From Mustelus asterias (taxonomy: Eukaryota), in NCBI RefSeq assembly GCF_964213995.1, contig NW_027590189.1, positions 434,001 to 498,000 of the forward strand: a DNA stretch of 64,000 bases, given 5' to 3'. Positions 1-64,000 of the stretch are shown here, one piece after another (the stretch's first letter is position 1; every line of letters begins with the position of its first letter). The position numbers and the translations under genes are program-made. Under the pieces are notes generated by a model. It ran no database searches and had not been told where the DNA came from. It saw only the letters and a program-made list of their open reading frames with translations.

Positions 1-335
1 GTCCGAGCCTCTCCTACTAATGAAATATCAGCCCCAAGTATACTCTATCCAGGCCTTTCATTATTCTGTAAGTTTCAATGATATCCCCCTCCTCATCCTT
101 CCAAACTCCATCGAGTATAGACCCAAAGTCCTCAGACGCTCCTCATGCGTTAAGTCTTTCATTCCCCGGATCATTCTTCTGAACCTCTTCTGGACCCTCT
201 CCAAATCCAACACATCCGTCCTCGGATACGGGGCCTAAAATTGCTGACAATATTCTGAATGTGGTCTGAACAGAGTCTTATAAAAACTCAACAGTATACC
301 CCTGCTTTTATATCCTAGTGATCTCAAAATGAACG
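1..335 (-). mobile_element. CR1-type LINE fragment (C-terminal part of RT)
   Basis: Minus strand resembles the '...LYKTL.RPH.EY..QF.AP....DVL.LERVQ.RF.RMIPG' region of the intact CR1 ORF2 at 31858-34740; degenerate. Confidence 0.75.
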
Positions 336-700
336 CGAGCAGAGGGAGCTCTGTTACATAGAATGAATACTGAAAGATTTACGGTCCGACCCTCCATTAT
401 TTCCAACTTTCCATAACTCCCTGACCAGCAACATCCCATCTCGGCTGTAAATGTTCTACTTTGGGTATAAAAAGTGTTGGATTGAAGGGGGTTAAGTGAA
501 GCTGTTTGTTTAGTGACTGTAATTGATGTGAGTCTCCATGGATCCGATTAGTGTGTCTGGAGGGATTCCCCTCTTCTATTAATAAGGGGTTCCGTTCAAT
601 GTGTTGTCCCATTGAGTCAGCGGGAGCGGCAACTCCGACACCAACAGAGATCAGCGGCTGTGGAGAGAGAGGGAGGGAGAGGAGAGATCAGAATCCGGGG

Positions 701-808
701 AACAATGGATTGGAATGTTTCAACAATGGATCAGAATCTGGGAACAATGGATTGGAATGTTCCAACAATGGATCAGAATCTGGGAACAATGGATTGGAAT
801 GTTCCAAC
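701..808 (+). repeat. 21-bp/42-bp coding tandem repeat (MDWNVST/MDQNLGT) in the GPCR N-terminus
   Basis: Alternating aacaatggattggaatgttyc and aacaatggatcagaatctggg units, five in total. Confidence 0.85.
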
Positions 809-3800
809 CAAGGACAGGAGTTTATTCTATTGGATTTCTTGGTTTACTGCAGATTATTCGTGGGTAACATCACCTCATCGGATTGAATATCTACTGAAGG
901 CGATTCAGTGCATTTACTATCCCCTCCTGGCGATTGTTGGTGTTCCGGGTAAGTCCCTGGCTGGAATTGTACCGGCCCGACCGCCACGGGAATCGGAGCA
1001 GGCGAGGGGCGGAGCATGGGAAGGTCTGTTGAACACGGGTGGGATTTTGCAGCTTTGGGAAGAGTGAGGCTGTAAACTCCCGTCCCCTGTATCCAGCTCC
1101 TAATTCTAGAAAGGCTGTTTAACTGTATTGATTTCCTTGACATTTACTGTACTCGGTTTGCTGCTCTTGTTTCTGTTGAATCTCAGTCTCCGGTTATTAA
1201 TTCTTTCAGCCACTGACAATTGTCTGAGGGCCTATGGGCTAGGATGTCTTCTGTGTGCTGTGACTTTCCATAGACATGTGACCTCAAACGTTATTCCATC
1301 GTGAGTAAAAGATTGAGACAGAATCATTTTTACCCTCTGCATATAACACCAGTTCACCCACCAAATCACCACGCCACGGAATCAATTTTATTGGTCATAT
1401 ATGCACAGCAGGATCCCACAGAGAGAGAACATATTTCATAAAATTTTAAATTTATGCGTCAGTGTCACACAAGTATGCGAACATTAACATTGCAATGAAG
1501 TTACTATAAAAATCCCCGAGTCGCCACACTCCAGCACCTGTTCAGGTACACTGAGGGAGAATTTAGCATGGCCAATGCACCTAACCAGCACAACTTTCAG
1601 AGTGTGGGAGGAAACCGGAGCACCTGGAGGAAACTCACGCAGACACAGGGAGAATGTGCAGACTCTGCACAGACAGCAGCCAAAACTGGAATTGATCCAG
1701 GGCCCCTAGTGCTATGAGGCAACAATGCTATCCCTTGCACCATCACAAACTCTCCTAGAGTCACAGGAACACAAACACACAGACACACGCGAACGCACAT
1801 ATATTAATACAGACATTTCCTTATAGAAGCAATCAGATTAGACACTTACTCGCGCACACACAAATTCAAGATCCAAAATTGCTGTAACACTCCAGAATAA
1901 CGCACACTTAGGAATACTCGTCAGGTACTCTGTTGCTCACACACAAACACACATGCATACTGGTAAAGACAATATAGACACACGCAACACACACACAGTA
2001 GGGGGCAGGATAACAACCACTGCCTGCCCATGGATGGCGTAACAGCCGAGAACTCAGGTCCACGCCCCATTTCACGCCTCTTGCAACCTTCACCCACAAC
2101 GGAAATGGGGCGGATTGAGTCTCCTGCCCATTTCTGGCAAGAGGCTGAATAAATTATTGAAATTTATAATAAAACAAATTTAATTAAAATTAGCGAGCCT
2201 GGGATGTAATCGTCCGGGCACGCTTACCTTTGCAGCCTCACCGGGAGAGGTTGTGTCCAGTGAGGAAAAGAGCTGGCCACATGTATGAGGACGAGTTGTG
2301 ATGGCCTCGCCGGTAGAAGCGAAGGCCATTGAGGACACCGGGCAAGGTCGAGGGCAAAGGGCAAAGGGCACCGGGCAGTACCAGGGGGTGGTGCCTGAGG
2401 TGGCAGGGTCTACAGAGCGGAGCCTGAAGATAGCGGCGCCTGCGGGCCATGGCGTGCAGGAGCGGGACCTGCAGGGGTGGGAGTTGAAGGGGCAGGTCCT
2501 GAAGGCAGATGGGCCCTTGGGGAGCGGGCTGATCCATTCAGGAGAGTGGCCCAATGCCACGCTGCATGTGATTGGTGGAGTAGGGAGCGCACCCTCACTG
2601 CTGCTCTGCACGAGATTGGTGAGTGTAGCGGGTCCTCCAGCCACTCTGCACACGATCGGTGAGGCAGGGATGGGGTCTCGCTGCCTCTCCGCGTGCACAG
2701 TGGGTTAGGGAGGGTGTCCCTTAGCCTCTCTGCATGCACAGTGAGGTAGGGAGGGTGGGCGTGCTTCCTCTCTACATGCACAGTTGCGTAGGGAGGGTGT
2801 CCCTCTGCCTCTCTGCATGCACAGTGGTGTAGGGAGGGGGTCTCGCTGCCTCTCTGCATGCACAGTGGGGTAGCGAGGGAGTCTCGCTGCCTCTCTGCAT
2901 GCACAGTGGGGCAGGGAGGGTGCCTCGCTGCCTCTCTGCATGCACAGTGGGTTAGGGAGGGCGTCTCGCTGCCTCTCTGCATGCACAGTGGGGTAGGGAG
3001 GGGGTCTCGCTGCCTCTCTGCATGCACAGTGGGGCAGGGAGGGTTCCTCGCTGCCTCTCTGCATGCACAGTGGGTTAGGGAGGGGGTCTCGCTGCCTCTC
3101 TGCGTGCAAAGTGGGGTAGGGGAGGGTCTGGCTGCCTCTCTGCATACACAGTGGGGTAGGGAGGGTGTCTCGCTGCCTTTCTGCATGCACAGTGGGGTAG
3201 GACGGGGGTTCTCGCTGCCTCTCTGCATGCACAGTGGGGTAGCGAGGGGGTCTCGCTGCCTCTCTGCTGCACAGTGGGGTAGGAAGGGGGTGTCGTTGCG
3301 TCTGCATGCACAGTGGGATAGGGAGGGGGAACTCGCTGCCTCTGTGAATGCACAGTGGGTTAGGGAGGGGAATCTTGCTGCCTCTCTGCATGCACAGTGG
3401 GGCAGGGAGGGTTCCTCGCTGCCTCTCTGCATGCACAGTGGGTTAGGGAGGGGGTCTCGCTGCCTCTCTGCGTGCAAAGTGGGGTAGGGGAGGGTCTGGC
3501 TGCCTCTCTGCATACACAGTGGGGTAGGGAGGGTGTCTCGCTGCCTTTCTGCATGCACAGTGGGGTAGGACGGGGGTTCTCGCTGCCTCTCTGCATGCAC
3601 AGTGGGGTAGCGAGGGGGTCTCGCTGCCTCTCTGCTGCACAGTGGGGTAGGAAGGGGGTGTCGTTGCGTCTGCATGCACAGTGGGATAGGGAGGGGGATC
3701 TCGCTGCCTCTGTGAATGCACAGTGGGTTAGGGAGGGGAATCTCGCTGCCTCTCTGCATGCACAGTGGGGTAGGGAGGGGGTTCTCGCTGCCTCTCTGCA

Positions 3801-6457
3801 TGTAATTGGTGTGGGGGAAGGGTGGATTATTGGTCTGGGATATGGGGAAGCGGGGGCCCTCTATCCGGTCGGGGGCTGCTCGCGAAGAGCTGCGGCCCCT
3901 AGACTATCTGGATCGTCATGGAGGGACCAGGACAGGTTGTTGGTGATCTAGACCCATAAAAACTTGATGCTCTCGACCATTTGAACTTCATCCCAATGTT
4001 TAGACAGGGGCATGTACTCCACTCTGCTTCCTGAAGTCGATGACTATCTCCTTTGCTTTGTTGGCATTCAGGAAGAGATTATTGTGGTCGCACCAGTTCA
4101 CCAGATTCTCCAGCTCTTCCCTGTCCTCGATCTCATTGTTGTTTGAGATCCGACCCACTGGTGTCATCAGCAAACTTGGAAATCGAGTTGGAGGGGAATT
4201 TGGCCACACAGTCATCGGCGTATAAGGAGGATAGTAAGGAGCTGAGGGCACAGCCTTGTGGGGCACCGCTGTTGAGGATGATTGTGGAGGAGGTGTTGTT
4301 GACTTTCCTTATTTATTGCTTTCTGCGTGTCAGGAAGTTCCGGATCAAATTGTAGAGGCAGGAGCCGAACCCCAGGACACGGAATTTGGACATGAGCTTT
4401 GGAGGAATAATGATGATAAAGGCTGAGCTGAAGTCGCTAAACACGAGTCTGTGTTCCAGGGTTCACTGTAGGGTGAGGGAGATGGCGTCTGTGGATGTTG
4501 TGGCGGTAGGTGAACTGTAGTGGATCCACACAATCTGGGAGGCTGGATTTGATTTATGCCATGACTAATCTTTGATGCATTTCATAATATTGAATGTTAG
4601 AGTCACCGGACGATAGTCATTAAGGCCGGCTGCTTGGCTTTTCTTTGGTACCGGCCTTGGTTTGAGTTTTTCTTACTTCGTGCATAGATTAGCAACTTTC
4701 CTGCTGAGAGAGGACTCACTAAGCTTCAGTGGTCCTGTAGGCCATAGTGGAAGAGCAGCAAACGCACTGGGCACTCGAGACGGTAGCTATTCACTGAACC
4801 CTGAAGTTTTCTCCCACTGATGAAAGCAAACCCTGCTACTTGTGTTCTGTGTGAGATGACTGTTTCTTCCTGTGTTGTGCTACCGGTGGCCACAATGCTG
4901 TGGTCTCCTCTCCAGGGTACAGTCCTGTGTAAGTATAATAGAGTCGGAACTGTTGAGGCATCAGGATCTCCCTCTGCCAACTTTTAGTATTGTCCAGAGG
5001 CAAGGGTGAAGCCAGTACTGTTTGGTACCAGCTCTGCTGCAGAGGTTGTCAGTAAGCTGTCTGAGAGACGACAGATAACCACCTACAGGACTCCACTCCG
5101 GATTCTCTGACAGGGTTTACTCCCTCAGCCTTCTTACCCTCCAAATCCCCCACAAGGTAGAGGGGCTATTCACCCGTAGCTGAGTGAGGGTCAATGTTGT
5201 GGACTCCCCGGAAAACACTCACTCAAGTGTATACCATTGTGTCACTACCATGGAGCAGAATGGTGACACAGTGGTTAGCACTGCTGACTATCAGCATCAG
5301 GGACCTGGGTTCAATTCCAGGCTTGAGTCACTGTCTGTGTGGAGTTTGGACCTTCTCCCCGTGTCTGTGGGGGTTTCCTCCAGGTACTCCACTTTCCTCT
5401 CACACTGCAAAAGACGTGCTGGATTTTCTAAAAGCATAGATTTAATTCTTCTGTGTCTGTGCACATTATTTTTATTTTCACCCGTCCTCAGTCTGAATTG
5501 TAATTTCTTCCCCTGAATCATATCTAATTTCATTATTTATTTTCCTTCCTGACAGTGAACATAATCACAATTGTGACACTGATGAGCAGAAACTGTGGTC
5601 TGTCCAAATGTGTCACTCGTTACCTGGTGGCCATGTCAGTGGGGGATCTGCTGGTCGTTATCCTCGACCTGATATTGAGACACATTCCCATTGTTTATTG
5701 GGAACAGTTTTCTTTCCTGTACTCGCTCCCCGTGTGTAATATTCACGCCGTCTTGGTGTATGCAGCCACTGACTGTTCTGTCTGGTTCACCGTCACTTTC
5801 ACCTTTGATCGATTTGTGGCCATTTGCTGCCCCAAGCTGAAAAGTAAATATTGCAGTGAGAAATCATCGGCTGTGGTTCTGGGAACAGTGACGGTGCTGA
5901 GCTGTTTAAAGAACATTTTCTGGTATTTTATGTTATTAAATGTATATCGGCTGATGAACAACCCCTCGTTTTGTGGCTTCACAATGGATGTTGCGTTCTC
6001 TCCGGTCTGGGTAACAATCGAGATCCTCCACCACATTCTAACCCCGACTGTCCCATTCGTCCTGATTCTGCTGCTCAATGCTTTCACCGTCAGACACATT
6101 TTAGTGAGCAGCAGAGCTCGCAGGAGACTCCGGGCTCACAGCAGTGGGGAGATTCCCAGAGACCTAGAGATGGAGAGTCGAAGGAAATCCATCATTTTAC
6201 TGTTTGTTATCTCAGCCAATTTCATCCTCTTATGGTCAACATTAATGGTCTTTTCAATATGGGGTCAGATGTATAATTTGGGCTTCCGGTTAGTGTGGTT
6301 AGATTACTTTGTTATGGATTTGGGCTTCATGCTGCAACTCCTGAGTTGCTGCACAAACACTGCCATTTATGCTGTGACACAGACTCACTTCAGGCAGCAG
6401 CTGAAAAATCTGCTGAAAGCTCCCCTTACTGCAATTCTTCGACTCATTAAACCCTGA
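705..6457 (+). CDS. Two-exon class A GPCR, GPR139/GPR142-like (shark-expanded family); exon 1 705-948, exon 2 5556-6457
   Basis: Exon 1 ends IYYPLLAIVGVP-G|gtaagt (donor 949). Phase-1 acceptor ttcctgacag| at 5555 restores VPVNIITIV. Exon 2 has TM2 LVAMSVGDLLV, FTFDRFVAIC (DRY-like), TM5-7 and LLSCCTNTAIY. Start codon is uncertain because several in-frame ATGs lie in an N-terminal repeat. Confidence 0.88.
1481..1743 (-). mobile_element. tRNA-derived shark SINE (HE1-like head, 'gtaacttcattgca' tail variant)
   Basis: Reverse complement shows degenerate A/B boxes, the core 'tctccctgtgtctgcgtgagtttcctcc' and the same tail as the SINE at 26690. Confidence 0.8.
2660..3801. repeat. ~41-bp minisatellite (ctcgctgcctctctgcatgcacagtggggtagggagggggt) with a 368-bp higher-order duplication, inside the GPCR intron
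   Basis: Directly visible tandem units. ORFs 3075..3353 and 3443..3721 are near-identical at an offset of 368 bp. Confidence 0.95.
3945..4660 (-). mobile_element. Rex1/Babar-like LINE RT fragment
   Basis: Minus-strand peptides across frameshifts: GAPQGC.LS, KFADDT, GRISNNNE..DREELENLVNWCDHNNLFLNANKAKEIVIDFRK, EVQMVESIKF.G. Confidence 0.75.
5260..5421 (+). mobile_element. SINE 5' fragment (HE1-like)
   Basis: tggtgacacagtggttagcactgctg (A box), gggttcaattcc (B box), core ctccccgtgtctg. Confidence 0.8.
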
Positions 6458-6759
6458 GAGGAAACTACAACCACAAGACCCCTGACTCTTCCTATTGGAC
6501 ATTCAAACTACACATAACAAACAGCCTCACAGAGACAGAAAGAGTGACAGATAGAGAGAGAGGGGGCAGTGAGAGCAACAGTGAGAGTGATAGAGAGACA
6601 GAGAGAGGGAAGGGCACAAATAATGGAGTGTGACAAATTTTGAAAGAGTTTCTAACAGGTTCAGGGATAGAAACAGAGACAGTTTGCTGTTTTTCAATCT
6701 GCGACGAACACCCCAGAGTCCAATTTTGGTAAATTTCCACTGCTGCATTTGCTATTTCC

Positions 6760-8180
6760 CCCACCATCTATTTTAATACCTTGGGATGCATTCCATCAGG
6801 GCCAGGAAACTTGTCTTCCTTTAGCCCCATTAACTTGCCCAACACTACCTCTTTAGTGATAATGATAGTTTCTAGAGCCTCACCTGCCATAGCCTTCCGG
6901 TCATCAATGTTTGGCATGTTATTTCTGTCTTCCACTGTGAAGACCGACACAAAATACCTGTTTAATGCCACAGCCATTTTTTAATTTCCAGTTATTACAT
7001 CTCCCTTCTCATCCCCTAAACGACTAATAACCGACCTATAATTTCCTGTCTGCTGCCTACCTCCTTACTTAAACAGCGGTGTTACATTAGCTACTTTCCA
7101 GTCCTCTGGTATCCTCCCTGCCTCCAGTGATTCCTGAAAGATCACCACCAATGCCTCCACAATTTCCTCACCTATCTCGAATAGAATCCTGGGGTGTAGT
7201 CCATCCGGTCCAGGTGATTTATCCACCGACAGACTTTTCAGTTTCCCCAGAACCTTCTCCTTAGTGATGGCCACTACACCCACCTGTGCACTCTGACTCT
7301 CCTGGAGCTCCGGCATCCCACTGGTGTCTTCCACCGTGAAGACTGATGCAAAGTAACTATTCAGTTCCTCTGCCATTTCTTTGTTTCCTATTACTCCTTC
7401 TCCAGTCTCATTTTCCAGTGGTCCAATGGCTATTTTTGCCTCTCTCTCTTACCTTTTATATATTGAAAAACACTCTTCCTATCGTCTTTTATATTACAAG
7501 CTGGCTTACACTCATATTTCATCTTCTCCCCCCTTATTGCTTTTTTAGTTGTCCTCTGCTCGCTTTTAAAGGCTTCCCAATCCTCTGCCTTCCCACTAAT
7601 CCTTGCCACTTTCTATGCTTTTTCTTTTGCTTTTATGTCGTCCTTGACTTCTCCATCATCCATGGATGCCTCGTCCTCCCTGTGGCATGTTTCTTCCTCC
7701 TTGGGAAGAATTTCTGTTGTGCCTCCGGAATAACTCTCAAAATCTCCTGCCATTGATGTTCCACTGTCTTCCCTGCCAGGCTCCCTTTCCAATCAACTCT
7801 GGCCAGCTCCTCCCTCATGTCCTCGTAGCTACCTTTATTTAATTGTAATACCGTTACATCTGACTCCAGCTCATTCCTCTCAAACTGCGGGGTAAATTCT
7901 ATCATGTTTTGGTCACTGCTCCCTAAGGGTTCCTTCACCTTAAGTTCCCTAATCAAATCTGCCTCATTACACATCACTAAATCCAGAATTGCCTGCTCCC
8001 TAGTCGGCTCTGTCACAAGCTGCTCTAAAAAGCCATCTGTTAGACATTCCACACTTTCCTTTCCTTGGGATCCACTACCTACCTAATTTTCCCAGTCCTC
8101 CTGCATATTGAAGTCCCCCATGATTATTGAAACCTTTCCTTTTGTATCGGCCTTTCCTATCTCCTGATGTATTTTCTGCC
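6760..8180 (-). mobile_element. CR1 LINE ORF2 fragments (endonuclease end to RT start), degenerate
   Basis: ORFs ALNRYFVSVFT..DKFPGPDGMHP, LNSYFASVFT..KSPGPDGLHPRIL..PEDWKVANVTPLFK and EPTREQAILDLV..EPLGSSD. Confidence 0.9.
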
Positions 8181-8855
8181 CCTCATTCTCTCACTATCCT
8201 CATCACTACCCTCAGTCTGTACTTTGCCCTTTACTCCGCCAATCGTACCCGATGTTTATATTTGAAGGCCAGTGTCTGAAGTTCAAAGTCTATTTTTCCT
8301 TCTCCCTTTCCCTTGCCTCCTTTTTTCTCATTTGCTTGTAATTCATATAGATTTAATTATTTTGCTTACTGTTCCTCCCTTTCCATTCCGTTTGCCTGCA
8401 ATTCAAAGAGTTTTAATTATTTTTTGTATTCAGTCAGTTTCATTTGTAACTGAATTCTCGCCATTTCCAACGATTCTGACTGTGCTTCTGACAATTCCAA
8501 ATCCTGTGCTATCGCCACAATTATCTCTTCTTTCCGTAATCTGTCAGATAATGTCAACGTCAATGTGTTTCCAATTCCAAAAGCTTTGCTTTAGTCACCA
8601 TCTGTAAGGTAACTTGCATGAATTTCTCCACCCGCAGAAACTTCTGAGCCTCTGAAAGAGCCATCAATCCAAACCACACTCCCTATTTAAACTCAATACA
8701 ACACCTGAAAAGAAAACACAAATCTGCGCACCACGCACTGTCTTTGAGTTCACTAATCCCAAATCAATCAAAACAGACAGATTTCAACCCCGGAGCCCCC
8801 AGTTGTTATCAGTCAGGTTGGATACTTCCAGGTGTTCCATGAAGCTCCAGTGACC

Positions 8856-9422
8856 TGTAACGCTTTACCTTGAATCTGGCTAGAAGGAGCACGAGAGGTT
8901 TCACTTCAAGTGTGAGTCAACTGACCCACAAGGAACTTTTATTCAAAACAAAGTTTAATTAAGAATATTGTTGACATGTATAGGAAGACAATTAGCAAGA
9001 ACTTTTAACATTTACAAACAAGAAACACTATCATGTATAACTCTGAAGGAAATATCTCGAGTGTGTTCCAACCAAAGCCAACATCCAATCCACAAAACCC
9101 TCCAAATCACCACAATACAGCAGAGGTAAGTGCCGAATTATTACATGTGTCCAGCCTCCTGGGCTGAATGCTCAAAATCCCCTGAGAAGAAACTCAGAAG
9201 AAGTCGTAGCCGATTCTGTTTGCAAAACACAGCTTTTTAAAAAGAGAAGGACAGGACGAGGGAGAAAGAGACTGCTTCTTAGCTTCCACTAAACTGCTTC
9301 CCAAAACTAAACTAAAAGACCAAAAGGAAAAAAAATGATGACCTGACTGCCACAGCTTATCTCCACCTCCATGTAAGCTGCAAGATTCAACAAAACATTC
9401 TTAAAGGTTCATTCACATGACA
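8856..9422 (-). mobile_element. Possible solo LTR
   Basis: Bounded by TGTAAC...ATGACA (TG..CA termini), with AATAAA on the minus strand near 8940. No matching TSD found. Confidence 0.35.
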
Positions 9423-10569
9423 ACATTAACACTCTCGCTCTCAACTCAGGACTCCCCATTACCAAAACACTCTCCCTCTCACACCAACACTATCCTGTCA
9501 CTTCAATACACACCCTTTTCTCAACACCCCCCCCCCCCACCTGCTCACCTCCATACTCCCCTTCCCCTCTCTACCCAATCTCTATCACACAGACATTACA
9601 CCTTTCTCCTCAACACTATCCGTCTCACATCTAAATTCTCCCTCTCACATCTGAATTCACCGCCTGCGATCCACACCTCCCTTATCTTAAAACCCACCCC
9701 TTCTGATCTCAGCGACCATTCCTATCTAAACACTCCCCGCTCTCCTTAATACTCCCCCTCACACATCAACACAGCCCTCTCACATGAACATTCCTTCTCT
9801 CAGCTCGACATGCCCCCTCATCTTAACACTGCCGTGCCTCAATGGATAAATGTCCCTCTCATGTCAAAACTCCCCTACTCACCTCAACACTCTCACCCCT
9901 CAAAACCACATCCTCAATTCAACACTCTCCTCCATCTCAACACACTTCCCCAATCCTCAACACACATCCCCGTACTGCAACATATTCCTTCTCATCGCAA
10001 CAGGCCAATTCTCACCTCAACACTCAACTTCTCACATCTACATTCTCCCACTGACAACATCAGCCCTCTCACCAGAACACCACCTCTCAACTCAACACTC
10101 CCCCACTCAACACAACTCTCCCCCTCCCACCTTAACATATTCCCCCCTCAGAACAATCCTCCCTGCTCACCTGTACATTACCCCAACCACCACAACACTA
10201 CCCATCTGATCTCTACACTCTTCACCCAGCTTCACACTCTCACCTCAAGATCCCCAAGAGATAAATCTCCCGTCCCACACCGCATGGGAGTCGGAGCAGA
10301 CGGGCACAGACCGTGTGAAGATCCCATTACCTCTGGCGGGATTATCCGATTTAGGGGTGAGCGCGGGGGACAAATCCCACCCTCTGTCTCACCACAACAT
10401 TCTCCCCCCATCACGTGAGCTCTCCCTTCTCATCTCAGCACATTGCCTCACCTCAACTCCCACCATCTCATTTTAACTTTCCCCCTCTCACCTCAACAAA
10501 CCCCCCTCATCACAATACACCACCTCTCATCTCATCACTCTCCCTCTCACTGCCACACCCCCTTTCTCC

Positions 10570-13449
10570 TCAACAATCTCTCTCCTCCACACCCACAATC
10601 CCCCCTCCTCCTCGCTCCACCTCCCTCCCTCCCTCCTCCAGGCTCTCCCCTCGCTCTCTCCTCTGGCTCACCCCTCCCTCCTCTACGCTACCCCCTCCCT
10701 CCCTCCCTCCCTCCCTCCCTCCTCCAAACTCTCCCCTCCCTCTCTCCTCCAGGCTCTCCCCTCCCTCCTCCAGGCTCTCCCCTCCCTCCCTCCTCCACGC
10801 CCCCCCTCCCTCCCTCCTCCACGCACCCCCCTCCTCCAAACTCCCCCCTCCCTCCTCCAAACTCCTCCCTCCACGCTCCCCCCTCCCTTCCCCTTCCACG
10901 CTTCCCCCTCCCTCCCTCCTCCACGCCACCCCTCCCTCCCTCCTCCACGCACCCCCCTCCTCCAAACTCCCCCCTCCCTCCTCCAAACTCATCCCTCCCC
11001 CCTCCACGCTCCCCCCTCCCTTCCCCCTCCACGCTTCCCCCTCCCTCGCTCCACCACGCTCCCCCTCCCTCCCTCCTCCCTCCCTCCTCCACGCTCCCCC
11101 CTCCCTCCCTCCTCTACGGTCCCCGCTCCCTCCCTCCTCCAAAATCCCCCCTCCCTCCCTCATGCACGCTCCCCCCTCCCTCCCTCCTCCACGCTCCCCC
11201 CTCCCTCCTTCCTCCACGCTCCCCCCTTTCTCCCTACTCCACACTTCCCCCTCCCTCCCTCCTCCACGCTCCCCTTCCCTCCCCCCTCCACGCTCCCCCC
11301 TCCCTCCCTCCTCCACGCTCCCCCTCAGTCCCTCCTCCACGCTCCCCCCTCCCTCCCTCATCCACGCTCCCCCCTCCCTCCCTCCTCCACGCTCTCCCCT
11401 CCCTCCCTCCTCCACACTCCCCCCTCCCTCCCTCCTCCACGCTCTCCCCTCCCTCCCTCCTCCACGCTCTCCCTCCCTCCCTCCTCCACGCTCCCCCCTC
11501 CCTCCCTCCTCCACGCTCCCCCTTCCCTCCTTCCTCCACGCTCCCCCCTTTCTCCCTCCTCCACACTTCCCACTCCCTCCCTCCTCCACGCTCCCCCTCC
11601 CTCCCCCCTCCATGCTCCCCCTCCCTCCCTCCTCCACGCTCCCCCTCAGTCCCTCCTCCACGCTCCCCCCTCCCTCCCTCATCCACGCTCTCCCCTCCCT
11701 CCTCCACGCTCTCCCCTCCCTCCCTCCTCCACGCTCCCCCCTCCCTCCCTCCTCCACGCTCTCCCCTCCCTCCCTCCTCCACGCTCTCCCTCCCTCCCTC
11801 CTCCACGCTCCCCCTCCCTCCCTCCTCCACGCTCCTCCTCCCTCCCCCTCCACGCTCCCCCCTCCCTCCCTCCTCCACGCTCCCCCCTCCCTCCCTCCTC
11901 CACGCTCCCCCTCCCTCCCCCCTCCACGCTCCCCCCTCCCTCCCTCCTCCACGCTCCCCCTCAGTCCCTCCTCCACGCTCCCCACTCCCTCCCTCATCCA
12001 CGCTCCCCCCTCCCTCCCTCCTCCACGCTCCCCCTCCCTCCCTCCTCCACGCTCTCCCCTCCCTCCCTCCTCCACGCTCTCCCCTCCCTCCACCCTCCAC
12101 GCTCCCCCCTCCCTCCCTCATCGACGCTCCCCCCTCCCTCCCTCCTCCACGCTCTCCCCTCCCTCCCTCCTCCACGCTCCCCCTCCCTCCCTCCTCCACG
12201 CTCCTCCTCCCTCCCCCTCCACGCTCCCCCCTCCCTCCCTCCTCCACGCTCCCCCTCCCTCCCTCCTCCACGCTCCCCCTCCCTCCGCCCTCCACGCTCC
12301 TCCTCCCTCCCCCTCCACGCTCCCCCCTCCCTCCCTCCTCCACGCTCTCCCCTCCCTCCCCCTCCACGCTCCCCCCTCCCTCCCTCCTCCACGCTCCCCC
12401 CTCCCTCCCTCCTCCACGCTCTCCCCTCCCTCCCTCCTCCACGCTCCCCCTCCCTCCCTCCTCCACGCTCCCCCTCCCTCCGCCCTCCACGCTCCCCCTC
12501 CCTCCCTCCTCCACGCTCCCCCCTCCCTCCCCCCTCCACGCTCCCCCCTCACTCCCTCCTCCACGCTCTCCCCTCCCTCCCTCCTCCACGCTCCTCCTCC
12601 CTCCCCCTCCACGCTCCCCCCTCCCTCCCTCCTCCACGCTCCCCCCTCCCTCCCTCCTCCACGCTCCCCCCTCCCTCCTTCCTCCACGCTCCCCCCTTTC
12701 TCCCTCCTCCACACTTCCCCCTCCCTCCCTCCTCCACGCTCCCCCTCCCTCCCCCCTCCACGCTCCCCCCTCCCTCCCTCCTCCACGCTCCCCCTCAGTC
12801 CCTCCTCCACGCTCCCCCTCCCTCCCTCATCCACGCTCCCCCCTCCCTCCCTCCTCCACGCTCTCCCCTCCTTCCCTCCTCCACGCTCCCCCTCCCTCCC
12901 TCCTCCACGCTCTCCCCTCCCTCCCTCCTCCACGCTCCCCCTCCCTCCCTCCTCCACGCTCCTCCTCCCTCCCCCTCCACGCTCCCCCCTCCCTCCCTCC
13001 TCCACGCTCCCCCTCCCTCCCTCCTCCACGCTCCCCCTCCCTCCGCCCTCCACGCTCCTCCTCCCTCCCCCTCCACGCTCCCCCTCCCTCCCTCCTCCAC
13101 GCTCCCCCTCCCTCCCTCCTCCACGCTCCCCCTCCCTCCGCCCTCCACGCTCCCCCCTCCCTCCCTCCTCCACGCTCCTCCTCCCTCCCCCTCCACGCTC
13201 CCCCCTCCCTCCCTCCTCCACGCTCCCCCCTCCCTCCCTCCTCCACGCTCCCCCTCAGTCCCTCCTCCACGCTCCCCCCTCCCTCCCCCCTCCACGCTCC
13301 CCCCTCCCTCCCTCCTCCACGCTCCCCCCTCCCTACCTCATCCACGCTCCCCCCTCCCTCCCTCCTCCACGCTCCCCTTCCCTCCCCCTCCACGCTCCCC
13401 CCTCCCTCTCTCCTCCACGCTCCCCCCTCCCTCTCTCCTCCACGCTCCT
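10570..13449. repeat. ~2.9-kb polypyrimidine minisatellite (cctccacgctcccccctccctccct)n
   Basis: Directly visible. The long Pro/Ser/Leu and Gly/Glu/Arg ORFs here are repeat artefacts. Confidence 0.95.
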
Positions 13450-13795
13450 GGTGAAACGCGCCATTTACCGGTCCAGGCAGCGGGCGATCGAGGGGGCCGT
13501 CCACCCTGACTGTCTGCCCCTCTACCGCGGCTATGTTCGCGGCCAGGTGTCCCTGGAGAGGGAGCATGCGGTGTCCACGGGCGAGGTTGACGCTTTCCGC
13601 GCCCGCTGGGCACCGCAGGGGTTGGGGTGCATTATTGACCCTAATAATCACATTTTAATTTGATGTTTTTAAGTTTCCTTTGTATTTTGATTTCTGTTCG
13701 GGCTGTTCCCCCTCCTTTTTGGGGAGCTGCCCCTTTTACTTTGTCCTGATTTAATCTGAGTTTGTTTATTTGGTTTGGTTTGACCTAAAAAGAGG
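13450..13795 (+). mobile_element. 5'-truncated L1/Tx1-like retrotransposon (ORF2 C-terminus plus 3' UTR) with 18-bp TSD
   Basis: Peptide LVKRAIYRSRQRAIEG...CLPLYRGYVRGQVSLEREHAVSTGEVDAFRARWAP, stop at 13663, T-rich UTR and short A tail. Flanked by identical tctctcctccacgctcct at 13432-13449 and 13796-13813. Confidence 0.75.
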
Positions 13796-14519
13796 TCTCT
13801 CCTCCACGCTCCTCCCCTTCTCCACACTCCCAGTCTCACCTCACCATGCTCTAACAGTCACATTAACAATCCCGCCTTAACTCAAAGTTCGCCCTGTCAT
13901 CTCAACACAAACAATCTCAACAGAGCCCTCCCCCACTCACCTTAAACACTTAGTCTCATATCCGCCAGCCCCTTTCTCCTCAACACTCCGCCCCTCACCG
14001 CAATACTCCCCACTGACCTAAACACTTCCCCCTCACCTGAATATTTCCCTCTCACCTTAAACCACTTCGTCTGCCCTCAATACTCACCCCTCACATCAAC
14101 ACTCACCACGTGTTACCTCAACACTCACCCACTCTGTCCTCAACAAAACCCCTCACACCATAAACCTCACCCACTCTCACCTGACTGGCCCACCCCAATG
14201 TCGAAGCTTCCCCTCTCGCCTAAACACTGCCCCCAACTCAGAACTCACCGTTCACCTCAACAGCCCCACTCTAAACTCTCGCACTGTCACCTCAACCATC
14301 CCACACTCATCTCAACACCCTCGCCGCTAACCTGAGCTCACCCCCCACTCACCGGGACATTCCCCTCTCATTCCAAAACTCCCCCTCCTCTCACCCCAAC
14401 ACACCCCCCTCCTCACCCCTACACACCCCCCTCCTCACCTCAACTCACTTCCTCTCACCTCAAAAGTTCCTTTTCACTTCCACACTCTCCATCTCAACGC
14501 AAAACTGCCACCCATGTCC

Positions 14520-14860
14520 ACCCTCCCCTCTCCCTCCAAGTTCCCCTCCCTCTCCCGTCGGCCTTTCCCCTTCCCTTTCCCGTCGGCAATTCCTCCCCTC
14601 CCTCTCCCGTCAGCCTTTCCCTCTCCCGTCGGTCTTCCCCCCACTCCCTCTCCTGTCGGTCTTTCCCCCTTCCTCTCCCATCGGCCATCCCCCCACCCCC
14701 GTCCCTCTCCCGTCAGCGATCCCCCCTCCCTCACCCGTCGGCCTTTCCCCCCCTCCCCCTCCCATCGGCCATTCCACCCCTCCCTCTCTCTTCAGTGATC
14801 CCCCCTCCCTCACCCGTCAGCCTTTCCCCTTCTCCCCCCTCGGCATTCCCCCTCTCAGGA
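14520..14860. repeat. Degenerate tandem repeat (ccctctcccgtcggcctttcccc)
   Basis: Directly visible. Confidence 0.7.
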
Positions 14861-15129
14861 CCAAACAATCCCTCTCATCTCAAAACACCAACATCTCATC
14901 TCAGCAATACCCTCTCCCCTCAACTTTCTCTGATCTCAGCACGCCCCCTCTCGCCTCGACAGCCCCCACGCAACTCAACACTGCCTCTCTCACCCCTACA
15001 ATCTTTCTTTTTCTCCACAAAATTATCCTCCCACCATAAAATTTCCATCTCACCTCATCACTACCCATCTGACATCTAAACTCTGCTGCGGCTCCCACAC
15101 TCGCTCCCCTCGCGCGCACGCTGCCCCCT

Positions 15130-15965
15130 CTCCCACCCGCACTCCCCCCCACTCCCGCACCCGCACTCTCCCCCACCCTCATACCCGGACTCCCCCCACC
15201 ACCCTCGCACCCGCACTCCCCCCCACCCGCACTCCCCCCCCACCCTCGCACCCGCACTCCCCCCACCCACACTCCCCCCCACCCTCCCACCCGCACTCCC
15301 CCCCACCCACACTCCCCCCCACCCTCCCACCCGCACTCCCCCCCACCCACACTCCCCCCCACCCTCCCACCCGCACTCCCCCCCCTCTCATACCCGCACT
15401 CCCCCCCACCCTCGCACCCGCACTCCCCCCACCCACACTCCCCCCCCACCCTCGCACCCGCACTCCCCCCCACCCACACTCCCCCCCACCCTCCCACCCG
15501 CACTCCCCCCGCTCTCATACCCGCACTCCCCCCCACCCTCGCACCCGCTCTCCCCCCCACCCTCGCACCCGCATTCCCCCCCACCCTCAGACCTACACTA
15601 CTCCCCACCCTCGCACCCACACTCCCACCCCCCACCCGCACTCCCCCCCACCCTCGCACCCACACTACTCCCCCACCCTCGCACCCACACTACTCCCCCA
15701 CACTCGCACCCACACTACTCCCCCACACTCGCACCCACAATCCCCCCCCACCCTCACACCCACACTACTCCCCTACCCTCGCACCCACACTACTCCCCCA
15801 CACTCGCACCCACACTCCCCCCCACCCTCACACCCACACTACTCCCCCACCCTCGCACCCGCACTACTCCCCCACACTCGCACCCACACTACTCCCCCAC
15901 CCTCGCACCCGCACTACTCCCCCACACTCGCACCCACACTACTCCCCCACCCTCACACCCGCCCT
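15130..15965. repeat. C/A-rich minisatellite (ccctcgcacccgcactcccccccca)n
   Basis: Directly visible tandem units. Confidence 0.9.
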
Positions 15966-18900
15966 CAAAGAACAAAGAACAGTACAGCACAGGAAACAGG
16001 CCCTTCAGCCCTCCAAGCCTGTGCCGCTCCTTGGTCCAACTAGACCAATCATTTGTATCCCTCCATTCCCAGGCTGCTCATGTGACTATCCAGGTAAGTC
16101 TTAAACGATGTCAGCGTGTCTGCCTCCACCACCCTACTTGGCAGCGCATTCCAGGCCCCCACCATCCTCTGTGTAAAAAACATCCCTCTGATATCTGAGT
16201 TATACTTCGCCCCGCTCAGCTTGAACCCGTGACCCCTCGTGATCGTCACTTCTGATCTGGGAAAATGCTTTCCCCCGTTCACCCTATCTATCCCCTTCAT
16301 AATCTAGTACACCTCTATTAGATCTCCCCTCATTCTCCGTCTTTCCAGGGAGAACAACCCCAGTTTACCCAATCTCTCCTCATAGCTAAGACCCTCCATA
16401 CCAGGCAACATCCTGGTAAACCTTCTCTGCACTCTCTCTAACGCCTCCACGTCCTTCTGGTAGTGCGGAGATCAGAACTGGATGCAGTACTCCAAATGTG
16501 GCCTAACCAGCGTTCTATACAGCTGCATCATCAGACTCCAGCTTTTATACTCTATACCCCATCCTATAAAGAGAAGCATACCATATGCCTTCTTCACCAC
16601 CTTCTGCACCTGTGTTGCCACCTTCAAGGATTTGTGGACTTGCACACCTAGGTCCCTCTGTGTTTCTATACTCTTGATGGATCTGCCATTTATTGTATAC
16701 CTCCTCCCGACATTATTTCTTCCAAAATGCATCACTTCACATTGATCTGGATTATATTCCATCTGCCACCTCTCCGCCCGAATTGCCCGCCAATGCTCAT
16801 CGCTATCCGCAAGTCAAGCCATCTTCGTGTCATCCGCAAACTTGCTGGTAACACCAGTTACACATTCTTCCAAATCATTTATATATATATATATCTATCA
16901 CAAACAGCAGAGATCCCAGTCCAGAGCCCTGCGGAACACCACTGGTCACAGACCTCCAGCTGGAAAAAGACCCTTCGACCGCTCCCCTCTGTCTCCTATG
17001 GCCAAGCCAGTTCTCCACCCATCTAGCCACTTCTCCTTGTACCCCATGAGCCTTAACCTTCTTAACCAACCTGCCATGTGAGACTTTGTCAAATGCCTTA
17101 CTGAAATCCATATCGACGACATCCATGGCCCTTCCTTCGTCAACCGTTTTTATCACTTCCTCAAAAAACTCCAACAAATTTGTAAGGCACGGCCTCCCTC
17201 TTACAAAACCATGCTGTCTGTCACTAATGAGATTATTCCATTCCAAATGCACATACATCCTGTCTCTAAGAATCCTCTCCAACAACTTCCCTACCACGGA
17301 CGTCAAACTCACCGGCCTATAATTTCCCAGGTTATCCCTGCTACCCTGCTTAAACAACGGGTCCACATTCACTATCCTCCAATCCTCAGGGACCTCACCT
17401 GTGTCCGAAGAAGCGACAAATATTTCCGTCAGAGGCCCAGCAATTTCATCTCTCGTCTCCCTGAGCAGTCTAGGATAGGTGCCTTCAGGCCCTGGGGCTT
17501 TGTCAGTTTTATTGTTCCCTAAAAAAACCTAACGCTTCCTCCCTTGTAATGGAGATTTTCTCTAACGGGTCAACACCTCCCTCCGAGACACTCCCGGTTA
17601 ACACGCCCCTCTCCTTCGTGAATACCGATGCAAAGTATTAATTTAGGATCTCCCCTATTCCCTTGGGTTCTAAGCATAATTCCCCTCCTTTGTCCCGGAG
17701 AGGTCCGATTTATCCCTGACAGCTCTTTTGCTCCTAATGTAGGAATAGGATGCCTTAGGATTCTCCTTAATCCTGCCTGCCAAGAACATCTCGTGACCTC
17801 TCTTTGCCCTTCTAACTCCCCGTTTGAGTTCTTTCCTATTCTCTCTGTATTCCTCCAGAGCTCCATCTATTTTCAGTTGCCTGGACTTAACGTACGCCTC
17901 CCTTTTCATTTTATTCTGATCCTCAATTTCCCTGGTTATCCACGGCTCTCGAATCCTACCTTTCCTATCTTTCCTTTTTACAGGCACATGCCTATCCTGC
18001 AGCCTTGTCAATAGTTCCTTAAAAGACTCCCACATGCCAGACGCGGACATACCCTCAAACATCCTCTCCCACTCAGCGTCCACCAATTCTTGCCTAATCC
18101 GGCTACCATTAGCCTTCCCCCAATTTAGCATACTGCCTGTAGGACAGCACTCATCCTTGTCCATTACTGTCCTAAAGTTAACAGAGTTGTGGTCACGTTT
18201 TGCCAAATGTTCCCCTACCGAAACTTTGACGACCTGATTGGGCTCAATTCCCAGAACTAGGTCCAGTAAAGCCCCCTCTCTCGTCGGGCTATCTACATAC
18301 TGTTCCAAAGAACCTTCCAGTACGCATTTTACAAATTCCTCCCCGTCCGGAACCCCAGCTCTAAGCACTTTCCAGTCTATACCGGGGAAATTAAAGTCAC
18401 CCACGACAACAACCCTATTTTTTCTGCACCTATCCAGAATCTCCTGATATATCCTTTCCTCCACTTCCCGTGGGCTGTTGGGTGGTCTGTAGTACACCCC
18501 CAGCATAGTGACTGCACCCTTCCTGTTTCTGAGTTCCACCCACAGCGACTCAGTACATGACCCCTCTAAGTTGTCTACCCTCTGCACAGCGGTAATATGC
18601 TCCCGAACTAATATCGCTACTCCCCCACTTTTTTTAACTCCTCCTCTGTCTCACCTAAAACACTTATACCCCGGAATATTCAGCTGCTAGTCCTGTCCTT
18701 TTAACCAAGTCTCCGTCACCACAACCACATCCAAATTCCGCGTAAGCATTAAGGCCCTAAGTTCATCTGCCTTACCCGTTACGCTCCTCTCATTGAAGCA
18801 GATGCACTCCAGACCTCCAGGCTCACTCAGGTCATCCTCCTCCAGAGTGCTCCTCTTCTTAGCTAGCCTTGACCTGGCCCCCAGCTCAACCCCAGCCTCA

Positions 18901-19438
18901 GTACTTACTGACCTACTGTTTTGTTCCCCACCCCCCTGCCACACTAGTTTAATTCCTGCCGAAACACTCTAGCAAAACTCCCAGTCAGGATATTTGCTCC
19001 CTTCCAGTTAAGGTGTAACCCATCCTTTCTGTCAAGTTGCCATCCTGACTTGAAGACTTCCCAGTTATCTATGAATTTAAAACCCTCCCTCTTGCACCAG
19101 TCCTTTAGCCATGCGTTCAACTGTAGAATCTCCCTGTTCCTAGCCTTACTAGCACTAGGCACCGGGAGCAGTCCAGAGATTGCTACCCTGGAGGCCTTAC
19201 TTTTTACCGAGCACCCATCTCCCTGAATTTCTCTCGTATGACCCCCCCCTGCTCTTCCTATCTCCATCATTTTCACCAATGTGTATAATTACGTCCGTTT
19301 GACTATCTTCCTTTTTAAATATGCTTCCTACCCTCTCGGAGACGTCCAGTACCCCGGCACCAGGGAGGCAGACTACCATCCTGGATTCTTGTTTGCTCCC
19401 ACAGAACCGCCTGTCCGTGCCTCTAACCATTGCATCCC

Positions 19439-22400
19439 TGTGGTAAACCACTGTTATCTGTTATCTGTTGTGGTTAACCACTGTTAGTTCGTATCTATTA
19501 TTACCTGTATTTGTGGCACATCCCTGTCGGCTCCACCCAAGACTCCTCCCCCTGTTCCGGGTATAAAGGCGATGGCTCCTCCCTCTAGCCTTTGGTACAG
19601 GCCAGATCTCCAATAGGGATGGCTCCAAGTTCTTGTGAATAAAAGCCGACTTGTCTTGCTTACAACTAGTCTTTTGCTTGATTGATGGTGCATCAATTTT
19701 ATTCACAAGATTTTTAAAATGGAACAGATGTTAAAACCCGACAGACTGAATCTAGATCCTCAAACTGTAGGAGCGTCAAACACGTTTGATCACTGGCTGA
19801 AACGCTTTGAAGCCTACATCGCGCCTCCACTGTTGTCCGTACAGATGCCGACAAACTACGGGTGCTCCACAGCCGGGTAAGCAATGTAGTATATTCTATG
19901 ATTTGGGAGGCAGAAAGTTACAAGGACGCTATCGAACTTTTAAAGGGCCAGTATAACAAACGGCCGAATGAAGTCTACGCGAGACATCTCCTAGCTACGC
20001 GCAGACAGCAGCCAGGAGAATCGGTTGACCAATTCCTGCGCGCGTTGCGGCTGCTTGCCCGGAACTGCAACTGCAAGACTGTGACTGCCACCCAACACAC
20101 AGAGGACTGAATCAGGGGTGCCTTTGTCACGGGCATCGGGACGACCTATATGCAACAACGGCTACTGGAACAGGGTGCACTGGACTTAAAGAAAACGGTG
20201 GAACTGGCTGAATCCTTCGAGGTGACCTCCCAATATCTTGAGGCCTACTTACCTGACCACGTGGGCGCATCGTGGACACCGCAGCCGTCGCTACCACTGT
20301 ACTCGGCAGGGCCACAAATTTACGCCGCACCATGTCTCACCGGTGATCTGACCACTGCAGCAGCCTCTGGAGGCCCGAAATGCTACTTCTGCGGCCTGGG
20401 TAAGCACCCCCGACAACGTTGCCCGGCGAGGGAGTCGTTCTGCTCCGTGTGTGGGAAGAAGAGACACTATGCTAAAGTCTGCCGTAAGTCCACCTCCAAA
20501 TCCACGAGTGCCACGTGTGACCCGCGGGGGCCGCCATCTTGGATGACTCCGGCCGCGTGCGACCCGTGGCGGCCGCTATCTTGGATGACGTCATCGGCCG
20601 CCGGCAACCCGCGGGGGCCGCCATCTTGCATGACTTCGGCCGCGAGCGACCAGCAGGGGCCGCCATCTCCACCCTCATCAGCCCCCTATGGCTATCTGCA
20701 GGATTCAACGGTGGCATTGGTTACCCTGGCCCAGTCCAAGCCTCATCGATTCGCTAAGTCCATGATGGACATTGAGGTAAACGGGCACAGGGAGCATTGT
20801 TTGTTTGACAGTGGGAGTACGGAGAGCTTCATCCACCCTGATACAGTGCATCGATACACCCTTCCCGTGCGGTCCGTCAAGTAAACGATCTCCATGGCAT
20901 CGCAGTCCCGCTCTGTAAATGTCCTCGGGTACTGTGTGGTGACCCTGAAGGTGCGGGGCACAGTATACGATAACTTCAGGATCCTCGTGCTGCCACATCT
21001 TTGCGCTGCTGTACTCCTGGGGCTAGATTTCATTACCCATCTGAAGAGTGTCCCTATACAGTTTAATGGGCCTTTTCCCCCGCTCTCCGTTTGCAATCAG
21101 CGGCGTCTAAATTGCCCACCACGCACCACCTGCAGTCTTTCGACCCTTAAAATCGCCCCTCCCTCCTTGTTTGCGAATCTCACTCCTGACTGCAAGCCCA
21201 TCGCCACCAAGAGAAGGCAATATAGTGCTGGAGACGGGGCCTTTATCAGGTCCAAAGTCCAGTGGCTCCTCACGGGGGGGATCATCGAGGCCAGTACCAG
21301 CCACTGGAGAGCACAAGTGGTAGTCATTAAGACTGGGGAGAAACACAGAATGGTCATTGACTACAGTCAGACCATTCACCGATATACGCAGCTGGACGTG
21401 TACCCTCTCCCCCGCATGGTCAATCAGATTGCACAATATCGGGTGTTCTTCACTATTGACTTGAAGTCGGCGTACCACCAGCTCCCTATCCGCCCGGAGG
21501 ACCGCCAATATACGGCGTTCGAGGCGGATGGTTGTCTTTACCACTTCCTTTGGGTCCCTTTTGGCATCACCAACGGGGTCTCGGTTTTCCAGTGCGAAAT
21601 GGACCGAATGGTACACCAGAACGGACTGCGGGCCACCTTCCCGTACCTGGATAACGTCACCATCTGCGGCCATGACCAGCAGGACCACGATGCCAACCTC
21701 CACAGATTCCTGCACACGGCTAGCCTCCTTAACCTGACCTACAATAAGGAGAAGTGCGTGTTCCGTACACACCGCCTCGCCATCCTCGGGTACATAGTGG
21801 AGAATGGGGTCATCGGCCCCGATTCCGACCGTATGTGTCCCCTCCTGGAACTTCCCCTCCCTACTAGCCTCAAAGCACTGAGAAGATGCCTGGGTTTCTT
21901 CTCGTACTATGCACAGTGGGTCCCCAACTATGCGGATAAAGCCTGTCCGCTCATAAAATCCACCTCTTTTCCCCTGACGGCAGAGGCCCGTCTGGCCTTC
22001 GACCGCATCAAAGCTGATATTGCGAAGGCCATGATGCACGCTATAGACGAATCCATCCCGTTCCAAGTGGAGAGCGATGCGTCTGACTTCTCCCTAGCCA
22101 CCACCCTTAACCAGGTGGGCAGACCCGTGGCCTTCTTTTCACGAACCCTCCAAGGCCCCGAAACCCGACAATCCTCTGTCGAAAAGGAGGCCCAAGCCAT
22201 AGTGGAAGCTGTACGGCACTGGCATCACTATTTAGCTGGTAAACGGTTCACCCTACTCATGGACCAACGATCCGTTGCCTTCATGTTCAACAATACGCAG
22301 TGGGGCAAGATCAAGAACGACAAGATATTGCCGTGGAGGATTGAACTCTTCATCTACAATTACGATATCTTGTATCAGCCTGGGAAGCTCAATGAGCCAC

Positions 22401-23889
22401 CTGACGCCCTGTCCTGTGGAACATGTGCCAGTGCACAGGTGGACCGGTTACAGGCTCTCCACAACGACCTCTGCCACCCGGGGGTCACCAGGTTTTTTCA
22501 CTTCATTAGAGCCCGAAACCTGCCCTACTCCGTTGTGGATGTCAGGTCCATAACTCAGAATTGTCAGGTCTGCGCGGAATGCAAGCCGCGCTTCTACCGA
22601 CCAGACAGGGCACAGCTCATAAAAGCCACCCGCCCCTTCGAACGCCTAAGCATTGACTTCAAAGGCCCCCTCCCCTCATCTGATCGCAACATATATTTCC
22701 TCAATGTCATTGACGAGTATTCACGTGTCCCCTTCACTATTCCCTGCCCAGATATGTCCTCGGCCACGGTCATCAGGGCTCTGTGCAGCCTCTTCACCCT
22801 GTTCGGTTTCCCTAGCTATATCCATAGCGACCGGGGATCCTCCTTCATGAGTGATGGACTGCGACGGTACCTGCTCTCCAAAGGTATAGCCACAAGTAGG
22901 ACTACTAGCTACAACCCCCGGGGAAAAGGACAGGTTGAGAGAGAGAACGCAACAGTCTGGAAGACCGTTTTACTGGCGCTACTGTCTAAAGGCCTTCCAG
23001 TCACCCGCTGGCGAGAGGTCCTACCGGAGGCACTACACTCCATTTGGTCCCTCCTGTGCACGGCAACCAATGCCACTCCCCACGAACGGATGTACATGTT
23101 CCCCAGGAAGTCTTCCTCGGGGACTTCACTACCATCGTGTCTGGCATACCCGGGCCCTGTCCTGCTTCGGAAGCATGTCAGGACCCGTAAGTCTGACCCC
23201 CTGGTCAAAAGGGTTCAAATCCTCCACGCCAACCCCCAGTACGCCTATGTGGTGTACTCTGATGGGCGGGAGGACACGGTATTTATCCGTGACCTCGCAC
23301 CCGCAGGTGACTCAGGGATGAATATGGACCCCAACCCCTCATCCCCAATCCCCAACTTTGTCCCTACCACGTCAGAACCACTATTCACTCCTCTCACCCC
23401 CTATTACAGCTCGCCTGAGCCCCAGGAGTCGTCACCACGCACTCAACGATCGGACGAGACTACGGATGACAACAACTTCCTGGTGCTTGAAACAACACCG
23501 CGAACTGAACCTACATTGGAACCGGCACTACGGCGATCGCAGTGGCAGAGCAAGCCTCCAGATAGACTGAACCTGTAAATATTGTTCATTCTGCCTCACC
23601 CCCGATGGACTCTTTTTTAAACAGGGGGTGAATGTGGTAAACCACTGTTATCTGTTATCTGTTGTGGTTAACCACTGTTAGTTAGTATCTATTATTACCT
23701 GTATTTGTGGTACATCCCTGTCGGCTCCGCCCAAGACTCTTCCCCCTGGTCCGGGTATAAAGGCGGTGGCTCCTCCCTCTAGCCTTTAGTACAGACCAGA
23801 TCTCCGACAGGGATGGCTCCAAGTTCTTGTGAATAAAAGCCTATTTGTCTTGCTTACAACTAGTCTTTTGCTTGATTGATGGTGAATCA
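19439..23889 (+). mobile_element. Gypsy/Ty3 LTR retrotransposon, full length, gag/pol interrupted by frameshifts and stops
   Basis: 257-bp LTRs TG..CA at 19439-19695 and 23633-23889 (about 13 mismatches by eye). PPT aaacagggggtgaa before the 3' LTR. Gag starts MEQMLKPDRL at ~19719, followed by a CCHC knuckle, protease LFDSGS, then RT-RNaseH-IN. Confidence 0.95.
20894..23578 (+). CDS. Gypsy pol (RT, RNase H, integrase), 894-aa ORF
   Basis: IDLKSAYHQ, PFGITNG, FPYLDNVTI (RT); VESDASD and SSVEKEA (RNase H); LHNDLCHPG..CQVC, SIDFKGP, IHSDRG, GQVERENA (integrase). Confidence 0.9.
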   Translation: MASQSRSVNVLGYCVVTLKVRGTVYDNFRILVLPHLCAAVLLGLDFITHLKSVPIQFNGPFPPLSVCNQRRLNCPPRTTCSLSTLKIAPPSLFANLTPDCKPIATKRRQYSAGDGAFIRSKVQWLLTGGIIEASTSHWRAQVVVIKTGEKHRMVIDYSQTIHRYTQLDVYPLPRMVNQIAQYRVFFTIDLKSAYHQLPIRPEDRQYTAFEADGCLYHFLWVPFGITNGVSVFQCEMDRMVHQNGLRATFPYLDNVTICGHDQQDHDANLHRFLHTASLLNLTYNKEKCVFRTHRLAILGYIVENGVIGPDSDRMCPLLELPLPTSLKALRRCLGFFSYYAQWVPNYADKACPLIKSTSFPLTAEARLAFDRIKADIAKAMMHAIDESIPFQVESDASDFSLATTLNQVGRPVAFFSRTLQGPETRQSSVEKEAQAIVEAVRHWHHYLAGKRFTLLMDQRSVAFMFNNTQWGKIKNDKILPWRIELFIYNYDILYQPGKLNEPPDALSCGTCASAQVDRLQALHNDLCHPGVTRFFHFIRARNLPYSVVDVRSITQNCQVCAECKPRFYRPDRAQLIKATRPFERLSIDFKGPLPSSDRNIYFLNVIDEYSRVPFTIPCPDMSSATVIRALCSLFTLFGFPSYIHSDRGSSFMSDGLRRYLLSKGIATSRTTSYNPRGKGQVERENATVWKTVLLALLSKGLPVTRWREVLPEALHSIWSLLCTATNATPHERMYMFPRKSSSGTSLPSCLAYPGPVLLRKHVRTRKSDPLVKRVQILHANPQYAYVVYSDGREDTVFIRDLAPAGDSGMNMDPNPSSPIPNFVPTTSEPLFTPLTPYYSSPEPQESSPRTQRSDETTDDNNFLVLETTPRTEPTLEPALRRSQWQSKPPDRLNL

Positions 23890-25261
23890 GCACCCACCAC
23901 TATCGCTCTCCTAAACCCCTTCTTTCCCTTCCGGACCCCTGAGCCTGTCTCCGTGCAGGAGATCTGGTCCTCGTGGCTTACCCCTGGAAGGTCATCCCCC
24001 TCCATAGAATCCAAAAGAATATACCTATTTTGGAGGGGGACAACCACAGGGGATCCCTCCACAGACTGCTCACTCCCTTCCCTTATCCCATCTGTTGCCC
24101 ATCCCTTTCTTTTATGGGAGACTGCCACTGGGGTACTTTCTGGCACATCACCCTTCTGACTATTACCCCTCCTAACTGTGACCCACGTGTCTTCCTTCCG
24201 AGACCCTGGTGTCACTACCTGACTATAACTTCTATCTATTAATCTCTCATGTTCCCTAATTAAACTGAGGTCATCGAGCCGCAGCTCCAGCTCCCTTCCA
24301 CGATCCCTCAGGAGTTGCAGTTCCACACATCTGGCACAGATATGGACTTCCGGGAGGCAAGTCGTCTCCAGGAACTCCCACATCTCACACCGAATGCAGT
24401 ACACTGGCCTCCCACTCATACGTGCCATTTCCTTTTTAGCTTTTGGAAGATCAAACAACAAGGAGGGGAACGGAAGAAAAACAAATAACCTTCCTCGCCT
24501 CCGCCGAAGCCCTGTGAGCAAAAACCCTTACAGCTCACACTCTGCTCCCTGCTCACTACGCTGTCCACTCCCGACACTGCCCGCTCAAAAGTGCGGCCTG
24601 CTTTTAAACCCTCCAAAAGCCTTCCCAGGCTTCTCCTGGGCCTACTTACGGTTTTGGAAAAAACCTCCGAATTTTAACACAAAAATCACTGAAAAATAAA
24701 TAAAGAAATCAAATGCCGATAAATCAAACAAAGAACTGGCCTTACTCCCCTCCCCCCCGCCCACCCCCCCCCCCCCCCCCGCCAGAGAATGGTGTGGCCT
24801 CACTCACCCCCTCCCCCTCAGGCAACGATCTGGCCTCACTCATCCCTCCCCACCCCCCGACCCCCAGAGAATGGTCTGGCTTCCCTCCTTCCCCCGCCCC
24901 CGCCCTCCCCCCCCCCCGCCCCACCACTGATCTGAGTCAGAGAGCCGTTGGAAGCTCTGAACGCGCTCTTCAGCAGCTGGAGCGCCCGACTCAGACTATT
25001 ATTTAGAAGGTTCATTACGACGCTGTTCCAGATTTGCAAACTCGGTGGTAAAGGGGGAAATGCTGATAAAGTTGGGCGGGCAGTTCGTTAATTCAATTTA
25101 AATGCGTGCAAATGCATTTAAATCGTCATTGCGCCTGTTTTGGGCGTGAAGCGGATCGCCGCCATTCCCGGGTTTCAGTAAAGTGGCCACCTGCACGGAT
25201 GCGGGCGCGGATCGCGTTAATGGCCTCACACCCGACTTTATCATGTTTTCACGCCCGAAAA

Positions 25262-26455
25262 TGTTACACACACAGATATACACACAGTGTGACACCCACA
25301 CACAGATGGACACACAGTGTGACACCCACACACAGATATACACGCAGTGACACATACCGTGTGTTACACACACAGATATACACACAGTGACACACACACA
25401 CAGATAGAGACGCAGTGACACACACAGATATATACATAGTGACACACATACAGATATATACACAGTGACACATAGATATACACACAGTGACACACACAGA
25501 CAGAGACACAGTGACACAAAAGATATACACAAGTGTGACACACACACAGAGGTATACACACAGTGTGACATACACACACACAGATATACGCAGTGTCATG
25601 CACACATATACACACACACAGATATATACATAGTGTTACACACACACAGATAGAAACACAGTGTGATATACACGCACAGATCTACATGCAGTGACACATA
25701 CACAGTGCGACACATACACATAGATATACACACAGTGTTACACACACAGATATACACACAGTGTGACACCCACACACAGATGGACACACAGTGTGACACC
25801 CACACACAGATATACACGCAGTGACACATACCGTGTGACACACACACACACAGATATACACACAGTGTCACACACACAGATATACACACACAGATATACA
25901 CACAGTGTGACACTCACACACAGATAGACACACAGTGTGACACACAGATATACACACAGTGAGAGACACACAGAGATATACACAGTGTGCCACACACATA
26001 GATACACACAATGTGACACACACAGATATACACTCAGTGTCACACATATAGGTATACATGGTGTGACACATATGCAGATATACAGTGTGACACACGCACA
26101 CAGATATATACAGAGTGTCACACACACAGATATACACAGACACAGATATACATAGACACAGTGTAACACCCACACACAGATAGACACACACTGCGACACA
26201 CAGATATACACACAGTGTCACACATATAGGTATGCATGGTGTGACACATATGCAGATATACACAGTGTGACTCATGCACACAGATATACACAGACGCAGA
26301 TATACACACAGTGTGACACCCACACACAGATAGACACACATTGTGAAACACAAATATATACATAGTATGACACACGCACACAGATGTACACATAGTGACA
26401 CACACAGTTATACAGACAGTGTGCCACACACACACACACAAAGACGTACACACAG
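25262..26455. repeat. CA-rich complex microsatellite (acacacagatatacacacagtgt)
   Basis: Directly visible. Confidence 0.9.
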
Positions 26456-26689
26456 TTAGCAGGGAATGAGAGGAAGGGTGAGATAAGGGAGTGAGAGAGA
26501 GAGAGAGAGCAGTTGAGAGAGAGAGAGAAAGAGAGGGTGTTTGAGAGAGAGAGAGTGATTGAGAGACTGATTGAGAGAGAGAGCAGTGAATGAGACAGCT
26601 GGATGTGAAGGAGAGTGAAGTACGGAGAGTGTACGCTGAATGAGAGTGATTAAGAGGGAAAGAGAGAGGGAGAGGGAGCGGAAGAGAGG

Positions 26690-27440
26690 CAGCACGATGG
26701 CACAGTGGTTAGCACTGCTGCCTCACAGAACCAGGGACACAGGTTCGAATCCCGGCTTGGGTCACTGTCTGTGTGGAGTTTGCACGTTCTCCCCGTGTCT
26801 GCGTGGGTTTCCTCTGAATGTTCCGGTTTCCTCCCACAGTCCGAAAGACGTGCTGGTCAGGTGCATTGGCCATGCTAAATTCTCCCTCAGTGTACCCGAA
26901 CAGATGCCGGAGTGTGGTGACTAGGGGATTTTCACAGGGCCATAGAGGTTTACAACATGGAAACAGGCTATTCGGCCCAACTAGTCCATGCCGCCCCTTT
27001 TTTTAAACCCCCAAGTTAGTCCCAATTGCCTACGTTTCACCCATATCCTTCTGTACCCATCTTACCCATGTAACTGTCTAAACGCTTTTTAAAAGACCAA
27101 ATTGAACCCGCCTCTACTACCACCTCTGGCAGCTTGTTCCAGACACTCACCACCCTCTGTGTGAAAAAATTGCCCCTCTGGACACTTTTGTATCTCTCCC
27201 CTCTCACCTTAAACCTATGTCCTCTAATTTTAGACTCCCCTACCTTTGGGAAAAGATATTGACTATCTGGCTGATCTGTGCCCCTCATTATTTTATAGAC
27301 CTCTATAAGATCAACCCTCAGCCTCCTACGCTCCAAAGAAAAATGTCCCAGTCTATCCAGCCTCTCCTTATAACTCAATCCATCAACTTCATTGCAGTGT
27401 TAATGTAAGCTGTCTTGTGACACTAATAAATACTTTTACT
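26690..27440 (+). mobile_element. SINE (26690-26937 plus tail 27385-27440) interrupted by a minus-strand CR1 3' fragment (~26941-27384)
   Basis: SINE head with A/B boxes. The tail ggggattttcacag|...|aacttcattgcagtgttaatgtaag rejoins after the CR1 piece (ORF SYKERLDRLGHFSLERRRLR..FFTQRVV). Confidence 0.85.
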
Positions 27441-27853
27441 TTTACAGATTGACACACAGTGGGATCTACATTACACACACATTTCTGTTACACCTACACC
27501 CACACACACACACACACATGCACACACACACGTGAGTGTCTCTCGCTGTGAATTCCCTGAATCTGCAGCTCCTAACTCAGCGCATTCCCAGCCGGAGAAT
27601 ATTTCTCACAGTGAGGTGAGGAACTGCATCGAGCCCGGCTCGGGGAGGGGGGAAGGGGGAGGGGCAAACAGTCCAGAGATTCCTCCGAGTCAGCCTGAGC
27701 CAAGACTCTGCACTTCGGCCAAGGATTCAACACCCAGCTGCTACCAGTCAGCCTGCCGTCAGTGCCGTGTTTATTGGCCCGTAACTCCCCCCACCACCCT
27801 ACCCCCAAGCTGGCCTCATCAATTCCATCGCCAAGCGGGGGAGGGGGCCACCT

Positions 27854-28440
27854 GGAATCATAGAATCCCTAGACCACGCCCACCAGTGACTTTCTCCCCT
27901 TACTATTCCTTATCTCCACCCACAACGATTCCACATTCTGCTCCTTGGAGCCTATATCATCTCTCACTACCGCCCTGATGTTATCTTTAATTAACAGAGC
28001 TATCCCACCTCCTTTTCCTTCCTGTCTATCCTTCCGAAATGTCTGATACCCCTGGATATTCAGTTCCCAGTCCTGGTCACCCTGCAACCACGTTTCTGTA
28101 ATGGCCACTAGATCATACCCATTTGTACTGATTTGTGCCATCAACTCATTCACTTTGTTTCGAATGTGGCTGCTCAGTTTCTCATCCCCATTCTCTCGCC
28201 TTTTCCCGGAAACTTTGATCCCCTTACAAATCAAAAACATATCTACTCAATGGCCTGACCTCCACATCCTTCTGTGGCAATGAATTCCATCGATTCACCA
28301 CCCACTGGCTGAAGAAATTCCTCCTCATCTCTACTTTAAAGGATCGTCCCTTTACTCTGAGGCTGTGCCCTTGGATCCTCGTCTCTCTGACCTACACGGA
28401 AATATCTCCCCCAGCACCGCACTTTTTCCAAAGTCTTGGT
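27854..28440 (-). mobile_element. CR1 fragments (endonuclease N-terminus and 3' end)
   Basis: IRNKVNELMAQI..YDLVAITETWL..KGGGIALLIK. Confidence 0.8.
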
Positions 28441-28659
28441 ATGCTCTGGACTTCGGTGTACCCGGGATTTGAACAGAGAATTCCAGGAATGATGCCCGCA
28501 GGTTTAGCATCATTTTACGATGTAAGTAGGAAACGTAACAAGGACTTTCTACAGAGCACCAATTCGGATTCCTGGGCAGCATTTGTGCCTTGGTATGTGT
28601 TGGAGTAAACCCTGAATCGACTCAACAGCCAAATGCGAACTTGCATTAAACAACATTTG

Positions 28660-28675
28660 TCAGCAGAGGGCGCCA
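28660..28675 (+). promoter_or_regulatory. Candidate CTCF site about 280 bp upstream of the V leader
   Basis: tcagcagagggcgcca resembles the CTCF core CCASYAGRKGGCRS. Confidence 0.45.
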
Positions 28676-28945
28676 ATCTCGAGCCCGGTTTTGGAGTGGG
28701 GAGGGATGTTGGGGGGAGGGGCGGTGCTACAATCTCACGTGACATTATCACTGGAGCCTGTATGGATGGTAGGCTGCTGAGGTCACAATAGACTCCACTT
28801 CCCCTCCCCACAATCACACCCACACAGACAAACTGACTCACACTCACTCACACACTGCAATCAACGGAGCAGAGTCTGGGTTCCCGCTCTCTTTCTCACT
28901 CTCTGACTCCTCCATTCTCATTCACTGAAATAAATTCACTCAGAC

Positions 28946-29433
28946 ATGTTTCTGATCATTCTGGCGGCGCTCTTGCACAGTAAGTACCGGATAACGTTCA
29001 TCAAACCACGGAAACATATTTATACACAAAGATGCCAATTTAATTAACCATCAAAAATACCCATGTGAGGTGTAGATGGGAGGTTCCACAAACTATAAAT
29101 TTACATGAACTCTTGATATTTAATTCCTCTACCTTTACAGGTGGACTGTGCGCAGATCCAGTAACTCAGTCACCGGTGACAATAACAGCATCAGAAGGGG
29201 AATCGGTGCAGTTGGATTGTAACTATACAGACAAGGGTATGAGCTACATGCAATGGTATCAGCAGAAACCGGCACAGCCACCGAGATGGATTATTACCAA
29301 TGCATTAGTAGTGGAGGAAAATGAAGTTTCAGAACGATATCTGGCGGCTACTGACAAGTCCACACAGAGCGGCTCCCTCAATATAAGCGCCCTCAGTTTG
29401 GAGGACGGGGCGGTCTATTACTGTGCAGTGAGG
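28946..29433 (+). CDS. TCR alpha/delta V segment (Valpha-like), apparently intact; leader exon 28946-28979, V exon 29141-29433
   Basis: Leader MFLIILAALLH|gtaagt, phase-1 acceptor tttacag, V domain DPVTQSP..LDCNY..WYQQKP..LNISALSLEDGAVYYCAVR. Confidence 0.92.
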
Positions 29434-29472
29434 CACAGCATTAGATTACAGCTAAAACCCCGTACAAAAACC
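29434..29472 (+). other. 23-RSS
   Basis: cacagca + 23 nt + acaaaaacc. Confidence 0.92.
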
Positions 29473-29949
29473 TCAGCGCGTATTTACAACTCCATGAAGA
29501 TGTTTTGATCACGTGTTCACGAAGGCGGCGATTCTATTTACCGGACAATTTGACCTTGTTCAAATCATCATAGAAGCACTTTGGTAAATCTCGAGACTAA
29601 ACCCCATGCCGCGATTTATATAGTAAGCAGATACCAGGAGTATCGAGCTATCAGTTGAAGGATGCGCTCAGAAGTGGAGGCAATAGAGCAGAAAATTACC
29701 GGCTGTTCATCCAGAATTGTTAACTCAGATGAGCCCACGGACACAGACTCCTCGGCATTCGTTCCTATAACTAAATTCAGAATGGATCAAAGTCTGCTGA
29801 GTTCATAACAAATGAAATGCACAATAACCGCCACATAGACTCACTTAGCAACACGACTATTATTATAAATCCGGGACAGAGACTCACCTCGCAGCACGAA
29901 GATAGTCTATTCCCGCAGCTGACATTGGTGTATTGTGTGGTGGTGAACT

Positions 29950-30520
29950 GCCTTCTTGTGGTCCCTGATGTGCAGGTACACACACTGTGCTGTTAGTGAG
30001 GGAGTTCCAGTGATTTGGCACAGTGACCGTGAAGGAACAACGATATATTTCCATGTAGGGATGTAGAATAACTTGGAAGGGAACCTCGAGGTTGTGGTGT
30101 TCCCATGTGCCCGCTGCCCTTCTTCTCCTAGATGGCAGTGCTCGTGTGTTTGGATTGTGCTGCCTAAAAAAAAAACCTTGGGGAGTTGCTGCAGTGTATC
30201 TTGCAGATGGTGCACACGGCTGTCACTGTTCGTCTGTGGTGGCAGGAATGAATGTTCATGGAATGGGTAGCAATCAAGCGGGCTGATTTGTCCTGTATCG
30301 TGCCGAGCCTCTAGAGTGTGGTTGTAGCTACACTCATCCAAGCAAGTAGAGGGTATTCCATCTCACTCCTGACTCGTACCTTGTAGATGGTGGACAGGCT
30401 TTGGGGAGTCAGGAGGTGAGTTACTCGCCGCAGGATTCCTAACCTTTGATCAGCTCTTTTAGCCAGTGTATTTATATTCCTCGGTCCAGTTCAGTTTTCT
30501 GTCAACTCCCAGGATGTTGA
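29950..30520 (-). mobile_element. L2-group LINE 3' fragment
   Basis: Minus strand reads PQSLSTIYKVRVRSEMEYPLLAWMS; degenerate. Confidence 0.6.
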
Positions 30521-31857
30521 TGGGGTGGGGGTTTAATGTCTGTTAAGTCCCATCATACGTGTATCCATATACAGATGGGTACACATAAGATGGTTGCCTG
30601 GCACACAAACAGTCACCTGGGAAAGAGACATTAAACTCAAATCGGTTCTATAGCGTCGTCCCTCTATTCTGGGGTTGTGTGCCGTGTAAATCCTTTCAGT
30701 ATTCCTGATGGCAGGTGATGGGAACGGAACAGATGCCTGGTCAACAATACTGCAGAGGTCAATGGCAATCCGCTGGAATAATTTGAAATAAACAGTCACA
30801 GAATGATAAGGACATTCATGGTCACCAATGCCCTCTTAGGGCATGGTAACTGGAAGAGCAGGAGGTGGATGGCACAAGAGGCCTAGAGAGTGGACTCTAT
30901 AAATCATTGCATTCCAATGCCTCTGGGCAGACTGGGCAACAATGTTTGCACAACGTTTCTCATCAATAAACAAATCTACTTAAAAATAACGGCGTCCACA
31001 GTTCCTTATTTGTTAACCAACAAAACCACAATCCTACACTAGAAGTTGATGCATGTACTTTACATTGTGATTATATTAATCCGTCAAGCCTGCTTCGACA
31101 GCACCTTGCGAACCCGGAATCTCTTCCATCTAGAAGGATAAGAGGAACAGCTGCATGAGAACACCCCTTCAAGCCGCACACCATCCTCATTTTGAACCAT
31201 ATCATAGAATCATAGAATCGCTACAGTGCAGAAAGAGGCCAGTTGGCCCATCGAGTCTGCACCGACCACAATCGCATCAAAGCCCAACCCCATTTCCCTG
31301 CTAATTTTACCCTCTAATCAACAAAGAACAAAGAACAATACAGCACAGGAACAGGCCCTTCGGCCCTCCAAGCCCGCGCCGCTCCCCGGTCCAGGATTGA
31401 ATCCTGAATCCAGGATCCCCGCCCAATTTTCCAGCCTATCTACATACCAATATCCTATCCACCGAGCTGTCCCTCACAGCTACGATGCTTTGTTCATCAC
31501 AACCTATTAACTCACCCCCACCCCCCCCATTCCAGACCATGTGATCTCCAGGGAGAGGCGAAAACCCAGAGTGAAAACCCCAGGGCCAATATGGGGAAAA
31601 AAAATCTGGGAAATTCCTCTCCGACCCCCTGAGGCGATCGAAACGAGTCCAGGAGATCACACTGGCCCTGATCGGAAAATGCTTCCCAACCCTAGTCATT
31701 TCCACTTCCACGAACACCATCTGAATTCCGTGCCCCCGAGACAGGTTCCCAACTATCCGCAGTCTCGCTCTGTACTGGCACCAGCAAGATGATCATAGAA
31801 TGAAGCCCTGAAACTAGAAACAAGGAACAATTAGCCCGCGCCGCTCCCTGGTCCAAA

Positions 31858-34740
31858 CTAGACCACTCTTTTGTATCCCTCCATTCCCACTCCGTTCATA
31901 TAGCTGTCTAGATAAGTCTTAAACGTTCCCAGTGTGTCCGCCTCCACCACCTTGCCCGGCAACACATTCCAGGCCCCCACGACCCTCTGTGTAAAATATG
32001 TCCTTCTGATATCTGTGTTAAACCTCCCCCCCTTCACCTTGAACCTATGACCCCTCGTGAACGTCACCACCGACCCGGGGAAAAGCTTCCCACCGTTCAC
32101 CCTATCTATGCCTTTCATAATTTTATACACCTCTATTAAGTCTCCCCTCATCCTCTGTCTTTCCAAGGAGAACAACCCCAGTTTCCCCAATCTCTCCTCA
32201 TAACCAAGCCCCTCCATACCAGGCAGCATCCTGGTAAACCTCCTCTGTACTCTCTCCAAAGCCTCCACGTCCTTCTGGTAGTGTGGCGACCAGAATTGGA
32301 CGCAGTATTCCAAATGCGGCCGAACCAACGTTCTATACATCTGCAACATCAGACCCCAACTCTTATACTCTATGCCCCGTCCTATAAAGGCAAGCATGCC
32401 ATATGCCTTATTCACCACCTTCTCCACCTGTGACGTCACCTTCAAAGATCTGTGGACTTGCACACCCAGGTCCCTCTGCATCTCTACACCCTTTATGGTT
32501 CTTCCATTTATCGTGTAGCTCCTCCCTACATTATTCCCACCAAAATGCATCACTTCGCATTTATCAGGATTGAACTCCATCTGCCATTTCCCTGCCCAAA
32601 TTTCCAGCCTATCTATATCCTTCTGTAGCCTCTGACAATGTTCCTCACTATCTGCAAGTCCTGCCAGTTTTGTGTCGTCCGCAAACTTACTGATCACCCC
32701 AGTTACTCCTTCTTCCAGATCATTTATATAAATCACAAACAGCAGAGGTCCCAATACAGAGCCCTGCGGTACACCACTAGTCACAGGCCTCCAGCCGGAA
32801 AAAGACCCTTCCACTACCACCCTCTGTCTTCTATGACCAAGCCAGTTCTCCACCCATCTAGCCACCTCCCCCTTTATCCCATGGGATCCAACCTTTTTCA
32901 CTAGCCTACCATGAGGGACTTTGTCAAACGCTTTACTAAAGTCCATATGGACAACATCCACGGCCCTTCCTTCGTCAACCATTTTGGTCACTTCTTCAAA
33001 AAACACCACCAGGTTAGTGAGGCATGACCTCCCTCTCACAAAACCATGCTGACTATCGTTAATGAGTTTATTCCTTTCTAAATGCGCATACATCCTATCT
33101 CTAAGAATCTTCTCCAACAACTTCCCCACCACGGACGTCAAGCTCACCGGCCTATAATTACCCGGGTTATCCTTCCTACCCTTCTTAAATAACGGGACCA
33201 CATTGGCTATCCTCCAATCCTCTGGGACCTCACCTGTGTCCAGTGACGAGACAAAGATTTGCGTCAGAGGCCCAACGATTTCACCTCTCGTCTCCCTGAG
33301 CAGCCTTGGATAGATTCCATCAGGCCCTGGGGATTTGTCAGTCTTTATATTCTCTAACAAACCTAACACTTCCTCCTTTGTAATGGAGATTTTCTCCAAC
33401 GGTTCAACACTCCCCTCAGAGACACTCCCATTCAACACATCCCTCTCCTTTGTGAATACCGACGCAAAGTATTCATTTAGGATCTCCCCTACTTCTTTGG
33501 GCTCCAAGCATAAGTCCCCACTTTTGTTCCTGAGAGGTCCAATTTTTTCCCTAACAACTCTTTTGTTCCTAACGTATGAATAAAATGCCTTGGGATTCTC
33601 CTTAATCCTGTCTGCCAAGAACATTTCGTGACCCCTTTTTGCTCTTCTAATTCCCCGTTTGAGTACTTTCCTACTTTCATTGTACTCCTCCAGAGCTCCC
33701 TCCGTTTTTAGCTGCTTGGACCTAACATACGCCTCTCTTTTCTTTTTGACCAGTCCCTCAATTTCCCTGGTTATCCACGGTTCTGTAATCCTACCCTTCC
33801 TATCCTTCTTTTTTACAGGCACATGCTTGTCCTGTAGCCCTAACAACCGTTCCTTAAAAGACTGCCACATACCAGATGTGGATTTACCCTCAAACAGCCT
33901 CTCCCAATCAAGAGCTGCCAATTTCTGCCTGATCCCAGTAAAGTTAGCCTTCCCCCAATCCAACACCTTACCCTTGGGACACCACTCATCCTTTTCCATC
34001 ACTATCCTAAAGCTAACAGAATTGTGGTCACTATTTGCCACATGTTCCCCAACCAAAACTTTGAAGACCTGACCGGGCTCATTCCCCAGTACCAGGTCCA
34101 GTATAGCCCCCTCTCTAGTCGGGCTGTCTACATATTGTTCCAACGAACCCTCCTGTACACATTTTACAAATTCCTCCCCATCCAGAGTCCCTGCCCTCAG
34201 CGATTTCCAGTCTATACCAGGGAAATTGAAGTCTCCCACTACAACAACCCTATATTTCCTGCACCTATCCAGTATCTCCTGACATATCCATTCTTCCACT
34301 TCCCTTGGGCTGTTGGGGGGCCTGTAGTACACCCCCAACATAGTGACTGCGCCTTTCCTGTTTCTAAGCTCCACCCAGAGTGACTCGTTACATGACTCCT
34401 CTGAATTGTCCTCCCTCTGCACCGCTGTAATATGCTCTCCAACTAATACCGCTACTCCCCCACCTCTTTTGGCCCCTCCTCTGTCTCGCCAAAAACACTT
34501 GTACCCTGGAATATTCAGCTGCCAGTCCTGTCCCTCTTTCAACCAAGTCTCTGTCACCGCAACCACATCCAAATTCCTCGTGCGCATTAAGGCCCCAAGT
34601 TCGTCTGTCTTACCTGCTACGCTCCTTGCATTGAAGTATAAGCACTCCAGATCTCCAGGCTCAGTGAGGTCGTCCTCCCCCAGAGTGCTCTTCTTCTTTG
34701 CCATCCTTGTCCCAGCCCCAAGCTCGTCCCCAGCTACCAC
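31858..34740 (-). CDS. CR1 ORF2 (APE endonuclease plus reverse transcriptase), 960 aa, uninterrupted
   Basis: YFNARS, VTETWL, YYRPP, GDFNF, LDLVL, SDHN (APE); NYRPVSLTS, DFSKAFDKV, GVPQGSVLGP, KFADD (RT). Confidence 0.95.
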   Translation of the reverse strand: MVAGDELGAGTRMAKKKSTLGEDDLTEPGDLECLYFNARSVAGKTDELGALMRTRNLDVVAVTETWLKEGQDWQLNIPGYKCFWRDRGGAKRGGGVAVLVGEHITAVQREDNSEESCNESLWVELRNRKGAVTMLGVYYRPPNSPREVEEWICQEILDRCRKYRVVVVGDFNFPGIDWKSLRAGTLDGEEFVKCVQEGSLEQYVDSPTREGAILDLVLGNEPGQVFKVLVGEHVANSDHNSVSFRIVMEKDEWCPKGKVLDWGKANFTGIRQKLAALDWERLFEGKSTSGMWQSFKERLLGLQDKHVPVKKKDRKGRITEPWITREIEGLVKKKREAYVRSKQLKTEGALEEYNESRKVLKRGIRRAKRGHEMFLADRIKENPKAFYSYVRNKRVVREKIGPLRNKSGDLCLEPKEVGEILNEYFASVFTKERDVLNGSVSEGSVEPLEKISITKEEVLGLLENIKTDKSPGPDGIYPRLLRETRGEIVGPLTQIFVSSLDTGEVPEDWRIANVVPLFKKGRKDNPGNYRPVSLTSVVGKLLEKILRDRMYAHLERNKLINDSQHGFVRGRSCLTNLVVFFEEVTKMVDEGRAVDVVHMDFSKAFDKVPHGRLVKKVGSHGIKGEVARWVENWLGHRRQRVVVEGSFSGWRPVTSGVPQGSVLGPLLFVIYINDLEEGVTGVISKFADDTKLAGLADSEEHCQRLQKDIDRLEIWAGKWQMEFNPDKCEVMHFGGNNVGRSYTINGRTIKGVEMQRDLGVQVHRSLKVTSQVEKVVNKAYGMLAFIGRGIEYKSWGLMLQMYRTLVRPHLEYCVQFWSPHYQKDVEALERVQRRFTRMLPGMEGLGYEERLGKLGLFSLERQRMRGDLIEVYKIMKGIDRVNGGKLFPGSVVTFTRGHRFKVKGGRFNTDIRRTYFTQRVVGAWNVLPGKVVEADTLGTFKTYLDSYMNGVGMEGYKRVV

Positions 34741-34781
34741 ACTTATAGACCTAATAGTTTGATCCCCACCCCCCTGCCATA

Positions 34782-35483
34782 CTAGTTTAAACCCCCCCGA
34801 ACTGCACTAGCAAAGCTCCCAGCCAGGATATTTGTGCCCTTCCAACTTAGTTGTGAACCCTCCCTCTTGTACAGGTGCCATCCTCTCCTGAAAACCTCCC
34901 ATTGATCTATGAAAATGAAGCCCTCCCTCCTGGACCAGTCCTTTAGCCAGGCATTCGTTTGTATCAACTCCCTATTCTTAGCCTCACTGGCACGAGGCAT
35001 TGGGAGCAGCCCAGAGATGGCCACCCTAGTGACCCTACTTTTTAACCTATTTCCCAACTCCCTGAATTGCTCTCTTAGGACCCCCCTACTCTTCCTATCT
35101 ACGTCATTTCCACCAATGTGTATAATGACATCCGTTTCTTTATCTTCCCCTTTTAATATGCCTCCTATCCGCTCGGAGACATCCGTGACCCCAGCACCAG
35201 GTAGGCAGACTACCATCCTGGAGTCCCGTTCGCCCCCACAGAATCGCCTGTCTGTGCCTCTAACTGATGCATCCCCCACCACTATCGCTCTCCTAACCCC
35301 TCTCTTCCCTTTCCGGGCCACAGAGCCTGACTGTGTGCCAGTGACCTGGTCACTGTGTCTTACCCCTGGAGAGGCACACTCCTCCACACTATCTAAAACA
35401 ATATACCTGTTTTGGAGTGGGACAACCACAGGTGACCCCTCTTCTAACTTTTCACTCCCCTCCCCTCTCACACTTGTCACCAA
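34782..35483 (-). CDS. CR1 ORF1 C-terminal SGNH-esterase-like domain (truncated)
   Basis: RRAIVVGDAS, CLPGA, IHIGGND, ISGLLP, NAWLKDW, LYKREG.QL..KG motifs. Confidence 0.85.
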   Translation of the reverse strand: MVTSVRGEGSEKLEEGSPVVVPLQNRYIVLDSVEECASPGVRHSDQVTGTQSGSVARKGKRGVRRAIVVGDASVRGTDRRFCGGERDSRMVVCLPGAGVTDVSERIGGILKGEDKETDVIIHIGGNDVDRKSRGVLREQFRELGNRLKSRVTRVAISGLLPMPRASEAKNRELIQTNAWLKDWSRREGFIFIDQWEVFRRGWHLYKREGSQLSWKGTNILAGSFASAVRGGLN

Positions 35484-36017
35484 TCCCTCGAACCTACGTA
35501 TCTCAGGACACTAAGGGGCAATTTTTAGCATGGCCAATCAACCTAACCCGCACATCTTTGGACTGTGGGAGGAAACCGGAGCACCCGGAGGAAACCCACG
35601 CAGACACGAGGAGAATGTGCAAACTCCACACAGACAGTGACCCGAGCTGGGAATCGAACCCAGGTCCCTGGAGCTGTGAAGCAGCAGTGCTAACCACTGT
35701 GCTCTACGTAACGCCGCTCCCTTGCGTCAAAATCCTGGAATTGGTTTTCGGTTTAAGATTACGGGCAGAGGACAACAAATCAGAAAAGTATGAAAGGAGA
35801 ATTGAAGGAAAGTGAGACATTACGAGTGCGAAATACAAAGTCAAAAGCTGTGAGAAAGAGAGAAAGGAAGAGATTCAGAAATGACCCTGACTGCATTGTT
35901 CTTTCAAGTTACTCATATTTCACTCACGTCTATTTATATAGTTGCATTGTTTGAAAACACGTCTCTCAGTAAAAGCCCGCTGGAGACGGCCCATCGTCAA
36001 CCTTGCACTTGCGGACA

Positions 36018-36053
36018 GCGTCACGTAACCTGAGTCACCGCCAGAGGGCGCAG
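36018..36053 (+). promoter_or_regulatory. Cluster of CRE-like (gcgtcacgt), AP-1 (tgagtca) and CTCF-like (ccgccagagggcgcag) motifs
   Basis: Motif match by eye only. Confidence 0.4.
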
Positions 36054-36184
36054 TCGTCACATATTTCTCCCAACTTGAAATGATGGCGACAAAACCTCTG
36101 GCACCATTCGCATATCGCTGCTATTGGCAGTAACCACGCAGTCCCATTTTTCTGCTCTCACCTCATGTATCCTTTATTAGTAAA

Positions 36185-36475
36185 TGGGCGACACGGTGGC
36201 ACAATGGCTGGCACTCCTACCTCATAGCAAAGGGGGCCCAGGTTCAATTCCGGCCTTGGGTAACTGTCTGTGTGGGGTTTTCACCTTCTCCCCGTCTCTG
36301 CGTGCGTTTCCTCCCACAGTCCAAAAATGTGCAGGTTAGGTGGAATAGTCATGTCCCTTAGTGTTAGGGGGATTAGGAGATTAACACGTGGGGTTACGGG
36401 GATAGGGCCTTGGTGTGAATGTTGTCGGTGCAAGCTTAATGGGCTCCTCCTTCGGCACTGTAGGGATTCTATGAA
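36185..36475 (+). mobile_element. HE1-like SINE, diverged
   Basis: gggcgacacggtggcacaatgg, ggttcaattcc, CR1-like tail gcactgtagggattctatga. Confidence 0.75.
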
Positions 36476-38047
36476 GAGATTTCTGTTGATTTACTTGTTT
36501 GGCACTGGTTGTATCAGAAATGCGGGTGGATCTATGAGCGTTGTGAGGGCGTGAATCTGTGTTTCCACTCCAGGAGAATATTTCCTGAGCTGCAACGTTA
36601 CTGATTCGGGAGAAGGACCTCTGCTCGTCAATATATCACTTTTTCACTTAGCGTTTCCTTCCCAATTAAAAGTAAAGAATATGCTGTTCTCCTGACTGCT
36701 GTAATTTAGGTATTACTATTAATCAAATGATGACTACTCTTTTTAAAGAAAAACATTGATTGGGTGTCGGTCACAAGTCCAAGATTTTGTCCATCACTAA
36801 TTGTCCTCGAAACGGGCTGGGCTATTTGAGAGTTAGTTATGTGACTACAGTTGTTCTGTAGTCACACACAGACCAGGCCAGGCTAGGAAGGCAGATTTCC
36901 TTCCACAAAGTGCATTAGTGAACCAGGTGGATTTGCAGTGATCGCGTTCGGAACGATCATTGCGAGTAGCTTTCAATATCAATTAATCACATTTAAATTT
37001 AACCAGCTGCTGGGGTAGAATTTTGACTACTTTTCTCGTCAATCGAATTTAAATGTAACCAGTTGATATGATGGGATTGAACTACTTTTCCCAAAGCATC
37101 ATTCTGGGTCCGTGAATTACTTTCCCAGTGACCCCATGTTGACAATGATTAAGAAGAAAAAGCGGAAGTTCTTGAAGTTGACACTTCCCAGTATATTATA
37201 TGAGATGGGGCCACAACTACCAAGTGCATCTTGTTGTCCCTAAGTGGACCTTTGAAGAAAAGGCAATGTCATAATTAGCTGCACTATAACAATTTGATAT
37301 CCTAACCCTACTGATTTCAGGCACGGTCAAGTTTCAGTACAACATCCACAGAACACTTGTTACATTATCTCAGGAACAATAAACAGGCAACTAGAGCTCA
37401 CTGATCGACTTCCCTGTTCCTTTAGTAAAACAACGAAGATTGCAAAGTATCTCACAGCCCATCCGCTGATATCTGAACATTCGAACACAAAAATTAGGCT
37501 GCTTGCAAATCTGCTCTACCATTCAGTCAGATTACAGTTCATCTGATCTTCCGTTTAAATCCACTTTGCTGCCTTGATCTTCTTGAACCGTGGCATAAAT
37601 TTTAGTTAAAATGTTGCTTTCACTCAGCTTTAAAATTATTCTGTGGCCCTCAGCCTCCGCCGTTCTCTGGACTCTCACTGGAGTCTCAGGCACTAATGCT
37701 CGGATGCGAAAGCTAATAAAATGTGCACAGAACATTGATTGGAAATCCACCAAATCAATCAACACTCCTTGCTCCTCCGTTCCAAGAACAAAATGAAGTT
37801 TTTTTTTCTTGACATCCCGTTTCCAAAGCGGAACAATTCGCCCAACAGGGACACCGAATGGAGGACAAGTTGGAGAGCTTCTATTCACTAACAGTCATCT
37901 GAGCAATTACCAATCTCACGGAGCCACTGGAGAGACACGGAACTGACGCGTGAGCATTCTGAGAAATGTCGTCAGATTATTAAGGGTGGGGATTAGAATG
38001 GGTGTCTTCAAATATCCGATTCCTCCTTTACAGAGCGGACAGAGACA

Positions 38048-38506
38048 ATGCGGGTACTCGGCATCTGGATTGTGTGGGGGGCATTTCTAACAGGTATTTC
38101 TGTACATCACGTTTGTTTTCTCATTTCCAAAACTTGGGTTGAATCTTACTGTTGAGTACTCGTCACTCTATTCTTTATCTATCTGAACATATTTTCCAGG
38201 TCTGACCCATGGCGATTCTGTCACTCAGTCGCTGTCCTCAGATGTTAAGACAGAAGGAGACGCGGTGACATTAAACTGTAACTATGATACTGCAGAAACC
38301 AGCTATAGTTTATACTGGTACCGACAGCATCCAGACTCCCAGCCCGAGTACATACTGGAGAAGTACTCGGGGGGTACTGAATATAAAGCAGATTTTGCTC
38401 AAATCCGTTTCTCGACTGACCTCCAAACCCCGAAGAAATCCATCAGTTTGACTATCTCGGGTCTGCAGTTGTCTGACGCGGCCGTGTATTACTGCGCTTT
38501 CAGACT
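38048..38506 (+). CDS. TCR alpha/delta V segment (Vdelta/alpha-like), apparently intact; leader 38048-38093, V exon 38200-38506
   Basis: Leader MRVLGIWIVWGAFLT-G|gt, acceptor ttccag, V domain DSVTQS..TLNCNYD..LYWYRQ..LTISGLQLSDAAVYYCAFRL. Confidence 0.93.
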
Positions 38507-38545
38507 CACAGTGATGGAAAGCAGCCTGACTCCTGTACAAAAACT
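38507..38545 (+). other. 23-RSS
   Basis: cacagtg + 23 nt + acaaaaact. Confidence 0.95.
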
Positions 38546-39700
38546 GTCTCAGCAAGATAAGTCAGAGCTCCTCGCTGCTGTATAGAACCTCTGGCAGATG
38601 CAGCCACAATGAGCAGCGGCGCTGTCAGCCGCTCAAACACAAACCGACAGGAAACCATATTCACCTCGGATCAACTGTCACCCAACTGTTTCCAGGAGAG
38701 GCCGAGAAAACAAACTGCAGAACCGTTTTAGGCCGACAAGTCCATCACATAATGAATGTGTCAATTAAATCGTCCCTTCTCCTGCTAATCAACTCTGTTT
38801 TCCTCTAAAATCAGACATGGGTGATAAAATCCCAAACATCCGTCAAACCTGGCCGTGAAGCGCCACACACACAGCAGACGGACAGTTCTCCATGTTTGTG
38901 TGACGTCCTCTGATCCCGAAGTCCCTATTTGTCCTTTTCCTTCTTTTTCCATGCCTGCTTACCATATTGACCACCACTCGCTCCATCTCCCTTTTCAGTT
39001 TCTGGGCCTTTGAGGGTGAGCTGTTCATAGCGTTTATTTGATCACTATTGCTACATTCCAGACAGCTTGCACACCCTGAACACATTTCATAATGTTGTGA
39101 CTTTGATTTCTCAAACAAATCCGAGCAGCCAATTTCCACATCTCCCTGACTGTCTCCACCTGATACCAGGGTAGCATTAAACTTCTTATCATATCCGCAT
39201 TGTTCATCTGTTTCTCGCTGCTCCTTGATTCTGTAAATCAGATGAATATTTGAATACTGTTTGGGAAACATTGTGAAATTCAATTGAATGATCAAAGTCA
39301 ATGAGTTCTGAAATCTGTTCATTTTTCATAAACTGTTTCTGACCCAACAACACAGTCTGATCAAAAAAACCCAGAGAACTGGTCTCGGGCCAAAGGCTCC
39401 AGAAATCTAAAAAGGGAGATGAGGAAGACTTGTTTAATGTTACAGAGAGGCATGGAAACAGCTTCAAAACACTAAGTGAACGAAATAGTTCAAATAGATT
39501 TATAAAGGCGAGTTTAATTATGAACGCGAGTTAAAACCAACTAATACAATTCCGCAAGTGTCCCTCACCTCTTCTTGTGGGGGGTTATATTTTGTTCTTT
39601 TCGGAAGATTCCTGTGACTCTCACTGAGTTTAATTCTTGTCCCTAATTATCGGTGTGACAGCGCCATCCTCTGGCCACCAACTGGAACCCCCATTCTGGG

Positions 39701-40075
39701 GAGTTTCGTACTGGATCCGCTCTATGTATCTATGTGTGGCACGGAAATACACGGCAGTATCCGACAGAAGATATAAAGGAACTGTTTTGTTTCCCTTCAG
39801 CAAATCTGCAGAGAACCTCGGTTTGGGGACCTTTCTTCACCCCCTAAGCTATATTTCTTCAGCAAATATCTCGGGGCTTCCCCGGAAGACTGCATGTACC
39901 AGAGTAGAGTTGGGGTAGTGTGGATTATCAAGTAACGGCAGTCCAGTCCACACTGTCCTTCCCGAATTGTTAGTTCGAAATGAACCTGGAAAACTGAAGT
40001 TTTGCCACTCATTCATGTCACACAAATACAGATTAGCTCAAAAGTCAGGGTTTAAAAATAACCACTGGATGACAT
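39701..40075 (-). pseudogene. TCR V pseudogene, inverted relative to its neighbours
   Basis: SVFQ..LDCRY..LLWYMQSSGEAPRYLLKK, a frameshift, then KTVPLYLLSDTAVYFRA (second Cys lost). Degenerate RSS cacacat + 22 nt + acgaaactc at 39738-39701. Confidence 0.8.
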
Positions 40076-40759
40076 GGTTACCATTTAATAATGGACCCGC
40101 CGGGCAGCAAGATCATTATCATCAGTAAGGAGCATGGAGAACAGATGGTTTCCCTGTATACATCTCGATATGAAGTAACAAAATGCTCTAATTCTGCCGA
40201 TGATTCCAATCCAGTGTAAAGGGTAGCCCCTGTTATAATCTGGTTTTATTTTTTGAGGAACTGAGGGGCATTGATACCTGACAATCAATGTGCCCTTTCT
40301 ATTTGTCACATTTAATGAATCCGTCATTAGTAGAGACCATGAGACTGGCGGTGTAAATAAGAAGCAGATAGCTAAAGTTGGCGACATACATTTAAGGTCA
40401 CGTGTGTTCTCTGCTCTTGGATTGGTTGGAAATGGATAATGTTCACCGGATTTAAGCAGTGACCCTTCCTTGTTGATCAGCCCCACTACTCGCCATCAGC
40501 AATTACTGAAGCGATTCATTCCGCTGCTGTCTGCACCCGGGCAAAGACGGTGAAAGTAAAAGTAGCGGAGCAGACCGTGGTTGCATTTCGCGTTTTATCG
40601 ACAGTCATCCAATGGAGCAGCATCACCTTATCCTCACTGCTCACATCCGCACAGCGAAGTGTGTAAACCACCAAGGGAATCCTGTAAATCCATAACATTT
40701 GCAGATCGTGCGATGGGCCATTCACCCCATCGTGCGTGCTTGGCTGTCATTAATTGGTA

Positions 40760-41075
40760 CAGTGGTGTCACAGTGGTTAGCACTGCTGCCTCATAATTCC
40801 AGGAATCCGGGTTCAGTTCCAGGCTACGTGGAGTTTGCAGATGCTCCCAGTGTCTGTGTGGGGTGCCCCTTTTCCTCCGGCAGTTCAATGATGTGCAGGT
40901 TAGATGCATTTAGCGTGCCAACTTGTCAAATATTTGTGGGTTAGAATAAATCGCCACGATAAATCTGTGGGGTTACGGTGATGGAGCAGGAGAGGACCAG
41001 GAAAATATACTCTGCCGGAGAGTCACTGCAGACTCGAAGAGCCTGATGGCCTCCTTTTGCACTGTATGGATTCGA
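40760..41075 (+). mobile_element. HE1-like SINE, diverged
   Basis: cacagtggttagcactgctgcctca head; gcagactcg..ggcctcct..gcactgt tail. Confidence 0.7.
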
Positions 41076-42227
41076 AGACAATTATTGATCTTTTCATCAA
41101 CTGCATTCCCTAAACTCCATATTCCTTATGCAAACGTAATTGGCGCAGCGCTGGTAAGCTTACTTACAGCAATGTAGCTCAAACATACATGAGAGTTGCT
41201 TTATTGAATTTTCAGTCATCTACCTGAATCACTCAAACATTCTGGTTCACTGCGTACCATTCAGGATATCTGTCACTGAATCAAGCGGTTAGCTGTTTTC
41301 CGTCAAACACTTACTCATCTCGAACCTCTTAATGAGGAAGTATGATCTGTATTGCTGAACGTTCCCCTTCAGTTATTTCCCTGATCTGATCTGCTTTCTT
41401 CCCGACTACAAGATACAATAGCAAAGCTTCCCTTGTTGGTGTTTTTTCCAACATTTCGGATTGTATAAGCATCTAAAACCAATCGTAGGAGCTATTCGGT
41501 TACCTCCTTTACCGACTTCTTGCATAGAATTAATACGAGACAATATAAATCTCCATTACTATTGTTGCATAATTTGTCTGCATATTTCTTCCACTATCTT
41601 CCTTCCCGGTGCAGAGACATGGTGAGGGACACAATAAGTTCAGAGATAGGGTTGTCGAGGTGAAGAGCTATAGAGTGACACGAAGATGTACAGATTCCGA
41701 AAGATACTGAGAAAGAAACTCCTGATATTGAGTTTGATGTAACGGTTAAAATGCACTCAGTGTAAACGTTTGCATCCCATCTTCTGATTCTGATTCGCAC
41801 GCTGTCTCTCAAAGGCAATAAAGAAAGACTTCCATTTATATACCGCCGTTCATGACATCAGGACTTCACAAAGAGCTTTACACCCAAAGAAGTCTTCGAA
41901 TTTTCATCACTGTCTTAATATAGAAGACGTGGCAGTTAATGGGCGCGCTTCAAACTCCACAAAGAACAAAGTGATAATCAGGTCATCGATTTTAGTGATA
42001 TAGATTGGAGGGCTGATGGAAAGTGACATCTGTCAGAAAACCTGTCATTCTGTCATCTAAGTTGCCATTTCCGCTCTTCGGTCGCACAGATATACATTCA
42101 AGTTCTCATTTCAGGTTTTGGCTCATTTAGTTCCACTGTTGAGGTGTCGGGTGGGTGATGCAGGCTTTATAAACCTATTACTAAGGGTCCGAAGCTGTGT
42201 TGCTGCTGTGTTCTGTATTCTGATATT

Positions 42228-42577
42228 ATGCATCATTTTCTCTTTTTGACATCGATATTCATTCTTCTCATTCAGGCCAGTGAGGAAATGGAGGCAGTGT
42301 TTCAGGATCCACCGAGTATCAGAGTGAGTTACGGAGACAGTGTGAAGCTAAACTGCAATTATTCGACATCACATACTTCTGCTTTCTTCTGGTATATTCA
42401 GCACCCAGAGAAACACCCTCAATATCTTTTGGAAAAAAGGAGTACTGGAAAAAATGTGACTGCCTTTGGGAAGCGGCTGCTTTATGCTACTTTAGATAAC
42501 ACAGCAAGAACTGTTCCTTTAAGCATTCACTATGCGCAGTTCTCTGACAGTGCGGTGTATTCCTGTGTACTGGGACA
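42228..42577 (+). CDS. TCR alpha/delta V segment with leader and V in a single exon
   Basis: One ORF: MHHFLFLTSIFILLIQA (signal-like) + AVFQDPP..KLNCNYS..FFWYIQHP..VPLSIHYAQFSDSAVYSCVLG. TATA-like ttataaa about 60 bp upstream. Confidence 0.85.
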
Positions 42578-42616
42578 CACAGCGTTACCAGGTCAGTAGA
42601 GACCCGTACAAAAAAT
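42578..42616 (+). other. 23-RSS
   Basis: cacagcg + 23 nt + acaaaaaat. Confidence 0.88.
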
Positions 42617-43639
42617 GTTCCTTCTTTCTAATATGGCGTTTTGACTCCACACAAGTTGTGATATTTTGCAACTGCCGCAGCAATGTGATGTACATTCTAT
42701 TAACTACATTCAACAGTTAAATTTGTCTGTATGTGGTTCACTATCTCGTCGGTTGGGCTTTCTCCACCTGCTCAGACTCTTGTCGCAAATCACTTTATGT
42801 GGTTCCCGCATGCCTGACTGCTAGGTTTGTCATTCTCTCTCTCTCGCTCGCTCGCTCGCTCGCTCATTCTCAGTTTTCTTTTCTCACATTCCCGTTTATA
42901 TCACCTCCATCAGACGCATTGCACTCGGTCTCATCTCCCGTTGATATGCAATGGTATTAATTATCTCCGAGTATTATCATCCTCTGGGTTGGCATTTGAC
43001 AGAAGCTGAGCTGAATTATTGTGTGTGTGTGCGTGTGTGTGTGTGTGTGTGTGTCTGTCTGTCTGTCTATGTGTTGTGCGTGTGTGTGTCCCTCTTTCTC
43101 TTTCTATTCTTTCTGTCTATCGTTTTCTTTAGTTCTCCCTCTCGATTTTCGCTCTGTTGTTCTCTCAGCTGGACTTATGTCGTGCTCAACGGTTTGCAAC
43201 TGTAACAAAATTAATTTTCTCTTAACCACACCCACTGATCCAATACATTAGTGCCTAACGGTATTAGATTGCAGTTTACTGGATCAATATTTCTCCTCAA
43301 ATCGGTGACACGGTTTCTCAGCCAGTTTTTATTTTATATTGTCCCACAAATCTTTCTATTGGTAACATCAATTTCTGACACTATGATCACTATTGCTGAG
43401 ATTTTCTACTTCACCCACCTCCTTCCACATGGAATACAATCACAGAATCATTACAGCACATCCAAGCTTTCGGCCCTTCCATTCCAGGCTAGCTCCTTGC
43501 AATAACAATTTACCTATATTCACGAGCCGACAGTTCCTAATAACTGTGGAATTTCATTTCATTCAGCTGTTAATGTTATTGCTCTTTGAAAACCATGTGC
43601 TCATCGGTCTTTGCCACCAATTAATTTAACTGTAGAATT

Positions 43640-44240
43640 AAATCTACCATCCTACCTGCGCCCCGTATCCTTTGACTCCGTTGTAGATCAGAAACATGTC
43701 CAATTCAGCATTCGATCTTTGGAAGGCCACAAAAAAAATCTGAGAGAAGAAATTCCTCCTAATCTCTGCTAAATTGGAGGCCTCTTATTTTGAAATTGTG
43801 CCACAAGTTCTCCTTTCTCCAATCTCCACATCTATGTTGTCAAACACGCTGAGAAAAAGTTATGTTTCCAAATGTTCGTCTCTCATTGATCTATATTCAA
43901 GTGTATGTCGGCACTTCTAACTAAACATATTGCCATAATTCAAACATTTGTTCCCTGGAAATAACGTAATGAATCTTCCCCGAACAGCTTCCATGCACGT
44001 ATAACCCTTCTTAAATCAGGACACGAAAATTGTGTTGAGGTATGATTTCACCAAAACTCTGTATAGTCAGAACATTTTGTTTGCCTTCCTAAATATGTAC
44101 CGTATCTGCAATGCTAACGTGTTGTGATTTATATACGTATGTACCTCGGTAACGTGCAGTCTGTAGTCTCTCCCAAAATAGTCTTATTTTCTATTCAAAC
44201 CAGTAATCTGGACAATCTCATTTTTGCCCCATTTGCCTCA
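43640..44240 (-). mobile_element. Highly decayed CR1 3' fragment
   Basis: ccccgtatcctttgactcc...aagaaattcctcctaatctc motifs resemble the other CR1 3' ends in the window. Confidence 0.5.
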
Positions 44241-46357
44241 GGGACAAATGTCAATGTAACCTAATTTTTGGTGATAAACAATGGTTACTCCCCCGAAGTT
44301 CAGTGCTAGCATCACTGTTCTGCACTATATATGTTCCGTGTTCTTGTCATGTTGATTGAAATTTCTAAATATTTCGAATTGTGTCACAGATTGAGAATTG
44401 GACCTTTTCGTGCAAATGGACCGGTGCAGGCTAGCAGAATTGGTAAATGAGTGAAAGCTGGAATTTAAGGTGATGCATCTTGACAAAAGGCGTTAACGAG
44501 GGCTGATATATGTCAATGCATGGAAGGGGTTCCAATGAAGGAGGTGGCTTTGCCCTAGATCATGCCACGTTCCATCTTTGTTATTCCAAATGTCGTCCTC
44601 AGTTGACTGTGTGAATTCGTTTTCTGCTTTGTCCACTATCCAGGAGCGCAACTCCCTCTGCACTCTCATTTTGTTTTACTTTTATGCCTTTGTTCCATTC
44701 CCTAAAGGATAAATCCTTCAGATTGGCACAAGGGGTTTCAACACGAGGAGCCAGGAAACAAACCAGAACGCAACTACGATTTGTTAAGAACTGGGAAAAA
44801 TTTAGATTCGGAATAAACTTATTAAAACAAAAGAAAATTGGGTAATATAAATTTTAAAAAAGAAATTTATGAGGACAGCTGGAAGAAGGGGGTACTAGTA
44901 AGTGAATTAACATGCCAGTCAGAGAAGCAAGGGTCTACATATATGATTGGGGGAATACAATCGGGCGTGGAAGAGGTAACTTCAATGTGATCGTTCAGGG
45001 AATTGGAACTTATATGCTCTAGATGCTCATACAGTTGTATAATATTGGTTGCTGTTTGGCAATAAGGGGCATGTCAGATTTCAGGAAAAGTTGGTTGTTG
45101 GGAAAAAAGGGGTTACTTCATGTTAACGTCCGTATTTATAGCCATTAATGTGGTTACGTGCACTGTATTAGTGTTTTATCGTCATGCTTGTCATGCGCTT
45201 TTCTTTTTATGTTAATAAATGTTCTTTATTAAATGATCGCAGCAAGACTTGACTGTTCCTCCCGGGTTTGCATATCGTACTTAATGGACACCAAATTGAA
45301 ATATAAACCATTAAGCACCAGTGTTCCAAGTTACACCTCTAGGTTCTGGGATACCCTCGTATTTCACATTAGCAGGGTACATAACAGATGTGTATTAGAG
45401 GCAGACAATGTGTGAGAATTGCGAAGATTAAGAAGCCACTTGGTTGAAACCTTGAAGATCCTGAGGGCTGTGACCGGCTGATTTTCTTCCTGATGGCCTT
45501 AATGTGTGGAATGTTTTCTCAAAGAAAGAGTACCTGCTTTTAAACTAGTTCAATGATTCATGCAAGGACAAATCACCAAATAATGTTTCTCACTGATTTA
45601 TTTTAGCACTTCACTTCTGACCTACGAGGTCACTTGATACTATCCTTTTTGTATCCGGAGGCAGGAACTGCGAGAGAGACGGGGTGAAAATTGAATGGTA
45701 TGGGTATATAGTGTCTGGATTCAGACCATGAGAAGTTCTCAGTGACGTGTTTCAACTCCTGTTTGAAGTTGACAGCGTGAATAATCAGAAGCTATTTCTC
45801 CATCCAGATAGTGTGAAGGATGAGAGTTTTAGATTAACGAAGAACGACTGGGATGATGAGAAATAGCTGCGCTCAAATTGTTGATAATTTTGGATTTCAC
45901 TATGTGATCGCTGTGGTTATTCAATTGTTGAACATGTTCAGGATTGATGTTGATGGATTTTGGGGCACTGAATGGCTTAAGGAATAAAGGTACCGAGCAG
46001 ATTTATTGTTTCATGAAAAAGATTGGTCCCAAACATGTTAAATGACAGCACTGATTGGAGGAGCCGAGTGGCCTCTCTTCTCCCGATTCTTATTTTCTTA
46101 AGAGGAAATCTCTAAGGAAGGATGGAAACAGAATGGAAGGGACAGGTTACATTGGCCTGGTGATCAGAAAGCAGCTGCCATCTTTATATGTGATACAACT
46201 TTCTTCAATTGCCACCTCAGTGGAATAAAAGGGAAACTCGTGGTAGTTTTCTTACAGAGCTGCTGAAGACCAATTTCACCGTACAAGTCAAGGCGAAAAA
46301 TTCTGTGATAAAAATATACATTTCGATTTGTAATTTAAACCAAACCTTTTGGATTTT

Positions 46358-48717
46358 CTACTTTACTATGCTTACAACGAGACTGCCAATATATATTGCT
46401 GCATGTTTCAATTCTTCTCGGAATTTCCTCTGCGTCACTGCATAAATACACGTGTTAGTGCAACAGCTCAGCAGCTGCAGCATGTTTCCACTTTCTTGGC
46501 GAATAAATTTTGGGTCATTGAAATTGGATCCTCCGAAATATGCTTCATTTGTAATTTTCACATAGAGGAAATCCAAAACGTATGTCATCCACAACAGAAT
46601 GAAACTTCCTGAGATGGCGAAGAGTAAAACAACAGATTTCTTCCTGTTCTTCATTTCTGGATCACTCTGATTATCTGCACTGCTGTGAGCCCGGAGTCGA
46701 CGGCGGGATCTACTAGCCGCCAGGATGTGTCTGACGGTCAGTGCATTAAACAACAAAATCAGAAGGAATGGCAGAATGGGATTTAATATACGTGCAAACC
46801 AATCATAGGCTGTCCATGAGAAGGAAGTGTAGAAAGCTGACTTTATATTACAAAACCATGGCACATTGTTCATTATATAGAGCGGTTCATACATAAAATA
46901 CCAGGGAATGATTTTTAAACAACTCAACAAACAGACCATTCCAATCACCACAGCTGCTGTTTTCTCGGTGCAATAGTTTGCTTGCAGTTTCTGGCAGCAA
47001 ATGGCTACATAACGATCAAAGGTGAAAACGACGGTTAACCAGACAGAACTCTCCGTGGCTGCATAGATTATCACAGTACTCAGAGTACAGGCTGGAGTCA
47101 ACGACAAAAAACTTACTGGAAAATAAATGCCAATAATCCGGTTGAAGATCACAGCGGTGACAACGACAAGGAGATCCGTCACTGCCATGGAAACCAGATA
47201 TCGAGTGATGCATTTGGAGAGACCACACCTTCCTCGGGAGAGGATCACAATCGCCATCAAGTTAACTGAGAGCAAAAGCAAAATTAAAGTTGTAAATTTA
47301 TTCAACAAATTCCAAGCACACGCATGGGTGCTGCGGGTTTTTTTGTGACACTTTTGCTGGTTTATCTTCGTTATGGAAGACAGCTATTCTTGGCTTTTCA
47401 AGGTTAATTATATTTCAAAAAGAGCTACAAGGGCAGACTCCATTTATGTCGCAAATTTAACGCAAAGGGTGTCTCAAGTCGCTTCACAGGAAAGCAATGC
47501 AGCAAAATTTGACACCTAATAACATGAGGCGATATTAAGTTAAATGCTGAATAACTTGACAATGAGATACACTTAAGGAAACTATATAATGAGCAGAGTG
47601 AGGAAGAATGGCAATGGCAGCAATTGCAATGTTTGGGACCGAAAGGCTGTAGATCTCCGGGTTGCATGTAAAATTCGGCATTCAAGCTTTGGACCATGTA
47701 GCAGATAAGCAGAATATCCTGTAAATACGCTTGACATATTAGTTACACCTGCGTGATTAAAATGTATAATGTGATAAGGATTTGGTTTGGCTTGTTAGGA
47801 TTCCACGGGAATATATTCAGTAAGTATGATGTGTCAAATTAACACAATTTAAGGAGCATCAGATGTGTTTTAATCAGAAATCCCGCTTGCTGGGAAAATA
47901 CATTTCCAATCTGTTGAGCAATGACACTAATTGTTCCGTAATGAGAAGTGAAAAAAAGGATATATATTGTCTGGAGTTTCGAAGAGTAAAGGCGATCTTG
48001 TTGAAACAAACAAACTTCTCGAAAGGCTTGACAGAGTAAATACTGGAAGGTTGTGCCCGCTGATTTTGGAATCATGCCCAAAGATTGTATTGCTGGAAAT
48101 GTTTTCTCACGTTTCCCCCTGTAGCTGAATGCCCAGGAACTATAGGTTACAAAGATATGAAAAACCTTGCCTCGGTATATGCATGCTGGCAAGAACAGCC
48201 ACAGAGTATTGAATGTGTCAGAGACTTAATGAGCAAGGCTTACGTTTAAGTAAAATACATATTTCAGTGATGAAAAGACGGGCTACCACTGAGCAATAAT
48301 GTTTTAGAAGAAACCTGGAAACAATTATGTCATGTTCTTTATTACCATAATGAGCGCTAACTTCATAAATCAATCATAGAAATCATAGGAACATAGAAAC
48401 CCTACAGTGCAGAAGGAGGCCATTCGGCCCATCGAGTCTGCACCGACCACAATCCCACCCAGGCCCTACCCCCACATATTTTACCCACTAATCCCTCTAA
48501 CCTACACATCCCAGGACTCTAAGGGGCAATTTTTTAACCTGGCCAATCAACCTAACCCGCACATCTTTGGACTTTCATTAACTCATTAAATCATTAACTT
48601 GACGCATCAATGATGCGTCAAGTTAATGATTTAGTACCACGACTTACCTGGAACTCCAATGGCAGCAAGAATTGGATAGTAAATGGCATAAACTACACCA
48701 GATATTCGCCCGTGCAT
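46358..48717 (-). CDS. Second two-exon GPR139-like class A GPCR; exon 1 48717-48648, exon 2 47265-46358
   Basis: Exon 1 MHGRISGVVYAIYYPILAAIGVP-G|gtaagt. Acceptor ctctcag|TT restores VPVNLMAIVILSRGRCGLSKCITRYL. FTFDRYVAIC and LLSCCTNTCIYAVTQ are present. Same intron position as the GPCR at 705-6457. Confidence 0.9.
48364..48573 (-). mobile_element. 5'-truncated HE1-like SINE (3' half) in the GPCR intron
   Basis: catagaa repeats followed by ccctacagtgcagaaggaggccattcggcccatcgagtctgc and core sequence. Confidence 0.8.
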
Positions 48718-49142
48718 TCTGTATGAGAAAAGATGACAGTTAAACACAAAGATTCTCTGTTACAAAGTCACAGGCACCCACATTAATGCTGTTGGAAATC
48801 TACAGGGACGCAATTAATTTCCAACATTATTTACACTTACTTGAACAAACAGATTCAGCATTCATTTTCCATGTTCATTCTGGGAGGGGTTAGAATATTG
48901 CGATATTCCAGGGAGGGGACGATCTAGTCTTTATGTCTCCTGCCGCCTGGGTAATTTTGAGTTGAATTACTTAATACTTGGGCAAAAGTAACGGATGCTT
49001 ATCATGTGAAATGTTCATTATAATGATACAGCTAAAAAATATTACAGCCACGAGGCAGCAGGCAGCATAGCTCAGTGACATTAGAACAGATGAAAATCGG
49101 AATGATAGTAAGATTTAAAAAACTACTGAAGCTGGAATCTGG

Positions 49143-49302
49143 AACAAAAACAGAAAATGCTGGAAAATCCCAGCAGGTCTGACAGCATCTGTGGAGCGAA
49201 GCGGTCTGACAAAGGGTCATTCAGACTCGAAACGTTCGCTCTATTTTCTCTCTGCAAATGCTGTCAGACCTGCTGAGATTTTCCAGCATTTTCTGTTTTT
49301 GT
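49143..49302. mobile_element. Fold-back element, Penelope-like inverted termini
   Basis: acaaaaacagaaaatgctggaaaatc.cagcaggtctgacagcat...atgctgtcagacctgctgagattttccagcattttctgtttttgt. Related pieces near 59890 and 62600-62735. Confidence 0.6.
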
Positions 49303-49779
49303 ATCGAAATGGGAGTGACAGTCACATGCTATCGAATGGCCTCATATAACAGAAGTTGGAGTCCCGTGCAACATATAAGTTCCTCATAAAATGTAAGTCA
49401 TTCCCAGACAGTACAAATGATGCCGACAGACTCCACCGACCTTCACGTCACAATAGCATGCATTCTCACAAACACATTCACACAGCACCGGAAACATCAT
49501 GAAACTGCCCAATGCACACCACGTGGGAGCTGTCAAAAAATCCGACAGAAGAACATATGGAAATTAATAGATATGTTGATAACAATCCCAGCCCTCTTGA
49601 CTATTCCACTCGTTTCTTTCCATGTTTATTTTTCTCTGGACCCCATTTCTATTGTGCTAGCTAGATTCTCCTTGTTTTTTGGTGGTTTTAAAGCTCTGGT
49701 TATTTATTTAGTAGTCGTTGTGTCATTCGTGAATTCACTAGGCTCTCTATAATATTGCTTCATCCTGTTTGATTAGGAT

Positions 49780-50911
49780 GCAGGGATAAACAAGATCGAG
49801 ATTGTCTCCTCCTCCAATGGATACAAAATTGGCTTCTTGACGCAAGCCAGAGGATGGTTGGAGAGGGTTGTTTTTTCAAACTGGACGCCTGTGACCAGCA
49901 GTGTGCCTCGGGGATCAGTGCTGGGTCCACTGTTATTTGTCATTTAGATTAATGATTTGGATGAGGATATAGGAGGCATGGTTAGTAAGTTTGCAGATGA
50001 CACTAAGATTGGTGGCATAGGGGAGAGTGAAGAAAGTTATCTTCAATTGCAACGGGATCTTGATTGTGCCAGTGGGCTGACGAATGGCAGATGGAGTCTA
50101 ACTTAGACAATGCGAAGTGATGCGTTTTGTTAGATTGAACCAGGGCAGGACTTACTCAGTTAATGGTAGGGCGTTGGGAAGCGTTAGAGAACAAAGAGAT
50201 CTAAGGGTACATGTTCATAGCTCCTTGAAAGTGGAGTCTCGGGTGGACAGAATGGTGAAAAAAGCATTCGGCATGCTTGGTTTCATCGGTCAGAACATTG
50301 AATACAGGAGTTGGGACGTCTTGTTGAAGTTGTACAGGACATTGGGAAGCCCACACTTGGAATACGGTGTGCAATTCTGGTCACCCTATCATAGAAAGGA
50401 TATTATTAAACTAGAAAGAGTGCAGAAAAGATTTACTAGGATGCTACCGTGACTTGATGGATTGAGTTATAAGGAGAGGCTGGATAGACTAGTACTTTTT
50501 TCTCTGGAGCGTAGGAGGCTGAGGGGTGATCTTATGGAGGTCTTTAAAATGATGAGGCGCATCGATCAGCTAGATAGCCAATATCCATTCCCAGAGTTGC
50601 AGAGTCTAAAACTAGAGAGCATAGGTTTAAGGTGAGAGGGGAGAGATTCAAAACTGTCCAGAGGGGCATTTTTTTCACACAGAGGGCGGTGAGCGTCTCG
50701 AACAAGCTGCCAGAGGTAGTAGTAGAGGCGGGTATAATTTTGTCTTTTAAGAAGCTTTTAGATAGCTACGTGGATGTGAAGGCTATGGAGGGATATGGGC
50801 CAAATGCGGGCAATTGGGATTAGCTTAGGGGTTTAAAAAAAAGGGCGGCATGGACAAGTTGGGTCGAAGGGCCTGTTTCCATGCTGTAAACCTCCATGAC
50901 TCTATGACTCT
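49780..50911 (+). mobile_element. CR1 RT 3' portion, degenerate
   Basis: GSVLGPLLFVI, KFADDT, HLEYGVQFWSP, FFTQR; tail ctccatgactctatgactcta. Confidence 0.9.
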
Positions 50912-51226
50912 ACTGGCATCGCCAGCGAAGCCCACATCCCCTGAATCAATAACAATAAATAATGTACTCGAAACCAAGTAGAGCATGCCACCCACAACTG
51001 TTGATCACCTGCTGAAATTCTGGATTCTCGCTGCCGGGAGTTTCGACTGAAAATTCACAGCTCAGTTCCCCATTTAAATACTTGAGTTTCATTTTAAACT
51101 GTGGGCGTGGCCTAATTTACCATTGATCGGGTCTGAAGTATTTCAGTGCAGCTCTGATATCCAGTCTCCCAGAGCAGTCCAGCTCTGTAGTCTCAGCTCC
51201 CTGGCATATAAACCGTCAGCAGAACG

Positions 51227-51722
51227 ATGGGAATCCTTCTTGTTTTCACCCTGTGTGCCTGTTTACCCTGATGAGTACCGATCAAACTCACCCACATTGC
51301 GTGGATTGAATATAAAGCTGCCCCAGTCCATCTCAATTACAGACACTGTCTAGGATTTTAGCCCCTTTGTTTGGTCCATTAAACTCTGTGTTTAATTTCC
51401 AGGATCTTTCAATCAGTCAGTGACACAGAGCCTGGCAGCGTTGACCAGGAAGGAGTGTCAGTCTCTTACCATCACCTGTGTTTTCTATGGAGTTTATGAT
51501 TTAGAAAATGGTCATTTTTTTCAGACAAATCCAGACCGGGACGGAGCGGGAGCGGATCTCCAGCGGAGGGAGATTTATTGTACTGGTGAATAAAGCAGAA
51601 AAGACATTTTCACTGGAAATTCGGGATGTGAGAGTTGAAGACAGTGCCACCTATTACTGTAAAGTTCAGCACTGGTACTACTCACATAGGACACTGCACT
51701 GGGAGAGAGTTCGACAAAAACC
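51227..51722 (+). pseudogene. NAR-TCR V pseudogene (leader 51227-51269, V exon 51403-51694, broken 12-RSS to 51722)
   Basis: Paralog of 61150-60669. Donor mutated (gatgagt), +1 frameshift in the T run near 51515-51521, heptamer decayed to tgcactg, 12-nt spacer, perfect nonamer acaaaaacc. Confidence 0.88.
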
Positions 51723-52057
51723 TCAGGACAATCAAAACAGTAATTCCCAGCAATTCCCATGTTCGGTAACTTGACTTGTCGGGTTGATGTTATTCCCAGT
51801 TCAATCTAGTTTAATTTCATTGTAATTTCCACCATCAGCTATAATTCTTCAAGGCTTTTCGCTGTTAATAAGAATCTTGCATCTCTGCTCCTGTTCCTGG
51901 GAAATTTTACCAGGAGCTCAGAGAGTCAGAAGGAAAACTTTTGTCCAATGATGTTTTGTTTTTAAACAACCAATGTTCATTATTGATTTAAATCCCCTGA
52001 ATAACCGAGAAACACTGATTGCTGGGTAATGGCTGCTCGGCAGTTTGAGGTGTCAGT

Positions 52058-52148
52058 CATTCTTGTGCTGGGCTGACTGAGAGCGCTGACACTGTGGGGA
52101 GAATGAAGGTTACAGATGGGTCTGGGACGGTGGTGACTATCACAGCCG
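52058..52148 (+). other. NAR-TCR J segment (52097-52148) with upstream 23-RSS
   Basis: cattcttgt + 23 nt + cactgtg, then GRMKVTDGSGTVVTITA-G|gtaagt (open frame, phase 1). Confidence 0.88.
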
Positions 52149-52436
52149 GTAAGTGACTCCTAATCCCAGTGTGTTGCAGCCTGTTTAGGTTAGTGTTCAC
52201 CGTCAGTTTAAATTCGTTACCAGCATCACTTCAATTGTCTGCTTCTAAAGCAGGGTGGTTTCCTGAGGAAGATTTTCAATTGCAGATTTAGACTTAGGAG
52301 CAGAGTATGAAACGGAAGTCGAGTCCGGCTGTGAGACCAGTTTGAAGCAGTGTGAGACCCCAAAGGGCAGGTTTCCTCCGGGGAAGGAGTTTCAGCTGAT
52401 CCTATCTGGGCTATTATTGGTTTAAGGAACAGCAAA

Positions 52437-52927
52437 AAGTCTCACAACACTAGATTAAAGGCCGACAGGTTTACTTCGAATCACGAGCTTTCGGACCGCT
52501 GCTCCTTTCTCAGATGTGTGGAGAGTTGGGTTCACAAACATGGCAGCTATAGACAGAGACGCAATTGCAAGAAAATGGTTGGAATGCGAGTCTTTACAGG
52601 TAATCAAATCTTTACAGGTGCAGACAATGCGAGTGAAGAGAGGGATATTCACAGGTCAAAGAGGTGTGAATTGTCTCAAACCAGGACAGATGGCAGGACT
52701 TTGCAAGCCAGGGAAAATGGTAGAGGTTACATGTAGTGTGACATGAACCCAAGATCCCGGTCCTCAAAGACGCGCATTCCAACCATTATCTTGGAATTGC
52801 GTCTCTGTCTACATATGCCATGTTTGTGAACCCAACTCACCATTCACCTGAGAAAGTAGCAGTACTCCGAAAGCTCGTGATTCCAAATAAAACGGTTGGA
52901 CTTTAACCTGGTGTTGTGAGACTTCTT
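52437..52927. mobile_element. Penelope-like element remnant with long inverted termini
   Basis: aagtctcacaacac..aatcacgagctttcgga is inverted against tccgaaagctcgtgatt..gtgttgtgagactt. Confidence 0.6.
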
Positions 52928-53047
52928 ACCGTGCCCACCCCATTCCAACGCCAGCGTCTCCAATCATGGTTTAAGGAAGGCATCGGGTAATCCTCACAAC
53001 ATCTTGCACTCTCACTCTCCTAACTGGTTTCAGTGAGCGTACATTCG

Positions 53048-53385
53048 GGGAGGTGATGGCCAAATGGAATTATCGCTGGACTATTAATTCAAAAACACAG
53101 CCAAAGTTCTGGGAGTCCCGCCAGCGCAGATGGTGGAATTTCAATTTAATAATCATATCTGGAATTAAGAATCTACTGATGACCATGAAGCCATTGTCGA
53201 TTGTCAGAAAAACCCATCTGATTCACTAATGCCCTTCAGGGAAGGAAACCTGCTGTCCTTGCCTGGTCTGGCCTACATGTGACAGCAGAGCCACAGCAAT
53301 GTGGTTGACTCACAACTGCCTTAGGGTACCTGGGGATGGGCAGCAAGCCAGCGACGACGCCCATGTCACATCAATGAATAAAAAT
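53048..53385 (+). mobile_element. Second SINE family (DeuSINE-like core); another copy at ~58340-58720
   Basis: Shared core tcactaatg.cct..agggaaggaaa.ctgc..tcctt..ctggtctggcctacatgtg in both copies. Confidence 0.55.
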
Positions 53386-54569
53386 ACATTATGGACGCTC
53401 CGAACCCTGCTCCCTGCTCTCCGCTGGGAGAGAGCGGAGCCACCGAGCACAGGATTTCTCTCTGCTCCAGGAAATGGTCTAAAAGAGGCCTGGAAATGTC
53501 AACGAGATACCGGGAGAGGTAACCCAAAATTGCAGCAGCCGGTCCAATACCTGCAGCGGCAGGAAAACGGGAACATGACACAAATAGCTTCGAGAGCTTA
53601 TTTGATACTTGTAGGTGACATTTCACGTGCAATCAGTGACTCAAAATAATTATATCCTAACTGATCTTTATTTCCTTCCTATAAACAATCATTTTGGCAG
53701 AACTGCGAAAAGTTTGAATTGCATTCTCTTCCACATATTGATCGCTAATTGTGGACAAATCCGTTTGCTTTATGTTTTTTGTCGATTTCAAAAACATGGG
53801 ATTGTGCTGATTGAAGCATAATGAATCCCTCAAGGATTGAGTTGTGTCGAGGCTGAGGGTGCTGAACCGTTCCATGGATTTTAGTTTTGAATGCTAATGG
53901 AAGTAATGGATTTGGGAATAGGACGCACAGTTAGCATTAAGGTAGATGATCAGATCTAAACATTTCTGATTTGTACAGCGGGTCCCCAAGGTGGATTAGT
54001 CTACCATGTTTCTATTTCTTAAGTATCTTATTATCAGCATGAATTTCTTACACTTCTGAGAAAAAAAAATCAATAATGTGTTTGGGTATCGAAAGTTTGG
54101 AAAAGCTCTGCCTTTTGGCTTTCGAAGGCCGGTAAGACATGAAAAAGCAGCACAGAAACACTGAACATTATATTGTAGTTTCAAGGAGCTCCATGTGCAG
54201 AAACTGTTCCTTCGGTGGGAGAGTTGTTCTTTTATCTTCTTTAATTCATTCGTGTGACATGGTGTCGCTGGTTGGCCAGCATTTATTGTGCATTCCTGGT
54301 CGCCCTTCAAATCAATGGCTGGCTGGGCCATTTTTAAGGGCAGTTGAGAGTCAATCACATTGCTGTGGCTTTTTCTGAACATCGGAAATGGTTTCACGGT
54401 CAGCAGCAGATACTTAACTTCAGATGTTTAAAAATTGAAGTCAAATTCCACCAACTGCCGAGGCAGGATTCGAACCAGGGTCCCCAGAAGAAGTAGATAT
54501 TTATATATGAAATATGAAATGACTATCAGAAGAGATAGAAACATTCGGGTATATTTGTGCGGAAACACA

Positions 54570-55441
54570 TCAACTTGCAGAGGGATTTGGACCAACGAGA
54601 AAAATGGGCTGAAAAATGGCAGATGGAATTTAACGCAGACAAGTGTGAGATATTGCACTTTGGAAGGACAAACCAAAGAAGAACGTACAGGGTAAATGGT
54701 AGGACTCTGAAGAGTGCAGTTGAACAGAGGGATCTGGGAATACAGGTACAGAAGTCCCTAAAAGTGACGTCACAGGTGGATAGGGTCGTAAAGAGTGCCT
54801 TTGGTACATTGGCCTTTATAAATCGGAGTATCGAGTATAAAAGTTGGAGTGTTATGGTAAGGTTATATAAGGCATTGGTGAGGCCGAATTTGGAGTATTG
54901 TGTACAGTTTTGGTCACCTAGTTACAGGAAGGATGTAAATAAGATTGAAAGAGTGCAGAGAAGGTTCACAAGGATGTTGCCGGGACTTGAGAAGCTGAGT
55001 TACAGAGAGAGATTGAATAGGTTGCGACTTTATTCCCTGGAGCGTAGAAGATTGAGGGGAGATTTGATAGAGGTGTATAAGATTTTGATGGGTATAGATA
55101 GAGTGAATGCAAGCAGGCTTTTTCCGCTGAGGCTGGGGGAGAAAAAAACCAGAGGGAATGGGTTAAGGGTGAAAAGAGAAAAGTTTAAAGGGAATATTAG
55201 GGGGGGCTTCTTCACGCAGAGAGTGGTGGGAGTGTGGAATGAGCTGCCGGATAAAGTGGTAAATGCGGGGTCACTTTTAACATTTAAGAAAAACTTGGAC
55301 GGGTTCATGGATGAGAGGGGTGTGGAGGGATATGGTCCAAGTGCAGGTCAGTGGGACTAGGCATAAAATGGTTCGGCACAGACAAGAAGGGCCAAAAGTC
55401 CTGTTTCTGAGCTGTAATTTTCTATGGTTCTATGGTTCTAT
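54570..55441 (+). mobile_element. CR1 RT 3' fragment
   Basis: ORF 54557-55360 LQRDLD..WQMEFNADKC..LVRPNLEYCVQFWSP; tail ttctatggttctatggttcta. Confidence 0.92.
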
Positions 55442-56483
55442 GTGAAGCTCGCTCTTTGGAAAAACGTCGTGATGAATTTATGGCACAGCTTGAAAAATAT
55501 GGGCGGGAGAGAGGAATAAATAGACACACAGCTGAGGATGAGAGGAGAAGGGGATGTACGAGAACAAGCTTCGATCATCTGGACCAAGTGGCCTATTCGT
55601 GTTCAGTGGAAAGTGTAGAATATAAAACTCAGAGACTATTCTGTTCGGAAAGGACAGGGAACAATCAGCCAATGGACTGAAGGGATTGAAATTATCACAT
55701 CCCGTAAAGGCAGTTCCCAGTGAGTAACAGTAAAACCACTGCGGAAACTGAACAGACTGAACCAACCGATAACTGAGAGAAATTAGGGCACGTTTTCATG
55801 ACGGTTAGAAACCGCCATGAACAGACAGAAAACAACTCAGATGTAGAAATAAAATGAAATCAACTTGCAAATATTTCTAATGGAAGTAAAACGGTAGAAT
55901 TGATGGACGGAAAGAGACAAATAGCCCAACGGCAGACTGGATTTACCTTGTAATGTTGAACTGCGGCCAAAAGTCGATCTTTGACCCACAGATTTACATT
56001 GTCATTTCGGATTAATAGGTGTGGACGAAAATCTCTGTTCTGTGCTGAACCTTGGTATGTACTGAAATATAAGACTGCTGATTTTCCTTCGGACAATCAA
56101 ATCTAGACAACAATTGATTCATTGACGGGAAGAGTGAACTTTACGATTTAGTTTTCTGGTTCGCATTTCACCAACATATTTATTAGCAGATATTTAATAA
56201 AAATAAAATCATACTCTGCAAAAAAAACACAATTCTGTCAATAATGACAGTAATTTGAAGGTGCTGCCAATATATCCATTCGTTCTTCTTTTTGTCCCCA
56301 CTGGAATCTTGTCCTGTCCCAGAAGTCTTTGTCCCTCAATTGCCCCTCAAGATAATGTTCAATCTGCTTCCAGAACCACCCCTTCCGCAGTGCACTTCAG
56401 GTGACTGCAATTCTCTGTGAAAAAAAGATCTGAAGATCTGCCACGCTTGTTTATTTCCAATAATCAATGCATTTTGAAACACA

Positions 56484-57168
56484 TTCATAGAATCCTTACA
56501 GGACAGAAGGAGGCCATTTGGCCCGTCAAGTCTGTACCGACCACATCCCACCGAGTCCCAGGCAATATTCCCATAACCCCACATATTTATCCTTCTAATC
56601 TTTCTCGGACACTAGGGTCAATTTACCTTGGCCAATCAACGTAATCTGCACATCTTTGGACTGTGGGATGAAATCGGAGCACCCGGAGTAAACCCAAACA
56701 CACACGGGGAGAATGTGCAAACTCCACACAGACAATGACCCGAGGCCAGAATTGAACCTGGGTCCCTGCCGCTGTGAGGCAGCATTGGCAACCACTCTGC
56801 CACCGTGCCACCCCCTAGGGCGGCACGGTAGCACAGTGGTTAGCACTGCTGCTTCACAGCTCCAGGGACCCGGGTTCGATTCCCGGCTTGGGTCACTGTC
56901 TGTGTGGAGTTTGCACATTCTCCTCGTGTCTGCGTGGGTTTCCTCCGGGTGCTCCGGTTTCCTCCCACAGTCCAAAGATGTGTGGGTTAGGTTGATTGGC
57001 TGTGCTAAAAATTGCCCTTAGTGTCCTGAGATGTGTAGGTTAGAGGGATTAGTGGGTAAATGTGTAGGGATATGGGGGTAGGGCCTGGGTGGGATTGTGG
57101 TCGGTGCAGACTCGATGGGCCGAATGGCCTCTTTCTGTACTGTAGGGTTTCTATGATTCTATGATTCT
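56484..57168. mobile_element. Head-to-head pair of HE1-like SINEs (minus 56484-56812, plus 56817-57168)
   Basis: Two opposed tRNA-like heads meet at ~56815. The plus copy is near consensus with CR1-type tail ttctatgattctatgattcta. Confidence 0.88.
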
Positions 57169-57275
57169 AATTAAATTAAACAAATTGCCACAACAGACAG
57201 GTGTTCATCCGATTGACAAGTTTTCCCGGGTAAACAGTGGCTCAACAAACAATTCATTTTATTTCTACACTGCAG

Positions 57276-57578
57276 ATTCCAGCTCAGCTGTGTCACCAAG
57301 TTCCCTTCTACAAACCTCTGCTGCCGGTGACCGGTTATTTGAAGCTGCGAATATTCAGGTCTCTGTCAGTACACAGTACACGTACCCTCAGACCCCAGGA
57401 CAGGCTCAGAAATACCTGCTTCAGACACACATTTCTGGAGAGGAGAATAAATCAAACAGTGTCGCGGGGAGGATTTCTGCTTCTATCGATTCTTCCGTCA
57501 AAATCAGCCGGTTAAAGATCTCCAAACTTTAACTGAGCGACTCCGCTGTTTATTACTGTGAACTGAGTTGGCGCACAG
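57276..57578 (+). pseudogene. Supporting TCR Vdelta (NAR-TCR partner) pseudogene, leaderless
   Basis: Acceptor ctgcag|, SSAVS..LQT.AAGD, frameshifts around CDR1, KYLLQTHISGEENK..RISASIDSSVKISRLKISKL*LSDSAVYYCELSW. Paralog of 58185-57880. Confidence 0.85.
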
Positions 57579-57739
57579 CACAGTCGCACAGAACACGGAG
57601 AGAGCTGTACAAAAACCTGAACGTGGTGAGGATTACAGACACAGTGATACAGAACACGGAGAGAGTTGTACAAAAACCTGGACATGATGAGGGTTACAGA
57701 CACAGTGACACAGAACACGGAGACAGCTGTACAAAAACC
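57579..57739 (+). repeat. Three tandem 23-RSSs, 61-bp period
   Basis: Heptamers at 57579 (cacagtc), 57640 and 57701 (cacagtg), each followed by 23 nt and acaaaaacc (57609, 57670, 57731). Confidence 0.95.
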
Positions 57740-57779
57740 TGAACATGCATTTCAGATTCTTGGGAGCTCACCATGTTCA

Positions 57780-57879
57780 GGCTTCTGTATAACTCGCCCC
57801 GTCTTCTGTATCACTTTGTCTGTAATCCTCACCATGTTCAAGTTTCTGTACGGCTCTCTCCCTGTTCTGCATCACTGTG
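57780..57879 (-). repeat. Two tandem 23-RSSs, 61-bp period (first canonical heptamer, second degenerate)
   Basis: cacagtg + 23 + acagaaact (57879-57841); caaagtg + 23 + acagaagcc (57818-57780). Confidence 0.9.
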
Positions 57880-58185
57880 CTGTGCGCCCACTCAGTGCAC
57901 AGTAATACACAGCGGAGTCGCTCAATCGCAGCTTGGAGATCTTTAACCAGCTGATTTTTTCGACAGGGTCGACAGAAGCAGAAATTCTCTGCCCGGCAGC
58001 GTTTTCTTTGATCGCCTCGCCTGATGTGTGTCTCTTAAGCAAGTATTTTGGGGTCTCTCCTGGAGAGTGACGGTACCAGTAGAGTGTGTGTTGACAAAAT
58101 CCTGGATATTCACAGTTTAAAGTAATGGTGTCGTCAGCAGCACAGGTTTGGAGAGACGGATTCTGTGACACAGATGAACTGGATT
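57880..58185 (-). CDS. Supporting TCR Vdelta of NAR-TCR, intact and leaderless, Cys in CDR1
   Basis: Phase-1 acceptor ctgcag| (an alternative in-frame acceptor starts the exon at 58194). SSVSQNP..TLNCEYPGFCQHTLYWYRH..LKISKLRLSDSAVYYCALSGR. The nearest recognisable upstream donor belongs to the NAR J, and no leader exon is seen. Confidence 0.9.
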
Positions 58186-60217
58186 CTGCAGAACCTATAA
58201 AATAATGCATTTCTATGATTCCATTACTTGCGTTGCATGTTAGTTTGCCCAGGGAAATATAATCGCGTCAATAGCTCGCCATTTTCCCGTAATTGTTTCA
58301 TTAAAGGGTGTGCGACATTTATTCACTATAATTAATTAGGGAGACGGTGGCAAAGTGGTATTATGACTGGATTGCTTAATCCAGAGATTTAGTAATCCAA
58401 GTAATACGCTGGGGACACGGGTACGAATGGTGCCACGGAAGATGGTGAAATTTGAATTTCAATTCAATATTGAATTGATTTCAATAAAACAAGCATGTTA
58501 ATTCAAAGATGACTATGAAAACATTGTCGATTGCCGTTAAAACCACATGTGTTTGACTAATGTTCTTGAGGGAAGGAAATCTGCCATCCTTATCTGGTCT
58601 GGCCTACATGTGGCTCCTGATACACAAAAATGCGGTTGACTCTTAAATGCCCTCTAAAATGGGCTTCGCAAGCCATCCTGTTCAAAGGCAATTAGGGACA
58701 CCCACATCCAGAGGATGAATTGAAAAAAAATGGCAAAAGAGCCGAGGGGCAGATACTTAGATGATTTTTTTTGTACACAGCGAATTTTGCTCATCTGGAT
58801 TATTTGGAGATGTGTGTTGGAAACAAATTCAACACTCATTTTCGAACGGTAAATGGAAGAAATATACAGAATCAGATTAGAATTCCGGGGGTTTGAAGAG
58901 CAGGAAGGTAAAATAGGAAACGTTCAGTAGCACCTGCAAAGAATGACCACTTGGTCAGAGTGATGTCCTTCTCTGGTTTCTGATTTTATATTTTATATTT
59001 AGTGTCTGCTTCTGTGTATATTGGCGATTTACAAACCTGAGGAAATTATATGAAAGTTCACTCTTCTCACTATAACAATTGCTGTCCAGAGTTGATTGAC
59101 TGAGAGTAACACTGCCGTTTTATATGCTGGGTCGCATCAAGATTCAGGCAAAGACGGTCATACTCGCCCAGCGAAACTGATTAAGCGAAACTGACATTGC
59201 ATATCTGTGTCAAAGATCAACCTTTGACTACAGTCCAACTCTTTGCACAGTTTCGTCCATCAATTCTACAATTTATATTATATATTAGAATGATTTACAG
59301 TTAATACCAGTGGATTTATAAATCTGAGTTGTTCTCTTTGTACTGCTTGCGATTTCTTGCCACCACGAGAACCTGTCCCAGACACTCTCCAATGTCAGTT
59401 GAGATCAGCATGCTCAGTTTCCCCGATTGACTTGCTCACTGTTACTCACTGTGAAGATTGCCTTTTCAAGGTGCCTGAGATTTTCAATTCCTTCCATCCA
59501 TTGGTTGATTGTTCCCCATGCTTTCTGGGCAGAATCCTCTCTGTATTTTATATTATATAGATTCCACAGAACAGAAGTAGGCCAGTCGGCTCACAGTACG
59601 CTTGTCCTTGCACTGCGCACTACTCCCCTCTCACACTCGATCCCTAACGAAACCATTGTACACTGAGCACTGTGTCCTTCTCCCTCCTCGATCTTTCACG
59701 CCGTCTGAAAAATTCCTTACGCCATTTACTGCAACCACTCCATGTGGCAGCTCGCTCCACATTCCTCCTAATTTCTTTTTCTTTTATCTCACTGGCATCA
59801 TATTAAATGTTTCTTTAATCTGAATCATTTTCTCCACACGTACATTAATGAATCTATCAATTAATGCTAAAGATTTATATCAACACCAAAACCTGAAAAA
59901 TGTTGGCAAACCTCAACAGGTCTGGAGACAGAATAGAGTCAACGTTTCCAGTCTGGATGACCCTCCGTAAGAGCCACAGAGAGAAGCAAAGTTGACACGA
60001 GGACAGAAGTCATAGCTTCAAAATGTGGACCCGACTCCAGTTTCCTATTCTGCTCCCAAATCTAAAACTGCAATTGAAAATCTTCCACAGAAACCCCCTT
60101 CCCCCACGCTGCTATTGTAGTCACAGAGGATTGAAGAGAGGCAGACGACAAGAATGAACTGACGGCGAAAACGAACCAGGACATTCTGCAATACGGGGGG
60201 GATTTGGAGTCACTTAC

Positions 60218-60309
60218 CAGCTGAGACAGTCACCACCGTCCCAGACCCGTCTGTAAATCTCCACTCTCCCCACAGTGTCAGCGCTCTCAGTCAGCCCAGT
60301 ACACGAATG
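60218..60309 (-). other. NAR-TCR J segment (60270-60218) with 23-RSS
   Basis: cattcgtgt + 23 nt + cactgtg, then GEWRFTDGSGTVVTVSA-G|gtaagt. Confidence 0.88.
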
Positions 60310-60640
60310 ACAGACACCTCAAACTGATGGGGAAAAAATTACCGAATAGTCAGCGTTTATCAATTATTCAGGGGTTATAGATCAATAATGAAGTATGATA
60401 GTTTTATAATTCCCATTGGAACAAACTGTTCCTTGGGACACTCTGAACTCTTGGCAAAATGGCCCAGGAACGGAGTGGAGATGGACGCTTCGTAGAAATG
60501 GAATAAAAAAGTTAAAGAAAGATAACTGAAGGGAGGAAATTACAACGAAATGAAATCATGTTGCAACGATAATAACAACAACCCGACAAGCTATGGTCCG
60601 TGTCCTGGAAATTATTGCTTCGCTTGTTCAGAAATACTTA

Positions 60641-60668
60641 AGTATTTGTTCTCCTCTCTTCCACTGTG
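60641..60668 (-). other. 12-RSS of the NAR-TCR V
   Basis: cacagtg + gaagagaggaga (12 nt) + acaaatact. Confidence 0.88.
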
Positions 60669-61150
60669 GTGTCCCATGTGCGTAGTACCAGTGCTGAGCT
60701 TTACAGTAATAGGTGGCGGTGTCTTCAATTCTCATGTCCCGAATTTCCAGCGAAAATGTCTTTTCTGCTTCATTCACCGACACAACAAACCTCCCTCCGC
60801 TGGAGATCCGCTCCCGCTCTGTCCCAGTCTGGGTTTGTCTGAAGAAATGGCCATTTTTTAAATCATAAACACCATTGAAAACACAGGTGATGGTGAGAGA
60901 CTGACACTCCTTCCTGGTCACCGCTGCCGGGCTTTGAGTCACTGACTGACTGAAACATCCTGGAAATTCAACACAGAGAGTTTAATGGACCATCAGAGCC
61001 GAACCGCACAACGGGGCTAAAACCCCAGACAGTGTTTGTAATTGAGATGGACTGGGGCAGCTTTATGTTCAATCCACACAATGTGGGTTAGTTTGATCGG
61101 TACTCACGGGGTAAATAGGCACACATGGTGAAAACAAGAAGGATTTCCAT
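60669..61150 (-). CDS. NAR-TCR V segment (IgNAR-like V), apparently intact; leader 61150-61108, V exon 60959-60669
   Basis: Leader MEILLVFTMCAYLP|gtgagt. V: SVTQSPAAVTRKECQSLTITCVF..FFRQTQTGTERERISSGGRFVVSVNEAEKTFSLEIRDMRIEDTATYYCKAQHWYYAHGT. Short FR2-CDR2 region as in VNAR and an extra FR1 Cys. Confidence 0.92.
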
Positions 61151-62142
61151 CGCTCTGTCGCCTGGAACTGAGGTTTGTATGACGGGGAACTGAGACTGCA
61201 GAGCTGGACTGCTCTGGGAGACTGGACCTCAGAGCTGAATTGAAATACTTCAGACCCTGGTAAGTTAGGCCACGCCCATCCTTCAAATTAAATTCAAGGA
61301 TTTAAATGGTGAACACGGCTGTGAACTTTCAGTCAAAACTACTCGGCAGCCGGAACACAGAGACTCATCCCGCGACCCACAGCAGTGAATGTCATGCTCT
61401 ACTTGCTCTCGAATTGATTATTTATTGTTATTAATCCAGGGGATGTGGGCTTGGCTGGCGATGGCAGCAGACATTACCAATTTCTAATCGCCCTTGATAA
61501 GATGCTGGTGAACTGTCTTCTTGAAGGGATGCTGTCCCTGCGGTGTAGGTCCACCCACTGCGCTATTAGGGAGGGAATTTCAGTATATTTACCGAGACCG
61601 AGGGACAGTAAAGGAACGGAGGATATTTCCAAGTCTAGATAGTGGTCGTGTTCGCATGGCCTTCTAAATTATAGCTTTGTGTCTGAAATGTAGCGCCTAA
61701 GGAGGCTTCGTGATTTCCTGCAGTTCATCGTGTATATGGTACAGAAGGTTGCCACTGTGCATCGTTGGTGGAGCGAGTGAATGTTGGTGCAAGCGGCACC
61801 AGTCAAACGGGGCTGCTTTGTCCTGAATGCGACGTCTTGTAAATTGGAATCTCAGTGTGCAACTTTAGAACCACCTCCTTTGTCTGAGTAAGAAGGACAG
61901 CTTCACCGGAGGCGCATCCTACTAATTGTACTTCCTGTTTTATTCAGAACAGCTGACTCAGTTTACACTCCTTATTAGCCGGAGTCAAATAGCGGCTGAT
62001 AGGATCAAATGAGATGAAACCCACAACAGAGATATTAACTGTGAAACAGCGGGATACTTAGGAAGATTCTAATAGTTCGATTGTAGCTCGACTTCAGGCA
62101 CCGTTCAAAGTCTGTGGGAAATTCAATTTTGAGGGAACAGAA

Positions 62143-63358
62143 ATGTGAAAGAATTTATGGGCTCCCGTTTTCATTCTTGTTCTGAAGCTAGGTGAGTTCT
62201 TTAGCTTTCATTCGAACGAAGTTTTGTCACATAACTATTGAAGGAGGGACGGATGTGTGAACAAGGGGTGAACTATGGGGCCTTTAAGGGGATAATAGAG
62301 GATGGATGGATGAACAGACGGACAGTAGGATGGATGGAGGAATGGACGGATGCGAGTTTTGAGTGACCATTCACTTTGATTGGAGTGAAGTTTACAATAG
62401 TTTGCTGCAGTTAAAACTTAGGTAATTGGAGGGAAAGAATATTGGATGAATGTATGGAAAATGCTGAAGGTGTTGGTTCAAATTGCACTTTAAAAACCAA
62501 ATAGAATTCTTGCCTCTATTGATAATGTGCAAATACAAAACAAAAGATTTATTCACAGATAATCAGGCTTCGGTTGAAGTATGACAACCACGAGAGAAAG
62601 AGAGTTAATGTTTCGAGTCCATATGATTCTTCCACAGAATCTGAACAAAAGTCATATGGACTCCAGATGTTAACTCTGCATTTGTCTTCACAGATGCTGC
62701 CAGACCTGCTGAGTTTATGCAGCAGATTCTGTTTCTATATGCTGATTGAAATGTTAGTTAAAGTAAACTTCCTCTTAACAGTTAAGAAACTGCATGAATT
62801 TTTGAAGGTAGGAGATTTTCAGTGCAATGCGGAAAGAACAGACTGCAGGGTAAAATAGTAACTCCATCGTCTGCCAATGCGGGTAATATATACTGAATAT
62901 TCTCGTTATTTGCTTTAATACTTAATGATTCTATGTCGAGGAGAATGAATGAATGTTGACTGAGGTTCCCCATATTTAAACGTATATCTATTTTCTGGTT
63001 ACCATTTGAAGGACTGTGTTATTCTGATACTGTAAAGCAAACTGCACCGTCAGTATCATGTTTAGAACAAGAACGCATGGTGTTGCCCTGTTCATTCTCC
63101 ACAGACAGCCGCCGCGATGATCTGCTCTGGTACCGACAAAATCCGAGGGAGGAGTCGGTATTTTTAATCAAAAGGAATTCGGAGGGAAATACAAAGAAAG
63201 CTGAGCGTGTGGGAGGCCGATTCTGGTCAATACTCTGAGTATCAGATCGTTTCTTCAGTTTCACCCTGGCAGATGTACAGCTGAGTGACAGTGAGGTGTA
63301 TTACTGTGCGCTGATCATTCACAGTGATACAAACTGATACAAGACCCTTACGGAAACT
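62143..63358 (+). pseudogene. TCR alpha/delta V pseudogene (leader 62143-62191, V exon 63012-63319, 23-RSS 63320-63358)
   Basis: Leader M*KNLWAPVFILVLKL-G|gtgagt. V: DTVKQT..LPCSFS..LLWYRQ..in-frame TGA at 63236..LADVQLSDSEVYYCALII. RSS cacagtg + 23 + acggaaact. Confidence 0.85.
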
Positions 63359-64000
63359 ACCACTGGACTGCAACATCAGCCGAGTGATAGGAGTTCACTT
63401 TGTGAACTCTGAACCTTCACCTCTGGCAGCTGCAGAATCAGACCGAGACCGTTTATTGCTGTGTGAATGTAGTCGGAAGTAGAGATGATCGATGTGAAAA
63501 GGCATTCTGAATGACTGAGTTCCTGACAAAATAGGGTGAGAGAAAAGCAAGGAAAAATAAACAGGAAGATAGAACGGCAGCGAAAAAAGGGAGCAAAAGG
63601 CCGTGAGACACAAAGAGGTAGCGCGCTGGACGTCAAGGTGGACGCAGAGAGTTAAAGAAAGACTCTCTGAGAGTTAGAATCAGAAAAATAGAAAAGAAGA
63701 AAGTAAGAGAAGAATATAGAGAAGGGGGAGAGGGAAAATAGGGAGATAATAAGAGAGAGAACGAGACAGGGCCTGAGACAAAGGCAGAGAAACAAAATTG
63801 CACTTTAACCTCATCTTATTCGATTTCTAATGTGTGATTATATTTTATCAGTGGCCCCACTAAATATAATCACACATGAGTGGAATAAGATCAGTGGCCC
63901 CAGGAAATGAATCACATCCCTCAGTAAAGATAGTTAGCTTGCTGGTTTGAGTGTACTCACTGAATGACTGATCCCACCAGGAAATATTTAATCCTGTCGG

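What the first reader, a model, noticed from the sequence alone, without database searches (positions are those of the whole stretch)
57579..57879. Tandem arrays of 23-RSSs (61-bp period) behind both NAR-TCR supporting Vdelta segments
Seen: three complete heptamer-23-nonamer units follow the + strand supporting Vdelta (heptamers 57579, 57640, 57701, all with perfect acaaaaacc). Two follow the - strand copy (57879, 57818). Each unit is one RSS plus a conserved 22-nt linker (tgaacatggtgaggattacaga-like). Established: a V segment normally carries one RSS. Inference: both paralogs share the repeat, so it predates their duplication. It could concentrate RAG on a segment that must rearrange in cis with its NAR V. 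It could allow serial rearrangement, where a join at a distal RSS leaves the proximal RSS for a second attempt. It could also put RSS-derived sequence into CDR3: the + copy's frame stays open through all three units because heptamer 1 is cacagtc, whereas the intact - copy reads CAG TGA and stops. It may also be a neutral slippage repeat.
Basis: partly seen in the sequence, partly recalled or inferred. Interest (0 to 1): 0.9.

Follow-up and report, generated by a model that had tools for sequence, protein, structure and literature searches.

The report
Repeated RAG signals behind shark TCR V
Two back-to-back shark T-cell-receptor V segments are each followed by a short tandem repeat whose unit is a complete RAG recombination signal; the repeat is real and inherited across this V family, but this window gives no sign that the extra signals are kept by selection.

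Summary
A 61-bp tandem repeat follows both NAR-TCR supporting Vdelta segments: three units on + (57579-57747) and two on - (57879-57767). Each unit is one 23-spacer RSS plus a 22-nt linker.

Both arrays share the same unit junction, so one tandem duplication predates the inverted duplication of the cassette, whose arms are about 78% alike. Short-read contigs from four independent runs hold the unit on many distinct contigs. One other copy has at least four units. At least 13 unchecked first-reader notes on other DNA of this genome report arrays; those that give a count say 3 to 9 units.

No selection is visible here. Heptamer and nonamer columns vary as much as the others (5 of 16 against 15 of 45, p=1). 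The dead + cassette keeps three near-perfect signals. The intact - V has a distal unit without CAC.

In the intact copy a join at a distal signal reads into a stop. That rules out "RSS sequence in CDR3" and "second productive attempt".

Best reading: an inherited, probably near-neutral minisatellite of RAG-competent signals that may act as decoys or capture sites. I found no printed description, but the key shark papers were not held.

The parts
57276..57578 (+). Supporting Vdelta exon, + copy: a pseudogene
   Evidence: An AG acceptor sits directly before the V-domain start. There is an in-frame TAA at 57530-57532. The exon has 1-nt and 2-nt deletions relative to the - copy, and Cys23 and Trp41 are lost. 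Other copies in the reads keep the two letters missing after 57381 (table 4).
57579..57617 (+). + array unit 1: the V's own 23-RSS
   Evidence: Heptamer 6/7 (position 7 changed), 23-nt spacer, nonamer 9/9.
57618..57639 (+). + linker 1 (22 nt)
   Evidence: One mismatch to the - linker 1.
57640..57678 (+). + array unit 2: 23-RSS
   Evidence: Heptamer 7/7, 23-nt spacer, nonamer 9/9.
57679..57700 (+). + linker 2 (22 nt)
   Evidence: Three mismatches to the - linker 1.
57701..57739 (+). + array unit 3: 23-RSS
   Evidence: Heptamer 7/7, 23-nt spacer, nonamer 9/9. It has no partner on the - arm and is looped out in the fold.
57740..57747 (+). + linker 3, truncated to 8 nt
   Evidence: In another copy the reads continue here with more linker and then unrelated sequence (table 7).
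57748..57766 (.). Unique 19-nt centre between the two arms (axis of the inverted duplication)
   Evidence: An 88-nt contig of run X2 lies on 57701-57788 with 3 other letters and no gap (record 22).
57767..57779 (-). - linker 2, truncated to 13 nt
57780..57818 (-). - array unit 2: decayed 23-RSS
   Evidence: Heptamer position 3 is changed, so there is no CAC. Nonamer 7/9 with only two adjacent A's. It fell below the threshold of the scan.
57819..57840 (-). - linker 1 (22 nt)
   Evidence: 0 mismatches to the query, which was this copy.
57841..57879 (-). - array unit 1: the intact V's own 23-RSS
   Evidence: Heptamer 7/7, 23-nt spacer, nonamer 7/9 (positions 4 and 9 changed). A synthetic signal with this same nonamer recombined at 5.6% against 7.6% for the consensus in a mouse plasmid assay (PMC2193808, Table I).
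57880..58185 (-). Supporting Vdelta exon, - copy: open frame
   Evidence: Pfam V-set, E 2.9e-13, 50.4 bits against a cut-off of 26. An AG acceptor directly precedes the domain start. There is a Cys in CDR1. The frame ends at a TGA that spans the end of the heptamer and the first spacer base.
60670..60951 (-). NAR-type V of the - cassette (context)
   Evidence: Open frame with an a-b loop Cys and no Trp in the WYRQ position. Pfam V-set, E 1.1e-07. One 12-RSS.
51400..51682 (+). NAR-type V of the + cassette (context), frameshifted; start approximate
   Evidence: The reading frame switches in mid-domain. It is 78.4% identical to the - copy over 50909-52326.

Best explanation
The arrays are an inherited minisatellite whose unit is the supporting Vdelta's own 23-RSS plus its flanks.

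Origin. One ancient tandem duplication produced the 61-nt unit. It took in roughly the last 8 nt of coding flank, the 39-nt signal and about 14 nt of downstream flank. This happened in an ancestor of the supporting-Vdelta family. Every descendant copy inherited the repeat, including the two convergent copies here. Unit number then drifted by unequal exchange or slippage: 3 and 2 units here, and more in other copies.

Consequence. By sequence, four of the five units remain plausible RAG substrates. RAG can probably cut at distal units. A distal cut leaves the proximal signal inside the coding joint. In the intact copy that joint reads straight into a stop codon, so it is a dead-end or an intermediate. 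It can still be removed later by a join at the proximal signal. The extra units therefore act at most as decoys or capture sites, not as extra productive chances.

Shown: the anatomy, the single origin, the age relative to the inverted duplication, the multi-copy status and the stop codon.

Inferred: the breakpoints of the founding duplication, RAG use of distal units, and near-neutrality.
For: Real and non-random: (6 matches against 0.22 expected).

Single origin before the inverted duplication:
- Both arms have the same register and the same linker and junction. Linker 1 differs at 1/22 between arms. Units 1 and 2 of the - array differ by 11/52 (79% identity), about as much as the arms do (77.6-78.4%).
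- The fold pairs unit 1 with unit 1 and unit 2 with unit 2: -112.7 kcal/mol, z -16.1.

Family trait, not an assembly artefact (all):
- Contigs from four independent runs, labelled as three coded organisms, carry the unit.
- 25, 14 and 12 distinct contigs of X9, X11 and X1 lie on the linker position 57623. That compares with 10, 6 and 3 contigs that carry the other letter at the V position 57432.
- X11 record 13 is another copy, with 37 other letters over 211 nt of V end and array, and has at least four heptamer starts.
- X9 record 25 and X11 record 11 run from another V copy through two units.
- X2 record 22 bridges the axis.

Specific to this V family within the window: 4 of 4 conventional V segments and 2 of 2 NAR-type V segments have a single signal.

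No sign of selection on the motifs:
- Variable columns among the five units are heptamer 2/7, nonamer 3/9, spacer 11/23 and linker 4/22. Motif against the rest is 5/16 against 15/45, p=1.0.
- Between arms, at matching units, motif 6/32 against other 12/81, p=0.58.
- The intact V's distal unit has lost CAC and the A-run. The dead cassette keeps 47 of 48 motif letters.

Background: the window is rich in minisatellites, with 137 TRF rows in 64 kb.

Distal joins cannot be productive in the intact copy: the frame meets TGA where heptamer 1 meets its spacer.

RAG plausibly uses tandem signals regardless of position. In plasmid competition substrates the position of the competing segment did not change relative use (PMC2212273, passages). 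Alternative signals next to the canonical one do leave germline RSS in mouse TRB coding joints (PMC6857471, abstract and passages).
Against: - Only five units were available to me, so the conservation tests have little power.
- The + array belongs to a dead cassette, yet departs from the consensus motifs at only 1 of 48 positions. Its units are 87-91% alike, more than the arms are. That needs recent unit turnover or conversion from other arrays, or else selection that does not depend on the neighbouring V.
- The repeat seems to persist behind many family members with 'complete' signals (unchecked first-reader notes). It has survived about 22% divergence here. Persistence of this kind would also be expected of a useful element.
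- The linker is the least variable part (4/22 against 11/23 for the spacer, p=0.057). Plain neutrality does not predict that.
- No data on actual RAG use were available.
Confidence: 0.6

Rival explanations
1. Selected 'capture and refine' device. Several RAG-competent signals multiply the chance that RAG synapses this leaderless V with a Ddelta or Jdelta 12-RSS. A distal join brings the V next to the recombination centre. A follow-up join at the proximal signal to the next D or J then makes the real coding joint. This raises use of supporting V segments, and of inverted ones in particular.
For: - Four of five units are plausible signals by sequence.
- Position does not matter in plasmid competition substrates (PMC2212273).
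- Arrays are confined to this V family in the window: 2 of 2 supporting V segments against 0 of 6 other V segments.
- Arrays are reported behind many family members.
- The receptor needs two joins in cis, and half of the cassettes face away from the other V segments.
Against: - The one intact cassette here has the poorer array, with one usable signal, and the dead cassette has the best.
- Motif positions are no better conserved than the rest.
- Family-wide presence is explained equally well by descent from one ancestor.
- Distal joins waste D/J partners.
- No junction data.
Confidence: 0.2
2. Serial rearrangement as extra productive attempts, or a source of RSS-derived CDR3 sequence.
For: The + frame stays open through all three units. 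Retained proximal signals could in principle be cut again.
Against: - In the intact copy the frame meets TGA where heptamer 1 meets its spacer, so a distal join is never productive.
- The proximal join can occur only once, so the number of productive attempts is unchanged (inference).
- The open + frame belongs to a V with an in-frame TAA, two frame-breaking deletions and lost Cys23 and Trp41.
Confidence: 0.03
3. The conserved part is the linker, or the repeat as a whole, not the signals. On this reading the array is a row of binding sites or a structural element at the axis between convergent cassettes, for example a boundary or a cruciform-prone palindrome. The signals are passengers.
For: - The linker is the least variable segment: 4/22 against 11/23 for the spacer, p=0.057.
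- The two arrays form a very stable hairpin as single-stranded DNA (z -16.1).
- A first-reader note reports another array at the axis of two cassettes (unchecked).
Against: - The p-value is marginal and rests on five units.
- No factor or motif was identified.
- The hairpin follows trivially from the inverted duplication.
- The axis position is inherited.
Confidence: 0.07
4. Assembly artefact, such as collapsed or expanded repeats or a false palindrome.
For: No listed contig spans the whole stretch. The exact unit numbers at this locus (3 and 2) are not confirmed by a single read or contig.
Against: - The arms are only about 78-82% alike, so this is not a mirrored read.
- Independent short-read contigs cover the unit-to-unit junctions (X1 record 5 on 57579-57704).
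- They also cover the axis (X2 record 22 on 57701-57788, 3 other letters) and the - array with its V (X2 record 23 on 57808-58182).
Confidence: 0.02

Closest known systems
Canonical single 23-RSS of TCR alpha/delta V segments
   Same: The units have the heptamer, 23-nt spacer and nonamer architecture. The first unit abuts the V coding end. Four of five units keep CAC and the A-run.
   Different: There are three and two units in head-to-tail register with a fixed 22-nt linker. Every other V in the window has one signal.
Alternative or cryptic RSS next to a canonical one, which leaves germline RSS in coding joints (mouse TRBJ1-7 and TRBJ1-2; PMC6857471, abstract and passages)
   Same: A second usable signal lies a few tens of nt beyond the canonical one. 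Its use would leave the canonical signal inside the coding joint.
   Different: The mouse signals are unrelated, weak sequences on the J side, found by rare events. Here the extra signals are duplicates of consensus grade on the V side, and they come as arrays shared by a gene family. Their use has not been shown.
Plasmid 'competition substrates', with two like signals in tandem competing for one partner (PMC2212273, passages)
   Same: Two or more signals of the same spacer class sit in the same orientation on one molecule. That paper reports that position did not affect relative use.
   Different: Those are artificial constructs with whole V segments. Here a natural locus carries bare signals 22 nt apart behind a single V.
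Cryptic 23-RSS in the mouse gamma-satellite repeat, cut by RAG (PMC2193808, passages)
   Same: RAG-cleavable 23-type signals are carried on a tandem repeat.
   Different: The satellite signals are chance look-alikes in a 234-bp centromeric repeat, unrelated to any gene segment. Here the unit derives from a bona fide V signal and stays attached to the V.
Ordinary minisatellite
   Same: It has a 61-nt period, 78-88% unit identity and variable unit number between copies. The window holds many other minisatellites.
   Different: The unit is a complete functional-type recombination signal, so changes in copy number may alter a site-specific recombination reaction.

Membership tests
RAG recombination signal, 23-spacer class | Heptamer beginning with CAC | tested here: met
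   Met by 4 of 5 units. The second - unit has position 3 changed. The requirement is stated in PMC2193808 and PMC2212273 (passages).
RAG recombination signal, 23-spacer class | Spacer of 23 +/- 1 nt between heptamer and nonamer | tested here: met
   All five units have exactly 23 nt.
RAG recombination signal, 23-spacer class | A-rich nonamer with three consecutive A's | tested here: met
   The three + units match 9/9. The first - unit matches 7/9 and keeps three A's. The second - unit matches 7/9 with only two adjacent A's, so the feature is not met there. The requirement is stated in PMC2212273.
RAG recombination signal, 23-spacer class | Heptamer directly abuts a coding segment | tested here: inconclusive
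   True for unit 1 of each array. Distal units abut the linker, which would become 'coding end' if they were used.
RAG recombination signal, 23-spacer class | Cleaved and joined by RAG under the 12/23 rule | not testable with these tools
   No thymus junction data could be reached. The one run search and the one read-laying run went to DNA contigs.
NAR-TCR supporting Vdelta | V-set domain of TCR V type | tested here: met
   Pfam V-set, E 2.9e-13 for the - copy. The PDB search gives V domains generally and does not discriminate between types.
NAR-TCR supporting Vdelta | No leader peptide | tested here: met
   An AG acceptor directly precedes the domain start in both copies. I saw no leader-like open frame in the translated upstream 300 nt. 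This was by inspection, not a formal exon search. The feature is stated in PMC1845163 (passages).
NAR-TCR supporting Vdelta | Conserved extra Cys in CDR1 | tested here: met
   Present in the intact - copy. That stretch of the + copy is frame-broken. The feature is stated in PMC1845163.
NAR-TCR supporting Vdelta | Lies downstream of, and in the same orientation as, a NAR-type V (a-b loop Cys, no Trp in WYRK) | tested here: met
   The NAR-type V segments end at 51682 (+) and 60669 (-). Features per PMC1845163. Splicing of a NAR J onto the V was not checked; my J-motif search found nothing.
Minisatellite (tandem repeat, unit 10-100 nt) | Head-to-tail units of constant period, with copy number varying between copies | tested here: met
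   Period 61, with 2.9 and 1.9 copies. Another copy has at least four units, and there are 'goes back 60' joints.
Alternative RSS used in vivo (germline-retention type) | Coding joints that retain the canonical signal, with matching signal joints | not testable with these tools
   No junction sequences were available.

The most novel reading that the evidence does not exclude
[quoted passage not shown] Rearrangement then proceeds by nested steps, with distal joins first and a final join at the proximal signal. This couples the V to the recombination centre and uses up D segments on the way. It would be the first natural case where the copy number of a recombination signal tunes V usage and junction make-up.
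Probability: 0.15. Interest if true: 0.85.

Novelty: new variant of a known kind. Interest (0 to 1): 0.55.

Why it matters
The textbook rule is one recombination signal per gene segment. Here a whole V subfamily carries rows of near-consensus signals. That makes it a natural 'competition substrate' inside a working antigen-receptor locus. Three questions become directly testable in shark thymus: whether RAG picks among adjacent equal signals by position, whether retained signals are re-cut, and whether signal dosage changes V usage.

If the arrays prove neutral, they still matter in two ways. They show how readily RAG targets can multiply in germline DNA. They also warn annotators that the RSS nearest the V is not the only one.

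Tried and rejected
- Orthologues by protein search: the search for homologous proteins with the intact supporting V found 6 word-sharing candidates and none scored. That database seems to hold almost no shark V segments, so I ran no further search on it.
- Orthologues by DNA: a degenerate linker-plus-heptamer pattern found nothing in metagenome contigs. The genome, viral, phage, plasmid and E. coli collections hold no vertebrate DNA and were not searched.
I could therefore fetch no DNA of other copies or species, and could not run the per-position conservation test across many arrays.
- Literature: phrase searches for tandem, duplicated or repeated RSS gave 1 paper, which was irrelevant. RSS plus minisatellite plus heptamer plus nonamer gave 6 papers, none on arrays behind a V. 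The NAR-TCR searches gave no paper that describes arrays. One search was a badly chosen search and gave only noise.
- Papers not held: PMC1458790, PMC7909615, PMC7039070 and PMC3222143. 'Not in print' therefore means only 'not in the searched open library'. The locus tables of PMC12227049 may list these signals.
- Hypotheses rejected:
  - RAG hairpin replication as the origin of the palindrome. The axis lies inside truncated linkers with 19 unique nt between them, not at a heptamer border.
  - Insertion of RAG signal-end fragments. That would not give same-orientation units.
  - Independent duplications in the two arms. The junction is shared.
- The linker reads as donor-like at one end and acceptor-like at the other. 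I noted this but did not follow it up.
- Depth figures suggest many more units than V copies. The tool warns that summed contig depth is not copy number, so I cite contig counts and pieces only.
- The J-motif regex between the NAR V and the supporting V found nothing. I did not pursue it, because it belongs to another finding.

Full report
**What is there.**
Reading 56900-58600 shows two V-type exons facing each other. The + copy is at 57276-57578 and the - copy at 58185-57880. Between them lie only 301 nt. Tandem Repeats Finder reports a 61-nt period at 57575-57747 (2.9 copies, 88% matches). It reports the same period at 57767-57883 (1.9 copies, 78%). The repeat finder puts three in-register copies at 57579, 57640 and 57701, and two on the other arm.

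My scan for heptamer-spacer-nonamer found 18 sites in the window. Among them are the three + units, each with a 23-nt spacer and a 9/9 nonamer, and with heptamers matching 6/7, 7/7 and 7/7. The first - unit is also there (7/7 heptamer, 7/9 nonamer). The second - unit is in register but decayed: its heptamer has lost CAC and its nonamer has only two adjacent A's.

A consensus pattern with up to 2 mismatches gives 6 matches, against 0.22 expected, and none of 100 shuffles reached 6. The 22-nt linker occurs only in the arrays (3 matches against 0.00 expected).

**What the V segments are.**
The - copy is an open V-set domain (Pfam E 2.9e-13). An AG acceptor lies directly at its start, I saw no leader-like frame upstream, and it has a Cys in CDR1. 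About 2.5 kb upstream on the same strand lies an open NAR-type V. This has an a-b loop Cys, no Trp in the WYRQ position, and one 12-RSS at 60668. These are the features that PMC1845163 (passages) gives for NAR-TcR V and its associated TcR delta V. The 'supporting Vdelta' label therefore holds.

The + copy is dead. It has an in-frame TAA at 57530-57532 and deletions of 1 and 2 nt, and it has lost Cys23 and Trp41. Its NAR-type V is frameshifted as well. Other copies in the reads keep the two letters that the + V lacks after 57381 (table 4).

The two cassettes are an old inverted duplication. blastn gives 78.4% identity over 50909-52326 against 61471-60027, and 77.6% over 57270-57691 against 58191-57767. 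This agrees with note s1-892147.

**Origin of the repeat.**
Both arrays have the same 61-nt register and the same linker; linker 1 differs at 1 of 22 positions between arms. Hence they share the same duplication junction, which makes independent origins very unlikely. The two - units differ by 11 of 52 (79% identity), about as much as the arms themselves do. The tandem duplication is therefore at least as old as the inverted one.

As single-stranded DNA the region folds at -112.7 kcal/mol (shuffles -45.9 +/- 4.1, z -16.1). Unit 1 pairs with unit 1 and unit 2 with unit 2, and the third + unit is looped out. The + units are 87-91% alike, more than the arms are. This points to later unit turnover in that array.

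The axis (57748-57766) lies between a linker cut to 8 nt and a linker cut to 13 nt. The inverted duplication therefore broke inside an array. In another copy the reads run past 57747 with six more linker letters and then unrelated sequence (table 7). From this I infer that the first roughly 14 nt of the linker are the original downstream flank of the signal, and the last roughly 8 nt a remnant of the coding end. That is inference only.

**Independent data.**
The look-up of sequencing runs listed 12 runs in 4 studies. Four runs of coded organism D hold 0.59-0.76 of the sampled words. Runs of coded organisms A and B hold 0.21-0.23. I laid X9 and X11 (D), X1 (A) and X2 (B) at 80% likeness. All four are Logan contigs, and no listed piece spans the whole stretch.

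Pieces that matter:
- X1 record 5 lies on 57579-57704 (14 other letters, no gap).
- X2 records 20-22 lie on 57611-57701, 57640-57708 and 57701-57788. The last has 3 other letters and bridges the axis.
- X2 record 23 lies on 57808-58182 (12 other letters).
- X9 record 25 and X11 record 11 lie on 57363-57700 with 55 other letters. This is another V copy running through two units.
- X11 record 13 lies on 57466-57676 and then goes back to 57617-57732. This is another copy with at least four heptamer starts.

At linker position 57623, 25 (X9), 14 (X11), 12 (X1) and 1 (X2) distinct contigs carry the other letter; in X9 and X11 that is the whole depth laid there. At V position 57432 the other letter is carried by 10, 6, 3 and 3 contigs.

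The repeat is therefore real and multi-copy, and it is present in runs labelled as three organisms. Those organisms are close relatives, about 97% identical over the - V, so this is not deep conservation. The exact unit numbers at this locus remain unconfirmed.

**Other notes of the scan.**
At least 13 first-reader notes on other pieces of this genome report the same arrays. Four report 3 units. Others report 5, twice 5, 5+6 and 9 units. Three more report arrays behind both V segments or at the axis of two cassettes, without a unit count. So the scan has found this before on other DNA of the same genome. These notes are unchecked and may overlap. They fit, but I did not test them one by one.

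Within this window, 4 of 4 conventional V segments (signals at 29434, 38507, 42578 and 63320) have a single signal with unrelated downstream sequence. So do 2 of 2 NAR-type V segments.

**Is there selection on the extra signals?**
Among the five units the variable columns are heptamer 2/7, spacer 11/23, nonamer 3/9 and linker 4/22. Motif against the rest is 5/16 against 15/45, Fisher p=1.0. Between arms at matching units it is 6/32 against 12/81, p=0.58. The array as a whole (83-85% identity between matching units) is about as diverged as the rest of the cassette.

The pattern across copies runs against a functional reading. The intact V has one usable signal and a dead distal unit, while the dead cassette has three near-perfect ones.

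Against my reading, the dead cassette's 47 of 48 motif letters are surprisingly clean for an old pseudogene. The linker is the least variable part (p=0.057 against the spacer). The tests rest on five units, so power is low.

**Can the units work?**
- PMC2193808 (passages) states that changes in the heptamer CAC greatly reduce recombination, while most other positions tolerate change.
- Its Table I shows a synthetic signal with exactly the first - unit's nonamer recombining at 5.6 +/- 2.8%, against 7.6 +/- 2.1% for the consensus. Its tables also list physiological J signals with the same heptamer variant as the first + unit.
- PMC2212273 (passages) states that three consecutive A's are needed in the nonamer, and that the A-to-G change at nonamer position 4 is normal in human VkappaII.
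- The same paper states that position did not affect use in substrates with two competing signals.

So four of five units are plausible RAG substrates, and distal ones would probably be used. This is inference from mouse and human assays.

In the intact copy the V frame meets a TGA that spans the end of heptamer 1 and the first spacer base. Any join at a distal signal therefore carries a stop, and RSS-derived CDR3 is excluded there. The open + frame is moot, because that V is dead.

A V can join only once at its proximal signal. Distal joins therefore add no productive attempts. They are detours that use up a D or J partner, and a later proximal join can remove them.

What survives is a dosage or 'capture' idea: more signals mean more chances to be synapsed, followed by a proximal join. 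I give this 0.15-0.2.

The closest known case is the use of alternative signals next to canonical ones, which leaves germline RSS in mouse TRB coding joints (PMC6857471, abstract and passages). The mouse gamma-satellite is a tandem repeat with RAG-cut cryptic 23-type signals (PMC2193808). Neither is an array of duplicated bona fide signals behind a V.

**Novelty and limits.**
The open-library searches found no description of tandem RSS arrays. The primary NAR-TCR and shark TCR-delta locus papers were not held, and supplements were closed. An earlier mention therefore cannot be excluded.

I could not fetch other arrays, so the decisive many-array conservation test remains to be done.

**Verdict.**
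This is a real, inherited, family-wide minisatellite made of RAG-type signals. It is most likely near-neutral, with possible decoy or capture side effects (0.6). It is a new variant of a known kind and of moderate interest.

Noticed in passing
window 25267-26440: A CA-rich minisatellite of about 1.1 kb (periods 26, 52 and 128) whose units contain consensus heptamers followed by CA-rich nonamer-like runs. My RSS scan picked up three of them (25461, 25483, 25507). First-reader notes elsewhere in this genome describe long '12-RSS-like' arrays near V clusters.
   Followed up: no
window 57618-57639 and 57819-57840: The 22-nt linker is the least variable part of the unit (4/22 variable columns against 11/23 in the spacer, p=0.057). 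It reads as splice-donor-like in its middle and acceptor-like at its end. No function was tested.
   Followed up: partly
window 51400-51682: The + NAR-type V changes reading frame in mid-domain. Its best 'RSS' has a poor heptamer (5/7) and a 24-nt spacer, whereas the intact - copy has a 12-RSS. The whole + cassette looks dead.
   Followed up: partly
window 63000-63360: A conventional V with an in-frame stop. Its signal can be read with either a 12-nt or a 23-nt spacer.
   Followed up: no
window 56622-57009: A near-perfect hairpin (192-nt arms, 84% complementary, 4 nt apart) lies just upstream of the + supporting V, inside sequence that is absent from the - cassette. It is probably an inserted repeat element.
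   Followed up: no
window 2659-3802, 10703-13448, 15130-15966: Large minisatellites: 41 nt x 27.9, 25 nt x 111 and 25 nt x 35.6. The window gives 137 TRF rows in all, so tandem duplication is common in this region.
   Followed up: no
window 19439-19496 and 23633-23690: Two TRF rows with near-identical consensus lie 4194 nt apart. This suggests a direct segmental duplication of about 4.2 kb.
   Followed up: no
window 58186-60668 (-) and 51683-57270 (+): A simple search for an FGXG-type J motif between each NAR-type V and its supporting V found nothing. Note s1-891856 proposes a J with a 23-RSS and no free D.
   Followed up: no

Follow-up and report, generated by a model that had tools for sequence, protein, structure and literature searches.

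A NAR-TCR cassette with V and D joined in the germ line, one member of a multi-copy family in Mustelus asterias

Cartilaginous fish are said to possess a doubly rearranging TCR-delta, NAR-TCR, an account credited to Criscitiello in 2006. In the available portion of PMC1845163, the receptor is characterized by a leader, an a-b loop cysteine and the lack of the WYRK tryptophan in its first V, followed by a leaderless supporting V with a cysteine in CDR1. NAR-TCR is described as assembled through two separate VDJ rearrangements.

Two other systems come close to the locus described here. The excerpts of PMC4279169 describe shark immunoglobulin VD-J clusters that share with it a germline V-D fusion, a single remaining RSS pair and limited CDR3 diversity, and in which the joining is attributed to RAG acting in germ cells. 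Those clusters, however, serve B cells and have C exons of their own, whereas the present fusion lies in the tip domain of a TCR, and downstream of it a second V(D)J event is still required. Marsupial TCR-mu has a supporting V that is fully joined, likely by retrotransposition (PMC7615758 and PMC3457774, as far as their accessible text goes). In contrast, it is the tip V that is joined here, only partly (VD) and with its leader intron kept, in an independent lineage. A germline V-D shortcut is known from shark antibody genes and hardly recorded for T-cell receptors. Our literature searches for a joined NAR-TCR found nothing, and a mention in Criscitiello 2006, Deiss 2019, Ott 2021 or their supplements would still be possible.

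The cassette lies in a 64,000-nucleotide stretch of Mustelus asterias DNA, called the window below, within an 809-kb contig (C157). At a probability of about 0.7, we read it as a germline V-D-fused NAR-TCR, likely the product of one RAG event and probably usable, that requires a single join for its tip domain.

NAR-TCR identity of the window cassette

The sequence-only reading had proposed a minus-strand leader, NAR-type V, J, leaderless supporting V-delta and 23-RSS with open frames, and all of these lie where it put them. Features are listed below in window coordinates.

61108..61150, minus: leader exon (MEILLVFTMCAYLP), 43 nt and 14 codons from the ATG at 61150, with a phase-1 GT donor at 61107
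60669..60959, minus: NAR V exon, open frame; it contains RKECQ and reads FFRQ where WYRK would stand
60681..60959, minus: NAR-type V segment, with the a-b loop Cys (RKECQ) and without the WYRK Trp
60669..60680, minus: V-D junction of 12 nt, CACA plus the D-like remnant TGGGACAC
60641..60668, minus: 12-spacer RSS (CACAGTG / ACAAATACT), heptamer at 60668
60310..60640, minus: former D-to-J interval, which aligns over its whole length with the stretch from D3' to J in ordinary cassettes
60271..60309, plus: 23-spacer RSS of the NAR J (CACAGTG / ACACGAATG), heptamer at 60271-60277, nonamer weak
60218..60270, minus: NAR J segment (GEWRFTDGSGTVVTVSA), phase-1 GT donor at 60217
57880..58185, minus: leaderless supporting V-delta, open to 57880, with GFCQH (CDR1 Cys) and LQTCAA (extra FR1 Cys)
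57841..57879, minus: 23-RSS of the supporting V, from the RSS scan
57780..57879, minus: the same 23-RSS and, 61 bp further along, a degenerate second copy (CAAAGTG at 57818)
50909..57739, plus: facing pseudogene cassette, also of the V-D-fused lineage

Leader and V translate without a stop, and 22 nt of V 3' end follow the second cysteine. The junction is in frame with V, giving a germline CDR3 start of KAQHWYYAHGT, and an RSS scan found no separate D between the 12-RSS of the NAR V and the 23-RSS of J. The supporting V has two in-phase phase-1 acceptors, at 58194 and 58185, the latter being the one that matches its paralogues; no leader was recognised upstream of it. The cassette had also been called complete and apparently functional. 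It is indeed unbroken, but its function is only inferred and its J nonamer is weak.

Membership of the NAR-TCR family is supported by every sequence criterion tested, all five features given in the available part of PMC1845163 being found in the cassette (the WYRK tryptophan, for example, is replaced within GHFFRQ). Its likeness to NAR-TCR as portrayed in the accessible text of PMC1845163, PMC5931798 and PMC12227049 covers the leader, the IgNAR-like V, a J of its own, the supporting V-delta, which is leaderless and has an RSS and the CDR1 Cys, the a-b loop Cys and the missing tryptophan; a linkage to C-delta type exons is also seen in this genome. The V is kin to that of IgNAR yet stands apart from IgNAR clusters: its best PDB matches are shark VNAR domains (E 3e-18), and it is 86-93% identical to 15 unjoined NAR-type V exons versus 70% at the nucleotide level to the genome's IgNAR-type V on C71. 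Protein searches returned a 100% match labelled Mustelus asterias. They also returned relatives with two V domains from some dozen further sharks and rays, and the NAR-TCR name was attached to none of the homologues. An IgNAR cluster (V, three D, J and IgNAR C exons) was considered and rejected, the supporting V coming after J. True V-D-D-D-J units of IgNAR type occur as L019 and L020 on C71 (0.73 and 1.0 Mb), a 20-Mb contig that they share with NAR-TCR cassettes and three C-delta exons.

The description of the cassette as doubly rearranging stood in part. A 12/23 pair is present for each rearrangement, namely the 12-RSS and 23-RSS for VD-J, and the 23-RSS of the supporting V with the 12/23 D-delta of C110, C115 and C138. 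The tip domain, however, needs one join and not two. A NAR-TCR cassette as such is known biology, and it is the V-D fusion that makes this one a variant.

Both additional cysteines noted before, in FR1 of the NAR V (RKECQ) and in CDR1 of the supporting V (GFCQH), are present; the interdomain disulfide taken to be established for nurse shark is called putative in the available text of PMC1845163. The a-b loop cysteine occurs in 40 of 41 aligned proteins and the CDR1 cysteine in 39 of 41. A further FR1 cysteine in the supporting V (LQTCAA) sets the cassette apart from known NAR-TCR; it is found in two of the 41, both from the cassette's own lineage, and in 14 of the 22 supporting V exons compared, all 14 from V-D-fused cassettes. 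The pseudogene paralog lacks it, as had been stated, reading LQTSAA. This residue may be buried and unpaired, because its spacing puts it at a position that in V domains is usually held by a small inward-facing residue. The C-delta domain of P0020 has the canonical Cys pair only. An AlphaFold model of the two-domain fragment gave two Ig domains (mean pLDDT 82, pTM 0.63), and a fold search with it returned generic two-V-domain antibody constructs only.

The facing pseudogene shows a GA leader donor, a frameshifted V, the heptamer TGCACTG and a broken supporting V (57270-57578), behind which lie three tandem 23-RSS at 57579, 57640 and 57701. Tandem 23-RSS with a 61-bp period thus lie behind both supporting Vs at 57575-57883, two on the minus and three on the plus strand, face to face; the C71 copy has up to five. 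The tail-to-tail pair of an intact and a dead fused cassette (50909-61150 in the window) recurs on C71, C87, C88, C90, C115, C153, C160, C444, C447, C786 and C2349. The window also holds four ordinary TCR alpha/delta-type Vs with 23-RSS on the plus strand, at 29.1-29.4k, 38.2-38.5k, 42.3-42.6k and 63.0-63.3k, the last containing a stop codon.

The V-D fusion and its germline status

The NAR V and D of this cassette are pre-joined, and it is not an ordinary cassette. Ordinary cassettes of the same genome, drawn from 20 paralogous stretches and others added later, run V, 22-spacer RSS, 415-453 bp, 12RSS-D-12RSS, 377-380 bp and 23RSS-J. In the window and its lineage, by comparison, 12 nt and then a 12-RSS come after the V end, this RSS standing 394-402 bp before J, and the V-to-D interval of about 450 bp is missing. 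The 12-RSS behind the NAR V and the RSS 3' of the free D in ordinary cassettes are homologous. When the window's 12-RSS-to-J interval was scored over non-coding sequence only, with J and its RSS excluded and 30 shuffles each, it gave +12 to +45 against the D3'-to-J interval of 11 of 11 ordinary cassettes, versus -207 to -275 against ordinary V-RSS intervals (best shuffle -164). The remnant TGGGACAC resembles the 3' core of free D segments, which end in TGGGACAGT (L018) and TGGGACCACT (L025); the free D segments compared with the last eight bases of the junction were TAGTGGTTGGGACAGT and TAGTGGTTGGGACCACT. The interval homology and the D-like end of the junction show that three elements are gone, namely the RSS of V, the interval between V and D, and the RSS on the 5' side of D, and that V is fused to the end of D. 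Judged by these alignments, the V-to-D interval is lost with both inner RSSs, and the 3' RSS of D is kept.

The fusion is germline and multi-copy, since the junction is shared by at least 30 copies of a single lineage and is spanned in independent DNA runs. A search of the genome for the junction pattern gave 30 exact matches, with none for the reversed control, and the C87 copy has a one-base variant of the pattern beyond these 30. In a tree of the interval, a 100/100 branch separates 25 fused copies from 11 ordinary ones (fused copies C87 and C71_11098k being absent from this tree, and L020 from both trees). The V-exon tree of 27 versus 15 rows does not reject a single fused clade (p-AU 0.27), and by itself needs two changes of the fused label. 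Contigs from two independent DNA runs cross the junction without gaps, one from X1 over 60387-60766 and one from X5, a second organism, over 60419-60907 with 11 differences. The fusion is also old, because its three subgroups are only 75-79% identical in the 12-RSS-to-J interval (86-90% in the V exon).

Among 27 fused copies examined, 11 show no damage to any part inside the fetched DNA and 12 are damaged, including the window's facing copy; three more have an intact tip with the supporting V beyond the fetched stretch, and one has an altered J heptamer. Some of the near-identical copies may be haplotype duplicates, but twelve copies are 98-100% identical in protein to the window cassette, more than two haplotypes of one locus would give. 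Over 255 bases, dN/dS between the window V and three copies from the other fused subgroup that is intact is 0.27-0.39. Gene conversion could be another reason for V exons this alike.

Origin of the join and expected use

As in the shark immunoglobulin clusters, RAG activity in the germ line is the likely origin of the V-D fusion. The joint sequence itself cannot decide between RAG and deletion: the four bases past the V end are CACA, a heptamer start in the place of the old V heptamer, and the V ends of ordinary cassettes, 22 to 24 nt long, frequently finish in CA themselves. A plain deletion in the germ line, by way of the short homology between ATGGG at the start of the V-RSS spacer and TTGGG in the D core for instance, would leave an end product identical to that of RAG. 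CACA does occupy the V heptamer start, and CAC-ATGGG resembles the heptamer and spacer starts of ordinary V-RSSs, as such a deletion would have it. Yet deletion would need the loss of four further bases, and the ends of V and of D alike stay in frame, much like a coding joint. Moreover, clean coding-type joints occur in the same assembly, of supporting V to D-delta on C119, C96, C436 and C850, of D to J on C173, and as a V-to-D inversion on C122. We infer that these joints tip the balance to RAG, roughly three to one, and consider ordinary deletion unlikely.

These other joints take several forms. In clusters L033 (C119:553k), L045 (C96:1455k) and L025 (C436:213k), which are 98.2-98.5% identical over 1.7 kb, the supporting V runs into the 3' end of D-delta at one and the same clean junction; this shared junction is likely a germline join. 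Other coding-type joints of V to D-delta were seen once each, in L021 (C850:36.3k) and L064 (C71:11,023,780). In L041 (C122:393k), a supporting V is fused head to head with the NAR D, as by inversion between its 23-RSS and the 3' 12-RSS of D, in a copy otherwise like that at 12.22 Mb on C71. The NAR cassette L006 (C173:95k) has its V-RSS and 5' D-RSS intact and its D fused to J, and C90:1135k may be similar.

If the fused cassette is used, its VD (12-RSS) would join J (23-RSS) with deletion of about 400 bp, and this single 12/23 join would finish the tip domain. The supporting V (23-RSS) would then join the D-delta (12/23) and a J-delta of one genomic D-J-C-delta cluster, and splicing of leader, VDJ, supporting VDJ and C-delta exons would give a three-domain delta chain that pairs with TCR-gamma. 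The tip CDR3 would open with KAQHWYYAHG, residues set in the germ line, and would have a single variable junction, and consequently its repertoire would be narrower than that of ordinary cassettes. An untrimmed VD-to-J join is out of frame, so that trimming or additions of net -2, +1 and the like would be needed.

The splicing pattern finds support in runs X19 and X20 from another species, where homologues show the leader-to-V joint (with GT-AG ends), the V-to-J joint and the J-to-supporting-V joint. The two runs belong to one study and probably one data set, RNA by our guess. Their homologue is diverged, with 29 differences in 142 bases of supporting V, and its fused status is not provable; these joints support the pattern for the family rather than for the window copy. 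Cover in runs X21 and X17 was low. RefSeq has a model that matches the cassette, P0003, in which the V-J intron starts at the GT inside the heptamer; we took this for an artefact of annotation rather than a sign of expression.

Alternatively, the window copy could be a silent passenger that is never used, having arisen by recent segmental duplication or being a redundant copy in the assembly, with a weakened J signal and D-J-C out of its reach. Its J nonamer ACACGAATG is derived and weak, with four mismatches to the consensus versus three in most sisters (ACAAGAATG), and is shared only by the C90 and C115 copies; being one mismatch worse, it may lower the efficiency of J recombination in the window copy. 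No C-delta was found on the contig, a dead cassette faces the copy, and its identity to the C90 copy is 99.85% over 10 kb. On the other hand, its frames, splice sites and heptamers are all intact, and even when the comparison is with the C71 copy, which is 98% identical, dN/dS remains under 1 (0.09, from four changes, in V and 0.49 in the supporting V). The C90 and C115 copies, moreover, lie 0.27 and 1.04 Mb from a C-delta. We consider a silent passenger improbable. Some single-copy joints elsewhere in the assembly (C122, C850, C173) could be somatic. For the fused family, the idea that the reference has caught a rearrangement made in a T cell, or an artefact of assembly, is refuted by 30 copies with identical junctions and flanks diverged to 75%, and by junctions bridged in independent runs from two organisms.

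C-delta exons and the layout of the locus

A genome search found 19 open C-delta exons on 17 contigs, three of them on C71 (7.14, 11.04 and 12.27 Mb) and the rest on 16 other contigs, with 81-100% protein identity; none was found on the 809 kb of the cassette's own contig. The C region in these clusters reads as delta-type because its best PDB matches are human TCR-delta chains (E about 1e-15, with alpha at 2e-9 or weaker), the nurse-shark C-alpha primer peptide SKGLLSTN is missing from it, and D segments lie upstream. An unjoined-V NAR cassette stands 16-58 kb upstream on the same strand for 15 of the 19. C110, C115 and C138 each carry a free D-delta with 12/23 signals, behind which come four to six J and then three C exons, of which the fetched DNA of C138 includes just the first. 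Most C-delta exons end a small unit of NAR cassette, D-delta, three to six J and C, in an Ig-like multi-cluster layout, whereas the available text of PMC12227049 describes TCR-alpha/delta as a translocon. Upstream of D-delta, there are IgH-like Vs with 23-RSS at 5-16 kb on C110 (955k) and C115 (39.8k), and a V end with 23-RSS at 0.4 kb on C138 (218k).

These exons also bear on orientation. The cassette does oppose the window's five other V-type genes or cassettes in strand, as first reported, and two V genes just outside the window are on the minus strand like it. The further claim that one set must join by inversion presumes a single D-J-C block, and is not forced, because 19 C-delta exons exist and none was found on the cassette's own contig. 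Of two copies nearly identical to this cassette, the C90 copy lies 270 kb downstream of a C-delta and faces it, which is inversion geometry; the C115 copy lies 1.04 Mb upstream on the same strand, which is deletion geometry.

A wider and more tentative reading, which we hold to be possible although doubtful, is that the TCR-delta locus of this shark has an antibody-type layout, with germline pre-joining by RAG at several junctions and a semi-invariant, innate-like NAR-TCR family. D-J-C-delta miniclusters would be fed by dozens of NAR cassettes, with pre-joins of NAR V to D in at least 30 copies, of supporting V to D-delta in three related clusters, and perhaps of NAR D to J. If true, this would provide a fast-assembling NAR-TCR with a fixed aromatic CDR3 stem, which would be the T-cell equivalent of the germline-joined IgM of neonates and would parallel TCR-mu.

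As for the germline V-D-fused NAR-TCR itself, a family that has been kept and expanded would be the second case of germline joining in TCRs, and would extend the activity of RAG in shark germ cells from Ig to TCR genes. It would also predict a subset of gamma-delta T cells whose tip CDR3 is narrow and in part inherited. Finally, the 19 C-delta exons bear on the origin of hybrid Ig/TCR receptors and of cluster layouts.
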